NCBI RefSeq assembly: GCF_056746865.1
Contig: NZ_CM163382.1
Length of the DNA: 64,000 bases
Reading direction: 5' to 3' (one strand)
Shown here: positions 1-64,000 of the stretch, piece after piece
Numbering within the stretch: position 1 is the first letter of the stretch
How the letters are laid out: each line of letters opens with the position of its first letter
Notes under the pieces: generated by a model
Databases searched by the model: none
What the model was told of the DNA's origin: nothing
What the model saw: the letters and a program-made list of their open reading frames with translations, nothing else
Program-made: the position numbers and the translations under genes

Positions 1-511
1 TGCTGATGATTGCCGTGCCGTGCTGATCGTCGTGGAATACCGGAATATTCATCCGCTCGCGCAGTTTCTGTTCAATATAGAAACATTCTGGCGCTTTAAT
101 GTCTTCGAGGTTGATGCCGCCGAAGGTCGGTTCAAGCGCGGCGACGACTTCAATAAATTTGTCCGGGTCGAGTTCATCAACTTCAATGTCAAATACATCA
201 ATTCCGGCGAATTTCTTAAACAGAACGCCCTTGCCTTCCATCACCGGTTTGCCCGCCAGCGCGCCAATGTTGCCTAACCCCAGCACCGCCGTACCGTTAG
301 AGATCACCGCCACCAGGTTACCGCGCGCGGTATATTTGTAGGCTTTTAACGGGTCTTTTTCGATTTCAAGACAAGGTGCGGCAACGCCTGGTGAGTAGGC
401 CAGCGCCAGATCGCGCTGCGTTGCCAGAGGCTTGGTTGGAGAAACCTGGATTTTCCCTGGAACTGGAAATTCATGGAAATCAAGTGCACTTTGTTTTAAC
501 TGGTCATCCAT
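1..511 (-). CDS. maeB: NADP-dependent malic enzyme MaeB, N-terminal portion (gene continues beyond window start)
   Basis: Minus-strand ATG at 511-509 followed by [15 protein letters not shown]...; reverse translation of 1-60 reads ...[18 protein letters not shown]; frame open to position 1. Not in ORF track because it has no stop inside the window. Confidence 0.9.
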
Positions 512-799
512 TTGGTTGTTCCTTTCACGTAACGTTCACAAATAAAGTGTGTGGGCAACAGCCCCTGCCCACAACGTGGCGCACATTATTACCCTGCCGG
601 AGTCTACAGACTTTGAGCAAGTCCAAACTCTCACCATTAATATAATGTTTTGGTAATAATCCTATAACACTGATGTTACCTGCTTAATCCAGCAATACCA
701 TGCCTGTCTGCTATGCTTTTTTGATGCGTTTAGCGAAATTTCTCAGAAGTGTGAATTAACGCACTCATCTAACACTTTACTTTTCAAGGAGTATTTCCT

Positions 800-1750
800 A
801 TGAACGAGTTAGACGGCATCAAACAGTTCACCACTGTCGTGGCAGACAGCGGCGATATTGAGTCCATTCGCCATTATCATCCCCAGGATGCCACCACCAA
901 TCCTTCGCTGTTACTCAAGGCTGCCGGATTATCACAATATGAGCATTTAATAGACGATGCTATCGCCTGGGGTAAAAAAAATGGCAAGACCCAGGAACAA
1001 CAGGTGGTCGCAGCGTGTGACAAACTGGCGGTCAATTTCGGTGCTGAAATTCTCAAAATCGTACCCGGTCGCGTGTCAACAGAAGTTGATGCACGCCTCT
1101 CTTTTGATAAAGAAAAGAGTATTGAGAAGGCGCGCCATCTGGTGGACTTGTATCAGCAACAAGGCGTTGAGAAATCACGCATTCTGATCAAGCTGGCTTC
1201 GACCTGGGAAGGAATTCGCGCGGCAGAAGAGCTGGAAAAAGAAGGTATTAACTGCAACCTGACGCTGCTGTTTTCTTTTGCCCAGGCGCGGGCCTGTGCA
1301 GAAGCAGGCGTTTTTCTGATTTCGCCGTTTGTCGGGCGTATTTATGACTGGTATCAGGCACGCAAGCCGATGGACCCGTATGTGGTGGAAGAAGATCCGG
1401 GCGTTAAATCGGTGCGCAATATCTACGACTACTATAAGCAACACCACTATGAAACCATTGTGATGGGCGCGAGCTTCCGTCGCACCGAACAAATCCTCGC
1501 CTTAACCGGCTGCGATCGACTGACTATCGCACCGAATTTGCTGAAGGAGCTGCAGGAAAAAGTTTCGCCAGTGGTACGTAAATTAATCCCACCTTCTCAG
1601 ACTTTCCCACGCCCAGCTCCCATGAGCGAAGCGGAGTTCCGTTGGGAGCACAATCAGGATGCGATGGCGGTAGAAAAACTGTCTGAAGGCATTCGTCTGT
1701 TCGCCGTTGATCAACGCAAACTGGAAGATCTTCTTGCCGCCAAACTATAA
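800..1750 (+). CDS. talA: transaldolase A
   Basis: 316-aa ORF starting at ATG 800; sequence recognisable as transaldolase; length matches E. coli TalA. Confidence 0.95.
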
Positions 1751-1769
1751 ACCAGCCACGGAGTGTTAT

Positions 1770-3773
1770 ATGTCCCGAAAAGACCTTGCCAATGCGATTC
1801 GCGCACTCAGTATGGATGCGGTACAAAAAGCCAATTCTGGTCATCCCGGCGCGCCGATGGGCATGGCTGATATTGCCGAAGTGCTGTGGAACGATTTTCT
1901 TAAACATAACCCCACCGACCCAACCTGGTATGATCGCGACCGCTTTATTCTTTCCAACGGCCACGCGTCGATGCTGCTCTACAGTTTGCTACATCTGACC
2001 GGTTACGACCTGCCGCTGGAAGAACTGAAGAACTTCCGTCAGTTGCATTCAAAAACCCCAGGTCACCCGGAGATTGGCTATACGCCAGGTGTTGAAACCA
2101 CCACCGGTCCACTTGGACAAGGTTTGGCGAACGCCGTCGGACTGGCGATAGCAGAGCGTACACTGGCGGCGCAGTTTAACCAGCCGGATCATGAAATTGT
2201 CGATCACTTCACCTATGTGTTTATGGGCGACGGTTGCCTGATGGAAGGTATTTCCCACGAAGTCTGTTCGCTGGCGGGCACGCTGGGACTGGGCAAGCTG
2301 ATTGGTTTTTACGATCACAACGGTATTTCCATCGACGGTGAAACCGAAGGCTGGTTTACCGACGATACAGCAAAACGTTTTGAAGCCTATCACTGGCATG
2401 TGATCCATGAAATCGACGGTCACGATCCGCAGGCGGTGAAGAAAGCGATCCTTGAAGCGCAAAGCGTGAAAGATAAGCCGTCGCTGATTATCTGCCGCAC
2501 AGTAATTGGCTTTGGTTCGCCGAATAAAGCAGGTAAGGAAGAGGCGCACGGCGCACCGCTGGGGGAAGAAGAAGTGGCGCTGGCACGGCAAAAACTGGGC
2601 TGGCACCATCCGCCATTTGAGATCCCTAAAGAGATTTATCACGCCTGGGATGCCCGCGAAAAAGGCGAAAAAGCGCAGCAGAGCTGGAATGAGAAGTTTG
2701 CCGCCTATAAAAAGGCCCATCCGCAACTGGCAGAAGAGTTTACCCGTCGGATGAGCGGTGGTTTACCGAAGGACTGGGAGAAAACGACTCAGAAATATAT
2801 CAATGAATTACAGGCGAATCCGGCGAAAATCGCCACCCGTAAGGCTTCGCAAAATACGCTTAACGCTTATGGCCCCTTGCTACCGGAGCTGCTCGGCGGT
2901 TCGGCGGATCTGGCTCCCAGCAACCTGACCATCTGGAAAGGTTCTGTGTCGCTGAAGGAAGATCCGGCGGGCAACTACATTCACTACGGGGTGCGTGAAT
3001 TTGGCATGACCGCTATCGCCAACGGCATTGCGCACCACGGCGGCTTTGTGCCGTATACCGCGACGTTCCTGATGTTTGTTGAATACGCCCGTAACGCCGC
3101 GCGGATGGCGGCACTAATGAAAGCGCGGCAGATTATGGTTTATACCCACGACTCAATTGGTCTGGGCGAAGATGGTCCTACGCACCAGGCTGTTGAGCAA
3201 CTGGCCAGTCTGCGCTTAACGCCAAATTTCAGCACCTGGCGACCGTGCGATCAGGTGGAAGCAGCGGTGGGCTGGAAGCTGGCCGTTGAGCGCCACAACG
3301 GACCGACGGCACTGATCCTCTCCAGGCAGAATCTGGCCCAGGTGGAACGTACGCCGGATCAGGTTAAAGAGATTGCTCGTGGCGGTTATGTACTGAAAGA
3401 CAGCGGCGGTAAGCCAGATATTATTTTGATTGCCACCGGTTCAGAGATGGAAATCACCCTGCAAGCGGCAGAGAAATTAGCGGGAGAAGGTCGCAATGTA
3501 CGCGTAGTTTCCCTGCCCTCGACCGATATTTTCGACGCCCAGGATGAGGAATATCGGGAGTCGGTGTTGCCTTCTAACGTTGCGGCTCGCGTGGCGGTGG
3601 AAGCAGGCATCGCCGATTACTGGTACAAATATGTTGGTCTGAAAGGGGCAATTGTCGGGATGACCGGCTATGGGGAATCTGCTCCGGCAGATAAGCTGTT
3701 CCCGTTCTTTGGCTTTACCGCCGAGAATATTGTGGCAAAAGCGCATAAGGTGCTGGGAGTGAAAGGTGCCTGA
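1770..3773 (+). CDS. tktB: transketolase 2
   Basis: ORF 1707-3773; true start taken as ATG 1770 ([21 protein letters not shown]...), giving 667 aa; thiamine-diphosphate transketolase motifs. Confidence 0.95.
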
Positions 3774-3796
3774 TGGTGATCGCCGGATGCTGTATG

Positions 3797-3866
3797 TTCC
3801 CCTCACCCTAACCCTCTCCCCAGAGGGGCGAGGGGACGGTCCGTGCGCTTTTTAGGGGCGCATCTG
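3797..3866. repeat. GC-rich imperfect palindromic intergenic repeat (BoxC/REP-like) between convergent tktB and ypfG
   Basis: ttcccctcaccctaaccctctccccagaggggcgaggggacggtccgtgcgcttttt: CCCTCTCCCC/GGGGCGAGGGG inverted arms; family assignment from memory only. Confidence 0.35.
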
Positions 3867-3875
3867 GGATTTTGT

Positions 3876-4919
3876 TTAACGGGTGATCCACAACGTGGGC
3901 CAGGCGTCTGGCCCATGCCAGTTATCACAGGTGGGTTCTGCGGCGTAACGCACCAGGCGAAAACGCTGACCGTCAAAGCGCCAGCGCGCCTGAATGCCAC
4001 AATCGCTTAATCCGCGCCCTTTTGCTAAGGTCACCAGTTCACGCGATTTTTCATCGAATGTTGCGTTCATCAGTTCCAGTTCATTCGTCTCCTGACCGCT
4101 GTTGAACGGCAAACGTAACCGAACCGGGCGCGAGGCCAGTGGCTTTTTACGCGACACAATCCAGGCCAAATCAATGGTGTTATAGGCCCCTGCCTCACAG
4201 CTAATCATCATCAGCGCTTTATCATCGGTCAGCGCAGTGACATTTACCTCTCGACGCAATGGATCAAGCGAGCAGCGCAGACCATTCATCCGCCAGTTTC
4301 CATAATCCAGCAAATCGTTGCGTTCTTCGAGTGAGAGTGGCGTCGGCGTTGGGTTAACCACCGCGACCTCTTTCAGCGCAGGCGCGGGCGGTACGCTGAG
4401 CGGCGGTTCATCCCCTTTCTTTATCCACGCGGTTTCACTGCCAACGCGCTTTTGCTGAGCATCTATAAACAACAACGCCGCTTTTAAGCCACTCAGAGAA
4501 ATGGTCTGATTGCCATCGCGTAAGGTGATTGCCTTCCCTTCCTGAATCATCTGCAAAAACGCGGTGAGGGTTGCCGTATCATCGGTTACTAATAACCATG
4601 GTGAAATCCGCCACTTGTCACCACTTAATGCCAACGGCTCACCATCTAACAGCAGCCGTGGCGCTATCTCCCCTTCCGACGCATCCGGCGACTTCAACCC
4701 GCCGCGCTCAATACGTAAAACGGCATCGGTATGCGCCCCAGCGCTGCGGCTCAGGGTCATCACCAGTCCATTATGATCGCCCGTATTGCGCGCCACACAA
4801 AAATTTTGATTATTACAGGTGACCTGCCAGTCGGAAAACGCCCGTTGCGCTGGTGCCGCCCACACCAAAGACGTCGGCAACAAAGCGAAAAAAAAGAGAA
4901 GGAAAATGCGATAGCGCAT
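3876..4919 (-). CDS. ypfG: DUF1176 family periplasmic protein YpfG
   Basis: 347-aa ORF with N-terminal signal peptide (MRYRIFLLFFFALLPTSLVWA); length matches K-12 YpfG. Confidence 0.9.
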   Translation of the reverse strand: MRYRIFLLFFFALLPTSLVWAAPAQRAFSDWQVTCNNQNFCVARNTGDHNGLVMTLSRSAGAHTDAVLRIERGGLKSPDASEGEIAPRLLLDGEPLALSGDKWRISPWLLVTDDTATLTAFLQMIQEGKAITLRDGNQTISLSGLKAALLFIDAQQKRVGSETAWIKKGDEPPLSVPPAPALKEVAVVNPTPTPLSLEERNDLLDYGNWRMNGLRCSLDPLRREVNVTALTDDKALMMISCEAGAYNTIDLAWIVSRKKPLASRPVRLRLPFNSGQETNELELMNATFDEKSRELVTLAKGRGLSDCGIQARWRFDGQRFRLVRYAAEPTCDNWHGPDAWPTLWITR

Positions 4920-5044
4920 GGACGGTACGACCCCAGAAGTTCAAACAAACAGCACAAGTCGTATCTTCGTTGCGCAGGTAGCGCGGCTCAATCGGATTTG
5001 TCGGATTGAGCCAATAATAAACAACGAAATATTATTGTTATTTT

Positions 5045-5620
5045 TCAGTCCATTAAATGTGACGTTTGCAAATAGTTAAGCAATAACACCGTCTTACCGT
5101 CACGTATCTCGCCGGTTTTGATCATCTCCAGCGCCTGGCTGAACGGCAGCTCGAGCACTTCAATATCTTCATCTTCGACACCGCCACCGGCGTTAGCGCG
5201 CTGATTGTCACTGTATTCGGCGATAAAAAAGTGGATTAGCTCAGTCACACCGCCTGGGGACATATACAGTTCAAATAATTTGCGCACTTCGCCCACTTCA
5301 TAGCCCGTCTCTTCAATCGCCTCTTTGCGAATGCACACTTCCGGTTCGTCGTTATCCAGCAGCCCGGCGCAGGTTTCAATCAGTTGCCCGCTTTCATTGC
5401 CATTAACCCAGGTAGCGACACGGAACTGACGAATCAGAACCACGGTCTTTTTCTTCGCGTTGTACAGGAGGATCGTCGCACCATTACCGCGATCGTAAAC
5501 TTCACGTTTATGACGGATAACTTCGCCATCTTTGCGCGTGAGATCGTAAGTAATGTTGTGCAGGGTGAAATAGTTATCGGAGAGAATTTTGTCTTTAATG
5601 AGGGTGATTTGTTGCGTCAT
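5045..5620 (-). CDS. nudK: GDP-mannose pyrophosphatase (Nudix hydrolase) NudK
   Basis: ORF 5045-5647; start placed at ATG 5620 ([18 protein letters not shown]...), 191 aa; Nudix box present. Confidence 0.9.
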
Positions 5621-5687
5621 ACCGACTCCACAGCGCGAAATGAACAATTATCTTACGCTGTGAAGCCGGGTTTGTCTGCGCAGGCTA

Positions 5688-7667
5688 TCAGTGAGATTTG
5701 ACTGATTTTACCCCCAGCCAGTCAATAATCCCCTGTGCCGCATGACGTCCTTCTGCCATTGCGGTAACCACCAGATCCGCACCACGCACGGCGTCACCAC
5801 CGGCGAAGATTTTCGGATTCGTGGTCTGATAACGGTACTGGCTTTCCACATCCGCGATGATGCGGCCCCATTTGTCTACCGTTACACCGTGCGACTCCAG
5901 CCACGGCATCCCGTGTGGATTGAAGCCAAACGCCATAATCACCGCGTCGGCTGGCATGACAAATTCACTGCCTTCCACCGGCACTGGACGCCGACGCCCC
6001 TGGGCATCCGGCTCGCCAAGACGCGTGCGCAGGAAACGAATTCCGCAAACGTGACCTTGCTCATTCAGCTCAAGCGCCACCGGCTGGACGTTAAATTCAA
6101 AGTTGGCCCCCTCTTCGCGGGCGTTCTTCACCTCTTTCTTCGAGCCTGGCATGTTAGCTTCATCACGACGATAAGCGCAGGTGACGTTACTCGCGCCGTG
6201 GCGCAGCGCGGTACGCACACAGTCCATCGCGGTGTCGCCGCCGCCCAGTACCACGACGTTGAGTCCGGCGGTATTGATAAACGGCTCTTCCGGTAGCTCT
6301 TCGAGTCCCATCACCTGTTTAGTGTTGGCGATGAGGAACGGCAGGGCGTCATAAACGCCCGGCGCATCTTCATTGGGTAAACCCGCTTTCATGGAACGGT
6401 AAGTGCCTACGCCAACGAAGACCGCGTCGTATTGTTCCAAAAGCGAATCCAAAGAGACATCTTTACCCACTTCACAATTGAGTTCGAAGTGAATCCCCAT
6501 CGCGCTGAAGATTTCCCGACGGCGTGCCAGCAGGGATTTATCCAGTTTGAAAGAAGGAATGCCGAAAGTGAGCAAGCCACCAATTTCTGGATGGCGATCG
6601 TACACCGTCACCGCCACGCCATTGCGGGTCAGAACATCCGCACAGGCCAGCCCTGCCGGACCTGCACCGATAATCGCCACCCGCTTGTCCACTTTGGTGA
6701 CATGGCTTAAGTCAGGACGCCAACCTTTCGCCAACGCCTGATCTGAAATGTAGCGTTCAATGTTGCCGATAGTTACCGCACCGTGCTCATCGCGAATAGT
6801 ACAGGCTCCTTCACACAAACGGTCTTGCGGACAAACGCGTCCGGTAATTTCCGGCAGGGTGTTGGTCTGGTGAGAAAGCTCGACGGCGGCGTCGATGTTT
6901 CCGGCTTTCACCAGTTCAATCCACTGCGGAATATGGTTATGCAGCGGGCAGGTCCATTCACAAACGCTGTGCTCGCCGCACTTAAGGCAGCGCGAGGCTT
7001 CCCGTTGTGCCTGATCGGCACGGAATGGCAGATAAATTTCATCAAAACCGGTTTTGCGCGCTTCAATCGCCAGTTTGTCCGGCTCGCCGCGCGCGGGCGT
7101 TGCCTGCATTTGCTCGACTTTACTCATTACCGGCATTTCTTGTGCCGCGGTACTGGCATGCCACGGTTGATGCTCCTGACGTGCGGTGCGCAAGCGGCGG
7201 GATTTCGCCATGCCGGAGAGTGCGGCGTCAGTGACCAGTTGCAGCGCGTCTGCCGGGCAATTCTCAACACAGGCAGGACCGTTTTCGCGCCCTGCACAAA
7301 GGTCGCATTTATGCGCCGTGGCTTTTACTTTGCCCGCCGCGACGGGTGTCAGGACGATTTGCATCGTACCAAACGGACAGGCCACCACGCAGGATTTACA
7401 GCCAATACACTTTTGCTGATTGACCTGAATGCTGTCATCAACGTGGCTGATTGCGCCATTAGGGCAGCTACGGGCGCAGGGCGCATCTTCACAATGGTGA
7501 CAGGTCACTGCACTACGTTGCTGCTGATGTTTGATAACCGTAATTCGGGGATGAAAATGGTGTTGGCTCAAGACATGTTGCTCATCATTGTGAGCCATGA
7601 CACAGGCGATTTCACAAGCATGACAACCCAGACATTGCTGACTGTTGGCCATAATAAAACGATTCAT
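5688..7667 (-). CDS. aegA: putative oxidoreductase AegA (Fe-S cluster and pyridine-nucleotide disulfide oxidoreductase domains)
   Basis: 659-aa ORF; N-terminal 4Fe-4S ferredoxin Cys clusters and C-terminal GltD-like FAD/NAD domain; length matches AegA. Confidence 0.9.
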   Translation of the reverse strand: MNRFIMANSQQCLGCHACEIACVMAHNDEQHVLSQHHFHPRITVIKHQQQRSAVTCHHCEDAPCARSCPNGAISHVDDSIQVNQQKCIGCKSCVVACPFGTMQIVLTPVAAGKVKATAHKCDLCAGRENGPACVENCPADALQLVTDAALSGMAKSRRLRTARQEHQPWHASTAAQEMPVMSKVEQMQATPARGEPDKLAIEARKTGFDEIYLPFRADQAQREASRCLKCGEHSVCEWTCPLHNHIPQWIELVKAGNIDAAVELSHQTNTLPEITGRVCPQDRLCEGACTIRDEHGAVTIGNIERYISDQALAKGWRPDLSHVTKVDKRVAIIGAGPAGLACADVLTRNGVAVTVYDRHPEIGGLLTFGIPSFKLDKSLLARRREIFSAMGIHFELNCEVGKDVSLDSLLEQYDAVFVGVGTYRSMKAGLPNEDAPGVYDALPFLIANTKQVMGLEELPEEPFINTAGLNVVVLGGGDTAMDCVRTALRHGASNVTCAYRRDEANMPGSKKEVKNAREEGANFEFNVQPVALELNEQGHVCGIRFLRTRLGEPDAQGRRRPVPVEGSEFVMPADAVIMAFGFNPHGMPWLESHGVTVDKWGRIIADVESQYRYQTTNPKIFAGGDAVRGADLVVTAMAEGRHAAQGIIDWLGVKSVKSH

Positions 7668-7869
7668 AACGACCTTCTTTTTTGGTTGTAAAAACCTTAT
7701 TCTTTATATGAGTGTTGTTATTACCCGACTTACAGGGGAATCGGCAATGTTCATGTGCCCAGAATAAGTAACTATTTCGCTATAAACTGTGGCAGATCAA
7801 ATAATCCCATCACTGACTAAATTGCGTTTCAGCGAACTGGAACATTAATGATTTTTTGTGGAGAAGACG

Positions 7870-9573
7870 CGTGTGATTGTTAAACGACCCGTCTCGGCCA
7901 GTCTGGCCCGGGCCTTTTTTTACATTGTGCTGCTGTCGATTCTTTCCACGGGTATCGCTCTGCTAACTCTGGCGAGCAGTTTGCGCGACGCTGAGGCTAT
8001 CAATATTGCCGGATCGCTGCGTATGCAGAGTTACCGCCTGGGCTACGACTTGCAAAGTGGCAGTCCACAACTCAATGCACATCGCCAGTTATTTCAGCAG
8101 GCACTGCATTCACCGGTATTAACCAATCTCAACGTCTGGTATGTGCCAGAAGCAGTAAAAACCCGCTATGCGCATCTGAATGCCAACTGGCTGGAGATGA
8201 ATAATCGGCTCAGCAAGGGCGATTTACCGTGGTATCAGGCCAATATTAATAATTATGTTAATCAGATAGACCTGTTCGTACTGGCTTTACAGCACTACGC
8301 TGAACGCAAAATGCTGCTGGTGGTGGCGATTTCCCTGGCTGGCGGCATCGGTATTTTCACGCTGGTCTTTTTTACTTTGCGCCGCATACGCCATCAGGTG
8401 GTTGCCCCGCTGAATCAGCTGGTTACCGCCAGTCAGCGTATTGAACACGGGCAGTTCGACTCGCCGCCGCTGGATACCAGCCTGCCGAATGAGCTTGGCC
8501 TGCTTGCCAAAACCTTTAACCAGATGTCGAGCGAGCTGCATAAATTGTACCGTTCGCTGGAGGCGTCAGTAGAAGAAAAGACCCGCGATCTCCACGAGGC
8601 CAAGCGTCGCCTGGAGGTGTTGTATCAGTGTTCGCAGGCGCTGAACACCAGCCAGATTGATGTGCATTGTTTCCGCCATATTTTGCAGATTGTGCGCGAC
8701 AACGAAGCGGCTGAATATCTGGAGTTAAATGTCGGTGAAAACTGGCGGATTAGCGAAGGGCAACCAAACCTGGAATTGCCGATGCAGATTTTACCGGTGA
8801 CAATGCAAGAGACGGTTTACGGCGAACTGCACTGGCAAAATAGTCACGTTTCATCATCAGAACCGCTGCTTAACAGTGTTTCGTCGATGCTGGGACGCGG
8901 TTTGTACTTTAATCAGGCGCAGAAGCATTTTCAGCAGTTATTGTTGATGGAAGAACGTGCGACCATCGCCCGCGAATTGCACGACTCGCTGGCTCAGGTA
9001 CTTTCTTACTTACGTATCCAGTTGACGTTACTGAAGCGTTCGATACCGGAAGATAACGCCACCGCACAAAGTATCATGGCCGATTTTTCCCAGGCGTTGA
9101 ATGATGCTTATCGGCAGTTACGCGAGCTGTTAACTACTTTCCGCCTGACGCTGCAGCAGGCAGATCTCCCCTCCGCGTTGAGGGAAATGCTGGATACGTT
9201 ACAAAATCAAACCAGCGCTAAACTGACCCTCGACTGCCGCCTGCCAACCCTGGCGCTGGATGCGCAAATGCAGGTGCATTTGTTGCAAATTATTCGCGAA
9301 GCGGTGCTGAATGCGATGAAGCACGCCAACGCCAGCGAAATCGCCGTTAGCTGCGTCACCGCGCCGGACGGCAATCACACAGTCTATATTCGCGACAACG
9401 GGATTGGCATCGGTGAACCGAAAGAACCCGAAGGCCATTATGGTCTGAATATCATGCGCGAACGCGCGGAAAGATTGGGTGGGACGCTGACTTTTTCACA
9501 ACCTTCCGGCGGCGGCACGTTAGTGAGTATTAGCTTTCGCTCCGCGGAGGGTGAGGAAAGTCAGCTGATGTAA
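7870..9573 (+). CDS. narQ: nitrate/nitrite sensor histidine kinase NarQ
   Basis: ORF 7858-9573; start placed at GTG 7870 (MIVKRPVSASLARAFFYIV...); HAMP domain and histidine-kinase H-box (ELHDSLAQ) present. Start codon choice +/- 4 codons uncertain. Confidence 0.9.
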   Translation, partial: RVIVKRPVSASLARAFFYIVLLSILSTGIALLTLASSLRDAEAINIAGSLRMQSYRLGYDLQSGSPQLNAHRQLFQQALHSPVLTNLNVWYVPEAVKTRYAHLNANWLEMNNRLSKGDLPWYQANINNYVNQIDLFVLALQHYAERKMLLVVAISLAGGIGIFTLVFFTLRRIRHQVVAPLNQLVTASQRIEHGQFDSPPLDTSLPNELGLLAKTFNQMSSELHKLYRSLEASVEEKTRDLHEAKRRLEVLYQCSQALNTSQIDVHCFRHILQIVRDNEAAEYLELNVGENWRISEGQPNLELPMQILPVTMQETVYGELHWQNSHVSSSEPLLNSVSSMLGRGLYFNQAQKHFQQLLLMEERATIARELHDSLAQVLSYLRIQLTLLKRSIPEDNATAQSIMADFSQALNDAYRQLRELLTTFRLTLQQADLPSALREMLDTLQNQTSAKLTLDCRLPTLALDAQMQVHLLQIIREAVLNAMKHANASEIAVSCVTAPDGNHTVYIRDNGIGIGEPKEPEGHYGLNIMRERAERLGGTLTFSQPSGGGTLVSISFRSAEGEESQLM

Positions 9574-9736
9574 TGCCTCCGACTGACCAAAGAATACTGG
9601 CCCTTAAAGTTCAGTATAAAAGGGCATGATAATTTACATTAACTCCTTTTTTTCTCCACGATTGGCTCGTACCTTGCCGCTACAGTGAAGCAAGTCAAGC
9701 CTACAACGATACGCAGAAACACGAGGTCCTCTTTTA

Positions 9737-12700
9737 ATGGCGAATTTCTTTATTGATCGCCCCATTTTTGCCTGGGTGCTGGCAATCCTGTTGTGTCTGA
9801 CAGGTACCCTGGCGATTTTTTCATTGCCCGTTGAACAATACCCCGATCTCGCGCCACCGAATGTGCGAGTGACCGCTAACTATCCCGGCGCATCGGCCCA
9901 GACGCTGGAAAACACCGTGACCCAGGTTATCGAGCAAAATATGACCGGCCTCGATAATCTGATGTATATGTCGTCTCAGAGCAGTGGCACCGGCCAGGCA
10001 TCTGTCACTTTAAGTTTTAAAGCAGGCACCGATCCGGACGAAGCCGTGCAGCAAGTACAAAACCAGCTGCAATCAGCCATGCGAAAGTTACCGCAGGCGG
10101 TGCAAAATCAGGGCGTGACGGTGCGTAAAACCGGCGATACCAACATTCTGACCATTGCCTTCGTCTCTACCGATGGTTCGATGGATAAACAGGATATTGC
10201 CGATTACGTTGCCAGTAATATTCAGGATCCGTTAAGCCGCGTGAATGGCGTCGGGGATATCGATGCCTATGGTTCGCAATATTCCATGCGTATCTGGCTG
10301 GACCCGGCGAAACTCAACAGTTTCCAGATGACGGCTAAAGATGTCACTGATGCCATTGAGTCACAGAACGCGCAGATTGCGGTTGGGCAACTTGGTGGTA
10401 CGCCTTCCGTCGATAAGCAGGCGCTCAACGCCACCATTAACGCCCAGTCACTGCTGCAAACACCAGAACAGTTCCGCGATATCACCTTGCGGGTGAATCA
10501 GGACGGCTCAGAGGTAAGGCTGGGCGATGTCGCCACCGTCGAAATGGGGGCGGAGAAATACGATTATCTTAGCCGCTTCAATGGTAAGCCAGCCTCCGGG
10601 TTGGGGGTAAAACTGGCCTCCGGCGCGAACGAAATGGCGACAGCGGAGCTGGTGCTCAATCGTCTTGACGAGCTGGCGCAGTATTTCCCGCACGGACTGG
10701 AATACAAGGTGGCGTATGAAACCACCTCGTTTGTTAAAGCCTCCATTGAAGACGTGGTGAAAACGCTGCTGGAAGCTATCGCTCTGGTTTTCCTCGTTAT
10801 GTATCTGTTCCTGCAAAACTTCCGCGCCACGCTGATACCCACTATCGCCGTGCCGGTGGTGTTGATGGGAACCTTCTCCGTACTTTATGCCTTCGGTTAC
10901 AGCGTCAACACCTTAACCATGTTCGCGATGGTGCTGGCGATCGGTCTGCTGGTGGATGACGCCATCGTGGTGGTGGAAAACGTCGAACGTATTATGAGTG
11001 AGGAAGGACTCACTCCTCGCGAAGCCACACGTAAATCGATGGGGCAGATCCAGGGGGCACTGGTCGGGATTGCGATGGTGCTTTCGGCGGTATTTGTACC
11101 AATGGCCTTCTTCGGCGGCACCACCGGTGCCATCTATCGCCAGTTCTCTATTACCATTGTTGCGGCGATGGTGCTGTCAGTATTGGTAGCGATGATCCTC
11201 ACTCCGGCTCTGTGTGCCACGCTACTTAAGCCACTGAAAAAGGGTGAGCATCACGGGCAAAAAGGCTTTTTTGCCTGGTTTAACCAGATGTTTAACCGCA
11301 ACGCCGAACGCTACGAAAAAGGGGTGGCGAAAATTCTCCACCGTAGCCTGCGCTGGATTGTGATTTATGTCCTGCTGCTTGGCGGCATGGTGTTCCTGTT
11401 CCTGCGTTTGCCGACGTCGTTCTTGCCACTGGAAGACCGGGGCATGTTTACTACCTCGGTACAGTTGCCCAGCGGTTCAACCCAACAACAGACCCTGAAA
11501 GTCGTTGAGCAAATCGAGAAATACTACTTCACCCATGAAAAAGACAACATCATGTCGGTGTTTGCCACTGTTGGTTCTGGCCCTGGGGGTAACGGGCAAA
11601 ACGTGGCGAGAATGTTTATCCGCCTGAAAGACTGGAGCGAACGCGACAGTAAGACCGGCACCTCGTTTGCCATTATCGAGCGTGCAACGAAGGCGTTTAA
11701 CAAGATTAAAGAAGCTCGCGTTATCGCCAGCAGCCCGCCAGCAATTAGCGGTCTTGGTAGTTCTGCAGGTTTTGATATGGAGTTGCAGGACCACGCTGGA
11801 GCGGGTCACGAGGCGCTGATGGCAGCACGTAACCAGTTGCTGGCGCTGGCAGCGGAAAACCCGGAGCTAACCCGTGTGCGCCATAACGGCCTCGACGACA
11901 GTCCGCAGTTGCAGATTGATATCGACCAGCGTAAAGCTCAGGCGCTGGGCGTTGCTATCGACGATATTAACGACACACTGCAAACCGCCTGGGGTTCGAG
12001 CTATGTGAATGACTTTATGGATCGCGGTCGCGTGAAGAAAGTCTATGTGCAGGCAGCTGCGCCGTATCGCATGCTGCCAGATGACATCAATCTCTGGTAT
12101 GTCCGAAATAAAGATGGCGGCATGGTGCCCTTCTCTGCTTTCGCGACCTCACGCTGGGAGACAGGCTCGCCGCGTCTGGAACGCTATAACGGTTATTCTG
12201 CAGTTGAGATTGTTGGGGAAGCCGCACCGGGGGTCAGTACCGGTACGGCGATGGATATTATGGAATCGTTAGTGAAGCAGCTGCCAAACGGCTTTGGTCT
12301 GGAGTGGACGGCGATGTCGTATCAGGAGCGGCTTTCCGGCGCGCAGGCTCCGGCGCTGTACGCCATTTCCTTGCTGGTGGTATTCCTGTGTCTGGCGGCG
12401 CTGTATGAAAGCTGGTCGGTGCCGTTCTCGGTAATGCTGGTCGTGCCGCTGGGGGTTATCGGCGCGCTGCTGGCAACCTGGATGCGCGGGCTGGAAAACG
12501 ACGTTTACTTCCAGGTGGGCCTGTTAACGGTCATTGGTTTATCGGCGAAAAACGCCATCCTGATCGTCGAGTTTGCTAACGAGATGAACCAAAAAGGCCA
12601 CGACCTGTTTGAAGCGACGCTCCACGCCTGCCGTCAGCGTTTACGCCCGATTCTGATGACCTCGCTGGCATTTATCTTCGGCGTATTGCCAATGGCAACC

Positions 12701-12850
12701 AGCACGGGTGCCGGTTCCGGTGGTCAGCATGCGGTGGGTACTGGCGTAATGGGCGGGATGATTTCGGCCACTATTCTGGCTATTTACTTCGTGCCGCTGT
12801 TCTTTGTGCTGGTGCGCCGCCGCTTCCCGCTGAAGCCGCGCCCGGAATAA
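9737..12850 (+). CDS. acrD: RND-family aminoglycoside/multidrug efflux pump AcrD
   Basis: 1037-aa ORF ([19 protein letters not shown]...); typical 12-TM RND transporter; length matches AcrD. Confidence 0.95.
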
Positions 12851-12861
12851 GCAATAAAAAA

Positions 12862-12889
12862 GGCGACATGCCAATGTGTCGCCCTTTTC
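12862..12889 (+). terminator. rho-independent terminator downstream of acrD
   Basis: GGCGACA-tgccaa-TGTCGCC hairpin followed by CTTTTC, 12 bp after the acrD stop. Confidence 0.6.
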
Positions 12890-12948
12890 AACTTTCCGAT
12901 TAAGAACCTGCTCAGCAGGTTCTTGCTGTTTGTACTTTGTCTCAGGAA

Positions 12949-13008
12949 TTACTTACGAAGCATAACTTCGATAAAGTCTTTCCAGTTCCCCAGTTCACGT
13001 TCAATCAT
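12949..13008 (-). CDS. ypfM: small protein YpfM (19 aa)
   Basis: Minus-strand ATG 13008 to TAA 12949 translates MIERELGNWKDFIEVMLRK; recognised from memory as K-12 ypfM; too short for the ORF track. Confidence 0.7.
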   Translation of the reverse strand: MIERELGNWKDFIEVMLRK

Positions 13009-13370
13009 AACAACCTCTCTTATAATTATGGGTATTCTACGGAAACAATATACCGTGGTGAAGCTAATTTACTCGATTGCTGCGATGACTACCTCCGGGG
13101 GACAAACCTTATGTAAATACTATGGTCCTGCGGTGATGATTTGTATGTGATACACAGCAACATTTCGAGATATTCATACGGCATCTAATACTGATTTAAT
13201 TCTGGTTAAAATACAGACAGATAACAAGATGAATATTCTTAATGTTTACGTTAAAAATGTTTAATATTATTTAATAGTTGTTAATTTGAATACTTCGATA
13301 ATGTTATATTTCCTGATAATCATTTGCAGGCAAAATGTTTTCACTCTTAAATGAGTATTTATTCTCATAA

Positions 13371-13745
<375 letters not shown>

Positions 13746-13748
13746 TCT

Positions 13749-14876
13749 ATGTCGTGCCCGGTTATTGAGCTGACACAACAGCTTATTCGCCGCCCTTCCC
13801 TGAGTCCTGATGACGCAGGATGTCAGGCTTTGTTGATTGAACGTTTGCAGGCGATCGGTTTTACCGTTGAACGCATGGATTTTGCCGATACGCAGAATTT
13901 TTGGGCATGGCGTGGGCAAGGTGAAACGTTGGCCTTTGCCGGGCATACCGACGTGGTGCCGCCTGGCGACGCCGATCGTTGGATCAATCCGCCGTTTGAA
14001 CCCACCATTCGTGATGGCATGTTATTCGGGCGCGGTGCGGCAGATATGAAAGGCTCGCTGGCAGCGATGGTGGTAGCGGCAGAACGCTTTGTCGCACAAC
14101 ATCCCAACCATGCAGGTCGACTGGCATTTCTGATCACTTCTGATGAGGAAGCCAGTGCCCATAACGGTACGGTAAAAGTCGTCGAAGCGTTGATGGCACG
14201 TAATGAGCGTCTCGATTACTGCCTGGTTGGCGAACCGTCGAGTATCGAAGTGGTAGGTGATGTGGTGAAAAATGGTCGTCGCGGATCGTTAACCTGCAAC
14301 CTCACCATTCATGGCGTGCAGGGGCATGTTGCCTACCCACATCTGGCTGACAATCCGGTACATCGCGCAGCACCTTTCCTTAATGAATTAGTGGCTATTG
14401 AGTGGGATCAGGGCAATGAATTCTTCCCGGCGACCAGTATGCAGATTGCCAATATTCAGGCGGGAACGGGCAGTAACAACGTTATTCCGGGTGAACTGTT
14501 TGTGCAGTTTAACTTCCGCTTCAGCACCGAACTGACTGATGAGATGATCAAAGCGCAGGTGCTTGCCCTGCTTGAAAAACATCAACTGCGTTATACGGTG
14601 GAATGGTGGCTTTCCGGGCAGCCATTTTTGACCGCGCGCGGTAAACTGGTGGATGCGGTCGTTAACGCGGTTGAGCACTATAATGAAATTAAACCGCAGC
14701 TACTGACCACAGGCGGAACGTCCGACGGGCGCTTTATTGCTCGCATGGGGGCGCAGGTGGTGGAACTCGGGCCGGTCAATGCAACTATTCATAAAATTAA
14801 TGAATGTGTGAACGCTGCCGACCTGCAGCTACTTGCCCGTATGTATCAACGTATCATGGAACAGCTCGTCGCCTGA
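13749..14876 (+). CDS. dapE: succinyl-diaminopimelate desuccinylase
   Basis: 375-aa ORF; M20 peptidase family metal-binding motifs (HTDVVP, GAADMKG); length matches DapE. Confidence 0.95.
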
Positions 14877-14903
14877 TGAGTGGTTCTGCAAGAGGAAATA
14901 AGC

Positions 14904-15104
14904 ATGGACTGGCTGGCTAAATATTGGTGGATTCTGGTGATTGTCTTTTTGGTAGGCGTCCTGCTGAACGTGATTAAAGATCTCAAGCGCGTCGACCATA
15001 AGAAATTTCTCGCCAACAAGCCGGAGCTTCCCCCGCATCGTGATTTCAACGATAAGTGGGACGATGACGACGACTGGCCGAAAAAGGATCAACCGAAGAA
15101 GTGA
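14904..15104 (+). CDS. ypfN: UPF0370 small membrane protein YpfN
   Basis: ORF 14880-15104; start placed at ATG 14904 ([21 protein letters not shown]...), 66 aa; single TM helix and acidic C-terminus. Confidence 0.8.
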
Positions 15105-15110
15105 GCTGAG

Positions 15111-15175
15111 TGGCCGGATAAGGCGTTCACGCCACATCCGGCCATGATGCCTGAAACAGTCTTATCAGGCCTACC
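15111..15175. repeat. REP/BIME element (two palindromic units) between ypfN and ypfH
   Basis: tggccggataaggcgttcacgccacatccggcca plus gatgcctgaaacagtcttatcaggcctac match the E. coli REP consensus pattern. Confidence 0.7.
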
Positions 15176-15184
15176 CGGCTATTA

Positions 15185-15883
15185 TTACATCATTTCAATC
15201 ACATCATCATCGCCAGGCTTACCGCCACTTAGCGCTTCGTCGAAATAATGTTTCGGAATGGTATAACGCAAGTGATCCAGGGCAAATTGCATACTGCGAT
15301 TGTCGATCGCATGGCCTAAATCCTCCACGATATCCAGCGTCACGTCACCACCGGCACTGATTAACGCTTCCTGCGCCGCAACCGCATGCGCCAGATCGAT
15401 AACCGGATCTTCACCACCATGAATCAAGTGAATTGTCGTGGCTGTAGACGCGGTTTCCGGCAGGCTGGCATAGCGTCCGTTAAAGGCAATGACGCGCGAA
15501 GCAAGGCCCGGTTCGACTTTAATGCTCTCCAGCGCCATAATCGCGCCTTGAGAGAAACCGATGAGTGCCGTGGCGTTAGCCCCTACTCCGCTCTGTTTCT
15601 GCCAGTAGCGCACCGTTTCAATAAACGTCGGCATGATGGCATCCACACGTGCCTGGCGATTATCTTCCGTAATACCCTGCACCGAAAACCACTGACGCCC
15701 CGCCGGATTACCGCTCGGCTCCGCGCCACCGACACTCACCACCAGCGCATCAGGAAACAGCGGCGCAAACCAGCTACCTATTTCCCCCATTGCCACCGGG
15801 TTATCCCCGACACCGTGGAAAAGCAGTAACAACTGTTGTGCAGGTTTATCCGGGCTTTGAACAACAAAATGGTCATGTTTCAT
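15185..15883 (-). CDS. ypfH: esterase/carboxylesterase YpfH (alpha/beta hydrolase)
   Basis: ORF 15185-15907; start placed at ATG 15883 (MKHDHFVVQSPDKPAQQ...), 232 aa; GFSQG nucleophile elbow. Confidence 0.9.
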   Translation of the reverse strand: MKHDHFVVQSPDKPAQQLLLLFHGVGDNPVAMGEIGSWFAPLFPDALVVSVGGAEPSGNPAGRQWFSVQGITEDNRQARVDAIMPTFIETVRYWQKQSGVGANATALIGFSQGAIMALESIKVEPGLASRVIAFNGRYASLPETASTATTIHLIHGGEDPVIDLAHAVAAQEALISAGGDVTLDIVEDLGHAIDNRSMQFALDHLRYTIPKHYFDEALSGGKPGDDDVIEMM

Positions 15884-15956
15884 GGCGAACTCCTTAACTG
15901 ATGTCATTAATTTTACGCCGCTGACTCACAATGACCATGGGAGAAAATTGAAGGAG

Positions 15957-17972
15957 TCAGTGAAAAAATTGCCATTGCGTTATGCGATCGCGCAGACGCT
16001 CAGTGCGAACATCATCAAGTGCGAATAGCGCCTGCGCGGCCTCTTCCCGCTGGCGAACCAGTAACAGCTTACGGCCTGAAAGTTTAAGTGTGGTACATAA
16101 CTGCGCGTCACTGGCGTTTTTCTGTAAACGCCCACGCAGCGCCGGTAATGCCAGTTCGCTGGTTTGTAGCAGACGCAATAAGCAACCTAACGACGTTAAT
16201 AGCGGACGATGAGTGAAAGCAAAACCGGCCAGTTCAAGCCAGTCGTCGTCAGAAAGGACGGCATCGTTTAGTGGATCAACAGGAAGCATTTCGCCATTCC
16301 ACTGCGCGAGAGCTTGCGCATCGCGACGTAAACGGTAATGCTCACGTTCAGCCAGCTGTTTACCCGCATCACTCATCGGTAACAGCGCCATCGCCGTATA
16401 GCAACCGCTGCTGGCTTCACGATGATTACCCATTCGCACCAGCACAAAACCGCAGCGTTGCCAGAAACGCCATAACTCCTCGGTGTAACCAAAACTCACC
16501 GAAAGATAGTCGAGGTCATGCGTATATTGCAAAGCACCAACAATAAGCTGTCGCCCTGTGCCTTCCCGCTGACGAGCAGGATGAACTGCTATCCGGCTAA
16601 CCCGCCGTCCGCGCAATGTCGCCGCCAGTGGATTGCTGCCGTGCGCCGCCAGCGACTGGGCCACCAGATTACCCCGCGGGCGACGAAAACCCGCCCATAC
16701 CGCCTGACTGAGTTCTTGAGATAATCCGCCCTCATCCACCAGCCACAGCGCTCCGGCAATCTCGTTTTCGCCAGCCGCCTGTAAAAAATGTTGACCTGGT
16801 GCATCCATCATGCGGCGTAAATCCAGCGGCGAAGTCCGGTAGTGCGCGCCAGACAATAGCTGATATACCTTTAACGGCGTTTCTGGTTCGCTTCGCCATA
16901 ACGTCTGTTCAAAAGCAGAAATGACGATGTCACCTTGTGGTTCGTGAGTGAAGTTTTCGTCGTCAAAAACCAGTGCCTCGCTGACCATTTTTTCCAGCGG
17001 GCATCCCTGCGCCCAGCGGATCGGTTGTTGCAGTTCAAAACGGTGTAAATGTGGAAAGCGAGCGCAAAATTTCAGCAAAAAACCACGTCCGGTACCTTCG
17101 TAGCCCTGCACCGTAGTGGTTAACAACGTTCGAGGAAAACGCGATACCAGTTGATGCAACAACGGCGCAGGTATGGCTGCGGCTTCATCGACCACCAGCC
17201 AGTCGGCTTGCTCATCGCTGGCTAACAAGGCATCCGGCGCAATAAAGCGAAACTTCTCGCCCGCAAATTGTGCCAGTACATCCGTTGCCGCTTTTGCGGG
17301 CGCGGTGACAATCGCACTGCCCGCAATACGAGAAATGAGTTGCCCTGCCAACGCCGATTTACCGCGCCCACGCGCAGCCGTTACCGCTGCCACGCCCGGC
17401 GGCATGGTCAGTAACTGCTGTAAGAGTTGCTGTTGTTCTGGTTGTGGTGTGCCGGTCGCGGGGTGCCAGTCAGTACGGGGAGCAAAATGCACCAACGTGA
17501 ACGGCTGGTTTTGCCGCCAGAGGATGGCGTCGTTATTCGCCGTAAGTACACGTTTGAGATGCTGGACAAAATGCGGCGTCGCAATAGGGTCAGGGCAATC
17601 ACTCCAGCGCAGCGAGTCGGCATCAGGTTGGTTTTCCCACTCTTCCCATACAGGGAGTAACAACACCAGCCAGCTTCCCGCTTTCAACGTTCCGCTAAGT
17701 GCTGCAAAGGCAGCGGCATCAAAGCCGTGGCGGGCGTCGAATACCGCATGCCGGAATTCGCGCCCAAGTAAAGTTTGTAGCGCCGAGGGAAAACAGTGGT
17801 TTTCAGCGACTGGCTGCGGCGAAATCCACAGCCAGTCGCCAGGTAAGGCATCACGCAACTTAAGCGCATGATCAAAACACCAACCCTCTTCCCCGCTCAA
17901 CACCAGCAAGCGGCGGATCCCTTCACGTTTCATTTGCGCTGTTAATGTGTGAAGCGCAGTCAGTTCAGCCAT
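15957..17972 (-). CDS. tmcA: tRNA(Met) cytidine acetyltransferase TmcA
   Basis: 671-aa ORF; Walker A (GRGKSALAG) helicase-like domain plus C-terminal GNAT acetyltransferase; length matches TmcA. Confidence 0.9.
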   Translation of the reverse strand: MAELTALHTLTAQMKREGIRRLLVLSGEEGWCFDHALKLRDALPGDWLWISPQPVAENHCFPSALQTLLGREFRHAVFDARHGFDAAAFAALSGTLKAGSWLVLLLPVWEEWENQPDADSLRWSDCPDPIATPHFVQHLKRVLTANNDAILWRQNQPFTLVHFAPRTDWHPATGTPQPEQQQLLQQLLTMPPGVAAVTAARGRGKSALAGQLISRIAGSAIVTAPAKAATDVLAQFAGEKFRFIAPDALLASDEQADWLVVDEAAAIPAPLLHQLVSRFPRTLLTTTVQGYEGTGRGFLLKFCARFPHLHRFELQQPIRWAQGCPLEKMVSEALVFDDENFTHEPQGDIVISAFEQTLWRSEPETPLKVYQLLSGAHYRTSPLDLRRMMDAPGQHFLQAAGENEIAGALWLVDEGGLSQELSQAVWAGFRRPRGNLVAQSLAAHGSNPLAATLRGRRVSRIAVHPARQREGTGRQLIVGALQYTHDLDYLSVSFGYTEELWRFWQRCGFVLVRMGNHREASSGCYTAMALLPMSDAGKQLAEREHYRLRRDAQALAQWNGEMLPVDPLNDAVLSDDDWLELAGFAFTHRPLLTSLGCLLRLLQTSELALPALRGRLQKNASDAQLCTTLKLSGRKLLLVRQREEAAQALFALDDVRTERLRDRITQWQFFH

Positions 17973-17986
17973 CCCTGCCCCGGAAG

Positions 17987-18850
17987 TTAAATGCTTTTAC
18001 CAAAAGTATTGCATTGTGCCGGATCACCGCTGTCGAAACCACGTTTAAACCAGCTGTAGCGTTGCTGAGAAGTGCCATGAGTGAAACTGTCTGGTACTAC
18101 TCGCCCCTGACTTTGCTGTTGTAAACGGTCATCGCCGATGGCCTGCGCCGCGTTCAGCGCCTCTTCCAGATCGCCGGTTTCCAGAACGCCTTGCTGCTGC
18201 ATACTATGCCCCCAGACACCAGCAAAACAGTCGGCCTGGAGTTCCATACGCACAGATAAGCGGTTCACTTCCGCCTGCGTCGCGTTTTGTTGCAGTTGAC
18301 GAACTTTCGGCTCGATGCCTAACAGTTTCTGCACATGATGACCGACTTCATGGGCGATAACGTACCCCTGGGCAAAATCGCCATCCGCGCCAAGTTTGTC
18401 TTTCATTTCATCATAGAAGGAGAGATCGATATAAACCGTGCCATCCGCCGGGCAATAGAACGGCCCCATAATGGACTGGCCCGCCCCGCAGCCGGTGCGC
18501 GTCATTCCACGGTACATGACCAGCTTCGGTTGCTGATAGGTTTTACCCATCTTCTCGAATTGCTGTCCCCAGGTGTCTTCCGTGGTTGCCAGAATCACCG
18601 AAGTGAATTTTGCGGCTTCGTCTTCATTAGGACTAATTGACCGTGTTGATTGCTGTTGGGAAACCGGCTGTCCGGTCATCAACCCGGTTAAATCAACGCC
18701 ATAGTAGCCTGCAACCAGCACGACTATCAGTAAAATCAGCCCGCCTTTACCGCTTGGCAGGCGAAAACCTGGACCGCCCATTGACGGACCACCAGAGCTG
18801 TTGCGCCTGTCTTCAACATTGTCACTTTCACGTCGCCCTTGCCAACGCAT
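17987..18850 (-). CDS. ypfJ: putative zinc metalloprotease YpfJ
   Basis: 287-aa ORF with HExxH motif ([11 protein letters not shown]); length matches YpfJ. Confidence 0.9.
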
Positions 18851-19017
18851 AGATACCTCAACAATATATTCATTATAGAAATGATCGTAGGTGGTTCAGA
18901 GGAAGATTACCACAGGAAAGCGGGATGAAATGGCGGAGGAATGAGCGTTCAATGCACATCTTCCGAGAGCGGTTGTCTTGCCGTGCCAGCTGCACGGCAA
19001 GATGATGAACAGAAAAA

Positions 19018-19731
19018 TCAGTCCAGCTGTACACCCAGGCGGCGGGCGACGGCTTCATAGGCTTCGATCAGGCCACCGAGGCTCTGGCGGAAACGGTCTT
19101 TGTCCATTTTCTCCAGCGTTTCTTTGTCCCACAGGCGGCTGCCGTCCGGGGAGAACTCATCGCCCAGTACAACTTCACCTTTGTACAGGCCAAACTCCAG
19201 TTTAAAGTCGACCAAAATCAGACCAGCATCATCGAACAGTTTTTTCAGCACGTCGTTCGCTTTGTAGGTCAGCTCTTTCATACGCGCCAGGTTCTCTTTA
19301 CTTACCCAGCCAAAGGTTTCGCAGTAAGATTCGTTGACCATCGGATCGTGCATGGCGTCGTTTTTCAGGAACAGATCGAACAGCGGCGGGTTCAGCTCAA
19401 TACCTTCTTCGATTCCAAGTCGTTTCACCAGAGAGCCAGCAGCACGGTTACGCACGACACACTCAACCGGCACCATATCCAGCTTTTTCACCAGACATTC
19501 GGTATCGGAGAGCAGACGCTCCATTTGAGTCGGGATACCCGCTTCAGCCAGTTTGCTCATAATGAAGTAGTTGAACTTGTTGTTCACCATACCTTTGCGA
19601 TCAAACTGCTCAATGCGCGCGCCATCCCCTGCTGACGTATCATTGCGGAATTCGAGCACCAACAGGTCCGGGTTTTCCGTGCTGTATACGGTTTTCGCTT
19701 TACCACGATACAACTCAGCTTGCTTTTGCAT
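19018..19731 (-). CDS. purC: phosphoribosylaminoimidazole-succinocarboxamide synthase
   Basis: ORF 19018-19740; start placed at ATG 19731 ([28 protein letters not shown]...), 237 aa. Confidence 0.95.
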
Positions 19732-19784
19732 CTTTATCACTCCTGGGTGTGAATTAACGTTTTAAAATCTTTTGCTGTCTGGTG

Positions 19785-19835
19785 TGCCGGATGTTTTGTC
19801 AGATGCGGCAAGAACGCCTTATCCGACCTACGTCC
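19785..19835. repeat. REP-like palindromic unit in bamC-purC intergenic region
   Basis: gtgccggatgttttgtcagatgcggcaagaacgccttatccgacctacg resembles the REP consensus (GCCGGATG...CTTATCCG). Confidence 0.5.
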
Positions 19836-19910
19836 GACAAACAAATTTAGTGCAAATTACCGCTAAAATCGCGTTTTCCTGCCGACGCACACGTTTGCGT
19901 ATCATATCAG

Positions 19911-19945
19911 AAAAAAGGGCCGGATGACTCCAGCCCTGTATTTTT
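19911..19945 (-). terminator. rho-independent (bidirectional-looking) terminator downstream of bamC
   Basis: A6-AGGGCCGG-atgact-CCAGCCCT-gtaTTTTT; on the minus strand the hairpin is followed by a T6 run. Confidence 0.55.
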
Positions 19946-20978
19946 ACTTGCTAAACGCAGCCTGGAAGACAGCTACCAGCGCGTCGTTCTGACTCTGAGT
20001 CAGAGTATGACCTTTCGGATCGATAAACTGTAGGCTGCTGCGGTTATCTAAATCGCCAACCTGCAGTTTATAGTCACCGGATGCCAGGCCTGGATCGCTC
20101 GCGCCCAGTTCCTGCCAGTCGCTGTCAGACAGCGGCTTGTAAGTTACGGCCATGTTGCCCTGCGAACGGGTGCTGTCGGTCACTTTCATGCCCACTTTTT
20201 CCAGCGCCGCTGGCAGACGTTGCCAAACCACATTGAACGGCCCGCGTACGACCAGCATTGGTAAACCGGTGTCATCAGCTGCACTTTGTACGTCCATAGT
20301 GGTGGAGGCACGATTTTGCGCAGCGTTCGCGGCGTCAGTGGCAGATTTATCCAGACCGGCGGAAATAACGTTCATCATCTCCGTGCTGTAACGCTGCATG
20401 GAAGCCGCGTCTGCAACCGGTTTGCCCGCCTGTTCCAGGTTCAGCAGTTTAACCGTAACCGCCTGCTGATAACCCTGCGGCTTAACAGAGATTTGATAAC
20501 GACCACGATACTGCTCGTCTTCGTCCAGACGGTTCCATTGTACCCAATCGGTGGTCAGTGTCTGACCAGCATCATCACGTTGGGTGATGGTGTAGTTTTT
20601 CGCCTGCAGCACGCTAACCACCTGCGGCCACAGAGTATTGCCACGACCATTTTCCACCAGCAATGAAGCGGTATCGCCCGTGAACTGGGTACGCGCGCCA
20701 GAAACCAGTGCCAGCGGCTGGGCTGGTGGACGAATGTCCAGCGCCTTACCGACAGCACCACTACCGTTGGTCACCGGGATTGCATAATCACCGGAGGTCA
20801 CCGGCAAAATCATTCCAGCCGGGGCATGAAGCTCCGCAAGCGGTGCCGCTTCCAGGTAGGCTTCATCACCACTGACCTGACGCTTATAGCGTGAGTCAGA
20901 ACTACAGGCAGCGAGTAATAAAACAAGCGAAACACCCGCAACCTTTGCCAGGCGCGACTTTTGAACAGAGTAAGCCAT
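19944..20978 (-). CDS. bamC: outer membrane protein assembly factor BamC (lipoprotein NlpB)
   Basis: ORF 19944-20981; start placed at ATG 20978 ([27 protein letters not shown]...) with lipobox LAAC; 344 aa. Confidence 0.95.
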
Positions 20979-20994
20979 CAAATCTCCCTAAACT

Positions 20995-21873
20995 TTACAG
21001 CAAACCGGCATGCTTAAGCGCCGCTCTGACCGTCTCACGACCACTGTCGGTGATTGGTGTCATTGGCAGGCGCAGCGTATCGGTCGCCACAAGACCCAGT
21101 TCCTTACATGCCCATTTCACCGGGATTGGATTGGGTTCGACAAATAGTTTGTTGTGTAATGGCATCAGACGCTGATTAATAACGCGTGCCTCGGCAAAAT
21201 GCCCTTCTGCTGCCAGTTTGCACATCTGGGCCATATCACGCGCTGCGACGTTAGCCGTAACGGAAATAACCCCATGACCGCCTAATTGCATGAAGTCCAG
21301 CGCGCTCGCATCATCGCCGCTCAGCAGAACAAAATCATCTGAAACCAGCTCTTTGATCTGGTTTACACGCGTTAAGTTCCCTGTTGCCTCTTTGATTCCG
21401 ATAATATTTTTTACTTTCGCCAGACGGCCCACCGTTTCCGGGAGCAGATCGCAGCCAGTACGGGACGGCACATTATACAGAATTTGCGGCAGGTCAGTAT
21501 GCTCAGCGATGGCTTTGAAATGCTGATACAAACCTTCTTGCGACGGACGATTGTAGTAAGGGGTTACCGTCAGGCAGCCGACGATACCACTGTCATTGAA
21601 GCGCTGCGTCAGGCTAATGGCTTCCGCAGTAGCGTTAGCGCCGGTCCCGGCAATCACCGGAATGCGCCCGTCAGCCAGCTCCAGCGTCATCATCACCACA
21701 TCAGCATGTTCGTCATGATTTAAGGTAGCGGACTCGCCAGTGGTGCCAACAGAAACGATCGCCGAAGTACCGCTGGCGACATGATAATCAATCAGTTTTT
21801 TCAAGCTAGCCCGACAGACATTACCTTTTTCATCCATCGGAGTAACAATCGCGACAATACTTCCCGTGAACAT
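20995..21873 (-). CDS. dapA: 4-hydroxy-tetrahydrodipicolinate synthase
   Basis: ORF 20995-21891; start placed at ATG 21873 ([19 protein letters not shown]...), 292 aa. Confidence 0.95.
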
Positions 21874-22018
21874 GGGCCATCCTCTGTGCAAACAAGTGTC
21901 TCAATGGTACGTTTGGTATGGCATTAAAAGCAAGCAGACAGAACCGTTCTGATTGTTGTATGCATGTTTTTTTTATGCTTTCCTTAAGAACAACTCACCC
22001 CTTAAAGGAATAACCAGT

Positions 22019-22591
22019 TTGACACTGTCATCGCAACATTATCTGGTGATCACTGCGTTGGGTGCCGATCGCCCTGGAATTGTGAACACCATCACCCGTC
22101 ATGTCAGTAGTTGCGGCTGTAATATTGAAGACAGTCGCCTGGCGATGCTGGGAGAAGAGTTCACGTTTATCATGCTGCTTTCCGGTTCATGGAATGCCAT
22201 TACTCTGATTGAATCAACGTTACCGTTGAAAGGTGCCGAGCTGGATCTTTTAATCGTGATGAAGCGCACGACGGCGCGTCCGCGTCCGCCAATGCCAGCA
22301 TCTGTCTGGGTTCAGGTCGATGTGGCAGACTCCCCGCATTTAATTGAACGCTTCACAGCACTTTTCGACGCGCATCATATGAACATTGCGGAGCTGGTGT
22401 CGCGCACGCAACCTGCTGAAAATGAACGGGCTGCGCAGTTGCATATTCAGATAACCGCCCACAGCCCCGCATCTGCGGACGCAGCAAATATTGAGCAAGC
22501 GTTCAAAGCCCTATGTACAGAACTCAATGCACAAGGCAGTATTAACGTCGTCAATTATTCCCAACATGATGAACAGGATGGAGTTAAGTAA
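22019..22591 (+). CDS. gcvR: glycine cleavage system transcriptional repressor GcvR
   Basis: ORF 21953-22591; start placed at TTG 22019 so the product begins (M)TLSSQHYLVITALGADRPGIV... (190 aa, ACT domains); the preceding in-frame ATG adds an implausible extension. Confidence 0.85.
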   Translation: MTLSSQHYLVITALGADRPGIVNTITRHVSSCGCNIEDSRLAMLGEEFTFIMLLSGSWNAITLIESTLPLKGAELDLLIVMKRTTARPRPPMPASVWVQVDVADSPHLIERFTALFDAHHMNIAELVSRTQPAENERAAQLHIQITAHSPASADAANIEQAFKALCTELNAQGSINVVNYSQHDEQDGVK

Positions 22592-23061
22592 TGAATCCAC
22601 TGAAAGCCGGTGATATCGCACCGAAATTTAGCTTGCCGGATCAAGACGGAGAACAAGTTAATTTGACCGACTTCCAGGGACAGCGTGTTCTGGTTTATTT
22701 CTACCCGAAAGCCATGACCCCCGGCTGTACCGTACAGGCCTGCGGCTTACGCGATAACATGGATGAGTTGAAAAAAGCGGGCGTTGATGTGCTGGGTATC
22801 AGCACCGATAAACCCGAAAAACTCTCCCGTTTTGCGGAAAAAGAGCTGCTTAACTTTACGCTCCTGTCTGATGAGGACCACCAGGTGTGCGAACAATTCG
22901 GCGTCTGGGGTGAAAAGTCCTTCATGGGCAAAACCTACGATGGTATTCATCGCATCAGCTTCCTGATTGACGCTGATGGCAAAATCGAACATGTCTTTGA
23001 CGATTTCAAAACCAGCAATCACCACGACGTTGTGCTGAACTGGCTGAAAGAACACGCCTGA
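22591..23061 (+). CDS. bcp: thiol peroxidase / bacterioferritin comigratory protein (peroxiredoxin Bcp)
   Basis: 156-aa ORF; peroxiredoxin motif PKAMTPGCT; start ATG overlaps the gcvR stop (ATGA). Confidence 0.95.
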   Translation: MNPLKAGDIAPKFSLPDQDGEQVNLTDFQGQRVLVYFYPKAMTPGCTVQACGLRDNMDELKKAGVDVLGISTDKPEKLSRFAEKELLNFTLLSDEDHQVCEQFGVWGEKSFMGKTYDGIHRISFLIDADGKIEHVFDDFKTSNHHDVVLNWLKEHA

Positions 23062-23115
23062 TTACTTTGCTCCATTCCGTGCTGGCTGCGCTTGCGGTCA
23101 GCACACCTCACTTCT

Positions 23116-23131
23116 CGTGATCAAGATCACA
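23116..23131. promoter_or_regulatory. CRP-like palindrome upstream of the hyf promoter
   Basis: cGTGA-tcaaga-TCACa matches the CRP consensus TGTGA-N6-TCACA at 9/10 core positions, about 140 bp upstream of the sigma-54 element. Confidence 0.4.
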
Positions 23132-23255
23132 TTCTCGCTTTCCCCTGCGACACGGGTGTCGAATTCATTTTTTGCTGAACGTTAATGACCATCATTTTTG
23201 TACCGTTCAGAATACAGTTAATTCATAACCTATTGAATATATTAAATTAATAAGA

Positions 23256-23273
23256 CTGGCATCCTTTATGCAA
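23256..23273 (+). promoter_or_regulatory. sigma-54 (-24/-12) promoter of the hyf operon
   Basis: cTGGCAtcctttaTGCAa fits the TGGCAC-N5-TTGCA spacing; about 40 bp upstream of hyfA, consistent with the sigma-54 activator HyfR encoded in the operon. Confidence 0.6.
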
Positions 23274-23313
23274 TATGAAATGCAATGTTTCATATCATTT
23301 TCAAGGAGCCGAC

Positions 23314-23931
23314 ATGAACCGCTTTGTGGTGGCCGAACCACTGTGGTGTACAGGATGTAATACCTGTCTCGCTGCCTGTTCGGACGTGCATAAAACGCAA
23401 GGTTTACAGCAACACCCGCGCCTGGCCCTGGCGAAGACGTCAACACTCACTGCCCCTGTCGTGTGTCATCACTGTGAGGAAGCCCCTTGCCTGCAGGTCT
23501 GCCCGGTCAATGCCATCTCCCAGAGGGATGATGCGATCCAACTCAACGAAAGCCTCTGTATTGGCTGCAAGCTTTGTGCCGTGGTCTGCCCATTTGGCGC
23601 AATCAGCGCTTCAGGAAGCCGTCCGGTGAATGCCCCTGCGCAATATGTTTTTCAGGCTGAGGGCTCACTCAAAGACGGCGAAGAAAACGCGCCGACCCAA
23701 CATGCTTTGCTGCGCTGGGAACCGGGTGTCCAGACCGTCGCGGTGAAATGCGACCTGTGTGATTTCTTGCCAGAAGGTCCGGCCTGCGTTCGCGCTTGCC
23801 CGAATCAGGCGTTACGGCTGATCACCGACGATAGCCTGCAACGTCAGATGAAAGAAAAACAGCGCATTGCCGCAAGCTGGTTTGCCAATGGCGGGGAGGA
23901 TCCCCTTTCCCTCACTCAGGAGCAACGCTAA
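23314..23931 (+). CDS. hyfA: hydrogenase-4 component A (4Fe-4S ferredoxin-type subunit)
   Basis: ORF 23275-23931; start placed at ATG 23314 preceded by AAGGAG (MNRFVVAEPLWCTGCNTCLAAC...), 205 aa; multiple CxxCxxCxxxCP motifs. Confidence 0.9.
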   Translation: MNRFVVAEPLWCTGCNTCLAACSDVHKTQGLQQHPRLALAKTSTLTAPVVCHHCEEAPCLQVCPVNAISQRDDAIQLNESLCIGCKLCAVVCPFGAISASGSRPVNAPAQYVFQAEGSLKDGEENAPTQHALLRWEPGVQTVAVKCDLCDFLPEGPACVRACPNQALRLITDDSLQRQMKEKQRIAASWFANGGEDPLSLTQEQR

Positions 23932-25949
23932 TGGATGCCCTGCAATTATTAACCTGGTCGCTGATCCTCTATCTGTTTGCCAGTCTGGCTTCGCTGTTTT
24001 TACTCGGTCTGGACAGACTGGCTATTAAGCTTTCCGGCATCACATCGCTGGTGGGTGGCGTGATTGGCATCATCAGCGGAATTACGCAATTACATGCAGG
24101 CGTAATTTTAGTCGCCCGTTTTGCCACGCCTTTTGACTTTGCCGATTTAACCCTGCGAATGGATAGCCTCTCGGCATTTATGGTGCTGGTTATCTCCTTG
24201 CTGGTGGTGGTTTGTTCGCTCTATTCATTGACTTATATGCGCGAATACGAGGGCAAAGGCGCGGCGGCGATGGGCTTCTTTATGAATCTTTTCATCGCAT
24301 CGATGGTTGCCCTGCTGGTGATGGACAACGCTTTTTGGTTCATCGTGCTGTTTGAAATGATGTCGCTGTCTTCCTGGTTTCTGGTCATTGCCAGGCAGGA
24401 TAAAACGTCAATCAACGCTGGCATGCTCTACTTTTTTATCGCCCACGCCGGATCGGTACTGATTATGATCGCCTTCTTGCTGATGGGGCGCGAAAGCGGC
24501 AGCCTCGATTTTGCCAGTTTCCGCACGCTTTCACTTTCTCCGGGGCTGGCGTCGGCGGTGTTCCTGCTGGCCTTCTTTGGTTTTGGCGCGAAAGCCGGGA
24601 TGATGCCGTTGCACAGCTGGTTGCCACGCGCTCACCCTGCCGCACCATCGCACGCTTCGGCGTTGATGTCTGGCGTAATGGTCAAAATCGGTATTTTCGG
24701 CATCCTGAAAGTAGCGATGGACCTGCTGGCGCAAACGGGTTTGCCGCTGTGGTGGGGCATTCTGGTGATGGCGATCGGCGCAATCTCCGCGCTCCTGGGC
24801 GTGCTGTATGCGCTGGCGGAACAGGATATCAAACGGCTGCTGGCCTGGAGTACCGTCGAAAACGTCGGCATTATTTTGCTGGCGGTCGGTGTGGCGATGG
24901 TCGGTCTGTCACTGCACGACCCGCTGCTCACCGTTGTTGGACTGCTCGGCGCGCTGTTTCATCTGCTCAACCATGCGCTGTTCAAAGGGCTGCTGTTTCT
25001 CGGCGCGGGTGCGATTATTTCGCGTTTGCATACCCACGACATGGAAAAAATGGGGGCACTGGCGAAACGTATGCCGTGGACAGCCGCAGCATGCCTGATT
25101 GGTTGCCTCGCGATATCTGCTATTCCTCCGCTGAATGGTTTTATCAGCGAATGGTACACCTGGCAGTCGCTGTTCTCACTAAGTCGTGTGGAAGCCGTAG
25201 CGCTACAACTTGCGGGTCCTATTGCTATGGTGATGCTGGCAGTCACTGGTGGGCTGGCAGTAATGTGCTTCGTCAAAATGTACGGTATTACTTTCTGTGG
25301 AGCGCCGCGCAGTACACACGCTGAAGAGGCACAGGAAGTGCCGAATACGATGATCGTCGCCATGCTACTGCTCGCGGCACTCTGCGTATTCATTGCGCTT
25401 AGTGCCAGTTGGCTGGCACCGAAGATAATGCACATTGCCCATGCGTTTACCAATACCCCTCCCGTCACTGTCGCCAGCGGAATAGCACTTGTACCAGGCA
25501 CGTTTCATACACGGGTCACTCCCTCATTACTGTTGCTGTTACTACTGGCGATGCCTTTGCTGCCTGGCCTTTACTGGCTGTGGTGTCGTTCGCGCCGCGC
25601 AGCGTTTCGTCGCACAGGAGATGCCTGGGCATGCGGCTACGGCTGGGAAAATGCGATGGCCCCGTCAGGCAATGGCGTGATGCAGCCGCTGCGTGTGGTC
25701 TTTTGTGCGCTATTTCGTCTACGACAACAGCTCGACCCTACGCTGAGGCTAAATAAAGGTCTTGCGCACGTCACCGCCAGGGCTCAGAGCACAGAACCCT
25801 TCTGGGATGAGCGGGTGATCCGCCCCATCGTGAGCGCCACCCAACGGCTGGCCAAAGAAGTACAGCATCTGCAAAGCGGCGACTTTCGTCTCTATTGCCT
25901 GTATGTGGTCGCCGCACTGGTTGTGCTGCTAATCGCTATTGCCGTCTAA
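23931..25949 (+). CDS. hyfB: hydrogenase-4 component B (NuoL/antiporter-like membrane subunit)
   Basis: 672-aa polytopic membrane ORF; start overlaps the hyfA stop. Confidence 0.9.
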   Translation: MDALQLLTWSLILYLFASLASLFLLGLDRLAIKLSGITSLVGGVIGIISGITQLHAGVILVARFATPFDFADLTLRMDSLSAFMVLVISLLVVVCSLYSLTYMREYEGKGAAAMGFFMNLFIASMVALLVMDNAFWFIVLFEMMSLSSWFLVIARQDKTSINAGMLYFFIAHAGSVLIMIAFLLMGRESGSLDFASFRTLSLSPGLASAVFLLAFFGFGAKAGMMPLHSWLPRAHPAAPSHASALMSGVMVKIGIFGILKVAMDLLAQTGLPLWWGILVMAIGAISALLGVLYALAEQDIKRLLAWSTVENVGIILLAVGVAMVGLSLHDPLLTVVGLLGALFHLLNHALFKGLLFLGAGAIISRLHTHDMEKMGALAKRMPWTAAACLIGCLAISAIPPLNGFISEWYTWQSLFSLSRVEAVALQLAGPIAMVMLAVTGGLAVMCFVKMYGITFCGAPRSTHAEEAQEVPNTMIVAMLLLAALCVFIALSASWLAPKIMHIAHAFTNTPPVTVASGIALVPGTFHTRVTPSLLLLLLLAMPLLPGLYWLWCRSRRAAFRRTGDAWACGYGWENAMAPSGNGVMQPLRVVFCALFRLRQQLDPTLRLNKGLAHVTARAQSTEPFWDERVIRPIVSATQRLAKEVQHLQSGDFRLYCLYVVAALVVLLIAIAV

Positions 25950-25959
25950 GGAAATCACC

Positions 25960-26907
25960 ATGAGACAAACTCTTTGCGACGGATATCTGGTCATTTTTGC
26001 GTTAGCACAGGCCGTGATTCTGCTGGTGCTAACCCCGCTTTTTACGGGGATTTCCCGGCAGATACGCGCGCGTATGCACTCCCGTCGCGGACCGGGGATC
26101 TGGCAGGATTATCGCGATATCCACAAACTGTTTAAACGCCAGGAAGTTGCGCCGACATCTTCAGGTCTGATGTTCCGCCTGATGCCGTGGGTATTAATCA
26201 GCAGCATGCTGGTGCTGGCGATGGCCCTACCACTATTTATTACTGTTTCCCCTTTTGCGGGCGGCGGCGATCTGATCACCCTTATCTATCTTCTTGCCCT
26301 GTTTCGTTTTTTCTTTGCTCTTTCCGGGCTGGATACCGGAAGCCCCTTTGCGGGAGTCGGTGCCAGTCGCGAGTTGACGCTCGGCATTCTGGTCGAACCC
26401 ATGCTCATTCTCTCACTGCTGGTATTGGCGCTGATAGCGGATTCCACGCATATCGAGATGATCAGCAATACGCTGGCGACGGGCTGGAACTCGCCGCTAA
26501 CCACCGTACTGGCGTTACTGGCCTGTGGTTTTGCCTGCTTCATTGAGATGGGAAAAATTCCCTTTGATGTTGCTGAAGCAGAACAGGAATTACAGGAAGG
26601 CCCGCTGACCGAATATTCCGGTGCCGGGCTGGCGCTGGCGAAATGGGGGCTGGGGCTGAAACAGGTCGTGATGGCATCACTGTTTGTGGCCCTGTTTCTG
26701 CCCTTTGGGCGCGCGCAAGAGCTTTCTCTCACCTGCCTGCTGACTTCACTTGTCGTTACGCTGCTCAAGGTTTTGCTGATTTTTGTACTGGCCTCAATCG
26801 CAGAAAACACGCTGGCACGCGGGCGTTTTTTACTCATTCACCATGTGACCTGGCTTGGCTTCAGCCTTGCTGCGCTTGCCTGGGTCTTCTGGTTAACCGG
26901 TCTGTAA
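25960..26907 (+). CDS. hyfC: hydrogenase-4 component C (NuoH-like membrane subunit)
   Basis: ORF 25939-26907; start placed at ATG 25960 (MRQTLCDGYLVIFALAQ...), 315 aa. Confidence 0.9.
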   Translation: MRQTLCDGYLVIFALAQAVILLVLTPLFTGISRQIRARMHSRRGPGIWQDYRDIHKLFKRQEVAPTSSGLMFRLMPWVLISSMLVLAMALPLFITVSPFAGGGDLITLIYLLALFRFFFALSGLDTGSPFAGVGASRELTLGILVEPMLILSLLVLALIADSTHIEMISNTLATGWNSPLTTVLALLACGFACFIEMGKIPFDVAEAEQELQEGPLTEYSGAGLALAKWGLGLKQVVMASLFVALFLPFGRAQELSLTCLLTSLVVTLLKVLLIFVLASIAENTLARGRFLLIHHVTWLGFSLAALAWVFWLTGL

Positions 26908-26923
26908 GGAGCACTGACGGAAT

Positions 26924-28363
26924 ATGGAAAATCTTGCTCTGACGACGTTATTGCTGCCTTTTATCGGCGCACTGGTCGTTTCGTTTTCGCCACAACGTCG
27001 GGCCGCCGAATGGGGAGTTTTGTTCGCCGCGCTGACCACGCTGTGCATGTTGTCACTGATCTCCGCGTTTTATCAGGCCGATAAAGTTGCCGTCACGTTG
27101 ACGTTGGTCAACGTGGGGGATGTGGCGTTGTTTGGCCTGGTCATTGATCGCGTGAGTACGCTGATTCTGTTTGTGGTGGTGTTTCTCGGTTTGCTGGTCA
27201 CGATCTACTCCACGGGTTATCTGACGGATAAAAATCGCGAACACCCGCATAACGGCACGAATCGTTATTACGCATTTTTGCTGGTGTTTATCGGCGCGAT
27301 GGCGGGACTGGTACTCTCCTCGACGCTGCTCGGTCAGTTGTTGTTTTTTGAAATTACGGGCGGCTGCTCCTGGGCGTTGATCAGTTATTACCAGAGCGAT
27401 AAAGCGCAGCGTTCAGCACTAAAAGCGTTGCTTATCACTCATATCGGTTCGCTGGGGTTGTATCTTGCCGCCGCCACGCTGTTTTTGCAGACCGGAACGT
27501 TTGCGCTCAGCGCGATGAGCGAGTTACACGGCGACGCACGCTATCTGGTTTATGGTGGCATCCTGTTTGCCGCGTGGGGGAAATCGGCCCAGCTACCGAT
27601 GCAAGCGTGGCTACCGGATGCAATGGAAGCGCCAACACCGATCAGCGCCTATCTCCACGCCGCATCGATGGTGAAAGTGGGCGTTTACATTTTTGCCCGT
27701 GCCATTATCGACGGCGGCAATATCCCGCATGTGATTGGCGGCGTTGGCATGGTTATGGCACTGGTCACCATTCTTTATGGCTTCCTGATGTATTTGCCAC
27801 AGCAGGATATGAAGCGGTTGCTGGCCTGGTCGACCATCACTCAACTTGGCTGGATGTTTTTCGGCTTGTCGCTCTCCATCTTCGGTTCGCGGCTGGCGCT
27901 GGAGGGCAGCATCGCCTACATCGTCAACCACGCGTTCGCTAAAAGCCTGTTTTTCCTTGTAGCAGGTGCGCTGAGTTACAGCTGCGGCACGCGCTTGTTG
28001 CCGCGTCTGCGTGGCGTATTGCACACCCTGCCGTTGCCTGGCGTGGGTTTCTGCGTGGCAGCGCTGGCAATTACCGGCGTGCCGCCGTTCAACGGCTTCT
28101 TCAGTAAATTCCCGCTGTTTGCCGCCGGTTTTGCGTTGTCAGTGGAGTACTGGATCCTGCTGCCCGCCATGATTCTGCTGATGATTGAATCGGTCGCCAG
28201 TTTCGCCTGGTTTATTCGCTGGTTTGGTCGCGTCGTGCCTGGCAAACCGAGCGAGGCCGTCGCCGATGCCGCACCGCTGCCAGGATCAATGCGCCTGGTG
28301 TTGATTGTACTGATTGTGATGTCGCTGATTTCCAGCGTAATCGCCGCGACCTGGTTGCAGTAA
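26924..28363 (+). CDS. hyfD: hydrogenase-4 component D (antiporter-like membrane subunit)
   Basis: 479-aa polytopic membrane ORF; length matches HyfD. Confidence 0.9.
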   Translation: MENLALTTLLLPFIGALVVSFSPQRRAAEWGVLFAALTTLCMLSLISAFYQADKVAVTLTLVNVGDVALFGLVIDRVSTLILFVVVFLGLLVTIYSTGYLTDKNREHPHNGTNRYYAFLLVFIGAMAGLVLSSTLLGQLLFFEITGGCSWALISYYQSDKAQRSALKALLITHIGSLGLYLAAATLFLQTGTFALSAMSELHGDARYLVYGGILFAAWGKSAQLPMQAWLPDAMEAPTPISAYLHAASMVKVGVYIFARAIIDGGNIPHVIGGVGMVMALVTILYGFLMYLPQQDMKRLLAWSTITQLGWMFFGLSLSIFGSRLALEGSIAYIVNHAFAKSLFFLVAGALSYSCGTRLLPRLRGVLHTLPLPGVGFCVAALAITGVPPFNGFFSKFPLFAAGFALSVEYWILLPAMILLMIESVASFAWFIRWFGRVVPGKPSEAVADAAPLPGSMRLVLIVLIVMSLISSVIAATWLQ

Positions 28364-28374
28364 GGAGATGATGA

Positions 28375-29025
28375 ATGACCGGTTCTATGATCGTAAATAA
28401 TCTGGCGGGACTGATGATGCTGACATCGCTGTTTGTGATTAGCGTCAAAAGCTATCGCCTGTCATGCGGATTTTACGCCTGCCAGTCGCTGGTGCTGGTG
28501 TCTATTTTCGCCACTCTCTCGTGCCTGTTCGCCGCAGAGCAACTGCTGATCTGGTCCGCCAGCGCCTTTATCACCAAAGTGCTGCTGGTACCGTTAATCA
28601 TGACTTACGCTGCACGAAATATTCCCCAGAACATCCCGGAAAAAGCGTTATTCGGTCCGGCAATGATGACACTGCTCGCGGCGTTAATTGTCCTGCTTTG
28701 CGCATTTGTCGTTCAGCCCGTGAAGCTACCGATGGCTACCGGGCTGAAACCGGCGCTGGCGGTGGCGTTAGGTCATTTTCTGCTTGGCCTGCTGTGCATT
28801 GTCAGCCAGCGCAATATCCTGCGGCAAATTTTTGGTTACTGCCTGATGGAAAACGGCTCCCATCTGGTACTGGCGCTTCTTGCCTGGCGTGCACCGGAAC
28901 TGGTGGAAATTGGTATCGCTACCGACGCCATCTTCGCCGTCATTGTGATGGTGTTACTGGCAAGAAAAATATGGCGTACCCACGGCACGCTGGACGTGAA
29001 CAACTTGACCGCGCTGAAGGGATAA
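28375..29025 (+). CDS. hyfE: hydrogenase-4 component E (membrane subunit)
   Basis: 216-aa hydrophobic ORF; length matches HyfE. Confidence 0.9.
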
Positions 29026-29029
29026 TGAG

Positions 29030-30610
29030 ATGAGTTATTCTGTGATGTTCGCTTTACTCCTGCTCACGCCGCTGCTTTTTTCGCTGCTCTGTTTTGCCTG
29101 CCGGAAACGGGGGCACTCTGCGACTCGCACGGTGACAGTACTACATGGCTTAGGGATCACACTGCTGCTGATTCTGGCACTGTGGGTGGTCCAAACTGCC
29201 GCTGATGCGGGAGAAATATTCGCTGCGGGACTGTGGCTTCACATTGATGGTCTGGGCGGTTTGTTCCTCGCCATTCTTGGTGTGATTGGCTTTCTCACCG
29301 GTGTTTACTCGATTGGCTACATGCGTCATGAAGTGGCACACGGCGAGCTTTCACCCGTTACGCTGTGCGATTACTACGGTTTCTTCCATCTGTTTTTGTT
29401 CACCATGCTGCTGGTTGTTACCAGCAATAACCTGATTGTGATGTGGGCGGCAATCGAAGCCACCACCTTAAGCTCGGCGTTTCTGGTAGGCATTTACGGT
29501 CAGCGTTCATCGCTGGAAGCTGCATGGAAGTACATCATTATTTGTACTGTTGGTGTCGCTTTTGGTCTGTTCGGTACCGTGCTGGTATACGCCAACGCCG
29601 CCAGCGTTATGCCGCAGGCAGAAATGGCGATATTCTGGAGCGAGGTTCTTAAGCAATCGTCCTTGCTTGACCCAACATTAATGCTGTTGGCCTTTGTGTT
29701 TGTGCTAATTGGCTTTGGCACCAAAACCGGGCTTTTTCCCATGCACGCCTGGCTGCCGGATGCTCACAGTGAAGCGCCGAGTCCGGTCAGCGCCCTGCTC
29801 TCCGCCGTATTGCTGAACTGCGCGCTGTTGGTGCTTATTCGCTATTACATCATTATTTGCCAGGCCATCGGCAGCGATTTCCCCAACCGGTTGTTGCTCA
29901 TCTTCGGCATGTTGTCGGTTGCCGTGGCGGCATTTTTCATTCTGGTACAGCGGGACATTAAGCGTCTGCTGGCGTACTCCAGCGTGGAGAACATGGGACT
30001 GGTCGCGGTGGCGTTAGGCATTGGCGGGCCGCTGGGAATTTTTGCCGCGCTGCTGCACACCTTAAACCACAGTCTGGCAAAAACGCTGTTGTTCTGCGGT
30101 TCCGGCAATGTACTGCTCAAGTACGGCACGCGCGATCTCAACGTCGTCTGTGGGATGCTCAAAATCATGCCATTTACCGCCGTGTTGTTTGGCGGCGGTG
30201 CGCTGGCGCTGGCCGGGATGCCGCCCTTCAACATTTTTCTTAGCGAATTTATGACCGTTACCGCCGGACTGGCACGTAATCACCTGCTGATTATCGTCCT
30301 GCTGTTATTGCTGTTAACGCTGGTGCTGGCGGGCCTGGTACGGATGGCTGCGCGGGTGTTAATGGCGAAACCGCCGCAGGCCGTTAACCGGGGTGAACTT
30401 GGCTGGTTGACCACCTCGCCAATGGTGATTCTGCTGGTCATGATGCTGGCGATGGGAACGCATATTCCACAACCTGTCATCAGGATCCTGGCAGGCGCTT
30501 CCACTATAGTCCTCTCAGGGACGCACGACCTGCCTGCACAACGTAGCACCTGGCATGATTTTTTGCCTTCAGGCACCGCATCTGTTTCGGAGAAACACAG
30601 TGAACGTTAA
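29030..30610 (+). CDS. hyfF: hydrogenase-4 component F (NuoN/antiporter-like membrane subunit)
   Basis: 526-aa polytopic membrane ORF; length matches HyfF. Confidence 0.9.
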
Positions 30611-32315
30611 TTCATCGTCAAATCGTGGCGAAGCGATTCTCGCCGCCCTGAAAACGCAGTTCCCCGGCGCGGTGCTGGATGAAGAGCGACAAACGCCTGA
30701 ACAGGTCACCATTACGGTGAAAATCAATCTGCTGCCTGACGTTGTGCATTATCTTTATTATCAACATGATGGCTGGCTTCCAGTCCTGTTTGGCAACGAC
30801 GAGCGGACACTTAACGGTCATTACGCGGTTTATTATGCCCTTTCTATGGAAGGGGCCGAAAAATGCTGGATCGTGGTGAAGGCACTGGTCGATGCCGACA
30901 GTCGGGAGTTTCCGTCAGTCACACCGCGCGTCCCTGCCGCGGTCTGGGGCGAGCGAGAAATTCGCGATATGTACGGGCTGATTCCGGTTGGCCTGCCGGA
31001 TCAGCGTCGGCTGGTGTTGCCCGATGACTGGCCGGAAGATATGCATCCGCTGCGCAAAGACGCGATGGATTATCGACTGCGCCCAGAACCGACGACTGAT
31101 ACCGAAACGTATCCGTTTATCAACGAGGGCAACAGCGATGCGCGGGTGATCCCTGTCGGCCCGCTGCATATCACCTCCGATGAACCAGGTCACTTCCGCT
31201 TGTTTGTGGATGGCGAGCAAATTGTCGATGCTGATTACCGCCTGTTTTATGTCCATCGCGGCATGGAGAAACTGGCAGAAACGCGGATGGGCTACAACGA
31301 AGTGACCTTCTTATCCGACCGCGTGTGTGGGATTTGCGGTTTTGCCCACAGTGTGGCCTATACCAACTCGGTTGAAAATGCACTTGGGATTGAGGTGCCG
31401 CAACGAGCGCATACTATTCGCTCGATTCTGCTGGAAGTCGAACGGCTACACAGTCATTTGCTCAACCTTGGTCTCTCCTGCCATTTTGTTGGTTTTGATA
31501 CCGGCTTTATGCAATTTTTCCGCGTGCGGGAAAAGTCGATGACAATGGCGGAATTGCTGACCGGGTCGCGTAAAACCTACGGTCTGAATCTGATTGGTGG
31601 TGTTCGCCGCGATATTCTCAAAGAGCAACGTCTGCAAACGCTGAAACTGGTGCGCGAGATGCGAGCCGACGTGTCGGAGCTGGTAGAGATGCTGCTTGCC
31701 ACGCCGAATATGGAACAACGCACTCAGGGCATTGGCATTCTCGACCGACAAATCGCCCGTGATTATAGCCCCGTAGGGCCGCTGATCCGCGGCAGTGGTT
31801 TTGCCCGTGATTTGCGCTTTGATCACCCCTACGCCGACTACGGCAATATTCCCAAAACGCTGTTTACCTTTACCGGCGGCGATGTCTTCTCCCGCGTGAT
31901 GGTCCGTGTAAAAGAGACGTTTGATTCGCTGGCAATGCTGGAATTTGCCCTCGACAACATGCCAGATACCCCACTGCTGACCGAAGGCTTTAGCTATAAA
32001 CCTCACGCATTCGCGCTGGGCTTTGTTGAAGCGCCACGTGGTGAAGACGTGCACTGGAGCATGCTCGGTGATAACCAAAAATTGTTCCGCTGGCGCTGTC
32101 GTGCCGCCACCTACGCCAACTGGCCAGTGCTACGTTACATGCTGCGCGGCAATACCGTTTCTGACGCACCGCTGATTATCGGTAGCCTTGATCCCTGCTA
32201 CTCCTGTACCGACCGTGTGACGCTGGTTGATGTGCGCAAGCGCCAGTCAAAAACCGTGCCGTATAAAGAGATCGAACGCTACGGCATTGATCGTAACCGT
32301 TCGCCGCTGAAGTAA
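30600..32315 (+). CDS. hyfG: hydrogenase-4 large ([NiFe] catalytic) subunit
   Basis: ORF 30555-32315; start placed at GTG 30600 ((M)[17 protein letters not shown]...), overlapping the hyfF 3' end by 11 nt; N-terminal [10 protein letters not shown] and C-terminal DPCYSC [NiFe] ligand motifs. Exact start uncertain. Confidence 0.85.
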
Positions 32316-32324
32316 GGACAGAAG

Positions 32325-32870
32325 ATGCTGAAGTTACTGAAAACTATTATGCGCGCCGGAACCGCGACGGTGAAATATCCCTTCGCGCCACTGGAGGTCA
32401 GCCCAGGCTTTCGCGGGAAACCGGACCTGATGCCCAGCCAATGTATTGCCTGCGGTGCCTGCGCCTGTGCTTGTCCGGCAAATGCGCTGACTATCCAGAC
32501 CGACGACCAGCAAAATACGCGCACCTGGCAGCTCTATCTGGGGCGTTGTATTTACTGCGGACGTTGTGAAGAAGTGTGCCCGACCAGAGCCATTCAGCTT
32601 ACCAATAACTTTGAACTGACCGTCACCAATAAAGCCGATCTCTATACCCGCGCGACGTTCCATCTACAACGTTGCAGCCGTTGCGAACGCCCGTTTGCCC
32701 CGCAAAAAACCGTCGCACTGGCTGCAGAACTGTTGGCACAGCAACAAAATGCACCACAAAACCGCGAAATGTTACGGGCGCAAGCGAGCGTCTGCCCGGA
32801 ATGCAAACAGCGCGCGACGCTGATCAACGACGACACAGATGAACCGCTGGTGGCTAAGGAGCAGCTATGA
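32325..32870 (+). CDS. hyfH: hydrogenase-4 component H (2x[4Fe-4S] ferredoxin-type subunit)
   Basis: 181-aa ORF with two CxxCxxCxxxCP clusters. Confidence 0.9.
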
Positions 32871-33625
32871 GTCCAGTGCTTACGCAACATGTCAGCCAGC
32901 CCATCACGCTGGACGAGCAAACGCAAAAGATGAAGCAGCATTTGCTACAGGATATCCGTCGCTCGGCTTACGTTTATCGCGTCGATTGCGGCGGCTGCAA
33001 CGCCTGTGAAATCGAAATTTTTGCTGCCATCACACCCGTATTCGACGCAGAACGTTTTGGCATTAAGGTTGTTTCATCACCGCGTCACGCCGATATTTTG
33101 TTATTTACTGGCGCAGTCACCCGGGCGATGCGTATGCCTGCACTTCGGGCGTATGAGTCTGCCCCCGATCATAAAATTTGTGTTTCCTACGGCGCGTGCG
33201 GTGTCGGCGGCGGTATTTTCCACGATCTTTACAGCGTCTGGGGCGGCAGCGACACCATTGTCCCCATTGATGTTTGGATCCCCGGCTGCCCGCCAACACC
33301 GGCCGCCACCATTCACGGTTTCGCCGTGGCGCTCGGTTTGCTGCAACAGAAGATTCACGCGGTGGATTATCGCGATCCCACCGGGGAGACCATGCAACCG
33401 CTGTGGCCGCAGATCCCGCCATCACAGCGTATCGCCATTGAGCGAGAAGCGAGGCGGCTGGCGGGCTATCGTCAGGGGCGAGAAATTTGCGATCGGCTCC
33501 TGCGCCATTTAAGCGACGATCCTACAGGAAATCGGGTTAACACCTGGTTGCGCGATGCCGACGATCCGCGTCTCAATAGTATCGTTCAGCAACTCTTTCG
33601 CGTACTCCGGGGGTTACATGACTGA
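32867..33625 (+). CDS. hyfI: hydrogenase-4 small subunit (NuoB-like)
   Basis: 252-aa ORF; NuoB-type Cys motifs (CGGCNAC, GACG, CPP); start overlaps the hyfH stop. Confidence 0.9.
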
Positions 33626-34031
33626 AGAGTGCAGGGAAATTGTTTTCTGGACGCTGCGAAAAAAGTTTGTCGCCAGTAGCGACGAGATGCCGGAACACAG
33701 CTCCCAGGTAATGTATTACTCGCTAGCTATCGGCCATCACGTTGGCGTGATTGATTGTCTGAATGTCGCCTTCCGCTGCCCACTGACGGAATACGAAGAT
33801 TGGCTTGCACTGGTCGAAGAGGAGCAAGCCCGACGTAAGATGCTGGGGGTGATGACCTTTGGTGAGATTGTTATTGACGCCAGCCACACCACCCTGTTGA
33901 CCCGGGCATTCGCGCCACTGGCAGATGACGCGACGTCTGTGTGGCAGGCGCGTAGCATTCAATTCATTCATCTGTTGGATGAAATTGTGCAGGAACCGGC
34001 CATCTATCTGATGGCCAGAAAAATTGCGTGA
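33618..34031 (+). CDS. hyfJ: hydrogenase-4 component J (HycH-like maturation/assembly protein)
   Basis: ORF 33555-34031; start placed at ATG 33618 ([17 protein letters not shown]...), 137 aa. Confidence 0.85.
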
Positions 34032-34060
34032 GAAGGATTTCTCATTAATAAGGACTGTTG

Positions 34061-36073
34061 ATGGCTATGTCAGACGAGGCGATGTTTGCCCCGCCGCAAG
34101 GAATAACAATTGAAGCGGTAAACGGAATGCTCGCGGAGCGGTTAGCGCAGAAACACGGCAAGGCGTCTTTATTACGCGCCTTCATCCCGCTGCCGCCGCC
34201 GTTCAGCCCGGTACAACTTATTGAACTGCACGTTCTCAAAAGCAACTTCTATTACCGCTACCATGATGATGGCAGCGATGTGACGGCAACAGCAGAGTAT
34301 CAGGGCGAGATGGTCGATTATTCGCGTCACGCCGTCCTTCTCGGCAGTAGTGGAATGGCGGAGCTACGCTTTATTCGCACCCACGGCAGTCGTTTTACTC
34401 CCCAGGATTGCACACTGTTTAACTGGCTGGCACACATAATCACTCCGGTTCTGCAATCATGGCTCAATGATGAAGAACAGCAGGTGGCGCTGCGTTTGCT
34501 GGAGAAAGATCGCGATCATCATCGGGTACTGGTGGATATCACTAATGCAGTGTTGTCACATCTTGATCTCGACGATCTGATCGCTGACGTCGCTCGTGAG
34601 ATCCATCATTTTTTCGGTCTGGCTTCAGTCAGTATGGTACTGGGCGATCATCGAAAGAACGAGAAGTTCAGCCTGTGGTGCAGCGATCTTTCTGCCTCAC
34701 ATTGTGCGTGTCTGCCACGCTGTATGCCTGGCGAAAGTGTATTGCTGACACAAACGCTACAAACCCGACAACCGACCTTGACGCACCGTGCAGACGATCT
34801 GTTTCTCTGGCAACGCGACCCGTTATTACACTTACTTGCATCTAACGGCTGCGAATCTGCGCTCCTTATACCGCTCACCTTTGGCAACCATACACCGGGC
34901 ACATTGTTGCTGGCGCATACCTCTTCCACTCTCTTTAGTGAGGAAAACTGCCAGCTACTACAACATATTGCCGATCGCATCGCTATTGCCGTTGGCAATG
35001 CCGATGCCTGGCGCAGCATGACCGATTTGCAGGAAAGCTTGCAGCAAGAAAACCACCAGCTTAGCGAGCAGCTCCTTTCGAATCTGGGCGTCGGTGACAT
35101 TATCTATCAAAGCCAGGCAATGGAAGATTTGCTCCAGCAGGTAGATATTGTGGCGAAGAGCGACAGTACGGTGTTGATTTGTGGTGAAACCGGAACCGGC
35201 AAAGAGGTGATCGCCAGAGCGATCCATCAACTTAGCCCACGACGCGACAAGCCACTGGTCAAAATCAACTGCGCTGCCATCCCCGCCAGTCTTCTGGAAA
35301 GTGAGTTATTCGGTCATGACAAAGGGGCATTTACTGGTGCGATTAATACCCATCGTGGTCGTTTTGAAATTGCCGATGGCGGCACGTTGTTTCTCGATGA
35401 AATTGGCGATCTGCCGTTAGAACTTCAGCCTAAACTGCTGCGCGTATTGCAGGAACGGGAGATTGAGCGTCTCGGCGGGAGTAGAACGATCCCGGTAAAT
35501 GTCAGAGTCATTGCCGCCACCAACCGTGATTTGTGGCAAATGGTTGAAGATCGCCAGTTTCGCAGCGATCTCTTTTATCGCCTGAATGTCTTCCCACTGG
35601 AATTGCCCCCGCTACGCGACCGTCCGGAAGATATCCCTCTTTTAGCAAAACATTTCACGCAAAAAATGGCGCGCCATATGAATCGCGCAATTGACGCCAT
35701 CCCGACCGAGGCGCTACGCCAGTTGATGTCGTGGGACTGGCCGGGCAACGTGCGCGAGCTGGAAAACGTGATTGAGCGGGCGGTACTACTGACTCGCGGT
35801 AACAGTCTGAATTTACATCTTAATGTCCGACAAAGCCGTTTACTGCCGACGCTAAATGAAGATTCAGCGCTTCGCAGTTCAATGGCACAGTTGCTGCACC
35901 CGACGACGCCAGAGAATGACGAAGAAGAACGTCAGCGCATTGTTCAGGTATTGCGAGAAACCAATGGCATTGTTGCCGGGCCCCGTGGCGCGGCGACACG
36001 ATTAGGGATGAAGCGCACCACGCTGCTGTCACGAATGCAGCGTCTGGGGATCTCGGTTCGCGAGGTGTTGTAA
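34061..36073 (+). CDS. hyfR: sigma-54-dependent transcriptional activator of the hyf operon (FhlA-like)
   Basis: ORF 34058-36073; start at ATG 34061 (MAMSDEAMF...), 670 aa; AAA+ sigma-54 activator motifs ([14 protein letters not shown]) and C-terminal HTH. Confidence 0.9.
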
Positions 36074-36094
36074 TCTGCTTTTGCAGGAGTATTC

Positions 36095-36943
36095 ATGAGA
36101 AACAAACTCTCTTTCGACTTGCAGTTGAGCGCCAGAAAAGCGGCAATCGCTGAACGGATTGCCGCCCATAAAATTGCCCGCAGCAAAGTGTCGGTCTTTT
36201 TAATGGCGATGTCCGCTGGCGTGTTTATGGCGATCGGATTTACTTTTTACCTTTCCGTTATCGCCGATGCCCCGTCTTCACAGGCATTAACCCATCTGGT
36301 GGGTGGCCTTTGCTTTACACTCGGCTTTATTTTGCTGGCGGTTTGCGGCACCAGCCTGTTCACCTCGTCGGTAATGACGGTGATGGCAAAAAGTCGGGGC
36401 GTTATTAGCTGGCGAACATGGCTGATTAATGCACTTCTGGTGGCCTGCGGTAATCTGGCAGGTATTGCCTGTTTCAGTTTGTTAATCTGGTTTTCCGGGC
36501 TGGTGATGAGTGAAAACGCGATGTGGGGAGTCGCGGTTTTACACTGCGCCGAGGGCAAAATGCATCATACATTTACTGAATCTGTCAGCCTCGGCATTAT
36601 GTGCAATCTGATGGTTTGCCTGGCGCTGTGGATGAGTTATTGCGGGCGTTCATTATGCGACAAAATCGTCGCCATGATTTTGCCCATCACCCTGTTTGTC
36701 GCCAGTGGCTTTGAGCACTGTATCGCCAATTTGTTTGTGATTCCGTTCGCCATTGCCATTCGCCATTTCGCCCCTCCCCCCTTCTGGCAACTGGCGCACA
36801 GTAGCGCAGACAATTTTCCGGCACTGACGGTCAGCCATTTTATTACCGCCAATCTGCTCCCGGTGATGCTGGGTAATATTATCGGCGGTGCAGTGCTGGT
36901 GAGTATTTGTTATCGGGCTATTTATTTACGTCAGGAACCCTAA
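36095..36943 (+). CDS. focB: formate channel FocB (FNT family)
   Basis: 282-aa polytopic ORF; formate/nitrite transporter family features; length matches FocB. Confidence 0.9.
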   Translation: MRNKLSFDLQLSARKAAIAERIAAHKIARSKVSVFLMAMSAGVFMAIGFTFYLSVIADAPSSQALTHLVGGLCFTLGFILLAVCGTSLFTSSVMTVMAKSRGVISWRTWLINALLVACGNLAGIACFSLLIWFSGLVMSENAMWGVAVLHCAEGKMHHTFTESVSLGIMCNLMVCLALWMSYCGRSLCDKIVAMILPITLFVASGFEHCIANLFVIPFAIAIRHFAPPPFWQLAHSSADNFPALTVSHFITANLLPVMLGNIIGGAVLVSICYRAIYLRQEP

Positions 36944-36948
36944 AAATC

Positions 36949-36974
36949 AGCCCGGCGAAACAGTTCGTCGGGCT
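36949..36974. terminator. hairpin terminator between convergent focB and perM
   Basis: AGCCCGGCG-aaacagtt-CGTCGGGCT imperfect hairpin in the 36-bp gap between the two stop codons. Confidence 0.5.
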
Positions 36975-36979
36975 GAAGA

Positions 36980-38041
36980 TTATTCTTGCGCGATTTGCCC
37001 ATCGGGCCAGGCGTGAATCACGGCTTTGATCAGCGTCGCCAATGGAATGGCGAAGAATACGCCCCAGAATCCCCACAAACCACCGAAGATCACTACTGAT
37101 AAAATAATGACCAGCGGATGCAGGTTAACCGCTTCGGAGAACAACACAGGTACTAACAGGTTGCCGTCCAGCGCCTGAATAATCAGATACACCGCGAAGC
37201 AGCTCCAGAATTCCGTGCCAGCACCAAACTGGAATAGCGCCACGCCAACCACCGGAATGGTCACCACAAATGCACCAATGTACGGAATAAGTACCGAGAA
37301 GCCGACCAGCACCGCCAGCAGCAGCGAATAGTTCAGCCCGAAGAGTAAGAATCCCAGCCAGGTGGCAATCCCCACCACGATCATCTCCAGCACTTTGCCG
37401 CGGATATAGTTGGTGATTTGTTGATTCATCTCCTTCCACACCTGTCCTGCCAGTCCACGGTTACGTGGCAGCACCCGGCGAACGGCGTTCAGCATCTGCT
37501 CTTTGTCTTTCAGCAGGAAGAAGACCATCAATGGTACCAGCACCAGATAGACGGCAATGGTCAGCAAACCGACCAGCGAGGCGAGGGAAATTTTCACCAC
37601 CGAATCGCCCATGGTCAGCATCCGACTGCGCATATTTTCGGCCATTGCATCAATAATGCCCGCGTCCATTAACGCCGGATAGCGGCGCGGCAACGTGGCG
37701 GCAAAGTCAGAAAGCTTATTGAGCATCCCCGGCATATCGCGGATTAAGTAGATGCCCTGTTGCCAGGCGATAGGCAGTACCACGAACGCCATCAGTAGCA
37801 ATATACCGACGAAAACCACCAATACAATCGACGTCGCCCAGCGGCGGGAGCAGCCAATAGATTGCAGGCGCACGGTTGGCCATTCCAGCAAATAGGCCAG
37901 CACAATAGCCACCAGCAACGGAGCAAGCAGGCCACTAAAGAAAAAGATAATGCCAAATCCGGCAACTAAAATAACCAGCAAGGCAATCGCTTCCGGGTCG
38001 CTAAAACGGCGGCGATACCATTGCATCAACATTTCGAGCAT
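36980..38041 (-). CDS. perM: AI-2E family permease PerM (YfgO)
   Basis: 353-aa polytopic membrane ORF; length matches PerM/YfgO. Confidence 0.9.
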   Translation of the reverse strand: MLEMLMQWYRRRFSDPEAIALLVILVAGFGIIFFFSGLLAPLLVAIVLAYLLEWPTVRLQSIGCSRRWATSIVLVVFVGILLLMAFVVLPIAWQQGIYLIRDMPGMLNKLSDFAATLPRRYPALMDAGIIDAMAENMRSRMLTMGDSVVKISLASLVGLLTIAVYLVLVPLMVFFLLKDKEQMLNAVRRVLPRNRGLAGQVWKEMNQQITNYIRGKVLEMIVVGIATWLGFLLFGLNYSLLLAVLVGFSVLIPYIGAFVVTIPVVGVALFQFGAGTEFWSCFAVYLIIQALDGNLLVPVLFSEAVNLHPLVIILSVVIFGGLWGFWGVFFAIPLATLIKAVIHAWPDGQIAQE

Positions 38042-38253
38042 AAAGACCTTCCCTGAACCTCAAGAGCGGGATTGCGATCCGCAATTGTATCGAAATGTCA
38101 CAAAAAAGACTTCGCTTTTTATGACGGATTCAGGAAACTGAAAAGTCATTTGAGTGGGCTAATCTTCGCCGTTACACTCAAAGGCGGCGCGGTGGGAACG
38201 ATATTTCACAGTATCGGTCAAATGACTATCTCCAGAAATACAGGATAGAGGTT

Positions 38254-39717
38254 ATGTTCAGGCAGTTGAAAAAAAACCTGGTTGCAACCCTCATTGCTGC
38301 CATGACCATTGGTCAGGTAGCCCCGGCGTTTGCCGACAGCGCAGACACCTTGCCGGATATGGGAACCTCCGCAGGAAGCACGCTTTCCATTGGTCAGGAA
38401 ATGCAGATGGGCGACTATTATGTCCGCCAGCTACGCGGCAGCGCGCCGTTAATTAATGACCCGCTGTTAACGCAATATATTAATTCGCTGGGGATGCGTC
38501 TGGTTTCGCATGCCAATTCGGTTAAGACACCGTTTCATTTTTTTCTGATCAACAACGACGAAATTAACGCCTTTGCTTTCTTTGGCGGCAACGTGGTGCT
38601 GCACTCTGCCCTGTTCCGTTATTCCGATAACGAAAGTCAACTGGCTTCAGTTATGGCGCACGAAATCTCCCACGTCACCCAACGTCACCTGGCGCGAGCG
38701 ATGGAAGATCAACAACGCAGCGCGCCGCTGACCTGGGTCGGCGCGTTAGGTTCTATTTTACTGGCGATGGCCAGTCCGCAGGCGGGGATGGCGGCGCTGA
38801 CCGGTACACTGGCGGGAACGCGCCAGGGGATGATCAGTTTCACCCAGCAAAATGAACAGGAAGCGGACCGCATTGGTATTCAGGTGCTGCAACGCTCGGG
38901 ATTCGATCCGCAGGCGATGCCGACCTTCCTCGAAAAATTGCTCGATCAGGCGCGTTACTCCTCGCGTCCGCCGGAAATTTTATTGACTCACCCGTTGCCG
39001 GAAAGTCGTCTGGCAGATGCCCGCAACCGTGCTAATCAGATGCGTCCGATGGTGGTGCAGTCGTCGGAGGATTTCTATCTGGCGAAAGCGCGCACACTGG
39101 GGATGTATAATTCCGGACGTAATCAGCTCACCAGTGATTTGCTGGATGAATGGGCGAAAGGAAACGTTCGTCAGCAACGAGCAGCACAATATGGTCGTGC
39201 TTTACAGGCGATGGAAGCCAATAAATACGACGAGGCGCGTAAAACGCTGCAACCGTTACTGGCGGCAGAACCTGGCAACGCATGGTATCTCGATCTGGCT
39301 ACCGATATCGATCTTGGGCAAAACAAAGCCAATGAGGCAATCAATCGCCTGAAAAATGCCCGTGATTTGCGCACCAATCCGGTGTTGCAGCTCAACCTGG
39401 CGAACGCTTATCTGCAAGGCGGTCAACCACAAGAAGCGGCCAATATTCTGAATCGCTACACTTTTAACAATAAAGATGACAGCAATGGCTGGGATTTACT
39501 GGCACAGGCGGAGGCGGCGCTAAATAACCGCGATCAGGAACTGGCTGCGCGAGCAGAAGGTTATGCGCTCGCCGGGCGACTCGATCAGGCCATTTCCTTG
39601 TTGAGTAGCGCCAGTTCGCAGGTGAAATTAGGCAGCCTGCAACAAGCGCGTTACGATGCGCGCATCGACCAATTGCGCCAGCTGCAGGAACGCTTTAAGC
39701 CTTATACCAAGATGTAA
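38254..39717 (+). CDS. bepA: periplasmic beta-barrel assembly-enhancing protease BepA (YfgC; M48 peptidase with TPR domain)
   Basis: 487-aa ORF with signal peptide, HEISH zinc motif and C-terminal TPR-like repeats. Confidence 0.9.
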
Positions 39718-39737
39718 TTCGCATTAAAGGAAGAACA

Positions 39738-40097
39738 ATGACCAAACAGGTAAAAATCTACCATAACCCACGCTGTTCAAAGAGCCGGGAAACGCTGAAC
39801 CTGCTGAAAGAAAACGGCGTGGAGCCAGAAGTGGTGCTCTACCTTGAGACACCCGCCGATGCGGCAACGCTGCGCGATTTGCTGAAAATGCTGGGGATGA
39901 ATAGCGCCCGTGAATTGATGCGCCAGAAAGAGGATCTTTATAAAGAACTGAACCTGGCTGACAGTTCACTTAGCGAAGAGGCGCTGATTCAGGCAATGGT
40001 GGATAATCCGAAGCTAATGGAGCGCCCGATTGTGGTCGCGAATGGCAAAGCGCGAATTGGTCGTCCACCGGAGCAGGTGCTGGAAATCGTGGGTTAA
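39738..40097 (+). CDS. yfgD: ArsC-family arsenate reductase-like protein YfgD
   Basis: 119-aa ORF (MTKQVKIYHNPRCSKSRETLNLLKENG...) with ArsC-type CxxS/R motif. Confidence 0.9.
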   Translation: MTKQVKIYHNPRCSKSRETLNLLKENGVEPEVVLYLETPADAATLRDLLKMLGMNSARELMRQKEDLYKELNLADSSLSEEALIQAMVDNPKLMERPIVVANGKARIGRPPEQVLEIVG

Positions 40098-40127
40098 GAA
40101 GTGCTCCATCGCTAGTTGAAGCACATT

Positions 40128-40164
40128 GCCGGATGCGACGCTTGCCGCGTCTTATCCGGCCGAC
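40128..40164. repeat. REP palindromic unit between yfgD and hda
   Basis: tgccggatgcgacgcttgccgcgtcttatccggccgac matches the REP consensus. Confidence 0.7.
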
Positions 40165-40202
40165 GAATACTATGGGTGCATTTCCGACAATAAACGTCTT
40201 GT

Positions 40203-40904
40203 CTACAGTTTCAGAATTTCTTTCACAAACGGAATGGTCAGCTTACGTTGCGCGGTAATCGACGCACGATCCAACTGATCCAACGTCATAAATAACGTGC
40301 GCATTTCTCTGTCGAGCCGCTTCAGCAAGAAACGCCCCACATCTTCCGGCAGTTCAAAACCACGCAAACGCGCGCGTAACTGTAGCGCCTGCAACTTATC
40401 TTCATCAGAAAGTGGCTGCAATTTGTAGATCTGCCCCCAGTCGAGACGCGACGCGAGATCCGGTAATCCAAGATTCAACTGCCGCGGTGGACGATCGCCG
40501 GTGATTAACAACCGTGTTTTGCCCGATTCCAGAATTCGATTGTAGAGATCGAAAATCGCCATCTCCCACAACTCATCGCCTGCAATACACTCAATGTTGT
40601 CGATACAGACCAGCGACAAATGCTCCATACCGTCGAGCACTTCCGGAACAAACCAGGTGCGTTTATCCAGCGGGACATAGCCCACCGCATCGCCACGCTG
40701 CGACAATTCCGCGCAAGCCGCGTGCAGCAGATGGCTGCGCCCCGCGCCTTCGCGTGCCCAGAGATAGATGTAACCGCTATGTTCCTGACGCAGCACGTTT
40801 TGCAGCGCGGCCAGTAAAGAGGAGTTATCCCCCGGCCAGAAACTTGCAAAGGTTTCGTCGTCAGGAAGATAAAGTGGCAAAGAGAGCTGTGCCGGTGTGT
40901 TCAG
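40203..40904 (-). CDS. hda: DnaA regulatory inactivator Hda (DnaA-related AAA+ protein)
   Basis: ORF 40203-40949; start placed at CTG 40904 so the product begins (M)[18 protein letters not shown]... (233 aa), following the documented non-AUG (CUG) start of E. coli hda. Confidence 0.85.
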
Positions 40905-40998
40905 AGATACCTCAACCAGGATTTCACAAAATCGCGAGAAGTTTACCACAGAATCCCATGATGTTTGAACCGGGCAGCAACACTGCCCGGTCGGTACA

Positions 40999-42288
40999 TT
41001 ATTTGTCTGTTATATCCGCGTCTTCTGCGTCCAGCACCACTTCTTCAGGGCGCAGCACACTAATCATTTTGAAGATCAAACTTAAGCCGATACCGACGAT
41101 GGTCGCCAGCGCCATACCTTTCAGCTCCGCCGCGCCGATGTTTACCTTCGCGCCACTGACACCGATGATCAAAATCACGGAAGTCAGGATCAGGTTCTGT
41201 GCTTTGTTGTAATCCACTTTCGATTCGATCAAAACACGAATACCGGAAGCACCGATGACACCATAAAGCAGCAGCGAAACGCCGCCCATCACCGGCAATG
41301 GGATCATCTGGATAGCAGCAGCCAGTTTACCGACGCAGGAAAGCAGGATAGCGAAAATCGTCGCCCCGCCGATAACCCAGGTACTGTAAACACGGGTGAT
41401 CGCCATCACGCCAATGTTTTCCCCGTAGGTGGTGTTTGGCGTGGAGCCAAAGAAGCCGGAGATCACGGTCGACAAGCCGTTAGCAAACATCGAACGGTGC
41501 AGACCTGGATCGCGCAGCAGATCTTTTTTGACGATATTAGCCGTTACCACCAGGTGCCCTACGTGTTCGGCAATAACCACTAACGCCGCTGGCAGAATAG
41601 TCAGAATGGCAAACCACTCGAAGCGCGGCGTATAGAGGGTTGGCAGCGCAAACCAGTGAGCATTAATAATCGGCGTGGTATCGACAATTCCCATTGCGAA
41701 AGAGAGCGCGTAACCCACCAGCACGCCAATTAAAATCGGGATAATTGCCAGGAAACCACGAAACAGCACGGAACCTAAAACCGTGACTGCCAGGGTGGTA
41801 ATGGAGATGATGATGGTTTTGGAGTCTGGCGTTTGCCCTTCAGCCGGGAGTAAACCTGCCATACCGGCAGCTACGCCCGCCAGCTCCAGACCGATGACGG
41901 CAACGATTGCGCCCATTGCCGCAGGTGGAAACAGCACGTCCAGCCAGCCGGTCCCCGCTTTCTTCACGATAAAAGAAACCAGGCAGAACAGCACGCCGCA
42001 CATAATAAAGCCGCCCAGCGCGACTTCATACCCTAACGGCAACAGTAACAATACCGGTGAAATAAAGGCAAAGCTGGAACCAAGATAAGCCGGGATTTTC
42101 CCTTTACAGATGAAGAGATACAGCAGCGTTCCTATACCGTTAAATAACAGTACAGTCGCCGGGTTAATATGAAATAAGACGGGCACCAGGACGGTTGCAC
42201 CAAACATGGCGAACAAATGTTGCAAACTAAGCGGGATTGTCTGTAAAAGTGGCGGTCTTTCACTCACCCCGATAGCACGGCGCGTCAT
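40999..42288 (-). CDS. uraA: uracil:proton symporter UraA
   Basis: ORF 40999-42330; start placed at ATG 42288 ([24 protein letters not shown]...), 429 aa; NCS2 family. Confidence 0.95.
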
Positions 42289-42373
42289 AGTATTATCCTC
42301 TGTATTATGTGTTATAGGCGCTTTACTCAAAAAAAAGCCGACTCTTAAAGTCGGCTTTAATTATTTTTATTCT

Positions 42374-43000
42374 TTATTTCGTACCAAAGATTTTGTCACC
42401 GGCATCGCCGAGGCCCGGAATAATGTATCCGTGCTCGTTCAGTCCCTGGTCAATTGATGCAGTATACAGTTCGACGTCCGGGTGCGCTTTTTCCAGCGCT
42501 GCGATACCTTCTGGTGCAGCTACCAGCACCAGAACTTTGATGCTGCTGCAGCCCGCTTTTTTCAGCAGGTCGATGGTCGCGATAACGGAACCACCGGTTG
42601 CCAGCATTGGGTCAACGATCAGCGCCATACGCTCATCGATGTTAGAAACCAGTTTCTGGAAGTACGGTACCGGCTCCAGCGTTTCTTCATTACGGTACAT
42701 ACCGACGACGCTGATGCGCGCGCTCGGAACGTTTTCCAGCACACCGTCCATCATCCCCAGACCCGCACGCAGAATTGGCACAACGGTAATTTTCTTACCT
42801 TTGATCTGGTCGATTTCTACCGGGCCGTTCCAGCCTTCGATAGTTACTTTTTCCGTTTCGAGGTCGGCGGTCGCTTCGTAAGTCAGCAGGCTACCCACTT
42901 CGGAAGCGAGTTCGCGAAAGCGCTTGGTGCTGATATCTTGCTCACGCATCAGTCCCAGCTTGTGTTTGACGAGTGGGTGTTTGACTTCCACGATCTTCAT
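42374..43000 (-). CDS. upp: uracil phosphoribosyltransferase
   Basis: ORF 42374-43027; start placed at ATG 43000 ([20 protein letters not shown]...), 208 aa. Confidence 0.95.
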
Positions 43001-43306
43001 ACTCTTTCTCCTTTGAGGGGCAGCCACAAAAAAAATCGACGGATTATACCTCCTTTCTTCAAGCCGGCAATATTATTTTCGTTGACTTTAGTCAAAATGA
43101 TAACGGTTTGAGATAAAGTTATTTTGTATTCAAATGGTTATGGAAGAAGATTATTCCATCCGAAAACGATCCTTTGCCCTGGTACAAGTATTCTTTCGCC
43201 GCGCGCCTGGGGAAAAGACGTGCAAAAAGGTTGTGTAAAGCAGTCTCGCAAACGTTTGCTTTCCCTGTTAGAATTGCGCCGAATTTTATTTTTCTACCGC
43301 AAGTAA

Positions 43307-44361
<1,055 letters not shown>

Positions 44362-44362
<1 letters not shown>

Positions 44363-45000
44363 TGAATATTGTGGTGCTTATTTCCGGCAACGGAAGTAAT
44401 TTGCAGGCAATTATTGACGCCTGCAAAACCAATAAAATTAAAGGCACCGTACGGGCAGTTTTCAGCAATAAGGCCGACGCGTTCGGCCTTGAACGCGCCC
44501 GCCAGGCGGGTATTGCAACGCATACGCTCATCGCCAGCGCGTTTGACAGTCGTGAAGCCTATGACCGGGAGTTGATTCATGAAATCGACATGTACGCACC
44601 CGATGTGGTCGTGCTGGCTGGTTTTATGCGCATTCTCAGCCCGGCGTTTGTCTCCCACTATGCCGGGCGTTTGCTGAACATTCACCCTTCTCTGCTGCCG
44701 AAATATCCCGGATTACACACCCATCGTCAGGCGCTGGAAAATGGCGATGAAGAGCACGGTACATCGGTGCATTTCGTCACCGATGAACTGGACGGTGGCC
44801 CGGTTATTTTACAGGCGAAAGTCCCGGTATTTGCTGGTGATACGGAAGATGATATCACCGCCCGCGTGCAAACCCAGGAACACGCTATTTATCCACTGGT
44901 GATTAGCTGGTTTGCCGATGGTCGTCTGAAAATGCACGAAAACGCCGCGTGGCTGGATGGTCAACGTCTGCCGCCGCAGGGCTACGCTGCCGACGAGTAA
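44362..45000 (+). CDS. purN: phosphoribosylglycinamide formyltransferase 1
   Basis: 212-aa ORF (MNIVVLISGNGSNLQAIIDA...); start overlaps the purM stop. Confidence 0.95.
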
Positions 45001-45171
45001 TGCCCCCGTAGTTAAAGCGCCAGCTCTGCCGCTGGCGTTTTTCAATTCACCTGTAAATCGCAAGCTCCAGCAGTTTTTTTCCCCCTTTTCTGGCATAGTT
45101 GGACATCTGCCAATATTGCTCGCCATAATATCCAGGCAGTGTCCCGTGAATAAAACGGAGTAAAAGTGGTA

Positions 45172-48784
<3,613 letters not shown>

Positions 48785-48790
48785 TGCTTT

Positions 48791-48817
48791 GCAGGCCGAC
48801 AAGAAATGTCGGCCTGC
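48791..48817. terminator. bidirectional hairpin terminator between convergent ppx and pdeF
   Basis: GCAGGCCGACA-agaaa-TGTCGGCCTGC perfect 11-bp stem in the 38-bp gap between the stop codons. Confidence 0.6.
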
Positions 48818-48822
48818 ATTAT

Positions 48823-51066
48823 TCAGGCACTTTCGCGAATGGGTTCGATTTCATTCAGCGTATCAATTAACGGTTGCGGCTTACCAATAAGATAACCCTG
48901 CATATAATCGATCCCCAAAGAGAGCACCGCCTCGCGGATCTCTTCGTTTTCAACGTACTCTGCCACTACCCGCATTTTCTTCATTCGCGCCAGGTGGCAA
49001 ATCGACGCCACTATCTGATAATCCAGACTATTTGACACAATATTGCGGATAAAACTGCCGTCAATTTTAAGCAAATCGGCATTCACATTTTTAAGCCGCG
49101 CATAGCTGGCGTAGCCGGTGCCGAAATCATCAATCGCAATCTGGCAGCCTAATTCCTGAAGATGCTGCAAGGTGATTTGCGCCTGCTTAACATTGGTCAG
49201 AGCATTACTTTCGGTGACTTCAAAAATAAGTTGCCACGCTTCAATTTGATATTTAGCCAGCAGCTGACTGACTTCAACGGGAAAACGAGCCTGACATACC
49301 GAGGTTGGCGACAGATTAATCGCAAAACGGTGAGCGGGCATCTTCGCTCTGTTTTCAGCCATAAATTGCAGCGTATGCTCAATGACCCACATGTCGATAC
49401 TCGACGATAAACCAAATTCGTGCGCGACCGGCAAGAAGCTGTCGGGGCTGATCAGTTCATCATTCTCACCTTTCATGCGCAGAAGAATTTCATGGTAGAC
49501 ATCGCCACGCATACCGGTAATCAGCTGGGCCATCAGGAAAAAATGGTTGTGTTCCAGCGCCTGCTGTAGCCGATTCATCATCGCGACTTTATCTTTCAAT
49601 TCGCGTTGCAAATACATTGCCCCGCGACGCTGCATATTTTCCGGGGCGTTGGTCACGATGGAAAGCTCGGCGACCGTATTTAGCTCTCCCAGCAGCAGGT
49701 AGATATGATTCACTGGCGAGCGCACATAGCAGTAACTGACGCCAATCTGCGGTTGCATCGGCATTCCATCCCAAAAGAAACGAAATTGCTTGAGATGGCT
49801 ATCCAGTTCGGTAATGCGCTCCTGGTGCGATTCTGTATTCAGTCGCAGCGCGAGATCGTTACCCGAAAGCTGATAAACATCCTCACCCGGTTCCAGCAAG
49901 GGTGACAGCCAGTGAGAAAGTTTTTGCTTGTATTGAATCCGCAGCATGATGCCATAGTTCTTAACCAGCATTTCCATGCCAGGGATGCGTAAATAACAAA
50001 GCGCAGACCAGGGGGCATCACGCAACGCGCGATTCAGGGCGCGAACATTTGGCAGATGAACCACCGGGTCCACATACGCAAGCCGCTGAATGCGTCTGAC
50101 TACCGCTCTCTGACGGGTTGCCAGTACAGCCATATAATTGACAATAAAAGAGAATACCAGATAACTGGAGGAGGTTATGGTCAGCTGCGTGGTATAGCCA
50201 GGATAAATGGGAATGTAATTTTGATAGCTGTGGATGCTGATCATCAACACGACCGCCCAGAGCAGCGAAATCAGCTTATAACCATAGCGCATCGCTCCCC
50301 ACATCATCAGGGGCAGCAATAATGACAAGGTATAGTTGGTGCTAAAAATTGTGCTTTTTTCATTTAACGGCATGCATAACAGCAGCAGTAAAGCACCTAA
50401 TGCCAGTAGCCAGAGTGCGAACTCTTTTTTGGTGACTTTGACATCAACCTGCTGTTTTAATTGCGAATAATAACTACGTAAATAAAACGGATTTCGCACT
50501 ACACGAATGATGAAGTAGCACAGCGGGACACCAATCAGATTGCCCACCAGTAAGGCCTGATAATTGATTAAGGTCCCGAGGTTAAAAGGCATGACGCCGA
50601 CCAGATTTTCTCTGCTCGCCAGTAATCCTACAAACGCAGCAAACTGGAAAAGTATCAGAAACAGCGTTGCAGGAAACACAATCTGCCAGAATATACGCTG
50701 GGAAATTAAACGTGTATCACCATGTGAAACGTTGTTACGCCGGGGAGTAAAGACCCTGTAACCGCCCCAACAGAGAATGATAATGATAATAAAATTAGCC
50801 GTTAATGAGAGCGTTTCGTAAAAACCCAGCTCTGCATATTTGCGGACAAAAATCCCTAAGGCGATCCCTGGCAATGCCGCCCAGCTGAAAAACATCATCA
50901 TGCTGATCATCAGAGCCAGAGGCAGATAAAAGAGAAAAACCTCACCGGAAGAAATATGCGCGAAAGTATTAATGTGGGCGAAAATGGGCAAGATTAAAGA
51001 AGGCAGGAACAGCGGAAGCCCCCACCATTTATCACGTATTTTTATATAAGTTGCATTCAGTTTCAT
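48823..51066 (-). CDS. pdeF: cyclic-di-GMP phosphodiesterase PdeF (YfgF; membrane-anchored degenerate GGDEF plus EAL)
   Basis: 747-aa ORF; N-terminal multi-TM region, C-terminal EAL domain (EVTESNAL, DDFGTGYA motifs). Confidence 0.9.
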   Translation of the reverse strand: MKLNATYIKIRDKWWGLPLFLPSLILPIFAHINTFAHISSGEVFLFYLPLALMISMMMFFSWAALPGIALGIFVRKYAELGFYETLSLTANFIIIIILCWGGYRVFTPRRNNVSHGDTRLISQRIFWQIVFPATLFLILFQFAAFVGLLASRENLVGVMPFNLGTLINYQALLVGNLIGVPLCYFIIRVVRNPFYLRSYYSQLKQQVDVKVTKKEFALWLLALGALLLLLCMPLNEKSTIFSTNYTLSLLLPLMMWGAMRYGYKLISLLWAVVLMISIHSYQNYIPIYPGYTTQLTITSSSYLVFSFIVNYMAVLATRQRAVVRRIQRLAYVDPVVHLPNVRALNRALRDAPWSALCYLRIPGMEMLVKNYGIMLRIQYKQKLSHWLSPLLEPGEDVYQLSGNDLALRLNTESHQERITELDSHLKQFRFFWDGMPMQPQIGVSYCYVRSPVNHIYLLLGELNTVAELSIVTNAPENMQRRGAMYLQRELKDKVAMMNRLQQALEHNHFFLMAQLITGMRGDVYHEILLRMKGENDELISPDSFLPVAHEFGLSSSIDMWVIEHTLQFMAENRAKMPAHRFAINLSPTSVCQARFPVEVSQLLAKYQIEAWQLIFEVTESNALTNVKQAQITLQHLQELGCQIAIDDFGTGYASYARLKNVNADLLKIDGSFIRNIVSNSLDYQIVASICHLARMKKMRVVAEYVENEEIREAVLSLGIDYMQGYLIGKPQPLIDTLNEIEPIRESA

Positions 51067-51417
51067 AGATGCTCAGCAGAATCCCCCACATCCTGAAGGA
51101 GGTGTATTCAGACAGGCATCCCACCTGACTTCGAATGATGATTATTCATCACTATAGAGAGCATTGATTCTAAGTGTCATATGAAAGTTCCAATTGATAT
51201 ATATCAAACAAAATAACCCTGATTAATGAATTATTACGTTTATCATGTTAATTCATCATTATTACATCATCATTGTAAATAATTAAATTAACTTCCATAA
51301 CATTAAAATATGTATCCACTGACGCTTTTTTACATAACGAAGAATTGACCATTTTGTCCTGTTGTGCCTTAATGTAAGTACCGTCCACAGCGTGGGACAT
51401 ACTTCAAGGAACCTTTT

Positions 51418-51609
51418 GTGAGTCAGGCAACCAGTATGCGAAAACGACACCGATTTAACAGTCGCATGACCCGTATCGTACTGCTCATCAGCTTTATCTT
51501 CTTCTTTGGCCGTTTTATCTACTCGTCCGTCGGTGCATGGCAGCACCATCAGAGCAAAAAAGAAGCTCAGCAATCCACACTCTCCGTCGAATCACCGGTA
51601 CAACGTTAG
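51418..51609 (+). CDS. yfgG: small membrane protein YfgG
   Basis: 63-aa ORF with basic N-terminus and one TM helix (IVLLISFIFFFGRFIYSSV); in K-12 position after pdeF. Confidence 0.8.
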   Translation: MSQATSMRKRHRFNSRMTRIVLLISFIFFFGRFIYSSVGAWQHHQSKKEAQQSTLSVESPVQR

Positions 51610-51919
51610 CGGTTACCTTCTCCACTTTCACAGAACATAACGGCACCTCGCTGTCGGATGCTTTTGCTCTTTGGGATTATCAAAGCGGCAGATATTCTTT
51701 CATCTTAAATTTTACGTCTTTGTCCTGACTGATGTTTTTCCTGTTTGGCTGCGAAATAAATATAAAATTAATACATATATTTTAATGATGTATTTTTATA
51801 AATTATTTCCCACATGAATTTTAATAAATTTAATCTATTCCTTTATACGCAATACATTTACTTTCCTCTTTTGATGATCTTAAATGTCTTATTTTTCGTA
51901 ATGTGTATAACAAGGAATA

Positions 51920-52438
51920 GTGATGAAATTTAAAAAATGTCTTCTGCCTGTGGCAACGTTAGCGTCATTCACTCTGGCAGGATGCCAGTCAAATGCTGAT
52001 GATCATGCCGCCGATGTTTATCAAACCGATCAACTGAATACCAAACAAGAAACTAAAACCGTTAATATTATTTCCATTCTTCCCGCAAAAGTTGCCGTAG
52101 ACAACTCCCAAAATAAACGAAACGCACAAGCCTTCGGCGCGCTTATTGGTGCAGTCGCTGGCGGTGTTATTGGCCACAACGTCGGGTCTGGCAGCAATTC
52201 CGGAACGACGGCAGGTGCAGTTGGCGGCGGAGCTGTTGGCGCGGCAGCGGGTTCTATGGTGAATGATAAAACCTTAGTGGAAGGTGTTTCTTTAACGTAT
52301 AAGGAAGGCACCAAAGTGTATACCTCCACCCAGGTGGGTAAAGAGTGCCAGTTTACGACAGGTTTAGCCGTTGTTATTACCACGACGTATAACGAAACGC
52401 GTATTCAGCCAAATACGAAATGTCCTGAAAAGAGCTAA
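51920..52438 (+). CDS. yfgH: outer-membrane lipoprotein YfgH (glycine-zipper family)
   Basis: 172-aa ORF; lipobox LAGC; glycine-zipper segment (GALIGAVAGGVIGHNVGSG...). Confidence 0.9.
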   Translation: MMKFKKCLLPVATLASFTLAGCQSNADDHAADVYQTDQLNTKQETKTVNIISILPAKVAVDNSQNKRNAQAFGALIGAVAGGVIGHNVGSGSNSGTTAGAVGGGAVGAAAGSMVNDKTLVEGVSLTYKEGTKVYTSTQVGKECQFTTGLAVVITTTYNETRIQPNTKCPEKS

Positions 52439-52453
52439 TGATCAGGAGGAGTC

Positions 52454-52993
52454 ATGAAGAAAGTTTTTCTTTGCGCCATCTTAGCCTCCTTAAGCTATCC
52501 GGCTATCGCCTCATCATTGCAGGATCAACTCTCTGCTGTCGCAGAAGCGGAACAGCAAGGTAAAAATGAAGAGCAAAGGCAGCATGACGAATGGATCGCG
52601 GAGCGCAACAGGGAAATCCAGCAAGAGAAGCAACGTCGCGCAAACGCCCAGGCCGCCGCTAACAAAAGAGCGGCAACGGCAGCGGCAAATAAGAAAGCTC
52701 GTCAGGATAAACTGGATGCCGAAGCCACTGCGGACAAAAAACGCGATCAAAGTTATGAAGATGAGCTACGCAGCTTAGAGATTCAGAAACAAAAACTGGC
52801 GCTGGCGAAAGAAGAAGCCCGCGTTAAGCGCGAAAACGAATTTATCGATCAGGAACTGAAGCACAAAGCTGCGCAAACCGATGTGGTGCAATCTGAAGCT
52901 GACGCAAACAGGAATATGACTGAGGGCGGTCGCGATCTGATGAAAAGCGTGGGCAAAGCAGAAGAGAACAAATCGGACAGCTGGTTTAACTAA
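52454..52993 (+). CDS. yfgI: periplasmic coiled-coil protein YfgI
   Basis: 179-aa ORF with signal peptide and highly charged coiled-coil body; length matches YfgI. Confidence 0.9.
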   Translation: MKKVFLCAILASLSYPAIASSLQDQLSAVAEAEQQGKNEEQRQHDEWIAERNREIQQEKQRRANAQAAANKRAATAAANKKARQDKLDAEATADKKRDQSYEDELRSLEIQKQKLALAKEEARVKRENEFIDQELKHKAAQTDVVQSEADANRNMTEGGRDLMKSVGKAEENKSDSWFN

Positions 52994-53040
52994 GCGATGT
53001 CAGTAACTTCAAGCCTATGATTCGTGAGTATAATAAATAT

Positions 53041-53065
53041 CCTCCGGCATAGCCGGAGGTTTTTC
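53041..53065 (+). terminator. hairpin plus T-run downstream of yfgI (either the yfgI terminator or the detached right-end hairpin of IS200)
   Basis: CCTCCGG-catag-CCGGAGG followed by TTTTTC, 47 bp after the yfgI stop and 9 bp before IS2. Ambiguity explained in findings. Confidence 0.5.
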
Positions 53066-53068
53066 AAA

Positions 53069-53073
53069 TGCGC
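53069..53073. repeat. IS2 target-site duplication, left copy (TGCGC)
   Basis: 5-bp TGCGC immediately left of the IS2 left inverted repeat; identical pentamer immediately right of IS2. Confidence 0.8.
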
Positions 53074-53164
53074 TAGACTGGCCCCCTGAATCTCCAGACA
53101 ACCAATATCACTTAAATAAGTGATAGTCTTAATACTAGTTTTTAGACTAGTCATTGGAGAGCAG

Positions 53165-53530
53165 ATGATTGATGTCTTAGGACCGGAGAAACGCAGACGG
53201 CGTACTACACAGGAAAAGATCGCTATTGTTCAGCAGAGTTTTGAACCGGGAATGACGGTCTCCCTTGTTGCCCGGCAACACGGTGTGGCAGCCAGCCAGT
53301 TATTTCTCTGGCGCAAGCAATACCAGGAGGGAAGTCTTACTGCTGTGGCCGCAGGAGAGCAGGTCGTTCCTGCCTCTGAACTTGCTGCTGCCATGAAGCA
53401 GATTAAAGAACTCCAGCGCCTGCTCGGCAAAAAAACGATGGAAAATGAACTCCTTAAAGAAGCCGTTGAATACGGGCGTGCAAAAAAGTGGATAGCGCAC
53501 GCGCCCTTATTGCCCGGGGATGGGGAGTAA
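53165..53530 (+). CDS. insC: IS2 transposase OrfA (InsC; HTH DNA-binding component)
   Basis: ORF 53120-53530; start placed at ATG 53165 ([24 protein letters not shown]...), 121 aa. Confidence 0.9.
53482..53488 (+). other. IS2 programmed -1 ribosomal frameshift slippery site (A6G) in the insC/insD overlap
   Basis: AAAAAAG heptamer inside the 43-nt overlap of insC and insD; IS3-family OrfAB fusions are made by -1 frameshifting at such sites. Confidence 0.6.
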
Positions 53531-54393
53531 GCTTAGTCAGCCGTTGTCTCCGGGTGTCGCGTGCGCAGTTGCACGTCATTCTCAGACGAACCGATGACTG
53601 GAAAGATGGTCGCCGCAGCCGTCACTCAGATGATACGGATGTGCTTCTCCGTATACACCATGTTATCGGAGAGCTGCCCACGTATGGTTATCGTCGGGTA
53701 TGGGCGCTGCTTCGCAGACAGGCCGAACTTGATGGTATGCCTGCGATCAATGCCAAACGTGTTTACCGGATCATGCGCCAGAATGCGCTGTTGCTTGAGC
53801 GAAAAACCGCTGTACCGCCATCGAAACGGGCACATACTGGCAAAGTGGCCGTGAAAGAAAGCAATCAACGATGGTGCTCTGACGGGTTCGAGTTCCGCTG
53901 TGATAACGGAGAAAAACTGCGAGTCACGTTCGCGCTGGACTGCTGTGACCGTGAGGCACTGCACTGGGCAGTCACTACGGGCGGCTTCGACAGTGAAACA
54001 GTACAGGACGTAATGCTGGGAGCGGTGGAACGCCGCTTCGGCAACGAGCTTCCGGCGTCTCCAGTAGAGTGGCTGACGGATAATGGTTCATGCTACCGGG
54101 CTAATGAAACACGGCAGTTTGCCCGGATGTTGGGGCTTGAACCGAAGAACACGGCGGTGCGGAGTCCGGAGAGTAACGGCATAGCAGAGAGCTTCGTGAA
54201 AACGATAAAGCGTGACTACATCAGTATCATGCCTAAACCAGACGGGTTAACGGCAGCAAAGAACCTTGCAGAGGCGTTCGAGCATTATAACGAATGGCAT
54301 CCGCATAGTGCACTGGGTTATCGCTCGCCACGGGAATATCTACGGCAGCGGGCCAGTAATGGGTTAAGTGATAACAGGTGTCTGGAAATATAG
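53488..54393 (+). CDS. insD: IS2 transposase OrfB (InsD; DDE integrase-like catalytic component)
   Basis: 301-aa ORF ([23 protein letters not shown]...); rve-type integrase core. Confidence 0.9.
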
Positions 54394-54404
54394 GGGCAAA
54401 TCCA

Positions 54405-54409
54405 TGCGC
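54405..54409. repeat. IS2 target-site duplication, right copy (TGCGC)
   Basis: TGCGC immediately right of the IS2 right end. Confidence 0.8.
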
Positions 54410-54476
54410 CTATAAGGCTCTCTTACCAGCCGCGCCCTAACAGGCGCACACGATCTGACATTTGCATCCAACTTCG

Positions 54477-54935
54477 TTACTTACGGCCCGTAAACGGGCT
54501 GCCCGGATAGGGAATCGATAACTGCTCTCCCATTTTATCCTCTTCAAGCTGGTGCTTTATGTAATCCTGTATCTTCGCCGTGTTCTTACCCACTGTATCG
54601 ACGTAGTACCCTCTGCACCAGAACTCCCTGTTCCTGTATTTGAATTTCAAATCACCAAACTGCTCGTAAAGCATCAGACTGCTTTTCCCTTTCAGATATC
54701 CCATAAACCCGGATACGCTCATTTTAGGCGGGATCTCCACAAGCATATGGATATGATCTGCACAGCATTCAGCTTCCAGAATCCGTACGCTTTTCCACTC
54801 ACACAGCTTTCTCAAAATACTGCCTATTGCTCTACGCTTCTCTCTGTAGAACACCTGTCTTCGGTATTTTGGCGCAAAAACTATGTGATATTTACAGTTC
54901 CATCGGGTGTGCGCTAAGCTCTTTTCGTTCCCCAT
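54477..54935 (-). CDS. tnpA: IS200 transposase TnpA (Y1/HuH single-strand transposase)
   Basis: ORF 54477-54986; start placed at ATG 54935 preceded by GGGGG (MGNEKSLAHTRWNCKYHIVFAPKYRRQVFY...), 152 aa; HuH motif (HIHMLV) and catalytic Tyr region. Confidence 0.9.
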   Translation of the reverse strand: MGNEKSLAHTRWNCKYHIVFAPKYRRQVFYREKRRAIGSILRKLCEWKSVRILEAECCADHIHMLVEIPPKMSVSGFMGYLKGKSSLMLYEQFGDLKFKYRNREFWCRGYYVDTVGKNTAKIQDYIKHQLEEDKMGEQLSIPYPGSPFTGRK

Positions 54936-54940
54936 TGGGA

Positions 54941-55010
54941 CCCCCTTTTGATTTCTTGTTTGACACTTGCAGTTGCCAGACCGCAAGGTGTTTTAACAAA
55001 TCAAAAGGGG
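54941..55010 (-). promoter_or_regulatory. IS200 5'-UTR stem-loop that sequesters the tnpA ribosome-binding site
   Basis: CCCCTTTTGATTT (54941-54953) and AAATCAAAAGGGG (54998-55010) are exact reverse complements; the arm next to the ATG contains the Shine-Dalgarno sequence. Confidence 0.6.
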
Positions 55011-55045
55011 TTTTAATAACTGGCTCAAAGCTGAAAGCTTTCCGG

Positions 55046-55068
55046 AACCCCCAGCCTAGCTGGGGGTT
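55046..55068. other. IS200 left-end hairpin (palindrome near the element end)
   Basis: aaCCCCCAGC-cta-GCTGGGGGtt, 23 nt, about 10 bp inside the inferred IS200 left boundary. Confidence 0.5.
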
Positions 55069-55074
55069 TTCTGT

Positions 55075-55108
55075 GCACAAAAAACCCTCTGTAGTAACAG
55101 AGGGTTTT
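55075..55108 (-). terminator. rho-independent terminator of the prophage lysis cassette (minus strand)
   Basis: Minus strand reads AAAACCCTCTG-ttacta-CAGAGGGTTTTTTGTG: 11-bp stem plus T6, 127 bp downstream of the Rz stop and abutting the IS200 end. Confidence 0.6.
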
Positions 55109-55234
55109 GTTCATTCATAGTGCAGGGTCAAATCATTCCCACTCAATTGTTTACGACAATCATAACCAATTGAGTGATAACATTTTTCCAAAACTTAATT
55201 TTTCTAGTACCGTTTTATATACCGTCACCGGAAA

Positions 55235-55732
55235 TCAGTGCCACGATTTTTGCTTCTTCAGTGAATCGTATTGCTGTTCGCAGGATTCTCCTGCAATCCG
55301 ATACTTTTCAGCCTCAGCTGCTGTTGCGTTGTAAACTCGATTGCTTTCTTCAAGCATGTCGGCGAGCACACCGATGACCTTGCTGGCTGGCGTGCCAGTG
55401 GGGAAAGATCCGGTATAGTGTTCGGCGAGTCGCTTGGTTTTGTCAAGCTCGGCGCGCAGGCTGTCAGCAGCGGCATTAGCATGCTCAGCATCAACACGCG
55501 CCACATCGATACGGGATTGTGCTTCACGTTCAATTTGTGTTTTCTCCTGATCACGTTGTGACCTGGCCTTATCATCAGCCTGTTTCTGATCTTCCTGTGC
55601 CTGCGCATACCCGGCATCGTACTGGCGACTGCCGTGTATATTCCAGGCAACCACTCCGACGGTAAACAGAGCAGCAAGAATCACCACGATAAGCAGTTGT
55701 TTCCAATATGCTTTTACGAATGCCCAGATCAT
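55235..55732 (-). CDS. prophage i-spanin (Rz-like inner-membrane spanin)
   Basis: 165-aa ORF with one N-terminal TM helix then a charged coiled-coil body; start overlaps the endolysin stop (ATGA); last gene of the lysis cassette. Confidence 0.7.
55258..55506 (-). CDS. prophage o-spanin (Rz1-like outer-membrane lipoprotein) embedded in the +1 frame of the Rz-like gene
   Basis: ORF 55258-55677 in an alternate frame inside Rz; from ATG 55506 it encodes [17 protein letters not shown]... with lipobox LTA-C followed by a proline-rich short mature region; start codon choice tentative. Confidence 0.6.
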   Translation of the reverse strand: MWRVLMLSMLMPLLTACAPSLTKPSDSPNTIPDLSPLARQPARSSVCSPTCLKKAIEFTTQQQLRLKSIGLQENPANSNTIH

Positions 55733-56358
55733 ATAGCCAGCACCTTACTGGCAGTGACGTACCGCGCGCGCCGGTCGTCGATGCCGTTCCGGCCACCATT
55801 GATAATCAGAGTTACACGTGCAATATCACCGGTATACTTCATGCATCCTTTGCTGGCAAAGAACCACGCCGCGCTACGAGCCGCGTATTCGTCCTGCGCC
55901 AGCAGTTCAGGATTCTCCAGCAAGTCCACTTTCAAGCCGTTTCCGCAGTCACGATAGTTATTCAAACCGGTAATCTGGATAAGTCCGCGACCTCGGTAAT
56001 TCCAGCCATCGCCGGGGGCATTGTTCCCCATGCGTTTGCTGTACACCAGATTGGCAATCGCTCTCTGGCGCTCAGGTGGCAATGGTGGTTCACCAGCACG
56101 GCGCCCCAATGCGTTGGCCTGTCCCTGAGTGAGACGCCCAGCCCGAACGAAGTTAGCCAGTCCGCTGACGCTGTAGTTGAAATTTTCCTGCAACCGGGTG
56201 AAACCTCCAGACTCATGCCCGACCTGAGCAATAAACATTGCCTGATCTTCTGGTTTGCTGATACCAAACTCTTTCATCGCAGAAGTTATATGCGAGAACC
56301 AGCGTGCGGCAAGCGCCTCGCTAATACCAGCAGCTCGCTGGAATTGTTTAATCTCCAT
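55729..56358 (-). CDS. prophage endolysin, glycoside hydrolase family 19 (chitinase-like lysozyme)
   Basis: ORF 55729-56523; start placed at ATG 56358 preceded by GAGGT ([21 protein letters not shown]...), 209 aa; GH19/COG3179-like motifs ([21 protein letters not shown]). Confidence 0.8.
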
Positions 56359-56656
56359 GTTTAGACCTCGATACTTTGAAAATTTGAACGACGTTACCGC
56401 GCGTTTTAATAACCGCAGCGAGCATGACAGCGTTGATAATGACCTCAGATAAATCCACAGCCATTGGCGTGCGGAACCAGATTGCATAGGCAACACGAAC
56501 CGGAATACTGGCCGCAGCAACAATCAGGAAATAAGCAAGCCACCCCCCCCATCTTCGATGTTGAGATCCGTTACGCCGGAATGTGACAACACGAATTGCT
56601 ATGCCAGTACAAATAACTGCATTGGTGATAAGTAAAAACAGGTCATGCGTTACCAT
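56348..56656 (-). CDS. small membrane protein in lysis cassette (putative holin or antiholin, 2-3 TM)
   Basis: 102-aa hydrophobic ORF directly upstream of the endolysin gene and overlapping it by 11 nt; function assigned by position only. Confidence 0.5.
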
Positions 56657-57059
56657 CGTCTTTTCTCCCCGGAATTAACTCGCGTGGATTATCGGAACGG
56701 TGATAGAGCCAGATACCAATTCGCACTGCGACAATTGCTGATACGAATGCGCCAGCAGAGAAAACAATCCCTTTCTCGAACGAGTCCTGCGTGATGGTAG
56801 GGATCAGGCTGGCTATGCCGATAAGAATTGATGCTGCTGGTTTGTAAAAAAGAAGGCCGCAGAGAAAGCTAAGCATCGACAAAAGCACACGACGACGAAT
56901 GGGATACTCTACCGCAGAGGTAACAAAAATTACCGCTCCAGCCAAAGACCCCAAAGCAACCTCGGGAGGAACTCCTGCTATCACCGCCGCCAGAGAAGTC
57001 ATGCTAAGCCACTGATTCAAAGAATCACTGGTTGTCTGAATTGACATGATAAACACCAT
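56643..57059 (-). CDS. putative holin (multi-TM small membrane protein), first gene of lysis cassette
   Basis: 138-aa ORF with 3-4 predicted TM segments and a basic C-terminal tail; two Met codons within the first five (M1, M5); overlaps the next gene by 14 nt. Confidence 0.55.
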   Translation of the reverse strand: MVFIMSIQTTSDSLNQWLSMTSLAAVIAGVPPEVALGSLAGAVIFVTSAVEYPIRRRVLLSMLSFLCGLLFYKPAASILIGIASLIPTITQDSFEKGIVFSAGAFVSAIVAVRIGIWLYHRSDNPRELIPGRKDDGNA

Positions 57060-57187
57060 TTATTTCACATAAACAACTCCATTAAATAAATGTTTATCAT
57101 ACACAATAAACCATTTATGGATAATTATTACTCGTGATTTTTATGATTATTCGCGCATTTTTCTATCATTTTTATCCAGTGTGCCGT

Positions 57188-57211
57188 AAAACCACGTCCT
57201 TAAGGGCGTGG
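57188..57211 (-). terminator. hairpin terminator downstream of the tail fiber gene
   Basis: Minus strand: CCACGCCC-ttaa-GGACGTGG followed by TTTTAC; about 160 bp after the tail fiber stop. Confidence 0.5.
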
Positions 57212-57236
57212 ATGATGTCAACTGATGATGTCAACT
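57211..57236. repeat. perfect tandem direct repeat 2 x 13 bp (GATGATGTCAACT) in the tail fiber - holin intergenic region
   Basis: gatgatgtcaact gatgatgtcaact read directly from the sequence at 57211-57223 and 57224-57236. Confidence 0.7.
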
Positions 57237-57372
57237 ATTGGCTGGCTTTGACTGATATTGCAGGAGTTGTTGGATAAGATTTAAGTGACCGTCAAAGCGG
57301 TCACTTATGAGAAAAGGAAGTTAGACAAAGTGGCAAACAGGCTCATTGATGGCTACGTCAATGACCAAGGTT

Positions 57373-59775
57373 TCATTCAGACTCCAGCAACTCTATCCTG
57401 GCGAGAAGCGCTTCATATTTATCAAGTAATCGAGAGTAGTTCCTTCGTTGCATTGCAGCTTCCATTACCAACATTTCTTCATAACGAATGCCGTAACGGG
57501 AACCAGCTTCTATAGCAGGAGTGATTACCTCACCGGTTTCATCATCTATGACGGCAGGAGTGTCACCCCATTCATCATAACAGATGAAACCAAAGCGATG
57601 AGCATCAAGACCATGCCTTTCGAATGCCTCCACGTACCGTTGAGCAATGGCGCCGAAGTGCCAGCGGGCGCCATCAGCGCCTTTTTCTTTAATCCTATCC
57701 AGATACTTATACTGGACTAGCTGAACCTCTTCTGCGGCATCGAGAATGGCATCAGTCATTAGTAATGGGTCTGATTTGCAAATGGCATCTGACGTGATAG
57801 TGAACGCCGTTTGAGTGAATCCACCAGACCACGGAAACGAACTTGCCCCGCAAGGATAGGTATTTGCCGTGGCAGGACGTATTTGCTTCACAGCAAATAC
57901 GTGCGACGTCATTTCTGCTGTACCAGAACCCGTAACGCCGGGATCTCCACCAGAGACACGTAAAATCCCTGTAGGGACAGATGAGTCCGTCGATGAATAA
58001 AAGCGAATCTGCTGTGCTTCTGCAACACCAGGGTTACATAGCTTAATAGCTTTAGTTGTGAACGCATTAGTATCCGTATCAAATATCCAGTATCTGTTGT
58101 TTGAACCACCATCTATAATAACGTTCGCAAGAGATACACCAACTCGCTGTATATTAGAAATATTGTTAGCATTAGTACCAGCAGTTAACTGAATACCCCT
58201 TGTGCAATTATTTACACGCGAGTTACTAATAGTATTATTAGCAGCAAATCTAGTGCCAGCGGTATTTCCTGTCAGGAGAGTATGCGTAGTGTCCTTACTG
58301 AAGCCTGTCAATAACACCTCATTATTAGTGAACGTACCGTACTGAGCACATGATTTAAAACCGATATAAGGTGTGGTTAAATCCTCAGGAATACCATTCC
58401 ATACCATACAAAAGTTATCTGTAATTACACTATGGTTTCCTCCATTGTTAGACAAATCACCCAACTCTACAGCACTTATGGAAGTATTGAAGTGGTTATT
58501 TGTAACCTGGAACAGGTTACCAACATTGTTTTCAGAAACAACTCCGCGGCGACCAGCAATGATATGGTTACCGAAAACCACAACACCTTCGGTATCGTCA
58601 TGCGCGTACATGAAGGTGTCGAAGTTCTGATAAGAACCATTGACAATATTGATATTCTTTGTTGAGTACAGGTCGAATATTTTACCCATTCGATATGCTG
58701 GTACAGATGTTCCTCCACCAGTTACGTTAACGCCGTCAAATACACACTGACCAGCTCTGCTTAGCTTAAAGACAGTATCAAAAGAGGATTGAGTACCAGC
58801 ATCATTTGACACATCCAGGTCACGAACGATAAGTTGTCGGGCGTATTCGATTCCCCCTGTCCCTAAAAACGTAAGCGCAGTACCCTGAAGTTGCCCGGTA
58901 GCTTTTATCGTGAAATTACGTAAACCAACAGGTTTTCTTACTACAGTCGTACCCGAGTTATCAATGATAAGACCATATCCAGCAGCAAATTTTATTCCGC
59001 ATGTAGCCATGCTTACGCCAAAAACATCACTATAAAAATTAGTTACTGAGATGTCGCTTGAGCAGTTGTATATACGACGAAGCTTAATATCTAGACCAGT
59101 TTCCTTTGCTGCAGTAAAGGCATTGATCAGTGCCAAGGTATCATCAGCATCACCTCCAACAGCGCCAAAATCCTCAGGAGTGAGTGATTCCCTCATTTTA
59201 TCCTGGAACGTTCGGTATACTGCCCCATAACCATACTGAATAAACCAACCAAAACCACCAACAACCCCGGCGATTGCAGCATCGACATAATTACGCATTG
59301 AGCGATTATTTACAGCGTCCTGCTCAAGTGATGGATCTGCAAGGTTAGAAATTCTGTTTTGCTTTGCATCGTAATATTTTGCAAGCAAAGATGGTTTCAT
59401 CAATGCACGTCTGAACCACCCAAAACATTGCTGGATCAGCATCGTCAGGTAGTCAAAGGCATCTTCATGCACTTCGGGAAAAAACTTTCCCTGATTGCGA
59501 AGGTCTGTCTCCTGTACTACATCAAGCACACGATCTATCGTAATTCGCCATCCAGTAGCAAGCGGAGACGGAAGAACCACAGAACCGCCACTATAAGTGC
59601 CCGCCCCAGTTACCGTATAACCGGTATCCAGAACCAATTCTGTTACGTTCCCGTTCAGGTCAGACACCTGAACAACCAGGTCTGATTTTCTGAAAATTCG
59701 AAAAGTATACGGAAACGATGTCGTAACGCCGTTACCTGTGTATTCGTTGTGGTCAACTTCGGTTGAGACCGTCAT
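57373..59775 (-). CDS. prophage tail fiber/tailspike (N-terminal virion-attachment domain, central beta-helix-like domain, C-terminal intramolecular chaperone domain)
   Basis: 800-aa ORF preceded by GGAG; N-terminus has the tail-fiber motif ...NRISNLADPSLEQDAVN... (compare T7 gp17 RIVNLANAVDDRDAV); middle is Gly/Asn/Thr-rich repeat typical of beta-helix tailspikes; C-terminal ~130 aa resemble S74-type chaperone domains. Confidence 0.8.
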   Translation of the reverse strand: MTVSTEVDHNEYTGNGVTTSFPYTFRIFRKSDLVVQVSDLNGNVTELVLDTGYTVTGAGTYSGGSVVLPSPLATGWRITIDRVLDVVQETDLRNQGKFFPEVHEDAFDYLTMLIQQCFGWFRRALMKPSLLAKYYDAKQNRISNLADPSLEQDAVNNRSMRNYVDAAIAGVVGGFGWFIQYGYGAVYRTFQDKMRESLTPEDFGAVGGDADDTLALINAFTAAKETGLDIKLRRIYNCSSDISVTNFYSDVFGVSMATCGIKFAAGYGLIIDNSGTTVVRKPVGLRNFTIKATGQLQGTALTFLGTGGIEYARQLIVRDLDVSNDAGTQSSFDTVFKLSRAGQCVFDGVNVTGGGTSVPAYRMGKIFDLYSTKNINIVNGSYQNFDTFMYAHDDTEGVVVFGNHIIAGRRGVVSENNVGNLFQVTNNHFNTSISAVELGDLSNNGGNHSVITDNFCMVWNGIPEDLTTPYIGFKSCAQYGTFTNNEVLLTGFSKDTTHTLLTGNTAGTRFAANNTISNSRVNNCTRGIQLTAGTNANNISNIQRVGVSLANVIIDGGSNNRYWIFDTDTNAFTTKAIKLCNPGVAEAQQIRFYSSTDSSVPTGILRVSGGDPGVTGSGTAEMTSHVFAVKQIRPATANTYPCGASSFPWSGGFTQTAFTITSDAICKSDPLLMTDAILDAAEEVQLVQYKYLDRIKEKGADGARWHFGAIAQRYVEAFERHGLDAHRFGFICYDEWGDTPAVIDDETGEVITPAIEAGSRYGIRYEEMLVMEAAMQRRNYSRLLDKYEALLARIELLESE

Positions 59776-59860
59776 GTTAAATCTCCAGATAGTCGCAGCA
59801 CCCGTTGCGCCGCATATCTGGTTATTCTATTACCTGAAAAACCACATATGGATAGAAAGG

Positions 59861-59876
59861 CTGTAAATACGAATAG
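59861..59876. promoter_or_regulatory. weaker second LexA-like box (CTGT-N8-ATAG)
   Basis: CTGTaaatacgaATAG, one mismatch in the distal ACAG half-site, about 70 bp upstream of the strong box. Confidence 0.3.
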
Positions 59877-59931
59877 ATATTACCTTTCAGGTAATTTGCA
59901 AAACGTGCTGGATAGCAAACAAATTATTTGC

Positions 59932-59951
59932 TACTGTATAAATATACAGTT
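59932..59951 (+). promoter_or_regulatory. LexA (SOS) box immediately upstream of the small plus-strand ORF
   Basis: tACTGTATAAATATACAGtt matches the LexA consensus TACTGTATATATATACAGTA at 18/20 with CTGT-N8-ACAG intact; ends 6 bp before ATG 59957. Confidence 0.7.
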
Positions 59952-59956
59952 ATTGC

Positions 59957-60229
59957 ATGGAGAAGATTAAGATGCAGCAGTATCACTATCCACTGGAAGA
60001 CGGATTTACCGAAAGGATTCACACGCCGGGAGGCGTCAGGTCACTGGTGGAGGGATCGCACTTGATGAAATTACTCCGGGATCTCGATAAGGATGGATTT
60101 AATGTCGATGGCCCACTTGCCGAACTGACTGCACTGATTAACTACGTCACCAGCTCACAGATGTCTATGCGGGATCTGCAAACACATCTCGACTATTGTG
60201 CCGAACAATTACGAAAACAAACCCGGTAA
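59957..60229 (+). CDS. small SOS-box-associated prophage protein of unknown function (90 aa, or 85 aa from ATG 59972 which has the better GGAGA Shine-Dalgarno)
   Basis: ORF in track; soluble, charged, no TM segment; LexA box overlaps its promoter region; convergent with the 98-aa membrane protein gene. Confidence 0.55.
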   Translation: MEKIKMQQYHYPLEDGFTERIHTPGGVRSLVEGSHLMKLLRDLDKDGFNVDGPLAELTALINYVTSSQMSMRDLQTHLDYCAEQLRKQTR

Positions 60230-60235
60230 ATTTAA

Positions 60236-60273
60236 AGGCCGCAAGAGCGGCCTGTGACATGTCACGCTCTTTT
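60236..60273. terminator. bidirectional terminator between the convergent small genes
   Basis: GGCCGC-aaga-GCGGCC hairpin then GTGACATGTCAC palindrome and CTCTTTTTC; T-rich on both strands (tttaaattt on the minus side). Confidence 0.55.
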
Positions 60274-60558
60274 TCTGAATGATAGCCATTCGAAAAATGA
60301 TGACATTCCACCGCAGACAATAGCAAAGATGATCCCACCAAAGAAGAGAAGGCCAGCCTGCCACCACTCCCACCGCCATACATCCACAGCGCCAACCATA
60401 CCAACAATCGCTCCAACAAATGGAATATAGCTCACGATGAAAGCAATGGGGGCTGCAATTATCCAGTGCAATCCCCACCATGATTCAAGCCCAGCCATAA
60501 TTGCTGCCAACTGAAAAAGACCAACGACGATATAAACAATGAATCCTATAGCTTGCAT
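60262..60558 (-). CDS. small 3-TM inner-membrane protein of unknown function (moron; candidate superinfection-exclusion or conversion protein)
   Basis: 98-aa ORF with AGGTGA Shine-Dalgarno; three hydrophobic helices, Trp-rich loop (VDVWRWEWWQAG), basic C-terminus FRKRA. Confidence 0.6.
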   Translation of the reverse strand: MQAIGFIVYIVVGLFQLAAIMAGLESWWGLHWIIAAPIAFIVSYIPFVGAIVGMVGAVDVWRWEWWQAGLLFFGGIIFAIVCGGMSSFFEWLSFRKRA

Positions 60559-60570
60559 GTAGTCACCTAT

Positions 60571-60744
60571 TTACCCAGTAAAAATCAGAGGCCTCCCCTC
60601 AATAAGGCTTGCAACAAGAACTATTCCCTGCACAACAAAGATGAACCAGCAAATAGCTTGAGTCTGAGGGTTAAGAAAATATTTGTAGCGGTCAATAAAT
60701 AACAACCCACCAGAAATTATCACACTCAAAATAATTAAAAACAC
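60571..60744 (-). CDS. possible 57-aa two-TM membrane peptide (GTG start), translationally coupled to the upstream virion protein gene
   Basis: Not in ORF track (under 60 aa). GTG 60744 is preceded by AAGGAAG overlapping the 824-aa gene stop; product (M)FLIILSVIISGGLLFIDRYKYFLNPQTQAICWFIFVVQGIVLVASLIEGRPLIFTG; same frame as the upstream gene. Confidence 0.35.
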   Translation of the reverse strand: MFLIILSVIISGGLLFIDRYKYFLNPQTQAICWFIFVVQGIVLVASLIEGRPLIFTG

Positions 60745-60753
60745 AACACTTCC

Positions 60754-63228
60754 TTATTGCGGAGTGACATCCTGAGGTCGCCACCAGTATGTCTGGTTAA
60801 ACTCTTTCTTCGAACGTTGCTCCATTTTACGCAAATAGCCTGGTGAAAAATACTCCTGCATCTGGTTAAAGATCATATGATCGAGAGCCGCCTTTAAGTA
60901 CCAGAGATTCGCACCTGGCATCAAACCTTTCCCCAGCTTCACCAGATCACCACCAGTCTGCTCACTCTTCCCTTCCACAGCATTTAACGGTATGCCCTGA
61001 GCAATCTTCACTACGTCATCAACCAGACCAGCTACCGGGCCAAGCATCGACGCCAGCGCGCCGCTTCCGTACCTAGTGTGATCTGACAATAAAAAGTCAC
61101 CGTAAAGGCCAAGACCACCACCTTTCAGTAGAGCACCAAGCCAAAATTTAGCAGCATCTTCTCCTGTCATCTCGCGAGGATTACGACCAGACGCAAGGTC
61201 GTTAAGTTGCTGCGACAAAGCGCCAAGAATGGTCGTACTGGCAATAAACGTCGCAATATATGCCGCACGCCCACCAGCAGACGGCATACCCATAGCGCGT
61301 GACCAGTGACGCATAACCACCGAGATAGGGAACGATTTAAACAGGAAAACACTTCTCGTTAATTCACCTTTCCATGTTCCACGCTGAATACCAGAACCGG
61401 TTATCAGTTGCTCACGTGCTCCCGGTGTAATAACAGCCATATCAACTTCTTCAGTTACGGCACCGAGCAGTTTACGCATTGCCTCAAATTTCACGCGTTC
61501 AGGCTCACCAAGATGTTTAACTGCTGAATCAGGGATACGCATAATGCTTTCCGGTGTCAGCATCGTATTATTGCCGTTCCCCCAGTCCTCCTGTTGCGCC
61601 AGCTTCCATACGCTCCAGTCTGTGTCAGTAATCCCTTTGCTTTTCAGGATACGAAAATCAGAATCATCGAGGCTACGAAGGTCTGGTGTCCGTGACACTA
61701 CTTCTCCCAGGCTTCCCATCATGGTTACGCCATAGGCGCGCTTGTGCGCATCTGACCATGCTGTAAGCCCACTGGCACGCATTACCGCCGTTGCAGCCCA
61801 ACGAGACACAGACGGCCCCATATTATCCATCGCCCAGCGGTTAACGCTGCCAAGTAGAGATTCCATCGCCAGACCAGCGCGGCGCGCCCGCGCAAGTTCT
61901 GTACGGTTCGTTGGGTCCATAGCTTCAAGCTGGTTGCGGAATAACTGGTTCATTGGAAGGTTGGTAACCTTCGCAGACAGATACATGGTTCCAAGATCAG
62001 AGAACGATGACAGCAACGCGGATCCGAGTCTGCTGGCAACCAGCCAGTTGCGGATATTGTCAGACCATCGCGCGATGTGCGGATTCGCTACAGGCTGTGT
62101 CTTTCCGGAAATAAAATTGTACAGATTCTCTGTGTTGTTCGCCAGCCGCTCGACTTTACCGGTTTTACTCGGGTTAGCTGTTGCCGTTTCTGCCTTCACC
62201 TGATCAAGAAGAGAGCGGAAAACATGATCGGGGTTTGGGCCATATGTTTCCACCAGTGCAATATCTTTACTGATACCTTCAAGGTGACCGACCATGATTT
62301 CCCATAGAGAGCGATCGCCATAAAGTTGCTGATATTGCAGATAGGAATCTGCATCTTTGAAATGTATCTGTCGTGATGCATTACCACGGTTAGCACGTGC
62401 GCCGGAAATTCGCATTCCGGTATCAGTAAGCTTATTCAGCCCACCAGTAGCGATCGTGTTATAAGCCTCTCCAAGAAATGCAGACAACTCGGCATCGTTC
62501 ATCAGTTGTCCATCGGCTCGGGTATAATATTTGCGATCCAGCTTACCTATAACATCGCTAACCCATTTATCTTTTGATACCGCCCCAACCTTTTCCATAG
62601 AATGATGTTGAGGGATCCCCCAGTTTTCGAGATAGCCAATGTCCCCACCAGCATCATTAAACCGGCGGCGCAGCAGCTCTGTAACTTCTCTCCACGCCTT
62701 AGCACCTTTTCTTGCTTTAGCATTGCCAGTATTTTGCCCCCGCATTTCATATACCAGGTCACGTACGCCCGCTTCATCTTCAAACAGACCAAAAAAGCGA
62801 GGATCAACTGCTTCGAATGCCTCCTGCAATTGACTCAATGCATAATCACGGGTGGCTTTTGTTCTGGATTCAACAGAGAGGAAATTCGATTTACCGTCTG
62901 CATTAAAAGCAATAGTACGGTTAAGAGCGCCAAGTTTCCCATCAGCCCCTTGATAGCTATTGATAAATTTATCCAATCTCTGACGTGCGGCTATAGTGAG
63001 GGCCACACGACGTTTCTTTAATGCCGCTTCTCGCTGTAATTCTTCAGATGCCAATTGTGCTGCACGATACAACCGTTCTGATTCGGAAAGTTGTCGCCAC
63101 GACATCGGGTCATCACGAGCAATGGAGCGCATATTTCGATAAATGCGGTCTTCAATGTTCTGTATTTCTCGCGCCGTTAACGTGCGCTGCGCCGCCTGCT
63201 GGACCGCTTGTATACATTCCTGTCTCAT
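60754..63228 (-). CDS. large prophage virion protein, function unknown (putative internal virion / DNA-ejection protein by position)
   Basis: 824-aa ORF; N-terminal coiled-coil, Gly-rich C-terminal region; directly upstream of the tail fiber module; no catalytic motif recognised. Confidence 0.6.
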   Translation of the reverse strand: MRQECIQAVQQAAQRTLTAREIQNIEDRIYRNMRSIARDDPMSWRQLSESERLYRAAQLASEELQREAALKKRRVALTIAARQRLDKFINSYQGADGKLGALNRTIAFNADGKSNFLSVESRTKATRDYALSQLQEAFEAVDPRFFGLFEDEAGVRDLVYEMRGQNTGNAKARKGAKAWREVTELLRRRFNDAGGDIGYLENWGIPQHHSMEKVGAVSKDKWVSDVIGKLDRKYYTRADGQLMNDAELSAFLGEAYNTIATGGLNKLTDTGMRISGARANRGNASRQIHFKDADSYLQYQQLYGDRSLWEIMVGHLEGISKDIALVETYGPNPDHVFRSLLDQVKAETATANPSKTGKVERLANNTENLYNFISGKTQPVANPHIARWSDNIRNWLVASRLGSALLSSFSDLGTMYLSAKVTNLPMNQLFRNQLEAMDPTNRTELARARRAGLAMESLLGSVNRWAMDNMGPSVSRWAATAVMRASGLTAWSDAHKRAYGVTMMGSLGEVVSRTPDLRSLDDSDFRILKSKGITDTDWSVWKLAQQEDWGNGNNTMLTPESIMRIPDSAVKHLGEPERVKFEAMRKLLGAVTEEVDMAVITPGAREQLITGSGIQRGTWKGELTRSVFLFKSFPISVVMRHWSRAMGMPSAGGRAAYIATFIASTTILGALSQQLNDLASGRNPREMTGEDAAKFWLGALLKGGGLGLYGDFLLSDHTRYGSGALASMLGPVAGLVDDVVKIAQGIPLNAVEGKSEQTGGDLVKLGKGLMPGANLWYLKAALDHMIFNQMQEYFSPGYLRKMEQRSKKEFNQTYWWRPQDVTPQ

Positions 63229-63233
63229 TTAAT

Positions 63234-64000
63234 TTAACCTCTCAAGAAACACGCCACAGCAACATCAAACAGGCTGGAATCCTGTATTGCCTGCTCACTT
63301 TCCCTGTTCGCTTCATCCAGTACTTCACGCGCACTGCGCGATTGTGGATTACCATCATCATCCAGCACGGTGATTATCATGTCAGGTGATTCAAGCAGCG
63401 AGTCTTCAGCTATGCGCAGATCAATATCTCCTGCCTGATCTGACATCATTTTTTGTTCTGCCTGTTGCAATATTTTATCAGGCTCAAAAGGAGCTACTTC
63501 GTCTGGCGTCCTGACCTCTGCTGTTTTATAGAATGAAACAGCCTGAGCATTAAGTTCACTTTCTGCCTGCTGTCTCCGAGCCAGTTCTGCTCGAGCTTCA
63601 AAAAACTGACCGCCAGGCTCGTGCGGTGCCAACGCGTTACGGGAAAATTCCAGGCGTTCTTGTGCCTGCCGGATTCGTTGATCAATATCGCGAAGTCTGG
63701 CCTGTTTATCTGATCGAGCACGAGACAAAGCTTTACCGCTACCGGTTGGCTCTTCTGCAAGAATTTGTGCACGCTGTTCAGTGAGATTTTCAATAATTCG
63801 TTGGCTATTAGCGATTTCAGACTGGTAAACCTGTCTATCTCCACGCGGCAAAAGCTGCGCGGCCTGTTCTTCAAGCAACCGATTTTCTATAGCGCGCGCC
63901 GTTACTCCATCATCTACAGATGACAGAGCCTCATTAACTGCCTGAGACAGCAGACTCTTGCGCCCAGGAATTTCACTGAAAGATGCAGACTCAACAATGC
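63234..64000 (-). CDS. prophage coiled-coil virion/ejection-associated protein, C-terminal part (5' end beyond window)
   Basis: ORF track gives 63234-63878, but the same frame stays open to the window end (...SEIPGRKSLLSQAVNEALSSVDDGVTARAIENRLLEEQAAQ...); Gln/Glu/Arg-rich coiled-coil. Confidence 0.55.
   Translation of the reverse strand, partial: IVESASFSEIPGRKSLLSQAVNEALSSVDDGVTARAIENRLLEEQAAQLLPRGDRQVYQSEIANSQRIIENLTEQRAQILAEEPTGSGKALSRARSDKQARLRDIDQRIRQAQERLEFSRNALAPHEPGGQFFEARAELARRQQAESELNAQAVSFYKTAEVRTPDEVAPFEPDKILQQAEQKMMSDQAGDIDLRIAEDSLLESPDMIITVLDDDGNPQSRSAREVLDEANRESEQAIQDSSLFDVAVACFLRG

Follow-up and report, generated by a model that had tools for sequence, protein, structure and literature searches.

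In the window, by which we mean the whole stretch of 64,000 nucleotides analysed here, a 19-codon reading frame lies on the minus strand between the convergent gene acrD and the gene yffB, which starts at 13389. The locus contains the following features.

9737–12850, plus strand: the convergent neighbour acrD, coding for an RND efflux permease; a 1037-aa ORF that RefSeq names acrD.
12850–12969, minus strand: match to Rfam RF01409 (STnc250), taking in the last six ypfM codons, the 3′ UTR and the terminator.
12855–12890, both strands: intrinsic terminator consisting of an A-run, a GC-rich stem (GGCGACA/TGTCGCC) and a U-run, common to acrD (plus) and ypfM (minus).
12902–12924, both strands: perfect palindrome AAGAACCTGC-TCA-GCAGGTTCTT, which forms a hairpin within the 3′ UTR of ypfM; in the plus-strand sense this is the second terminator-like hairpin to follow acrD.
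12949–13008, minus strand: ypfM coding sequence, ATG plus 18 sense codons plus TAA, with the product MIERELGNWKDFIEVMLRK followed by the stop.
12957–12969, minus strand: small stem-loop GAAG-UUAUG-CUUC (codons 14–18), from the STnc250 consensus structure.
13014–13020, minus strand: Shine-Dalgarno sequence AGAGAGG, read from the sequence, with 5 nt between its GAGG and the ATG.
13034–13062, minus strand: sigma-70 promoter TTCACC-17-TAGAAT, from a promoter scan.
13150–13400, no strand: AT-rich part of the divergent ypfM/yffB intergenic region, GC 21–29%.

Read on the minus strand from 13008 to 12949, the codons are ATG ATT GAA CGT GAA CTG GGG AAC TGG AAA GAC TTT ATC GAA GTT ATG CTT CGT AAG TAA. 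The product has 19 residues and the minimum of the ORF lister was 20, so that ypfM is missing from its output. The original prediction had foreseen this, and its name for the 60-nt frame downstream of acrD agrees with the translation, with RefSeq and with the NCBIfam model NF033843. A length of 19 codons is by itself statistically unremarkable; 43 ORFs of at least 20 aa overlap one 2.5-kb span around ypfM. What speaks for a gene is therefore its conservation, its expression signals and its published detection.

An 801-nt stretch around the frame is 100% identical to several E. coli chromosomes, whose RefSeq features there are acrD, ypfM and yffB; the E. coli name for 12949–13008 (minus) is ‘protein YpfM’, gene ypfM, between acrD and yffB. 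The K-12 small-protein annotation, proposed at the outset as a check, has the same gene: in MG1655 ypfM is b4606 (YP_001165325.1; 2590807–2590866, minus strand, 60 nt; RefSeq name ‘uncharacterized protein YpfM’), and it is like that of the window in strand, length, neighbours (acrD > < ypfM, yffB >) and its distance of 99 nt from acrD. Over 12840–13169 the window and K-12 differ at three bases, none of them inside the ORF. The window alleles A12917, which makes the palindrome perfect, and C12884, in the terminator stem, are minority alleles, and ypfM itself is without difference from K-12. Searched with the peptide, to which one X was added to reach the 20-residue minimum of the tool, the equivalog model NF033843 (small_YpfM) scored 59.2 bits (E = 2.4e-16), with residues 1–19 on profile positions 1–19 of 19. 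This is above its curated cut-off of 33 bits, and the gene has the minus-strand position between acrD and yffB that also marks members of the family.

Within E. coli the gene is nearly universal, a 220-nt ypfM stretch being found in 5424 of 5426 complete genomes. The identical protein, WP_001386977.1, is encoded by five of six sampled strains, and the sixth has an IS1 insertion. In this strain, Res13-Sevr-PER06-05-b-A (NZ_CP062815.1, locus L085, 2599–3352), IS1A is inserted at the 5′ part of ypfM, and the annotated ‘YpfM’ is a hybrid that retains only ...NWKDFIEVMLRK; ypfM appears to be dispensable there. According to PMC2515195, ypfM was first predicted by Wassarman et al. 2001.

Conservation was assessed in 80 species-representative loci anchored on the neighbour yffB, a sample with no bias towards ypfM. 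The original prediction had staked its reading on conservation of the frame in related enterobacteria, and 71 of the 80 loci keep it at the matching place and strand, in genera that include Escherichia, Citrobacter, Enterobacter, Klebsiella, Kosakonia, Buttiauxella and Cedecea and extend as far as Dickeya (MIEIELNNWKSFIDAMLRK). Together with E. coli these loci supply 53 unique ORF sequences, all of which start with ATG and 52 of which have their stop at codon 20, using TAA, TAG or TGA. Summed column entropy is 3.36, 3.84 and 11.75 at codon positions 1, 2 and 3, respectively, and mean pairwise dN is 0.057 against a mean dS of 0.807 (ratio 0.07). Entropy, stop position and dN/dS all have the form that purifying selection gives to a protein-coding gene, and from these comparisons we infer that the frame is a translated gene under strong purifying selection.

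The sole locus to have lost the codon-20 stop is that of Lelliottia nimipressuralis (L034, 1052–1111; …MLRNDL…), which has either a C-terminally altered, extended product or a decaying copy of the gene.

The peptide has been detected directly. Intact YpfM was observed by top-down mass spectrometry at 100% coverage and with its N-formyl-Met retained; DIA and targeted PRM found it too, as had a large proteome study before them (PMC12529367). By targeted mass spectrometry, YpfM and AzuC were found in all replicates of low-Mn2+ minimal medium and were not detected under the other conditions tested (PMC12529367). AzuC (28 aa) is, like YpfM, short, independently transcribed and overlooked by classical annotation. 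No sequence relation was found between YpfM and small soluble E. coli proteins of the AzuC type, and the likeness is one of kind of gene, not of family.

Short ORFs such as this are very common, and ypfM might accordingly have been a chance ORF of a terminator-rich intergenic region, annotated by habit. That account is refuted by the retention of the frame across the yffB-anchored loci, the codon-position entropy, dN/dS and the detection of the peptide; moreover, the frame has a dedicated promoter and ribosome-binding site that are conserved over more than 20 genera. We give the chance account practically no credence.

Genomic SELEX reported TTCACC/TAGAAT as a constitutive RpoD promoter for ypfM, with H-NS noted in the spacer (PMC3946193). 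A 38-species alignment shows conservation among genera of the −35 element (CTTCAC), the −10 element (GTAGAAT or GTATAAT), the ATG and the leader ATAATAATAAGAGAGG, with nearly invariant AGAGAGG columns. The sigma-70 promoter at 13062–13034 would drive a short minus-strand transcript that, as read from the sequence, would start near 13027 and end near 12854, for a length of ∼175 nt. It would comprise a 5′ leader of ∼19 nt with the strong Shine-Dalgarno AGAGAGG, the 19-codon ORF (13008–12949) and a 3′ UTR of ∼95 nt holding the palindromic hairpin, and would end at an intrinsic terminator flanked by an A-run and a U-run. With such a run on either side, convergent acrD transcription should be stopped there as well.

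In Salmonella the ypfM ortholog gives a stable short mRNA of ∼220 nt on Northern blots, dependent on growth phase (PMC2515195), a size that does not match the ∼175 nt estimated for the E. coli RNA. Gel estimation or a different start site could account for the mismatch; the Rfam consensus and the Citrobacter loci suggest that the Salmonella 3′ UTR is probably even shorter than that of E. coli.

Taking identity, conservation, expression signals and peptide detection as a whole, we hold with high confidence that the best explanation of the 19-codon frame is ypfM, a free-standing monocistronic small-protein gene of the Enterobacteriaceae. Its surroundings were less exactly described by the original prediction, which placed the gene between two hairpins. 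Both hairpins lie 3′ of it, between the acrD stop and the ypfM stop, that is, in the ypfM 3′ UTR. The first was described as the acrD terminator; it is indeed a terminator, but the description understated it, as the hairpin is common to ypfM and acrD and serves both directions.

On the minus strand the hairpin at 12855–12890 has the form GAAAAGGGCGACA-loop-TGTCGCCTTTTTT, and only on this strand was it flagged by a terminator scan, with 14 pairs followed by TTTTTTATT; the minus-strand tail after the hairpin is UUUUUUAUU. On the plus strand, where the scan left it unflagged, the U-run is shorter, of four bases followed by CAAC. The predicted folds have energies of −18.7 kcal/mol on the minus strand and −13.8 kcal/mol on the plus strand. 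In a comparison of 38 species, 96% of the cells of the helix are paired, and of its 12 pairs 8 have changed on both sides, as in GGCGAC/GTCGCC versus GGCGGC/GCCGCC. With a GC-rich stem, a direct U-run and compensatory changes, it has what is looked for in an intrinsic terminator; the hairpin is a classic terminator, able to work in either direction. With C12884 in place of T, the stem of the window contains an A.C mismatch in its plus-strand form and a G.U wobble in its minus-strand form.

The second hairpin is the palindrome at 12902–12924, whose perfection the original prediction gave exactly as it stands in the window. As DNA it has arms of 11 + 11 nt with 1 nt between. Nine close inverted repeats were found in the window, of which it is the longest with perfect, separate arms. 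Its folds are of −14.3 (minus) and −15.2 (plus) kcal/mol. The perfect allele, with A at 12917, occurs in 569 of the 5426 complete E. coli genomes, Nissle 1917 included; 4716 of them (∼87%), K-12 included, have the one-mismatch allele with G at this position. G12917 forms a U.G wobble in plus-strand RNA (−14.5 kcal/mol) and a C.A mismatch on the ypfM strand (−9.6 versus −14.3).

Outside E. coli, E. whittamii and E. albertii keep the arms with A:T in place of C:G, so that the CTGC/GCAG of E. coli has its compensatory counterpart in the CTGA/TCAG of E. whittamii. As an RNA helix conserved across genera the palindrome was rejected beyond Escherichia, the homologous columns being 38% paired. Unrelated hairpins occupy the interval elsewhere, such as GTGTGA...TCACAC in Enterobacter and ATCCC...GGGAT in Citrobacter.

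The palindrome would most plausibly be a structural element of the 3′ UTR that doubles as a back-up terminator or insulator separating the two convergent genes and takes no part in the coding function. Its main job may even be on the plus strand, where it would be a further terminator, or an insulator, against acrD read-through running antisense into ypfM; we entertain this tentatively, with somewhat less than even confidence. The plus-strand scan flags it as a terminator-like hairpin with the tail CTGTTTGT, and the hairpin at 12855–12890 is the weaker on just this strand, in its U-run and in its fold. The common G12917 allele, too, preserves a pair on the plus strand and loses it on the minus strand. 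Yet the U-tract of the palindrome is poor, the polymorphism at 12917 is possibly just neutral, and the hairpins that other genera have there are without obvious plus-strand U-tracts. Since the palindrome is terminator-like on the plus strand and the common allele keeps the plus-strand wobble, a role as back-up terminator or insulator for acrD seems at least as plausible as one in the stability of ypfM mRNA.

The transcript is also in Rfam under another name. The STnc250 model scores 34.9 bits (E = 2e-5) in the window, below its gathering score of 42. At the orthologous place it scores 78–92 bits in three Citrobacter loci, 42–43 bits in E. albertii and E. whittamii, and 37.5 bits in E. coli K-12. 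The lower E. coli score arises largely because the spacer is longer, with 37 nt of 3′ UTR where the consensus has 13 nt; this 37-nt stretch holds the 5′ arm of the palindrome. Salmonella STnc250 is the positional ortholog of the ypfM transcript, and the paper describing it identified it as ypfM mRNA (PMC2515195). Matches to CsrC in Rfam, at ∼15 bits against a gathering score of 61, reflect merely the terminator hairpin and were rejected.

The match to an Rfam sRNA family is a reason to suppose that the locus is a purely non-coding sRNA in which the 19-codon frame is incidental. The in-ORF stem GAAG/CUUC is part of the STnc250 model, and codon 15, at its first base, and codon 17, a CTT, look constrained at the nucleotide level. 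Variation in ypfM nonetheless has the three-base periodicity of coding sequence, along with the low dN/dS; the stop keeps its position even though the stop codon changes; the Shine-Dalgarno and ATG are invariant or nearly so; and the peptide has been seen by mass spectrometry (PMC12529367). The codon-position pattern and the peptide detection in effect refute a purely non-coding locus, which we judge to have almost no chance of being correct.

The in-ORF stem is 94.7% paired and nearly invariant in the 38 species, which makes it inseparable from coding constraint, and it was set aside as uninformative. Codon 15 encodes V, D, G or A, with bases 2 and 3 free, and its first base is G in 50 of the 53 unique ORFs; at codon 17, 40 of the 53 use CTT, a codon not otherwise preferred. 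Both patterns fit the GAAG/CUUC stem, and hint at a constraint at the RNA level inside the ORF.

A coding ypfM RNA could at the same time be a dual-function RNA, that is, an Hfq-bound regulator that also base-pairs through its 3′ UTR. Rfam lists the Salmonella ortholog as ‘STnc250 Hfq binding RNA’, which overstates what was shown: a 4-fold enrichment in Salmonella Hfq co-immunoprecipitation that amounts to tiny read numbers, 24 versus 6 (PMC2515195). The 3′ UTR is laid out as the usual sRNA 3′ module, with a stem-loop followed by an A/U-rich spacer and then a terminator whose U-run is long, and most genera have some hairpin just before the terminator, of differing sequence. The sequence from the stop codon to the terminator is, on the other hand, poorly conserved across genera, with no shared single-stranded motif evident; a search for a conserved single-stranded seed there found no well-conserved block in the 38-species alignment, which is unreliable in this variable stretch. 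The literature searched mentions no target and does not describe ypfM as a base-pairing RNA. We regard the dual function as improbable; a riboregulatory second function of the ypfM RNA is possible but unsupported.

Returning to the small-protein reading, the peptide has 8 charged residues of 19, a mean Eisenberg hydrophobicity of −0.12 and no membrane-spanning stretch. It lacks the membrane segment expected of a type I toxin or small membrane protein, its pattern being amphipathic rather than hydrophobic. The hydrophobic moment at 100 degrees is 0.546, a value reached by 3% of shuffles. I2, L6, W9, F12, I13, M16 and L17, all invariant or nearly so, form one helix face, and the positions that vary among genera, 4 (R/H/T), 8 (N/Q/H), 11 (D/S/E) and 15 (V/G/D/A), are on the opposite face, at 280–340 degrees on the helical wheel. 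This arrangement suggests that YpfM is a single amphipathic alpha-helix.

Type I toxins are typically hydrophobic membrane peptides. That ypfM is small and has a stand-alone short transcript would suit such a toxin or the leader peptide of an attenuator, but the composition just described is against the former and no antisense RNA gene is annotated at ypfM; nor is there a gene downstream on the minus strand for a leader to control, the transcript meeting instead the terminator shared with convergent acrD. Both readings, which we consider wholly improbable, were rejected on gene layout and peptide composition.

On the small-protein reading, the product is a real, translated and soluble 19-residue peptide held under strong purifying selection. 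Most characterised bacterial small proteins work by binding a larger partner. By analogy, and from the conservation of its hydrophobic face, the YpfM helix probably docks through that face onto a larger partner protein.

Synteny offers further context. Of the 71 species loci that bear ypfM, 69 have the acrD 3′ end next to it, and in 77 of the 80 yffB-anchored loci ypfM and adjacent acrD are jointly present or jointly absent. Eight loci lack both within 1.5 kb upstream of yffB: L047, L066 and L069 in Enterobacteriaceae, and L070–L072, L074 and L075 in Yersinia, Lonsdalea and Erwinia. The only locus with acrD and without ypfM is L081 (Erwinia endophytica). From this distribution the two genes seem to have been gained or lost together. 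No match to narQ was found beside yffB in the loci without acrD and ypfM, which leaves a simple joint deletion of acrD and ypfM next to narQ unsupported.

The two Dickeya loci L073 (223–588, minus strand) and L078 are the only ones with ypfM upstream of yffB and without acrD. In that of D. oryzae (L073), the sole Dickeya locus scanned with Rfam, a cspA thermoregulator 5′ UTR (RF01766, 119 bits) lies beyond ypfM. Downstream of dapE, E. whittamii and E. albertii have the REP-derived naRNA4 (RF02564) at 82–93 bits (L002, 3235–3311; L004, 3266–3346).

On its other side ypfM is separated from yffB by an unusually long spacer of ∼380 bp (13010–13388), the yffB-proximal half of which is very AT-rich, with GC down to 21%. 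The AT-rich region that the original prediction put beside ypfM is real, but its near edge is ∼140 nt upstream of the start codon, and directly before the ORF the GC content is 36–45%. A MarA ChIP peak lies in the ypfM<>yffB spacer of Salmonella (PMC10268841), and the literature records use of the E. coli ypfM/yffB intergenic region as a host-source marker. The long AT-rich spacer, the H-NS noted in it, the MarA peak and the host-source marker use suggest more regulation than a ‘constitutive’ promoter implies.

The clues to the context in which YpfM acts are weak ones, namely the synteny with acrD and with yffB-dapE, the detection at low Mn2+ and the Salmonella MarA peak. More speculatively, it could be either that the ypfM RNA has a dual function, its lineage-specific 3′-UTR hairpin and terminator forming an Hfq module that regulates other mRNAs, or that YpfM is functionally tied to the AcrD pump or to the divergent yffB-dapE-ypfN operon; we think it unlikely that one or the other of these holds.

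The gene was known already: it has an annotation and a curated family model, both its RNA and its protein have been detected, and Rfam lists it under its other name. The additions made here are small, namely how frequent the palindrome alleles are, how the two hairpins differ between the strands and how conservation is distributed over the helix faces, and the current understanding of ypfM is unchanged by them. The locus serves mainly as a quality check, in that a reading of the raw sequence caught a 19-codon gene overlooked by mechanical ORF lists. YpfM is among the shortest verified E. coli proteins, and for a search for its partner the handles are the invariant hydrophobic face, the synteny with acrD and yffB, and the conserved promoter, ribosome-binding site and terminator as against the lineage-specific 3′-UTR hairpin.

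Follow-up and report, generated by a model that had tools for sequence, protein, structure and literature searches.

The window analysed here is the entire 64,000-nucleotide stretch of DNA, derived from a non-K-12 strain of E. coli, and the 252-bp segment at positions 23062-23313 is exactly the spacer between two of its genes, namely bcp, with the stop codon ending at 23061, and hyfA, with the ATG at 23314. The surrounding region (22900-23500) is 100% identical to the corresponding sequences of several clinical and environmental isolates, in which bcp and hyfA are annotated. The spacer is followed, on the plus strand, by 12 intact, tightly packed genes, hyfABCDEFGHIJ-hyfR-focB (23314-36943). 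An ORF-by-ORF comparison with K-12 shows that all 12 reading frames are full length and of the K-12 size, with the exception of hyfG that encodes 16 additional amino acids; the 12 proteins are 98-100% identical to their K-12 counterparts, and neighbouring genes overlap by at most 11 nt and are separated by at most 29 nt. The hyfR gene for the sigma-54 activator, which the sequence-only reading of this DNA had placed at the end of the operon, is indeed intact there, encoding a protein of 670 aa of which 664 are identical to K-12. The operon includes no gene for a maturation protease (hyfK/hycI-like): hyfJ ends at 34031 and hyfR starts at 34061, with 29 nt between them. The E. coli hyf operon has been described as lacking such a gene as well (Finney et al.), and HycI, which is encoded elsewhere, may be the substitute protease.

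The published data on sigma-54 and CRP match the earlier assignment of the spacer to hyf control. They support its interpretation as the segment that holds the promoter and the enhancer of the hydrogenase-4 (hyf) operon, in which a sigma-54 promoter is preceded by a CRP site. This control region has already been characterised, and in that respect the finding is an ordinary one. At the hyfA end of the spacer, the Shine-Dalgarno sequence AAGGAG (23303-23308, plus strand), located 5 nt 5' of the ATG, is invariant across genera except for a single A-to-G change in Kosakonia (AGGGAG). At the opposite end, the RNA of the plus strand is predicted to fold into a terminator-like hairpin (23079-23104) with an 11-bp stem and a GCUU loop (-25.2 kcal/mol, z = -3.4) but without a clear U tract; this hairpin is also kept in E. 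coli strains that lack hyf and is probably a 3'-end element of bcp that is not part of hyf. An Rfam scan of 22800-23600 yielded only a match to PhrS that was rejected as sub-threshold (13.6 bits, E = 0.67; the gathering score is 37).

The center of the promoter is the -24/-12 element TGGCATCCTTTATGCA on the plus strand at 23257-23272, with the GG at 23258-59 and the GC at 23270-71 (GG-N10-GC), which matches the sigma-54 consensus (TGGCAC-N5-TTGCW-like) in nine of 11 positions. The TGGCA-N7-TGCA pattern with sigma-54 spacing that had been picked out from the letters was thus recovered at the same coordinates, and two published genome-wide surveys agree with it. In K-12 MG1655, sigma-54 ChIP-seq identified a site upstream of hyfA (OS23, ATGGCATCCTTTATGCA) with a fold-above-threshold value of 16, which is flagged in that study as an experimentally confirmed EcoCyc promoter; in genomic SELEX with the RpoN holoenzyme, the bcp>hyfA spacer is among the strongest peaks (92% in the absence of NtrC; in its presence, this is the 100% reference peak). 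The 16-mer is identical in K-12, the base directly 5' of TGGCA being C in the window and A in K-12, and through this identity the published data point to occupancy of the window element by the sigma-54 holoenzyme. The element is kept in Citrobacter and Kosakonia at -54 to -58 from the ATG. Of the 43 related hyfA/hycB loci that were scanned, two cut-off loci having been left out, 28 have TGGYA-N7-TGC 50-100 nt 5' of the start codon.

Transcription of hyfA would start at 23283-23284 on the plus strand, 30-31 nt 5' of the ATG, as judged from a ChIP-seq prediction and from primer extension. The primer extension reportedly mapped the start 30 bp upstream of hyfA, which would be position 23284 of the window, and purified HyfR is said to bind the hyf upstream region. 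The start predicted in the sigma-54 ChIP-seq study, 19 nt 3' of the motif center and 31 nt before hyfA (position 23283), fits the -24/-12 element, so that the comparison with published promoter data proposed in the sequence-only reading came out in its favor; neither of the refuting outcomes named there, an incompatible start or a lack of CRP dependence, is indicated by the published work. The -12 element and the transcription start are overlapped by a direct repeat, ATGCAAT (23268-23274 and 23280-23286), that is specific to E. coli and is not conserved in Citrobacter or Kosakonia. Separate transcription of hyfR-focB has been suggested; a second good sigma-54-type match, TGGCACAGTTGCTGCA, which is located on the plus strand at 35883-35898, inside the 3' end of hyfR and approximately 212 nt 5' of focB, could be related to it. 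This second match is absent from the main-text tables of the K-12 sigma-54 ChIP-seq study.

The CRP site, cGTGATCAAGATCACA, is located at 23116-23131 (center at 23123.5, about -160 from the hyfA start), with its GTGA-N6-TCACA part, GTGATCAAGATCACA, at 23117-23131; it agrees with the consensus in nine of the ten half-site positions, 14 of the 16 core positions and 16 of the 22 positions of the extended site. The earlier reading had put a CRP-type palindrome about 140 bp upstream of the promoter, and the measured distance of 133 bp between the CRP center and the -24 element is acceptably close. The 16-mer is identical in K-12, and the position and half-sites are kept in Citrobacter (TGTGA-N6-TCACA) and Kosakonia (TTTGA-N6-TCACA), with variation in the N6 bases. 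CRP ChIP-seq in the ETEC strain H10407 recovered exactly CGTGATCAAGATCACA at hyfA; furthermore, hyfA is a catalogued target of cAMP-CRP and came up in CRP SELEX, so that occupancy of this sequence by CRP is documented both in the published ETEC data and by SELEX. With its center at about -160 from the sigma-54 start, and at about -96 from that of a proposed sigma-70 promoter discussed below, the palindrome is away from the class I and class II positions; it qualifies as a CRP site, although not as a class I or II activator site of the classical kind. Optimal HyfR-driven expression of hyf reportedly required cAMP-CRP. Outside the spacer, TGTGAGCCATGACACA at 7589-7604 has exactly the sequence of the site that CRP ChIP-seq in ETEC H10407 assigned to aegA/narQ, and the window accordingly holds a second published CRP target.

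Three further elements are found between the CRP site and the -24/-12 element. The sequence CGACA-CGGG-TGTCG at 23148-23161 (center at about -129) is a putative upstream activating sequence (UAS) of the FhlA/HyfR type and the sole match to CGWCA-N4-TGWCG in the 64-kb window. The centers of the CRP site and the UAS are 31 bp apart, and there is no gap between the two sites in any of the genera compared, that is, the distance is fixed. We compared the UAS with the FhlA-controlled hycA-hypA, hydN and fdhF regions of K-12 and, for 16 related loci, with the 190 nt that precede the -24 element. A 5-N4-5 unit (CGWCA-N4-TGWCG or close variants) is present 80-140 bp 5' of the -24 element in most or nearly all of the related hyf/hyc-type loci as well as in the hyc-hyp, hydN and fdhF regions of K-12, as exemplified by CGTCAttacTGTCG, CGACActtaTGACG and CGTCAtaaaTGACG in the compared regions; the form of the UAS across genera is CGACAC-N2-4-TGYCG. 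Because the 5-N4-5 motif is common to the FhlA-controlled regions, we infer that 23148-23161 is the activating sequence for HyfR/FhlA; with hyfR intact and the UAS matching the unit of the FhlA/HyfR regions, the locus appears to encompass both a cognate activator and its site.

The near-invariant block TGACCATCATTTTTGT at 23186-23201 (center at about -90) is, in the form TGACCATCAYTTTTGT, the most conserved part of the spacer, with 15 of the 16 positions invariant across Escherichia, Citrobacter and Kosakonia. It resembles GATGACATCGTTTTT from the activator region of K-12 hydN, and a second activator element is its most likely identity. The -35 element (ATGACC) of the proposed sigma-70 promoter ATGACC-17-CAGAAT overlaps the block as well. 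The block is flanked by an E. coli-specific inverted repeat, CTGAACG/CGTTCAG (23175-23181 and 23204-23210), that is not conserved in Citrobacter or Kosakonia. Closer to the promoter, the minus strand contains an IHF-like site, TAACCTATTGAAT (23226-23238, center at about -52), which deviates from the IHF-type consensus YAANNNNTTGATW at one position and precedes an A/T-rich tract. This site forms a conserved block across genera and is a perfect match to the consensus in Citrobacter (TAACCAGTTGATT); moreover, ATAAC-N3-4-TTGA(A/T) recurs 20-35 bp 5' of the -24 element in many of the 16 related loci compared, which fits a conserved IHF bend. A consensus scan of 22900-23500 also flagged CGACACGGGTGTCG with its T-rich tail as terminator-like, a candidate that we rejected: it is the sequence (CGACACTAATGCCG), not the pairing, that is conserved in the other genera, and there are no compensatory changes.

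The conservation of these elements was traced by a HyfA scan with one genome per species that yielded 45 loci, none of them from Escherichia or Shigella. The six closest loci, four from Citrobacter and two from Kosakonia, all have bcp directly upstream. When the window is compared with these two genera, six conserved blocks are apparent over a poorly conserved background, namely the CRP palindrome, the UAS, the -90 block, the IHF-like site, TGGCAY-N6-TGC, and the Shine-Dalgarno sequence with the start codon. To the known promoter, this cross-genus comparison adds a compact enhancer map consisting of the CRP site, the activator site, the -90 block, the IHF-like site and the -24/-12 element.

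Within E. coli, the spacer of the window is 96% identical to that of K-12 MG1655, and all ten substitutions are outside the motifs. Among six E. coli alleles (the window, K-12 and four sampled strains), 18 positions of the spacer vary, none of which are in the UAS or the -90 block; the CRP site has one variable position, in its non-consensus spacer, and the IHF-like site has one, in its N4. One of the sampled strains, JX21CE35, carries a GG>AG change in the -24 element (TAGCATCC...), at the equivalent of window position 23258, which is a probable natural promoter-down mutation of hyfA; the promoter would then not be intact in every isolate.

The hyf-focB cassette is missing altogether in 1127 of the 5424 complete E. 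coli genomes (~21%), including those of ST131. The hyf-less genomes match only the first ~50 nt of the spacer, and bcp is then directly followed by yfgO. What these genomes retain of the region upstream of hyf is a decayed sequence corresponding to window positions 23107 to approximately 23184; in this remnant, a 19-bp deletion removes the left half of the CRP site, and the UAS reads CAACACTCGTTTCA. Such decay is expected under relaxed constraint, and because the CRP site and the UAS have both decayed in the lineages that lost hyf, it argues that they are maintained for hyf and not for bcp. The erosion of the enhancer in hyf-less lineages of E. coli can thus be regarded as a natural experiment. 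The hexamer GCTGAA is found at both edges of the segment that is missing from the hyf-less strains (23174-23179 and 36972-36977), suggesting that hyf-focB was lost by deletion between short repeats.

Sigma-54 and CRP have been shown to occupy these exact sequences, and the five elements of the enhancer map are conserved; on this basis, we propose, with a probability of about 0.9 for the scheme as a whole, that hyf is transcribed from a sigma-54 promoter served by a HyfR/FhlA enhancer, an IHF-type bend and accessory CRP. The sigma-54 RNA polymerase would form a closed complex at the -24/-12 element (23257-23272), with transcription starting approximately 30 nt before hyfA, and the formation of the open complex would require an ATP-dependent enhancer-binding protein, either the operon's own HyfR or its paralogue FhlA. 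The putative binding site for HyfR or FhlA is CGACA-N4-TGTCG at about -129, probably together with the -90 block. An IHF-type bend at about -52 would loop the activator onto the polymerase, and ATP hydrolysis by the activator would then open the promoter; the identity of the proteins at the two upstream blocks and at the IHF-like site is predicted from motif resemblance and conservation. Finally, cAMP-CRP, bound in a conserved register at about -160, 31 bp or three helical turns 5' of the activator site, would be an accessory factor that ties the expression of hyf to carbon status. The site is too far upstream, and the promoter of the wrong kind, for the usual class I or class II contact, and CRP would most likely shape the upstream DNA or stabilise the activator assembly; this mode of action, including its positive or negative sign, is conjectural.

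That the motifs are functionless chance matches would be in line with the pattern counts in the 64 kb, which are within the shuffle expectation: two matches to TGGCA-N7-TGCA where 1.4 are expected, two to GTGA-N6-TCACA (0.39 expected), and four to TGTGA-N6-TCACA with at most one mismatch (2.4 expected). Neither motif is significant by itself in a sequence of this length. The case for the motifs being real comes from their occurrence in the right order and orientation within a single 252-bp spacer, from the conservation across genera and from the published binding data. Five ordered elements that three genera share, that are occupied both in vivo and in vitro, and that have decayed where hyf was lost leave virtually nothing to coincidence, and the conservation together with the binding data already refutes this explanation. 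The palindrome could alternatively be read as an FNR site that mediates the anaerobic induction of hyf: the TGAT-N4-ATCA core is common to the FNR (TTGAT-N4-ATCAA) and CRP consensus sequences, eight of the ten FNR positions match, the Kosakonia sequence TTTGAC...GATCACA is a hybrid, and a genome-wide study of FNR includes hyfA among the predicted high-quality sites with earlier evidence of FNR regulation. The same study, however, saw no ChIP-seq peak of FNR at hyfA and classifies this site as silent; the discriminating outer positions, G and C, are of the CRP type (GTGA/TCACA) in E. coli and Citrobacter and do not qualify the site as one for FNR; and CRP occupies the palindrome in CRP SELEX as well as in vivo in ETEC, in the latter case on the exact sequence. 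We therefore consider a role for FNR in place of CRP to be highly improbable.

Two other alternatives accept CRP as the ligand and concern the promoter that it serves and the direction of its effect. The CRP site might belong to a separate sigma-70 promoter, ATGACC-17-CAGAAT (23185-23213), rather than to the sigma-54 promoter, given that SELEX with the RpoD holoenzyme has a peak in the bcp>hyfA spacer for which exactly this promoter was proposed, and that the -35-like ATGACC is within the most conserved block. Against this, a consensus scan found no sigma-70-type promoter in 22900-23500, and the -10 element CAGAAT is not kept in Citrobacter or Kosakonia although the -90 block is. The usual class I positions of CRP are -61.5, -71.5, -82.5 and -92.5, and the CRP center, at about -96 from the sigma-70 start, is off these positions as well. 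Taken together, these observations make a dedicated sigma-70 promoter improbable. Somewhat less improbable, although still unlikely, is that CRP dampens the sigma-54 promoter instead of helping it, as is the case at dctA, glnAp2 and Pu; CRP-cAMP lowers every sigma-54 promoter reviewed in PMC3900584, and AR1-alphaCTD contact blocks the access of the activator. On the other side, hyfA is catalogued as a CRP target, the CRP site is 5' of the activator site in a fixed register rather than between the activator and the polymerase, and Self et al. 2004 reportedly found cAMP-CRP to be required for optimal HyfR-driven expression. We favor a sigma-54 promoter with a HyfR/FhlA enhancer and accessory CRP as the best description of the spacer.

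The intactness of the operon is a different matter from its activity. The sequence-only reading had described 12 intact, tightly coupled genes, which is borne out, and had concluded that the operon looks fully functional, which does not follow: the reading frames of K-12 are equally intact and no Hyd-4 activity has been detected in that strain, so that intact frames do not demonstrate function. Finney et al. found no Hyd-4 activity in engineered E. coli even with a T5 promoter before hyfA and with the protease supplied, and in the literature the inactivity of E. coli FHL-2 is called unexplained. Finney et al. worked with derivatives of laboratory strains of K-12, such as MG1655, which carries the short allele of hyfG. 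HyfG (30600-32315) consists of 571 aa in the window compared to 555 aa in K-12 MG1655; the difference is a 48-nt in-frame deletion in K-12 that corresponds to window positions 31755-31802 (plus strand) and removes 16 aa between two ARD repeats, including the universally conserved GPxxRxSG. Full-length hyfG is present in 2179 of the 4294 E. coli genomes that have the gene, and the other ~2115 (~49%), among them the K-12 derivatives C600, HB101 and JM83, have the deletion.

No gaps are needed to align the 16-aa segment with four solved structures, those of E. coli HycE (ARDFSNVGPMVRASGH in the FHL structure 7Z0S), the ND7/49-kDa subunit of complex I (AWDWGCSGPILRGSGI), Pyrococcus MbhL and Thermus Nqo4. 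Because this gap-free alignment extends from the archaeal MBH through HycE to the 49-kDa subunit of mitochondrial complex I, the short HyfG is best viewed, as judged by these alignments, as a derived form with a deletion in a universally conserved core element. Our literature searches returned no description of this deletion, which is not proof that it is unreported. In the window, hyfG is full length and the sigma-54/CRP/HyfR control region is intact. It is conceivable, albeit with odds that we put well below even, that the failure to detect Hyd-4 activity in E. coli is partly an artefact of the strain studied and that strains with full-length hyfG could make active FHL-2 when HyfR is induced. 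Should the K-12 allele of hyfG prove defective, two decades of negative results on hydrogenase-4 would need to be re-tested in full-length strains. Offering a partial account of the Hyd-4 puzzle that can be tested, the hyfG polymorphism is more consequential than the promoter finding, in which little is at stake given that a mapped promoter and a catalogued CRP site were re-identified. The main use of the latter is as a positive control, in that a reading of the raw sequence recovered real regulatory elements.

Among the characterised systems, the closest is the hyfA promoter of E. coli K-12 itself (EcoCyc hyfAp; Skibinski et al. 2002), which is this very locus, likewise preceded by bcp, and has an identical CRP 16-mer, activator site, -90 block, -24/-12 16-mer and leader; the differences are the ten spacer substitutions outside the motifs and the hyfG gene, which is full length in the window and encodes a protein 16 aa shorter in K-12. 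The FhlA-activated formate regulon (hycA, hypA, hydN and fdhF) resembles hyf in its sigma-54 -24/-12 promoters and in the arrangement of TGTCG/CGACA/TGACA/CGTCA units 80-140 bp upstream, with an A/T-rich IHF-type region in between. Unlike hyf, these four regions contain no CRP-consensus site that could be seen by eye. Where they have clusters of units, hyf has a single clean 5-N4-5 unit along with the -90 block. Similarly to hyf, the dctA, glnAp2 and Pu promoters are enhancer-dependent promoters on which cAMP-CRP acts and for which the class I/II route is impossible. At those promoters, however, the effect of CRP is repression, and Pu lacks any CRP site; at hyf, the CRP effect is reportedly positive, and, in contrast to all three, a near-consensus, conserved and occupied CRP site lies 5' of the activator site.

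Follow-up and report, generated by a model that had tools for sequence, protein, structure and literature searches.

Where does translation of hda, a gene of replication control, begin? On the minus strand of the E. coli DNA analysed here (the window, a single stretch of 64,000 nucleotides), the longest open reading frame at this locus spans 40203-40949 and encodes 248 amino acids, exactly 15 codons more than the form that starts at an internal CTG. This strand reads ...TTGAGGTATCT CTG AAC ACA CCG GCA CAG CTC TCT TTG..., where the CTG is followed by the codons for NTPAQLSL. A preliminary description of the window had aligned the N-terminus MNTPAQLSL with a CTG at 40904, and this is borne out by the sequence, with the CTG at 40904-40902 and NTPAQLSL next to it. 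We conclude, with a probability of roughly 95%, that Hda (233 residues) is translated from CUG at 40904 and not from the GUG located 15 codons upstream.

The window follows the E. coli chromosome from maeB to yfgI and carries strain-specific DNA beyond. Its first 50 kb differ from strain 118UI (NZ_CP032515.1) by only three mismatches, and the region 2.578-2.628 Mb of K-12 MG1655 is collinear with it, from maeB via hyf, hda, purMN and ppk to pdeF. In the hda region, the coordinate in NC_000913.3 equals the window coordinate plus 2,577,872. The hda genes of K-12 and of the window share the start codon, the upstream region and the neighbours (uraA upstream, yfgD/arsC downstream); nothing relevant differs between them, the window being from another strain, with 118UI as the nearest. 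The identity to 118UI stops past window position 53073, just beyond yfgI, from where 118UI carries IS200 and prophage genes and the window (53074-64000) other DNA. Between the hda stop and arsC/yfgD, at about 40105-40200, lies a REP-like palindromic sequence (gccggataagacgcggcaagcgtcgcatccggc), which is probably the reason why a 1-kb query matched a median of three places per E. coli genome. The features discussed below are collected in Table 1.

Table 1. Positions in the window of the hda features and of the neighbouring non-ATG starts (SD, Shine-Dalgarno pairing in kcal/mol).
Feature	Position	Strand	Details
hda CDS	40203..40904	-	233 codons + TAG stop, CTG start; PGAP CDS in strain 118UI
CTG (CUG) initiation codon of hda	40902..40904	-	sequence, conservation, literature; K-12 2618776
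QLSLPL, beta-clamp-binding motif of Hda	40872..40889	-	codons 6-11 of the CTG-started protein
Shine-Dalgarno GAGGT	40909..40913	-	GAGG core 5 nt upstream of CTG; invariant in 81/81 Enterobacteriaceae sequences
In-frame extension of longest ORF (formerly annotated N-terminus), 45 nt	40905..40949	-	not coding
GTG, hda start annotated originally (2006)	40947..40949	-	K-12 2618821
TGnTAAACT, candidate extended -10 promoter element of hda	40940..40948	-	inferred from conservation; reads TGgTAAACT
GC-rich hairpin after uraA stop (CCGGGCAG...CTGCCCGG)	40968..40992	-	MFE -22.2 kcal/mol, z = -3.9
narQ GTG start	7873..7875	+	PGAP, K-12; SD -6.4 vs -3.3
gcvR TTG start	22019..22021	+	PGAP, K-12; SD -5.6 vs 0.0 for longer ORF
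hyfG GTG start	30600..30602	+	PGAP, K-12; SD -6.6 vs -1.5 for ATG 30555
purM GTG start	43325..43327	+	PGAP, K-12; SD -5.5 vs -0.2 for GTG 43310

The protein that follows from the CTG start is well defined. It is identical to the product of K-12 b2496 (NP_416991.2; 702 bp, CTG start), with no difference over 233 amino acids, and to the sequence of the solved E. coli Hda structure (PDB 5X06), whose deposited chain consists of a 20-residue tag followed by MNTPAQ.... The NCBIfam profile NF005982 ('DnaA inactivator Hda') gives a score of 474.8 bits (cut-off 268), and TIGR03420 one of 281.7 (cut-off 194.8). The N-terminal beta-clamp-binding motif of the family, QL[SP]LPL, is found at residues 6-11, and the motif is likewise numbered 6-11 in the paper describing the crystal structure, where it is given as essential for Hda function (PMC5397184). 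Residue 153 is the arginine finger of Box VII of the AAA+ domain (Arg153), and the Pfam domains PF00308 and PF22688 are recorded on Hda homologues. Judged by score, motif and arginine finger, the Hda of the window belongs with a full score to the Hda equivalog families. The identical K-12 protein has been shown to stimulate, together with the DNA-loaded clamp, the hydrolysis of DnaA-ATP, a process termed RIDA (PMC5397184).

The curated annotation places the start of hda at the same codon. Both the PGAP annotation of 118UI and curated MG1655 use the CTG and do not favour the upstream codons, which is the outcome that the preliminary description expected from a comparison with K-12. It had also referred to CUG initiation of hda as reported, and EcoGene 3.0 (PMC3531124) agrees, attributing the CUG N-terminus of Hda to Su'etsugu et al. 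2008. The GUG upstream is named in PMC3905854 as the initiation codon that was annotated originally. Ribosome profiling of initiation, proposed earlier as a check, has been published: the supplement of PMC4909307, based on tetracycline-inhibited ribosome profiling (TetRP), lists hda with a start that moved by 45 nt from the 2006 to the 2014 annotation, and its manual inspection assigns the hda signal to the 2014 (version 3) site, namely the CTG, rather than classing it as 'multiple'. The start at CTG is thus backed by three independent lines, namely the literature, TetRP and a comparison of 88 species, to which we turn now.

We compared the hda loci of 80 Enterobacteriaceae species from about 30 genera, with protein identities of 92-100%; 333 further Hda loci from a genome scan lie outside this set. 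A CTG was present at the aligned start in 80/80 of these species, in 7/7 other Enterobacterales species and in 88/88 species overall, counts that do not represent independent events since the compared species are related. Among the 31 columns in which leucine is invariant (81 sequences), codon 1 is the only one that keeps a single codon, while the remaining 30 use three to six different leucine codons, with CTG and TTG often alternating. Single-codon columns make up 3 of the 163 degenerate columns in which the amino acid is invariant. The alignment indicates a constraint on the CTG that goes further than coding for leucine would require. Moreover, not one of the 88 species has moved to TTG, which is one synonymous transition away, or to GTG or ATG, and this suggests that the weak codon itself is selected.

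The sequence around the CTG points in the same direction. The duplex of the Shine-Dalgarno sequence with the 3' end of 16S rRNA has a free energy of -6.9 kcal/mol before the CTG, compared with -4.0 kcal/mol before GTG 40949. Between the Shine-Dalgarno core and the CTG, the triplet at position -1 takes at least 12 forms (TCT, TTT, CAT, CTT, CCT, CGT, ATT and others), and from the alignment it appears to behave as an untranslated spacer would. On the 5' side of GAGGT, the sequence diverges and carries indels across the 80 species. An upstream in-frame ATG, GTG or TTG before a stop is absent in 46 of the 80 species, and an in-frame stop lies at most 15 codons upstream of the CTG in 60 of them. 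Without an upstream canonical start in these 46 species, the CTG alone can start a protein that keeps the conserved N-terminus. The signs of a CUG start that can be looked for in a sequence, namely the lack of a canonical alternative, a constraint at the nucleotide level and a Shine-Dalgarno sequence at a working distance, were thus all found at this locus.

Three other starts have to be weighed against the CUG. The first is dual initiation, in which the 233-residue protein from CUG would remain the main product and a minor isoform of 248 residues would be made from GTG 40949 on transcripts that read through from uraA. In its favour, E. coli and a few relatives have no stop in this frame, GUG by its nature initiates better than CUG (bioRxiv 10.1101/063800), and the hairpin between uraA and hda has no T-tract, which makes read-through conceivable. 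However, the extension is not conserved as a protein, TetRP assigned hda to a single site, and the 15 added residues would place the clamp motif farther from the terminus with no sign of use. We therefore consider a second isoform unlikely.

An even smaller probability falls to the 248-residue Hda from GTG 40949 as the only product, the form that was annotated originally and is still produced by gene callers that accept only ATG, GTG and TTG. The frame is open from this GTG in E. coli, a His-tagged protein designed from the earlier annotation reportedly showed activity in vitro (PMC3905854), and the form is abundant in automatic annotation, where cluster P0002 holds 3510 such sequences, drawn from Logan and ENA. 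Hda entries that come from NCBI have 233 amino acids. Against this start, only about 11 of the 80 species have a GTG at the corresponding offset, in frame and followed by an open frame, and in the 60 species mentioned above the frame is interrupted within the 15 codons. The extension is poorly conserved and carries indels, with the exception of the motif TGnTAAACT, and 13 of its 15 residues fall outside the NCBIfam profile. In addition, the Shine-Dalgarno pairing of the old start is weak, the TetRP signal lies at the CTG, and the curated annotation has moved away from the GTG.

Finally, a shorter Hda started 3' of the CTG, for example at TTG 40880 (codon 9) or GTG 40796 (codon 37), can practically be dismissed: the two codons are in frame and belong to the canonical alternative starts, and truncated forms of 225, 221 and 197-231 amino acids are found in databases, but codon 9 is TTG in 43, CTG in 37 and TTA in one of the 81 sequences and hence not a conserved start, neither codon is preceded by Shine-Dalgarno pairing (-1.7 and -1.5 kcal/mol, respectively), residues 1-8 are conserved as protein, and such starts would cut or delete the essential motif QLSLPL.

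With the CUG start as the preferred reading, one statement about the upstream region needs to be corrected. According to the preliminary description, the longest hda frame begins with an ATG and adds 15 residues to the N-terminus. The number of codons is right, whereas the start codon is the GTG at 40949; from the upstream stop (TAA, 41012) to the hda CTG the frame contains no ATG, and the one at 40959 belongs to another frame. An upstream ATG with 15 extra codons fits hyfG (ATG 30555), with which hda was probably conflated. Gene callers confined to ATG, GTG and TTG cannot find the start of hda, and the 248-residue form is still widespread in collections annotated automatically. The extra 15 residues precede the N-terminal clamp-binding motif, so that constructs made from the wrong start carry a non-native extension.

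Four neighbouring genes had also been listed as requiring GTG or TTG starts. For gcvR (TTG 22019), purM (GTG 43325) and hyfG (GTG 30600) the proposed positions are exact according to the sequence, PGAP and K-12. In the case of narQ, a GTG start is correct but had been placed at 7870, where the sequence reads CGT; the GTG is at 7873. All five genes of the list, including hda, belong there, yet the list is incomplete, as it missed yfgG (GTG 51418) and yfgH (GTG 51920). The GcvR protein of the window is the same as that of K-12, and positions 1-189 of the NCBIfam profile NF008612 align to its residues 1-189; NF008184 aligns to NarQ from residue 1. The GTG start of hyfG overlaps the end of hyfF by 11 nt. 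In all five genes, Shine-Dalgarno pairing is better for the annotated start (-5.5 to -6.9 kcal/mol) than for the alternative (0 to -4.0 kcal/mol). As near-cognate starts, the GTG and TTG codons of gcvR, purM, hyfG and narQ are of the ordinary kind, and a separate Shine-Dalgarno sequence precedes every one of them.

It had further been predicted that longest-ORF calling would give a wrong start for all five genes. This is true, since each has a longer ORF opening at an ATG, GTG or TTG further upstream, by which hda, gcvR, purM, hyfG and narQ would be extended by 15, 22, 5, 15 and 5 codons, respectively. It is also generic, as the same rule would lengthen a further 19 annotated genes of the collinear part, 18 of them started by ATG, the remaining one being tnpA, where the upstream TTG lies within CDS coordinates borrowed for tnpA. 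The 46 coding sequences of the collinear part comprise 39 with ATG, five with GTG (narQ, hyfG, purM, yfgG and yfgH), one with TTG (gcvR) and one with CTG (hda). Genome-wide, 83% of E. coli starts are AUG, 14% GUG and 3% UUG (bioRxiv 10.1101/063800). We considered an unusual cluster of non-ATG starts in the window and rejected it, because 7/46 (15%) corresponds to the genome-wide rate.

Apart from the slip of 3 nt in narQ, the five proposed starts match the curated annotation and are of use for annotation quality control. The CUG start of hda and the GUG and UUG starts of its four neighbours are already contained in the curated annotation and the literature, and nothing about them is new. Being annotated and published, they make a finding that is correct but ordinary.

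A length variant was seen in hyfG. HyfG has 571 amino acids in the window and 555 in K-12, where 48 bp (window 31755-31802), coding for 16 residues, are missing. A tandem duplication as the origin of the longer form was rejected, as the segment is no tandem repeat; K-12 carries a 48-bp deletion allele. Among 5426 complete E. coli genomes, 2179 have the full segment, about 2113 match the flank only (among them K-12 and HS) and about 1134 gave no match.

The single well-conserved block between the old GTG and the CTG (45 nt), and just upstream of it, is the motif TGnTAAACT. In the 81 sequences T40948, G40947, T40945, A40944, A40942, C40941 and T40940 are invariant. The pattern TGnTAnnnT occurs 33-39 nt upstream of the CTG in 88/88 species, with a chance expectation of about 0.02 per sequence, so that TG, T1, A2 and T6 of the sigma-70 extended -10 pattern are fixed in 88/88 species. 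The 88 species include Proteus, in which a gene other than uraA lies upstream. On the grounds of this conservation, we regard TGnTAAACT as a candidate sigma-70 extended -10 promoter of hda. A scan of 40850-41150 for consensus promoters and terminators called no site at a threshold of 9/12, and the candidate promoter has hexamer matches of 4/6 + 4/6. For hda, the TSS list of Kim 2012 contains only a TSS with two reads, 620 nt upstream and inside uraA; the Cappable-seq supplement gave no match when searched for the predicted hda coordinates, and a literature search found no published promoter of hda or between uraA and hda.

If the promoter is real, transcription would start near 40933 (about 2618805 in K-12), giving a leader of about 29 nt. 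The old GTG (40949-40947) would then lie upstream of the mRNA, and its TG would be the TG of the extended -10 element. This would account for the recurrence, in many genomes, of a GTG or ATG at this position, by which gene callers are misled. The strong hairpin that follows the uraA stop (40968-40992) has arms that are conserved across genera, and it does not show the T-tract expected of an intrinsic terminator. Its 3' arm abuts the place where a -35 element of the candidate promoter would be located. A putative DnaA box in the hda leader (TGTGAAATC) was rejected, since it agrees poorly with TGTGNATAA and shows no conservation in other genera.

These observations are compatible with the following sequence of events. 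The hda mRNA probably begins about 29 nt upstream of the CUG, at the conserved extended -10 promoter (TGnTAAACT). The invariant GAGG(U), 5 nt upstream, would set the 30S subunit with its P site over the CUG, and the initiator fMet-tRNA would read the CUG as a near-cognate codon, by which the clamp-binding motif QLSLPL would come to lie at residues 6-11 of Hda. In reporter assays, CUG initiation reached about 1-2% of that from AUG, with a range of 0.02-3% (bioRxiv 10.1101/063800). Such inefficiency may hold the synthesis of Hda low, which would suit a regulator needed in few copies, and the CUG may have been selected to keep Hda scarce. The invariance of the CUG in 88 species and its possible tie to scarce Hda are of modest interest for the control of replication.

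Beyond the Enterobacteriaceae, the locus looks similar. Yersinia, Erwinia, Pantoea, Hafnia, Dickeya, Xenorhabdus and Proteus resemble E. coli in having the CTG, the upstream GAGG and TGnTAnnnT, and the N-terminus is NTPAQLSL or a close variant (NTPSQLSL in Xenorhabdus, NMPSQLSL in Proteus). They differ in the codon at position -2: the seven genera read GAG GTG CTT CTG AAY, with GTG at -2, while in the 81 Enterobacteriaceae sequences this codon is GTA, GTC or GTT and never GTG. Outside the Enterobacteriaceae, Hda is annotated either in a 235-residue form from GTG (MLLNTP...) or in the 233-residue form from CTG, sometimes both in one species. The NCBIfam profile of Hda has 235 positions, of which the E. 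coli protein matches 3-235. The GTG at -2 lacks a separate Shine-Dalgarno sequence and forms the 3' end of GAGGUG, and for this reason we think that the CUG may well be the start there, too. If so, the 235-residue Hda would be annotated wrongly in Yersinia, Erwinia, Hafnia, Dickeya, Proteus and others.

Taken together, the data would fit a module shared by the whole order Enterobacterales, consisting of a TGnTAnnnT promoter, a leader of about 29 nt, GAGG(U) and CUG, and selected for a very low level of Hda; the CUG start would then be no peculiarity of E. coli. The old GTG would represent the TG of the promoter upstream of the transcript, and the 235-residue Hda proteins elsewhere would be misannotated. 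We give this wider proposal even odds.

Other starts of this kind are found in E. coli. The AUU start of infC is part of the autoregulatory loop of IF3. Unlike infC, the hda start has no known feedback loop. The widely cited preprint of Hecht et al. names no confirmed non-canonical starts of E. coli besides infC and pcnB and omits hda (bioRxiv 10.1101/063800). The hda start resembles those of infC and pcnB (AUU) as well as yfjD (CTG), all of which use a near-cognate codon and the initiator tRNA for translation at a low level.

Follow-up and report, generated by a model that had tools for sequence, protein, structure and literature searches.

Two AT-rich intergenic gaps beside yfgG in Escherichia coli are probably regulatory regions of different kinds

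Leaders controlled by CsrA, such as those of glgC, pgaA, ycdT (dgcT) and ydeH (dgcZ), present GGA motifs in hairpin loops, and a CsrA dimer can bridge sites that lie ~10-63 nt apart; in repressed targets, a site overlapping the Shine-Dalgarno (SD) sequence or the start codon is typical. c-di-GMP metabolism is a theme known to be under CsrA control, with the GGDEF genes ycdT/dgcT and ydeH/dgcZ among the examples. Among the E. coli promoters activated by FNR, that of pdeF (yfgF) belongs to Class II: an FNR site at -41.5 accompanies anaerobic, FNR-dependent expression (PMC3718329, which credits the description of the promoter to Lacey, Partridge and Green 2010), an expression pattern likewise reported in PMC4207228 and PMC5635695. 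The promoter islands bound by H-NS (bgl, proU and the spacers of Shimada et al. 2014) are AT-rich and TpA-rich, and Rho terminators located in long untranslated 3’ regions serve to insulate units from each other (Adams et al. 2021, PMC7815308).

Here we analysed the pdeF-yfgG-yfgHI locus, found in 5422 of 5426 complete E. coli genomes, within a 64-kb window (i.e., the whole stretch of DNA under analysis). The gene at its centre, yfgG, encodes a nickel/cobalt tolerance protein whose phenotype is documented in PMC6338753, and is intact in 83 of 83 loci, with no stops or frameshifts. The original prediction described the gaps on either side of yfgG as much more AT-rich than their surroundings and full of A/T tracts, and proposed that they are H-NS-bound, curved regulatory DNA that may hide small RNAs or small proteins. 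The compositional part of this description held up well. Gap 1, between pdeF and yfgG (51067-51417, 351 bp), has a GC content of 0.342 and gap 2, between yfgG and yfgH (51610-51919, 310 bp), one of 0.303, compared with 0.512 for the window; given a standard deviation of 0.051 over 300-bp windows, both lie 3-4 standard deviations under the window mean. A 200-bp sliding scan fell below 0.34 at four places in the 64 kb (~13.1 kb, gap 1, gap 2 and, weakly, ~57.0 kb), so the two gaps are among only three or four AT islands of the window. Elsewhere in the window, intergenic gaps of 60 bp or more (n = 22) have a mean GC of 0.434 (standard deviation 0.077), and among the ~22 intergenic gaps of the window gap 2 ranks lowest and gap 1 fourth lowest; by these ranks, the two are AT-rich even for intergenic DNA, yet no extreme outliers. 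A-tracts are likewise numerous, at 31-35 per kb vs 12 per kb in coding DNA, and the string quoted in the prediction, ttaatgatgtatttttataaattatttcc, is located at 51784-51812. Gap 2 diverges from K-12 by 4.2%, vs 0.3% for gap 1.

We consider it likely, with considerable confidence, that both gaps are ordinary but different regulatory intergenic regions of this locus, and that their AT-richness reflects the composition of promoters and upstream elements together with weakly constrained, probably silenced DNA, and not hidden genes. The predicted regulatory character is right for both gaps: gap 1 holds two divergent promoters, and gap 2 a termination zone and the segment preceding yfgH (Table 1). 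Known elements account for the gaps, namely the characterised FNR promoter, the yfgG promoter and the Rho region, both already catalogued, and a reported in-vitro H-NS site; to these the analysis adds two testable leads, a pair of CsrA-like hairpins in the leader of pdeF and a spacer of locked length separating the divergent promoters. What was established here is the anatomy of the locus, its conservation, the FNR site and the distribution of the genes; the FNR dependence, the mapped 3’ end of the RNA, termination by Rho and H-NS binding in vitro are taken from the literature.

Table 1. Features of the two gaps and their flanking genes, in coordinates of the window.
Feature	Position	Strand	Basis and remarks
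pdeF (yfgF)	48823-51066	-	gene call confirmed
pdeF 5’ untranslated leader	51067-51159	-	~93 nt, from the predicted start to the ATG at 51066
Leader hairpin 2	51083-51102	-	CCUCC / UUCAGGAUGU / GGGGG, GGA in loop; minimum-free-energy fold
Leader hairpin 1	51111-51129	-	GUCAGG / UGGGAUG / CCUGUC, GGA in loop; alignment
pdeF -10 hexamer	51167-51172	-	TAGAAT, read from sequence; called the -10 element in PMC3718329
FNR box	51194-51207	.	TTGAT-ATAT-ATCAA, TTGATATATATCAA; perfect consensus palindrome TTGAT-N4-ATCAA, centre 51200.5
AT-rich spacer between divergent promoters	51208-51344	.	sequence poorly conserved, length fixed
50-aa PGAP ‘hypothetical protein’ WP_000017552.1	51248-51400	-	judged no gene
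Palindrome ACAT-N6-ATGT	51300-51313		family consensus, in AT-rich spacer; consensus profile
T-rich block	51326-51336		just 5’ of yfgG -35; consensus/information profile
yfgG promoter	51345-51373	+	-35 TTGACC 51345-51350, TG 51365-51366, -10 CTTAAT 51368-51373; 17-bp spacing
Stem-loop at yfgG mRNA 5’ end	51383-51398	+	GUCCAC/GUGGGAC; GCCC/GGGU in other genera
yfgG	51418-51609	+	63 aa, DUF2633; Pfam PF11119, E = 3.6e-28
yfgG 3’ UTR	51610-51701	+	stem-loop 51663-51692, then AUAUUCUUUC; mapped RNA 3’ end 51701
Lineage-specific AT-rich zone	51702-51855	+	Rho-dependent termination of read-through; peak 51817
Hydrophobic 39-aa ORF	51814-51933	+	stop in locus L004; broken in E. albertii, L006 and L033
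Conserved segment 5’ of yfgH	51856-51922	+	putative yfgHI promoter and leader; homology from 51856
yfgH start	51920 (GTG) or 51923 (ATG)	+	gene call

Overall, gap 1 carries the published pdeF promoter itself, and as a promoter it differs from that description in no respect. The order ppx-pdeF<>yfgG is kept in 80 Enterobacteriaceae loci, in which gap 1 has a median length of 351 bp, and the blocks conserved within it fall on the FNR box, the -10 element of pdeF, and the -35 and extended -10 elements of yfgG. Both half-sites of the FNR box are at least 95% conserved among 79 distinct sequences, and the pdeF hexamer is kept as TANAAT across genera. The centre of the box lies 28.5 bp from the near edge of this hexamer (51172) and 33.5 bp from its far edge (51167), which would place the pdeF transcription start at ~51159 and the box over the -35 region, in line with the published -41.5 geometry. 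As published, FNR bound to this box under anaerobiosis switches on leftward transcription of pdeF from a Class II promoter.

On the opposite strand, every element of the yfgG promoter is at least 90% conserved, and the same promoter has been predicted in PMC3946193. Coordinate mapping puts the yfgG transcription start at ~51380-51381, 7 nt past CTTAAT, and the start at 2627275 (old coordinates) given in a sigma-S ChIP-seq paper, which also reports a peak over the pdeF/yfgG spacer, corresponds to 51380/51381 of the window. The TTGACC-17-CTTAAT promoter, with its upstream TG, probably starts a rightward mRNA of ~320 nt at ~51380. Between the two promoters, the AT-rich spacer is held to a nearly constant length across genera: in 70 of 78 loci, 140-144 bp separate the centre of the FNR box from the yfgG -35 element, an observation that is modestly new and that goes beyond a simple picture of two promoters plus filler, which does not explain it. 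Neither the fixed distance nor the hairpins of the pdeF leader are mentioned in the accounts of the yfgF/pdeF promoter in the literature searched. The palindrome and the conserved blocks of the spacer were compared by eye with the consensuses for Zur, MntR, NsrR, TyrR, CpxR and OmpR, none of which matched convincingly, and consensus searches found no ArcA box or IHF site in either gap. Taken as a whole, gap 1 is an ancient, vertically inherited divergent control region, in which the AT-rich core is upstream DNA common to both promoters; because H-NS binds there in vitro, the core is likely to be a platform for modulation by nucleoid proteins.

The second gap is of a different nature, with a fast-evolving termination zone, and is the junction of the conserved yfgG with the accessory yfgHI pair. 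It exists only where yfgHI follows yfgG, which in the loci compared is the case only in Escherichia and in one Pseudocitrobacter metagenome-assembled genome (MAG), and the interval between yfgG and guaA varies between 62 bp and over 3 kb. In all eight loci that bear yfgHI the GC content of the gap is 0.28-0.31 and only its last 65-70 nt are conserved; the E. coli and E. albertii sequences cannot be aligned over 51702-51855, and 51856-51922 is the only part that E. coli shares with E. albertii and with the Pseudocitrobacter copy. Transcripts of yfgG end at the stem-loop and U-rich site of the 3’ UTR, where Term-seq recorded a 3’ end at K-12 2629573(+), with the coordinate conversion checked, under each of three growth conditions (PMC7815308). 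Rho halts read-through beyond this point within the AT-rich, untranslated stretch: the Rho termination region at K-12 2629689(+), which equals window position 51817, has a Rho score of 8.5 (p = 1e-48), and the reads upstream and downstream of it change from 331/40 in untreated cells to 649/667 with bicyclomycin (PMC7815308). The arrangement resembles the catalogued Rho terminators (PMC7815308) in its bicyclomycin-sensitive read-through, in the stable 3’ end at the upstream stem-loop of yfgG, and in part also in a stretch after yfgG that is longer than 200 nt, untranslated, poorly structured and locally richer in C than in G; the 310 nt of the gap contain no conserved ORF. Unlike those terminators, the zone is unusually AT-rich (GC ~0.24-0.30), and its C-richness is limited to ~51770-51870 (the C/G ratio is 1.35 over the gap, 3.75 in 51770-51869 and ~1 in 51650-51830; the 99th percentile of the window, in 200-nt windows, is 1.77).

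The last ~65 bases of gap 2, which travel with yfgHI and include the SD sequence AAGGA of yfgH (51912-51916), look like a dedicated promoter and leader, and it is from this conservation that we infer the position of the yfgHI promoter. A consensus scan of the plus strand of the gap detected nothing resembling a sigma-70 promoter; on this result the expression of yfgHI might rely mainly on read-through, or on a promoter that needs an activator. The same scan missed the real yfgG promoter and, for promoters and terminators alike, performed no better than on shuffles. A hairpin at 51641-51656 that it flagged does not match the mapped 3’ end and was set aside. Gap 2 and yfgHI together are an accessory insertion at a variable site, set off from yfgG by the zone of Rho-dependent termination.

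An alternative view of both gaps, which we regard as possible but as the less probable account, is that they are chiefly H-NS nucleation sites on curved, xenogeneic-type DNA that silences the flanking genes. Gap 2 adjoins patchily distributed genes and serves as a Rho termination zone, and such zones often coincide with H-NS-silenced DNA; yfgHI has low read counts in LB, and an IS5 insertion at window position 51170 was selected under gallium stress, insertions of this kind often relieving silencing at other loci. A genomic-SELEX H-NS site, together with one for the RpoD holoenzyme, has been placed in vitro within the pdeF/yfgG spacer (PMC3946193), and ypfM/yffB, the other AT island of the window, is flagged likewise. 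Of the H-NS binding originally predicted for both gaps, it is the part concerning this spacer that the SELEX data sustain; binding of gap 2 is plausible from its composition, from the patchy phylogenetic distribution of its neighbours and from Rho-dependent termination, and H-NS action in vivo is likewise something that we infer. The DNA resembles the H-NS promoter islands in being AT-rich, TpA-rich and located at promoters; the in-vitro H-NS site of gap 1 coincides with an RNA polymerase holoenzyme site, and gap 2 lies next to accessory genes and to the zone where Rho terminates transcription. However, gap 1 is ancient core DNA, conserved in 80 of 80 loci and not horizontally acquired; its family-wide vertical inheritance and the strong purifying selection on its promoter elements argue that it is not xenogeneic. 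Moreover, yfgG is clearly expressed: its Term-seq counts reach the thousands under every condition. The predicted curvature found no support either: the helical phasing of the A-tracts, estimated as power at 9.5-11.5 bp relative to shuffles (a proxy and not a full curvature model), was not above chance in gap 1 (p ~0.10) or gap 2 (p ~0.34). The high-affinity H-NS 10-mer TCGATAAATT, allowing up to two mismatches, was not enriched (74 matches vs 61 ± 8 expected, none of them in gap 1), a motif scan that says little about binding itself.

The suggestion that the gaps hide genes was not supported, with no credible Rfam match, no conserved ORF, no Pfam match and no additional 3’ ends. We consider it improbable that a small regulatory RNA is encoded here, whether as an independent gene within a gap or as a product of the yfgG 3’ UTR. 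This 92-nt UTR closes with a stem-loop and a tail rich in U, its strong 3’ end is independent of condition and classed as ‘orphan’, and a further 3’ end internal to yfgG appears at 51552 in minimal medium (Term-seq, PMC7815308); but the UTR cannot be aligned even with E. albertii, its fold is no better than that of shuffles (z = -1.05), and no sign of a separate promoter or of processing was seen. Nor did Rfam models reach any family’s gathering score, and permissive thresholds over 50500-52500 returned only noise (eukaryotic snoRNA and lncRNA models, E = 0.6-7). Across the whole interval, on both strands, Term-seq 3’ ends number only two, both on the plus strand and both belonging to yfgG, with no other end in either gap; these data are aerobic, and could miss transcripts made only under anaerobiosis or metal stress. 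An unannotated small protein, for instance from the 50-aa minus-strand or the 39-aa plus-strand ORF, seems to us less probable still, and very unlikely in absolute terms. Such ORFs do exist, PGAP annotates the 50-aa one, and the 39-aa product is hydrophobic, as are many small membrane proteins; however, every candidate has stops or frameshifts in relatives, none has a Pfam family, and none is found in the curated MG1655 annotation. WP_000017552.1 is annotated in the majority of RefSeq E. coli genomes, whereas the curated record of MG1655 does not have it; its frame is shifted in Escherichia sp. E1V33, and stops break it in Citrobacter, Salmonella and the majority of other genera. The ORF lies in antisense orientation across the promoter and transcription start of yfgG, its conserved bases are those of the yfgG promoter read on the other strand, and no minus-strand RNA 3’ end is recorded over it, so that this protein is probably an annotation artefact. 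A 48-aa ORF was also rejected, having four stops in loci L004 and L005.

Returning to gap 1 as a divergent control region, its best conserved part, among the 79 distinct sequences, is a block of the pdeF leader at 51105-51130. Hairpin 1, which lies in this block, is nearly invariant in sequence across genera; 80% of the alignment cells of its stem are paired without covariation, which neither supports nor refutes the stem. For hairpin 2, situated ~27 nt 5’ of the pdeF AUG, RNAalifold on MAFFT leader alignments gave only 3 pairs because indels misalign the hairpin, and we therefore replaced this approach with a hairpin search in each sequence, controlled by shuffling. A GGA-loop hairpin of this type is present in 59 of 73 distinct leaders, vs 7.0 ± 2.4 in dinucleotide shuffles, and its equivalents have 40 distinct stem sequences. 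In these 59 leaders the two GGA motifs are spaced 23-28 nt apart (median 26), and the distance from the second GGA to the AUG is 25-29 nt. An alternative pairing of the conserved GGAUGC block with GCAUCU just 5’ of the AUG, as in the E. coli fold, was discarded, its variants not being compensatory in an alignment judged by eye.

Two GGA-loop hairpins in fixed geometry, resembling CsrA sites, are a modestly new feature of the pdeF leader. As in the CsrA-regulated leaders, two GGA motifs are borne on loops (each as part of RGGAUG in E. coli), the distance between them falls in the range that a CsrA dimer bridges, and the gene belongs to c-di-GMP metabolism. Unlike repressed CsrA targets, the leader has no site over the SD or start codon: the SD region, GAGCAUCU, contains no GGA, and the nearest one is ~27 nt 5’ of the AUG. 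No link between CsrA and pdeF was found in the literature searched. The conserved hairpins probably confer post-transcriptional control. A more specific proposal, which we put forward tentatively and as an unlikely one on present evidence, is that the leader, with its hairpin geometry fixed across Enterobacteriaceae, is an unrecognised control module recruiting a CsrA dimer or another GGA-reader, and that the 140-144 bp spacer is a fixed nucleoprotein architecture coupling the two promoters. If so, CsrA (or another GGA-reading factor) would set the translation or stability of the anaerobic c-di-GMP phosphodiesterase PdeF, adding a Csr input over that of FNR and tying the Csr system to anaerobic c-di-GMP turnover. 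The mRNA starting from the opposite promoter also has a small element of structure at its 5’ end, where RNAalifold finds three consensus pairs in the yfgG stem-loop, one of them with a compensatory C-G to U-A change in Escherichia.

The region corresponds to the ppx-pdeF-yfgG-yfgH-yfgI neighbourhood of an Escherichia coli chromosome. A 1.2-kb query around its two gaps (gap 1, between the divergent pdeF and yfgG, and gap 2, between yfgG and yfgH) matched 5424 of 5426 complete E. coli genomes at 95–100% identity, always on the chromosome and nearly always in single copy. Positions 51067–51919 align to K-12 without gaps at 98.2% identity (window position = U00096.3 coordinate minus 2,577,872), and 13 of the 15 differences are located in gap 2. 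The gaps had been described as much more AT-rich than their neighbourhood, an observation confirmed by their GC values when set against 0.512 for the window and by 200-bp sliding windows, in which GC dropped below 0.34 at only four sites in 64 kb (~13.1 kb, both gaps and, weakly, ~57.0 kb). The annotated part of the window has 22 intergenic gaps of 60 bp or longer (mean GC 0.434, sd 0.077), of which the two rank first and fourth lowest in GC; they are AT-rich even by intergenic standards, yet no wild outliers. The 85-bp uraA/upp gap (42289–42373; GC 0.306) equals them in AT-richness.

Features of the two gaps and their surroundings (window coordinates)
Feature	Position	Strand	Remarks
pdeF (formerly yfgF), c-di-GMP phosphodiesterase	48823-51066	minus	RefSeq and curated K-12 MG1655 record
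Gap 1	51067-51417		351 bp, GC 0.342
pdeF 5' leader	51067-51159	minus	93 nt
Hairpin 2, CCUCC-UUCAGGAUGU-GGGGG in E. coli	51102..51083	minus	3' of hairpin 1
Hairpin 1, GUCAGG-UGGGAUG-CCUGUC (RNA strand)	51129..51111	minus	pdeF leader
TAGAAT	51172-51167	minus	conserved block
Perfect FNR palindrome TTGATATATATCAA	51194-51207		conserved block
50-aa hypothetical protein	51400..51248	minus	in PGAP, not in curated MG1655 record
Palindrome AACATTAAtTAATGTT	51299-51314		~73.5 bp upstream of yfgG start; family consensus
ATTGACC	51344-51350		conserved block
TG-n-CTTAAT	51365-51373		conserved block
yfgG	51418-51609	plus	RefSeq and curated K-12 MG1655 record
Gap 2	51610-51919		310 bp, GC 0.303
yfgH	51920/51923-52438	plus	RefSeq and curated K-12 MG1655 record
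yfgI	52454-52993	plus	RefSeq and curated K-12 MG1655 record
IS3-family element	53120-54393		where K-12 has guaA
IS200-type transposase	54477-54986	minus	where K-12 has guaA
Prophage lysis block (DUF2514, GH19 endolysin, holin)	55235-57059	minus	
Tail-fibre gene	57373-59775	minus	

Gap 1 is an ancient divergent control region. We fetched 80 loci that encode YfgG relatives, taking a single genome for each species; apart from a few oddly labelled or unresolved records, all are Enterobacteriaceae. In every locus with the flank present ppx and pdeF lie upstream, with pdeF divergent from yfgG. The length of the gap (median 351 bp, mostly 346–356 bp) is constant even where PdeF identity falls to 53–60%. 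Alignment of the 79 distinct gap sequences revealed conserved blocks that are regulatory elements and coincide with an FNR box and both divergent promoters, bearing out the proposal of regulatory DNA. The literature confirms these assignments: the FNR box is published as a Class II site at -41.5 of the pdeF promoter (PMC3718329), genomic SELEX located binding of both H-NS and the RpoD holoenzyme of RNA polymerase in this spacer, with the yfgG promoter predicted as TTGACC-17-CTTAAT (PMC3946193), and a sigma-S ChIP-seq study reports a peak over the spacer and lists a yfgG transcription start (PMC4447067). This start maps to window 51380/51381, 7 nt past CTTAAT. In E. coli, yfgG mRNA is one of the most heavily NAD-capped (~40% at stationary phase; PMC8040648), which fits an A at the start position.

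YfgG (DUF2633) contributes to nickel and cobalt tolerance (PMC6338753). An IS5 insertion at K-12 2,629,042 (window 51170), at a CTAA within the -10 region of pdeF and ~245 bp before yfgG, rose to a frequency of 0.5 under gallium selection in one population (PMC6928379) and, speculatively, would be compatible with relief of repression near yfgG or up-regulation of this metal-tolerance gene. Antisense to pdeF and inside it, a Rho termination region at K-12 2626899(+) (window 49027; Rho score 8.8; Adams et al. 2021) implies antisense transcription from the ppx side.

The most conserved block of gap 1 (51105–51130) is no promoter element and lies inside the pdeF leader, which carries two GGA-loop hairpins. 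The sequence of hairpin 1 is conserved, and covariation neither supports nor contradicts its stem. The shape of hairpin 2 is maintained although the stem sequence varies (for example ACCCU/AGGGU, UGCCUC/GAGGCA, AGCC/GGCU and UCCUUCA/UGAAGGA): 70 leaders have 40 different stems between them, and the loop contains GGA every time. Hairpins of four or more base pairs, three or more of them G-C, with a GGA-containing loop were found in 59 of 73 distinct leaders, against 7.0 ± 2.4 in dinucleotide shuffles. Spacing across Enterobacteriaceae is tight, at 23–28 nt between the two GGA motifs and 25–29 nt from the second GGA to the AUG. Two GGA-loop hairpins spaced in this way resemble CsrA binding sites, although in the leader no GGA overlaps the Shine-Dalgarno sequence. 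CsrA is known to control other c-di-GMP genes (cited in PMC5635695), and our literature search found no published CsrA-pdeF link. By analogy, we infer that the hairpins are candidate CsrA-like sites, a modest new lead.

The truly AT-rich core of gap 1 (51208–51344, GC ~0.25) is the spacer that runs from the FNR box to the yfgG -35, and its sequence is the least conserved portion of the gap. The distance from the FNR-box centre to the -35 is nevertheless 140–144 bp in 70 of 78 loci. The family consensus of the spacer retains a few short blocks, among them a palindrome, which matched no known regulator motif, and a T-rich stretch directly adjacent to the -35; neither an ArcA nor an IHF consensus occurs there. 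The constant length might reflect a fixed nucleoprotein architecture, and the length-locked spacer is likewise a modest new lead.

Gap 2, on the other hand, is a lineage-specific junction. Among the fetched loci, only those of Escherichia and of one Pseudocitrobacter MAG have yfgH and yfgI (yfgHI) after yfgG; in the others yfgG is followed by guaA or different cargo, and the distance from yfgG to guaA varies between 62 bp and >3 kb. This patchy distribution agrees with a report that S. Typhi has yfgHI orthologues under SdiA regulation and S. Typhimurium has none, those of E. coli not being SdiA-regulated (PMC11619404). In all eight yfgHI-bearing loci gap 2 has a GC of 0.28–0.31 and its conservation is confined to the last 65–70 nt before yfgH. 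Homology of yfgG ends at its stop codon, and nucleotide homology of the yfgHI unit starts at 51856 against Pseudocitrobacter and at 51811 against E. albertii.

Between E. coli (51811–53034) and E. albertii (locus L003, 756–1983) the yfgHI unit shares ~77% nucleotide identity, and the adjoining yfgG 92–94%; in the Pseudocitrobacter MAG, protein identity is 83–85% for YfgH and YfgI, 70% for YfgG and 61% for PdeF. These contrasting identities suggest that yfgHI may have evolved fast or been acquired separately.

In Term-seq data (PMC7815308), the dominant yfgG 3' end under all three growth conditions (K-12 2629573) maps to window 51701, within AUAUUCUUUC and 9 nt past a stem-loop (51663–51692), while an ORF-internal end (K-12 2629424, window 51552) is among the minimal-medium entries. 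The same study reports a Rho termination region peaking at K-12 2629689 (window 51817; Rho score 8.5, p = 1e-48), with upstream/downstream reads of 331/40 untreated versus 649/667 with bicyclomycin. Because of the 3' end, the Rho region and the conservation pattern, gap 2 resolves into a yfgG 3' UTR, a Rho-dependent stop between yfgG and yfgHI, and a short conserved segment before yfgH. A consensus scan of its plus strand detected no sigma-70-like promoter upstream of yfgH. In this strain, 53120–59775 holds inserted elements where K-12 has guaA directly after yfgI, which points to the yfgG-guaA interval as an insertion hotspot.

The suggestion that the gaps hide small RNAs or small proteins found no support in either. 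An Rfam search of the gap region returned only noise, and the curated 3'-end tables list nothing in K-12 2628800–2629899 beyond the two plus-strand yfgG ends. No candidate small ORF of either gap matched Pfam and, unlike the yfgG ORF (intact in 83 of 83 loci), these are broken: the 50-aa PGAP ORF, antisense across the yfgG promoter and start, has a frameshift in Escherichia sp. E1V33 and is interrupted by stop codons in most other genera, and the two plus-strand ORFs of gap 2 (39 and 48 aa) are disrupted even within Escherichia.

As for H-NS-bound, curved DNA, the binding stands in vitro for gap 1, by genomic SELEX (PMC3946193); the H-NS 10-mer is not enriched, and neither gap shows significant phasing of its A-tracts. 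The original prediction was partly right, in that regulatory DNA and in vitro H-NS binding hold and curvature, small RNAs and small proteins are unsupported; the main features of both gaps had been described or catalogued before. It is plausible that gap 2 and yfgHI are silenced, since the gap is AT-rich, adjoins accessory genes and is Rho-terminated, and yfgHI yields few reads. An H-NS genomic-SELEX site is likewise listed for the window's other strong AT island, the divergent ypfM-yffB spacer (13009–13388; 380 bp, GC 0.311; PMC3946193).

Follow-up and report, generated by a model that had tools for sequence, protein, structure and literature searches.

Organization of the yfgI-guaA region

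The DNA analysed here, referred to as the window, is a stretch of 64,000 nucleotides from contig NZ_CM163382.1 (RefSeq assembly GCF_056746865.1). Within it, the spacer between the genes yfgI and guaA contains an IS2 element and an IS200C element, which are made up of the following features.

52454-52993, + strand: yfgI (DUF5384), the left neighbour; Pfam DUF5384, E=9e-62; annotated as yfgI in strains 118UI, CAR and ST2747
Up to 53031: chromosomal flank to the right of yfgI, ending at the boundary with the IS200C tip
53032-53073, − strand: detached IS200C right-end tip of 42 bp (37 bp plus a 5-bp duplication), absent from empty sites
53041-53059, − strand: right-end subterminal hairpin with an 8-bp stem and a 3-nt loop (dG −10 kcal/mol, z −4.7)
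53069-53073: left copy of TGCGC, within the detached IS200C right-end tip
53074-54404, + strand: IS2 (IS3 family), 1331 bp, from the start of IRL at 53074 to the end of IRR at 54404, by direct reading
53165-53530, + strand: IS2 orfA, intact; Pfam HTH_Tnp_1, 1.8e-19
53482-53488, + strand: A6G slippery site AAAAAAG in the orfA/orfB overlap, a −1 frameshift signal
53488-54393, + strand: IS2 orfB, intact; Pfam rve, 8.5e-20, and rve_3, 1.7e-18 (DDE)
54405-54409: right copy of TGCGC, part of the IS200C sequence and single in the uninterrupted element
54410-55078, − strand: main body of IS200C, 669 bp, by empty-site comparison; DNA identical to that of strain 118UI
54477-54935, − strand: IS200C tnpA, 152 aa; Pfam Y1_Tnp, E=3.8e-38; the sole gene of the element, with no tnpB
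54945-55068, − strand: 5′ UTR stem-loop/STnc490 region; full-length match to Rfam STnc490, 146 bits (gathering score 56)
55046-55068, − strand: left-end terminator hairpin with a 10-bp stem, nt 11-33 counted from 55078
55079-55109: A6 run and native bidirectional terminator hairpin of yfgI and guaA, the original IS200C target; identical in CAR and ~5400 E. coli genomes
55134-55148, − strand: last codons and stop of guaA (TCATTCCCACTCAAT), kept at the prophage junction, where K-12 homology ends

The rest of the window (55134-64000) is filled by a phiV10/epsilon15-like podovirus prophage integrated at the 3′ end of guaA, with 94-97% identity over 62-72% of this stretch to phages HEMP4, phiv142-3 and phiV10. 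Its lysis cassette, located on the − strand at 55235-57300, comprises a DUF2514 Rz-like gene, a GH19 endolysin and two holins. This prophage variant differs from those adjoining IS200C in 118UI-type genomes, to which it is ~94% identical.

IS2 and its target duplication

The ends of IS2 were established by direct reading of positions 52400-55700. The element begins at 53074 with TAGACTGGCCCCC... (TAGACTGGCCCCCTGAATCTCC...) and finishes at 54404 with ...GGGGCAAATCCA (...GGAAATATAGGGGCAAATCCA), and it is bounded by imperfect terminal inverted repeats of ~40 bp (IRL TAGACTGGCCCCCTGAATCTCCAGACA..., IRR TGGATTTGCCCCTATATTTCCAGACA...). Both repeats and the length of 1331 bp are shared with the IS2 of K-12, as are the orfA/orfB layout, the A6G site, the HTH and rve domains and the 5-bp target duplication. 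IS2 transposes by a copy-out/paste-in route that employs a DDE OrfAB transposase made by −1 frameshifting on the A6G site, and the annotation of homologous IS2 copies in RefSeq mentions a ‘programmed frameshift’.

Relative to the K-12 copy, the window IS2 differs at 56 of 1331 positions without any gaps, giving an identity of 95.79% (95.8%). ISfinder places the isoform threshold at ~95% identity, which this value reaches, although it is borderline. On its sequence, the element is thus best classed as a divergent isoform of IS2. A plasmid of the chicken E. coli strain 573 carries an IS2 copy that is 100% identical to that of the window, where its RefSeq label is only ‘IS3 family transposase’.

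The preliminary description regarded the identical TGCGC pentamers on either side of 53074-54404 as evidence of a genuine transposition event. The + strand of the window contains TGCGC 133 times, and the chance of matching pentamers at two fixed positions is ~1 in 1000. E. coli strain 118UI provides the unoccupied IS2 target, as it has the same yfgI flank, the same IS200C and the same downstream sequence, with one TGCGC and without IS2. When positions 53074-54409 (IS2 and one TGCGC) are removed from the window, the two sequences differ at 0 of 1795 bp. This comparison excludes chance, and the pentamers, read directly, therefore represent a true target duplication derived from IS200C sequence, as originally proposed.

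The hairpin downstream of yfgI is the right end of IS200C

In the K-12-like strain CAR, the sequence after the yfgI stop codon reads ...CTTGAAGAT|AAAAAACCCTCTG... (AAAAAACCCTCTGTAGTAACAGAGGGTTTT), which includes a terminator shared with the convergent guaA gene. No sequence resembling 53032-53073 was found downstream of yfgI in this strain. The empty site predicted by joining 52760-53031 to 55079-55125 occurs in strain ST2747 with 319 of 319 bases matching, and several other strains have it at 99.7%; in ~150 of 5416 genomes, this query is split into two places. Comparison of occupied and empty sites gives a net IS200C insert of 711 bp on the − strand, consisting of 53032-53073 (42 bp) and 54410-55078 (669 bp).

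Eight independent IS200C copies, aligned with their flanks, also have at their right end the 42-mer that lies to the left of IS2 in the window. These copies are located at yiaY, yjjJ/deoD, luxS/emrB, yodD and glcA, in a Nissle 1917 island, on a plasmid and in strain SY019. All eight match the window from AATAAATATCCTCCGGCATAGCCGGAGG... (position 53032) to ...GTGCACAA (position 55080) and diverge outside these limits. In Yersinia, IS1541B and IS1541C have an overall identity of 87.7%, with the right-end 42-mer almost perfectly kept. Among the matches listed, an exact 31-mer spanning the right-end hairpin occurs in Enterobacter, E. albertii, Tatumella, Erwinia, Dickeya, Pluralibacter and Serratia and in dozens of Y. 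pestis copies, and the matches listed for a plasmid search include Yersinia and E. coli copies. Because the 42-mer is absent from empty sites and present on IS200C and IS1541 copies, the hairpin at 53041-53059 is the right-end hairpin of IS200 and not the yfgI terminator.

Some features of the preliminary description can now be adjusted. It had predicted an IS200 stub with a hairpin on the left side of IS2, which does exist, but its length is 42 bp (53032-53073) rather than 33 bp (53041-53073). The right end was put at 53041, 9 bp short, because the count included both copies of TGCGC, left and right of IS2, and because the net insert is 711 bp and not 707 bp. The same description named a match between 53041-53073 and the K-12 DNA downstream of yfgI as the result that would contradict nesting. 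No such match exists, which favours the nested arrangement.

In several loci of Y. pestis NCTC5923, two IS1541 right-end 31-mers lie 710-711 bp apart on the same strand, corresponding to head-to-tail tandem copies of IS1541. The period of these tandem Yersinia copies matches the 711-bp net insert in the window.

Body and termini of IS200C

The gene in 118UI that lies in DNA identical to the main body is annotated as an IS200C family transposase (WP_000526135.1). IS200C has no terminal inverted repeats, and its insertion produced either no target duplication or a minimal one. Each junction carries AA, so the positions of the termini may shift by up to 2 bp, and the insert is either 711 bp without duplication or 709 bp with an AA duplication. 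The left-end tip at 55078 carries this same uncertainty of at most 2 bp. The eight IS200C copies share AATAAATATCC...GTGCACAA and in most of them AAA follows, which leaves the ends of IS200C ambiguous by 2 bp. Judging from the alignments, the A-run common to the copies appears to reflect target choice and not element sequence.

The left end abuts the A6 run, which corresponds to T nucleotides on the IS200 top strand. In ~6 of the 8 aligned sites, the left end likewise abuts an A-run followed by a GC-rich hairpin, so that, as read on the IS200 top strand, it directly follows the T-tract of an intrinsic terminator. This suggests that IS200C may have a target preference for terminator T-runs.

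IS200C represents the IS200 group in E. coli and is closely related to the IS200 of Salmonella and the IS1541 of Yersinia. The Salmonella IS200 was compared by its published coordinates (PMC4513863), and the sequence alignments comprised E. coli IS200C copies and Yersinia IS1541. According to Ellis et al. (PMC4513863), the Salmonella element is 707 bp long, compared with the 711-bp net insert measured in the window, and has a bidirectional terminator hairpin at left-end nt 12-34. A stem-loop at nt 69-138 sequesters the SD sequence, and the art200 sRNA (formerly STnc490) is located opposite the 5′ UTR (PMC4513863). This published map agrees with a left-end tip at 55078/55079. The earlier placement of the left end at ~55079 is thus correct to within 1 bp, given that the hairpin occupies nt 11-33 from 55078 versus the published nt 12-34. 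The tnpA ATG corresponds to nt 144 on the same count.

Overall, the window IS200C has the features common to the IS200 group: a single 152-aa Y1 gene, a terminator hairpin ~11 nt from the left-end tip, the STnc490 (art200) region, a subterminal hairpin 9 nt from the right-end tip and a lack of terminal inverted repeats. It differs in being interrupted by IS2 at nt 670-674. The Rfam match to STnc490 is on the − strand, the same strand as tnpA, whereas art200/STnc490 is antisense to the tnpA 5′ UTR according to Ellis et al. (PMC4513863). It may be that the Rfam model represents the strand of the 5′ tnpA RNA rather than that of art200. Two additional Rfam matches, to Ysr202 at 52991-53064 (24.9 bits, gathering score 315) and to STnc490 on the + strand (24.8 bits), are below threshold and were discarded as noise.

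Order and distribution of the two insertions

Together, these data make it almost certain that IS2 inserted within the right end of an IS200C already resident between yfgI and guaA, and no evidence contradicting this nested insertion was found. The proposal that IS2 was probably nested in this way is strengthened by strains 118UI and SY019, which carry an uninterrupted IS200C at the same site. In SY019, this copy adjoins an intact guaA gene, and in at least 13 genomes, including 118UI, it adjoins phiV10-like prophages. The IS200C insertion at the yfgI site is old enough to be common to a set of E. coli lineages.

IS200C, which encodes a Y1/HUH transposase, entered the yfgI-guaA spacer first, presumably through the single-strand ‘peel and paste’ activity of TnpA, with its left end landing against the T-run of the shared terminator and a net 711 bp being added. 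Members of the IS200/IS605 family use TnpA and a single-strand circular intermediate, carry subterminal hairpins and leave no duplication (PMC5027513, PMC4513863). In a second and independent event, restricted to the lineage of the window, IS2 entered the non-coding right end of IS200C, presumably by means of its DDE OrfAB transposase, and TGCGC was duplicated. The insertion point corresponds to nt 670-674 of the 711 nt of IS200. The order of the two events, the boundaries of the elements and the duplication all follow from the comparisons with occupied and empty sites.

An alternative is that the 53041-53065 hairpin serves yfgI as its native terminator, in which case IS200 would be shorter or truncated, ending at the IS2 junction, and IS2 would lie beside it. 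The hairpin is located just downstream of yfgI, is followed by TTTTT on the + strand and has a terminator-like score. However, this hairpin sequence is entirely missing from the empty sites of the K-12-like strain and ST2747, where the native terminator is the CCCTCTG/CAGAGGG hairpin (window 55085-55105), every IS200C or IS1541 copy examined bears the 42-mer, at unrelated loci and in other genera, and in 118UI the hairpin is contiguous with the IS200C body. The empty sites and the other IS200C copies refute this possibility, to which we assign a negligible probability. It is also very improbable that the arrangement arose from homologous recombination between IS copies, or from an assembly error, with the flanking TGCGC copies being coincidental. 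Substrates for recombination do exist, since IS2 and IS200C are multicopy elements in E. coli (median of 4 and 2 places per genome, respectively). However, recombination of IS2 copies from different sites would give non-matching flanks without a direct repeat, whereas both flanks of IS2 in the window follow a single uninterrupted IS200C at the same site collinearly and without a mismatch.

The junction of yfgI, the IS200 right end and IS2 is present in 0 of 5426 complete E. coli genomes, and none of the IS200C copies in these genomes has IS2 at the position seen in the window. The absence of the junction implies that the IS2 event is private and recent. In the best matches from the junction search, the IS200 right end and the IS2 left end are 300-490 bp apart, and these proved to be cases of IS2 inside tnpA elsewhere.

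As in the window, the E. coli strains TUM1881 and IMT16316 carry IS2 or an IS2-like element inside an IS200-family element. In these strains, the insertion lies within the tnpA coding sequence, which is split into pseudogene fragments, whereas in the window it falls in non-coding right-end sequence, with tnpA left whole. The IS2-type elements occupy two different positions in tnpA (TUM1881, locus 2324-4404; IMT16316, locus 2610-4404). This indicates that IS2 has entered IS200 repeatedly and independently in E. coli. Both elements and their mechanisms are already known, and the arrangement in the window is an ordinary strain-specific nested insertion.

Consequences for IS200C mobility

On the IS200 top strand, the interrupted right end reads ...GGCGCA[IS2]GCGCA TTTGAAAAA CCTCCGGC-TAT-GCCGGAGG ATATTTATT. 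Between the tnpA stop codon and IS2 there are 68 nt, and between IS2 and the hairpin foot 9 nt. Consequently, tnpA, the whole left end with the 5′ UTR, the right-end hairpin with its foot bases and the terminal 9 nt all remain intact. The functional consequence of the insertion is something we infer from this layout and from published work on related elements.

The preliminary description proposed that IS2 would immobilise the resident IS200 copy. This is not supported, given that tnpA, both tips and the hairpins are intact and that a mini-IS200 carrying kanR transposes (PMC4513863). Functional inactivation of this copy is a possible outcome of the insertion, but we judge it to be rather unlikely. 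Several observations are consistent with a loss of function: IS2 parts the terminal 42 nt from the ~67 nt of remaining non-coding right end (IS200 nt 603-669), and the distance between the ends of IS200C is nearly tripled. In work on IS608, longer elements are reported to excise less well. Excision in the IS200/IS605 family uses single-stranded DNA at the replication fork (PMC5027513). In addition, the 42-nt tip alone may not suffice as a right end; the published mini-element used nt 566-707 (PMC4513863). In opposition to these points, the tnpA ORF, the left end, the right-end hairpin along with the 9 nt upstream of it, and the terminal ATATTTATT are undisturbed. Family members depend in cis on a subterminal hairpin, on a guide sequence located at its foot and on a cleavage site (PMC5027513), and the intact parts include these classes of element, which counts against immobilisation. 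Moreover, the mini-IS200 (nt 1-163 and nt 566-707 around kanR) transposes when TnpA is supplied (PMC4513863), such that internal cargo as such is tolerated by IS200.

The IS200C copy is therefore best described as interrupted and not necessarily dead; immobilisation is possible, and a reduced efficiency seems more likely. At most, IS200C::IS2 is now an element of 2047 bp, for which a lower efficiency of single-strand excision is to be expected. IS200 itself is notoriously inactive and almost immobile.

A more speculative view, which we consider improbable, is that IS200C::IS2 may be a competent 2047-bp ‘peel-and-paste’ element carrying IS2 as passenger cargo, or that transcription reading out of IS2 into the 3′ end of tnpA may impose an additional antisense restraint on IS200C. 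The possible competence derives from the fact that tnpA, the left end and, at the right end, the terminal hairpin and tip are intact. A promoter scan of the region found no promoters.

Read inwards from the flanking DNA, the right-end hairpin of IS200C and its TTTTT (53041-53065, + strand) look like an intrinsic terminator. At occupied sites, this hairpin would replace the native yfgI terminator, which is shifted 711 bp away, or 2047 bp in the window.

The analysis fixes the boundaries of two IS elements and assigns the hairpin downstream of yfgI to IS200C instead of the chromosome, with little import beyond annotation. The junction, given its absence from the complete E. coli genomes searched, is a strain-specific marker that could serve typing. 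Finally, IS200C::IS2 offers a natural case in which to test the minimum right-end sequence that IS200 requires.

Follow-up and report, generated by a model that had tools for sequence, protein, structure and literature searches.

The stretch at 55235-57059 of the window (the whole 64,000-nt stretch of contig NZ_CM163382.1 that was analysed) carries a complete holin/endolysin/Rz lysis cassette with an Rz1 gene embedded in Rz, and it very probably represents the lysis module of a Uetakevirus (epsilon15/phiV10-like podovirus) prophage at the 3' end of guaA. Four co-directional ORFs lie on the minus strand, with successive overlaps of 14, 11 and 4 nt, and a fifth ORF is found in the +1 frame inside Rz, as had been proposed in a first-pass annotation made from the sequence alone. 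The G+C content of the cassette is 51%. Four of the cassette proteins scored above the Pfam gathering score, all five products matched PHROG lysis families, and the PDB match of the endolysin agrees with these assignments. Given these matches, the cassette ORFs are not a product of chance. A NCBIfam search with the five proteins gave no meaningful match. Two antisense ORFs on the plus strand, at 55708-56364 (218 aa) and 55634-55957 (107 aa), had no family match and were taken as spurious. As a holin-endolysin-spanin module, the cassette is a textbook case from a known phage genus; it is common in E. coli and has already been annotated. Small corrections to its annotation, on points where automatic annotation frequently errs, concern the length of the first gene product (134 instead of 138 aa), the TTG start and extent of the o-spanin, and the guaA terminator.

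The same five genes stand in the same order in phiV10 (PhiV10p27-p30a), epsilon15, TL-2011b, PAS61 and the Enterobacter phage Tyrion. DNA identity to phiV10, TL-2011b and PAS61 is 87-94%, and to Tyrion 79%. Each of the four annotated proteins equals its counterpart from the isolated phage vB_EcoP_PAS61 in length, at 85-99% identity, and relative to this plaque-forming phage the cassette is intact. Both phiV10 and PAS61 encode proteins of 134, 102 and 209 aa as found here, the endolysin of Tyrion has 208 aa, the Rz proteins of the relatives range from 160 to 166 aa, and Rz1 of phiV10 has 91 aa. The relatives also carry the cassette next to attP or the att core and use the same guaA integration site. 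Gene order, gene lengths, DNA identity and the adjoining 17-bp guaA core all agree with a Uetakevirus module. The copy examined here differs from these relatives by an extra upstream ATG in the first gene and by the absence of an O-antigen acetylase gene before the cassette. At least 80% of the cassette was found in 232 of 5,426 complete E. coli genomes.

The sequence of the 17-bp att core has been published (PMC9782041). In the window, the reverse complement of attgagtgggaatgatt has one exact match, 55131-55147 (unstranded), which marks the prophage/host junction. It consists of the last codons and the stop codon of guaA, and the same sequence is present at the guaA stop in K-12. The gene order in phiV10 is Rz, terminator and integrase, and the att core falls between the first two; therefore, the cassette always lies at one end of the integrated prophage. 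Just beyond the core, at 55081-55108 on the minus strand, is an intrinsic terminator, a hairpin with a perfect 12-bp stem followed by UUUUUU. The 60-nt stretch holding the hairpin folds at -21.8 kcal/mol (z = -5.2), and its sequence is identical to the K-12 DNA between yfgI and guaA. phiV10 itself carries a similar copy, which is annotated as a terminator. The element in the window is the native guaA terminator of the host, which is predicted now to end the lysis transcript as well. A consensus scan of the minus strand did not call the terminator at 55081-55108 although the hairpin and the U-tract are plain in folding; the scan rule may have counted A-U pairs into the stem and left too few U in the tail. 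We also considered this hairpin as an IS200 feature and ruled this out, since it is host DNA identical to K-12. A separate IS200 hairpin lies at about 55038-55058, inside a match to STnc490.

On the other side of the cassette, the intergenic stretch that separates the first lysis gene from the tail-fibre gene (57060-57372, minus strand) is AT-rich and contains a hairpin at 57281-57305. Its counterpart in phiV10, Tyrion and PAS61 is occupied by the O-antigen acetylase gene. A consensus scan of the coding strand detected no sigma-70 promoter in 57060-57372, and the region is a possible candidate for the promoter of the cassette. The first-pass annotation had credited the cassette with its own AT-rich upstream region and a strong terminator. 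The G+C contents (36% against 51%) and the strength of the hairpin bear this out, except that the terminator belongs to guaA of the host.

The third gene of the cassette (55729-56358, minus strand) encodes a putative soluble endolysin of 209 aa with the chitinase fold of family GH19. It matched PF00182 (Glyco_hydro_19) with 38.2 bits against a cut-off of 25.5 and the PHROG family phrog_181 'endolysin' at 1.9e-92, in line with the GH19 chitinase-like enzyme originally proposed, and it is 99% identical to the PAS61 endolysin. Comparison with PDB 4OK7, the GH19 endolysin of Salmonella phage SPN1S, gave a near full-length alignment over residues 1-208 (E=4.4e-116), in which the glutamate-containing motifs HESGG and LQEN are identical. 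These glutamates are presumably the catalytic pair of GH19 enzymes, and the acidic catalytic residues of the endolysin are predicted to be retained. The SPN1S enzyme comes from another phage and another host and differs by scattered substitutions, and the copy here is known from its sequence alone.

Some phages use a different route, in which a pinholin is paired with a SAR endolysin that is exported by Sec and activated by membrane depolarisation instead of being released through large holes. The presence of two small membrane proteins in the cassette, as in some pinholin systems, would be compatible with this. The N-terminus of the endolysin, however, is hydrophilic and carries neither a signal nor a SAR sequence. 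Its maximal hydropathy over 17 residues is 0.58, compared with 2-3 for the true transmembrane segments encoded by the neighbouring genes. The hydropathy of the endolysin effectively refutes the pinholin route, to which we give next to no probability.

The endolysin gene is preceded by genes for two small membrane proteins. The first of these (56643-57047, minus strand; 134 aa from the conserved start) matched PF16931 (Phage_holin_8; 45.2 bits against a cut-off of 26.4) and phrog_198 'holin' (2.8e-40), and its hydropathy profile suggests three to four hydrophobic helices and a charged C-terminal tail. The second (56348-56656, minus strand; 102 aa) matched PF05449 (Phage_holin_3_7; 94.4 bits against a cut-off of 25.4) and phrog_217 'holin' (1.6e-35), with hydrophobic stretches at residues 4-26, 37-61 and 64-85 and a basic C-terminal tail. 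Both proteins have the features of holins, being small proteins with membrane segments, a charged tail, an endolysin neighbour and a family match above the cut-off.

The ORF of the first protein is open to 57059, which would give 138 aa (M1-V-F-I-M5), in this lineage only, where a C-to-T change creates the extra upstream ATG. At this position, ACG is found in 8 of 9 distinct relatives compared and GTG in the other one. Nearly all the relatives compared keep Met5 together with its GGTGG Shine-Dalgarno-like box, and the gene product is of 134 aa in Tyrion as it is in phiV10 and PAS61. Start conservation thus points to Met5 as the conserved start of the holin-like protein, giving 134 aa. The two Met codons noted within the first five residues raise the idea of two functional starts, which does not hold as the upstream ATG is absent from all nine relatives. 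A dual-start holin/antiholin motif of the lambda type was ruled out, since the upstream ATG is lineage-specific, the MVFI extension adds no charged residue and the first ATG overlaps the GGTGG box of the conserved start.

The identity of the hole-forming protein is an issue that concerns the phage genus as a whole and is not special to this locus. The literature search found no experimental paper on these holin-like proteins or on a member of either family, and because of this the assignment of holin and antiholin follows annotation convention only. We consider the 102-aa PF05449 protein most likely to be the hole-forming holin, and the PF16931 protein may be a second holin, an antiholin or a holin modulator. 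The first-pass annotation had these roles the other way round, with the 138-aa product as putative holin and the 102-aa protein as possible antiholin. Such an arrangement would fit the position of the PF16931 gene at the start of the cassette, where holin genes are frequently found, and PGAP labels its product 'putative holin'; the PHROG label 'holin' falls on both proteins. Against it, the 102-aa protein is the one named 'holin' in the RefSeq records of phiV10 and Tyrion and in the deposited annotation of PAS61, and the first protein is called only 'membrane protein' or 'hypothetical protein' in these records. Annotation of the Burkholderia P2-like phages KS5, KS14 and KL3, which have the same gene order of putative antiholin (113-124 aa), DUF754 holin (88-106 aa), endolysin and Rz/Rz1, likewise designates the DUF754 protein as the holin and the upstream protein as the putative antiholin (PMC3091744). 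These phages differ from the present cassette in that their endolysin is of another type with a peptidoglycan-binding domain, their context is that of a myovirus, and Rz1, listed in two of the three phages, overlaps Rz instead of being embedded in it. The supposed dual start is also not conserved. All these counterpoints are non-experimental, and we regard the exchange of roles as a possible but doubtful alternative to the 102-aa protein being the holin.

The last gene of the cassette (55235-55732, minus strand) encodes an Rz-like, DUF2514 protein of 165 aa, which matched PF10721 (89.5 bits) and phrog_312 'Rz-like spanin' (7.5e-53). Its hydropathy peaks at 3.08 within residues 4-34, with no later peak, which indicates a single N-terminal transmembrane helix; the remainder is a charged, hydrophilic periplasmic domain with a single cysteine at position 151. 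These features suggest an i-spanin. The putative o-spanin, a Rz1-like precursor of 91 aa (55258-55533, minus strand), is encoded wholly inside Rz in the +1 frame, with an offset of 199 nt and an extent of 0.40-0.95 of the Rz length, and matched phrog_11621 'Rz-like spanin' (6.7e-25). Among embedded o-spanins, about 70% have their start between 0.4 and 0.5 and their end between 0.9 and 1.0 of the i-spanin length (Kongari et al. 2018, PMC6139136). In the same survey, the i- and o-spanins of epsilon15, phiV10, TL-2011b and SPN1S were grouped together in the Bcep176 family. The embedded o-spanin is left unannotated by PGAP in E. coli genomes.

The start of the embedded frame was reassigned. The first-pass annotation had begun the lipoprotein at an ATG (MWRV, 55506), an internal codon that strain 90-3040 and Tyrion lack. 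A TTG at 55533, 27 nt upstream of the ATG and 10 nt after AGGAG, is conserved together with its AGGAG, and phiV10 annotates a Rz1 product of 91 aa. The conserved Rz1 start is thereby predicted to be the TTG at 55533, and the proposed embedded +1-frame lipoprotein itself stands, with its family match, conserved frame and lipobox. The lipobox prediction suggested as a check on this ORF gave LTAC with the predicted lipidated cysteine at residue 26, followed by AP (no Asp at +2). By inspection, the signal fits PROSITE PS00013, with a positive n-region, a hydrophobic core, a lipobox and a cysteine, and phiV10p30a is annotated with the same lipidation site. The mature protein would comprise 66 aa with 8 prolines and with cysteines at positions 31 and 35. 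The Rz/Rz1 allele of the cassette is of the PAS61/Tyrion type, and the +1 frame of PAS61 encodes a near-identical Rz1. Against the phiV10 type, identity is only 48% for Rz and 33% for Rz1. Both alleles nevertheless keep the embedded frame, the lipobox, the start 10 nt after AGGAG, the CxPTC motif in Rz1 and one cysteine near the C-terminus of Rz, and with these the periplasmic cysteines that disulfides between the two proteins would require.

The cassette had originally been described as an intact lysis module retained in a truncated, defective prophage, and as a latent host-killing function that could be co-opted for the release of vesicles or toxins. In such a case, the cassette would be a lethal remnant, which the host may use to release vesicles, toxins or bacteriocins, much as P. 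aeruginosa does with its pyocin lysis cassette. The intactness of the cassette is compatible with this, and IS200 and IS2 within 150 bp of it are signs of local IS activity. Moreover, strain 90-3040 carries a prophage of the same type in which structural genes are disrupted by IS elements or frameshifted and the lysis genes are kept, and GH19 lysins of cryptic prophages are reported to serve in this way in Pseudomonas (PMC12329726). However, the end of the prophage at the cassette is a normal att junction, and the IS block lies beyond the guaA terminator, on its host side and outside the prophage. The prophage DNA at 55079-64000 (8.9 kb) matches a 38.5-kb contig (L017), which carries much more prophage, collinearly and at 100% identity, and the prophage continues to base 64000, the end of the window, and past it. 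In addition, no cargo toxin or host regulator adjoins the cassette, and plaque-forming phages carry the same cassette. Nothing within the 64-kb window shows truncation or co-option, and the att junction and the collinear contig speak against the former claim. We found no evidence of co-option for vesicle or toxin release, which is speculation, and judge the remnant reading improbable. A narrower version, in which the prophage has decayed beyond the window and selection has retained the cassette as a lysis device under host control, with IS200/IS2 or the 138-aa isoform perhaps altering its expression, seems more improbable still, and no positive evidence for a selected device of this kind was found. 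The yfgI-IS200::IS2-Rz arrangement was not found by the junction query in complete E. coli genomes, exact-protein matches of the 824-aa protein and the tail fibre gave identical prophage segments but none with the same IS arrangement, and the exact-match scan of GTDB representative genomes did not find the IS200/terminator junction.

As part of a Uetakevirus prophage, the cassette would carry out the canonical three-step lysis of Gram-negative hosts, in which the inner membrane, the cell wall and the outer membrane are breached in turn. In a lysogen, the prophage repressor probably keeps the module silent. Overexpression of the repressor in the related phage ZX5 lowered the transcripts of holin and endolysin by >99.9% (PMC9782041). 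After induction, late in the lytic cycle, both small membrane proteins would build up in the inner membrane until one of them, most likely the 102-aa PF05449 protein, triggers large holes. The 134-aa PF16931 protein, probably translationally coupled to it, may act as a co-holin or as an antiholin that times the event. The GH19 endolysin, which has no export signal, would then leave through the holes and cut the glycan strands of peptidoglycan. Finally, the two spanins would join through disulfides into a complex across the periplasm, with the Rz-like i-spanin fixed to the inner membrane through its N-terminal helix and the Rz1-like o-spanin, the product of the +1 frame within Rz, fixed to the outer membrane through its lipidated Cys26. 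After loss of the wall, this complex would destroy the outer membrane. The lysis transcript would end at the guaA terminator of the host just past the att core.

This three-step logic, the soluble endolysin and an o-spanin embedded in the +1 frame are shared with the S/R/Rz/Rz1 module of lambda (PMC6139136). The two modules differ in that their holin families are unrelated, and the endolysin here has a GH19 fold whereas that of lambda is a transglycosylase. Two separate holin-like genes are present here in place of the single dual-start gene of lambda, and the predicted mature o-spanin is longer, with 66 aa compared with 40 aa for lambda Rz1 (PMC6139136).

ORF listing and translation placed the lysis genes on the minus strand at 55235-57059, and the coordinates and description in the first-pass annotation were accurate. 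The cassette consists of a first gene, listed as a 138-aa ORF beginning MVFIMSIQ (56643-57059), a 102-aa ORF (56348-56656), a 209-aa ORF beginning MEIKQF that encodes the endolysin (55729-56358) and the 165-aa Rz ORF (55235-55732); neighbors share 14, 11 and 4 nt in that order. In Pfam, the four proteins matched PF16931 Phage_holin_8 (45.2 bits against a gathering score of 26.4), PF05449 Phage_holin_3_7 (94.4 against 25.4), PF00182 Glyco_hydro_19 (38.2 against 25.5) and PF10721 DUF2514 (89.5 against 26), respectively. PHROGs assigned all five products, including the ORF embedded in Rz, to lysis families: holin for the first and 102-aa proteins (phrog_198 and phrog_217), endolysin for the third (phrog_181), and Rz-like spanin for both Rz (phrog_312) and the embedded ORF (phrog_11621, E=6.7e-25). 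By hydropathy, the first protein has 3-4 hydrophobic helices and a charged tail, the 102-aa protein has three hydrophobic stretches and a basic tail, and Rz has one N-terminal helix (peak 3.08). Residues 1-208 of the endolysin align with the solved Salmonella phage SPN1S endolysin (PDB 4OK7, E=4.4e-116). Hydropathy revealed no hydrophobic segment in the endolysin (maximum 0.58), which rules out a SAR endolysin and indicates a soluble, holin-dependent enzyme. Two plus-strand ORFs opposite the endolysin and Rz genes (55708-56364, 218 aa, and 55634-55957, 107 aa) had no match in a family search and were taken as spurious.

The cassette is a member of an already known and annotated module of the phage genus Uetakevirus. 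The annotated gene order is the same in phiV10, TL-2011b, vB_EcoP_PAS61 and Enterobacter phage Tyrion, which match the 2.1-kb cassette region at 87%, 91%, 94% and 79.5%, respectively. Phage PAS61 came from cow faeces; its four annotated proteins equal those of the cassette in length and are 85%, 98%, 99% and 97% identical from the first gene to Rz, and no stops or frameshifts were found in the four cassette proteins by comparison with PAS61. The spanins of epsilon15, phiV10, TL-2011b and SPN1S have been grouped in the Bcep176 family (Kongari et al. 2018, PMC6139136). Among 5,426 complete E. coli genomes, 232 contain at least 80% of the cassette query. The copy in strain A_5 has 99.1% identity and is located at the end of what looks like a full prophage. 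All the defining features tested were found except a lambda-type dual start, and this family does not include that motif.

In the first gene, two Met codons fall within the first five residues, and the dual-start motif was considered. The second (57047) is conserved in every relative compared and nearly always follows, at a distance of 4 nt, a Shine-Dalgarno-like GGTGG box, which is GGTGT in the window. The upstream ATG adds only the residues MVFI, overlaps this box, and is replaced by ACG in eight of nine distinct relatives and by GTG in the other. The motif was rejected on these grounds, and the conserved product is 134 aa, as in RefSeq. The RefSeq phiV10, RefSeq Tyrion and PAS61 records name the 102-aa protein holin and the first protein "membrane protein" or "hypothetical protein". 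Annotation of the same arrangement in Burkholderia P2-like phages makes the DUF754 protein the holin and its upstream neighbor a putative antiholin (PMC3091744). No experiments on which of the two acts as holin or antiholin were found in the literature searched.

Within the Rz gene, an open +1 frame runs from 55677 to 55258 and includes the lipoprotein sequence reported in the first-pass annotation. The start codon of this nested Rz1 gene needs revision. The Met codon proposed as its start is missing in E. coli strain 90-3040 (Ile) and Tyrion (Leu). All relatives compared have a start codon 27 nt further 5', in every case with AGGAG 10 nt before it; the codon is ATG in the phiV10 allele and TTG in the allele that the window shares with PAS61 and Tyrion. 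The precursor from this start is 91 aa, the annotated length of phiV10p30a, with the predicted lipidated Cys at residue 26; the predicted mature form is 66 aa long and contains 8 Pro, with Cys at 31 and 35. The only Cys in Rz is at position 151. Both alleles retain the Rz and Rz1 cysteines at an identity of no more than 48% for Rz and 33% for Rz1, which strongly supports a genuine nested gene. The two sharply different alleles, with a 165-aa or 160-aa Rz, were seen in window 55235-55600 and loci L003 (phiV10), L005, L007, L009, L012 and L018, and are exchanged between otherwise similar cassettes: phiV10-type DNA similarity stops at about 55590-55600 and returns at about 55245, a neat mosaic boundary across which both reading frames stay functional.

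The strong terminator attributed to the cassette does exist, but it is the bacterial guaA terminator. The att core of phiV10, epsilon15 and ZX5 is attgagtgggaatgatt (PMC9782041). The window has a single copy, at 55131-55147, 87 nt past the Rz stop. In K-12 this core makes up the final four codons of guaA plus its stop codon, and the hairpin AAAACCCTCTGT-AGTA-ACAGAGGGTTTT comes next. Window 55081-55130 is host sequence identical to K-12; the 60-nt stretch with this hairpin folds at -21.8 kcal/mol (z = -5.2), with UUUUUU after the stem on the minus strand. Integration at the att core has therefore placed a host terminator behind the lysis genes. The host genes ppk, ppx, pdeF, yfgG, yfgH and yfgI lie upstream of the cassette region. 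A hairpin is also present on the attP integrase side in phiV10 (L003 1424-1456) and at the equivalent position in Tyrion (L004, alignment A1), with a stem nearly identical to that of the guaA terminator and a different loop; the phiV10 annotation lists it as a terminator. In a lysogen, this phage hairpin would sit behind guaA and replace the displaced terminator. At 55140-55176, a 17-nt inverted repeat with 88% complementarity and a gap of 3 nt overlaps the att core at its phage-side edge. It could serve as a core-binding site for the integrase or form another hairpin after Rz.

The prophage had been described as truncated, with a retained lysis cassette that could be co-opted. The phiV10 map runs from Rz through the att core and the terminator to the integrase, so the lysis module necessarily lies at one extremity of the integrated prophage, and truncation cannot be read from this terminal position. 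Over 8,922 nt, window 55079-64000 shows 100% identity to L017, a metagenomic contig of 38.5 kb; its identity to contigs L013 and L015, in which the gene order goes on into the usual virion genes, is 99.8%. The prophage runs past the window end with no sign of decay within the window, and no support for co-option was found in the window. The decayed state envisaged is exemplified by the guaA prophage of the same kind in strain 90-3040 (L002 39452-44154), in which an IS3-family insertion splits a large virion gene and gp10 is frameshifted while the lysis cassette is intact. In the window, the insertion sequences (about 53032-55080) are on the host side past the terminator, between yfgI and the hairpin. 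They comprise an IS200 with TnpA at 54477-54935 (minus strand, PF01797) and a 5' UTR that matches Rfam STnc490 at 54945-55068; an IS2 (about 53074-54404) interrupts this IS200 close to the right end. Other E. coli chromosomes and plasmids carry the same IS200::IS2 composite as one unit, and IS200 adjoins Rz at the same site in contigs L018 and L019.

Every component of the canonical three-step lysis pathway is present and intact. Holin-type proteins would build up in the inner membrane and then trigger; the GH19 endolysin, a soluble enzyme, would cross the holes and break down peptidoglycan; and the Rz/Rz1 complex, a periplasm-spanning link, would remove the outer membrane. The region upstream of the cassette is AT-rich (36% G+C), as had been described, and a consensus scan of its coding strand found no sigma-70 promoter. 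In the related phage ZX5, overexpression of the repressor lowered holin and endolysin transcripts by more than 99.9% (PMC9782041), which points to phage-controlled late expression. A stable 10-bp hairpin (57281-57305) lies 68 nt past the tail-fibre stop, in a 56-nt stretch that folds at -14.9 kcal/mol (z = -6.6); the hairpin lacks a U-tract on either strand. An imperfect hairpin seen by eye at 57191-57212, closer to the lysis genes, is followed by UUUU. The two might separate tail-fibre and lysis transcription. The tail fibre (57373-59775, minus strand, 800 aa) carries a C-terminal Peptidase_S74 chaperone domain. At least two different phage backbones are joined to the identical fibre and the lysis cassette: one has 824-, 600- and 837-aa proteins, as in the window, and the other has SLT-domain 905-aa and 1004-aa proteins with P22_AR_N and Arc genes (L016, L018, L020 and L021).
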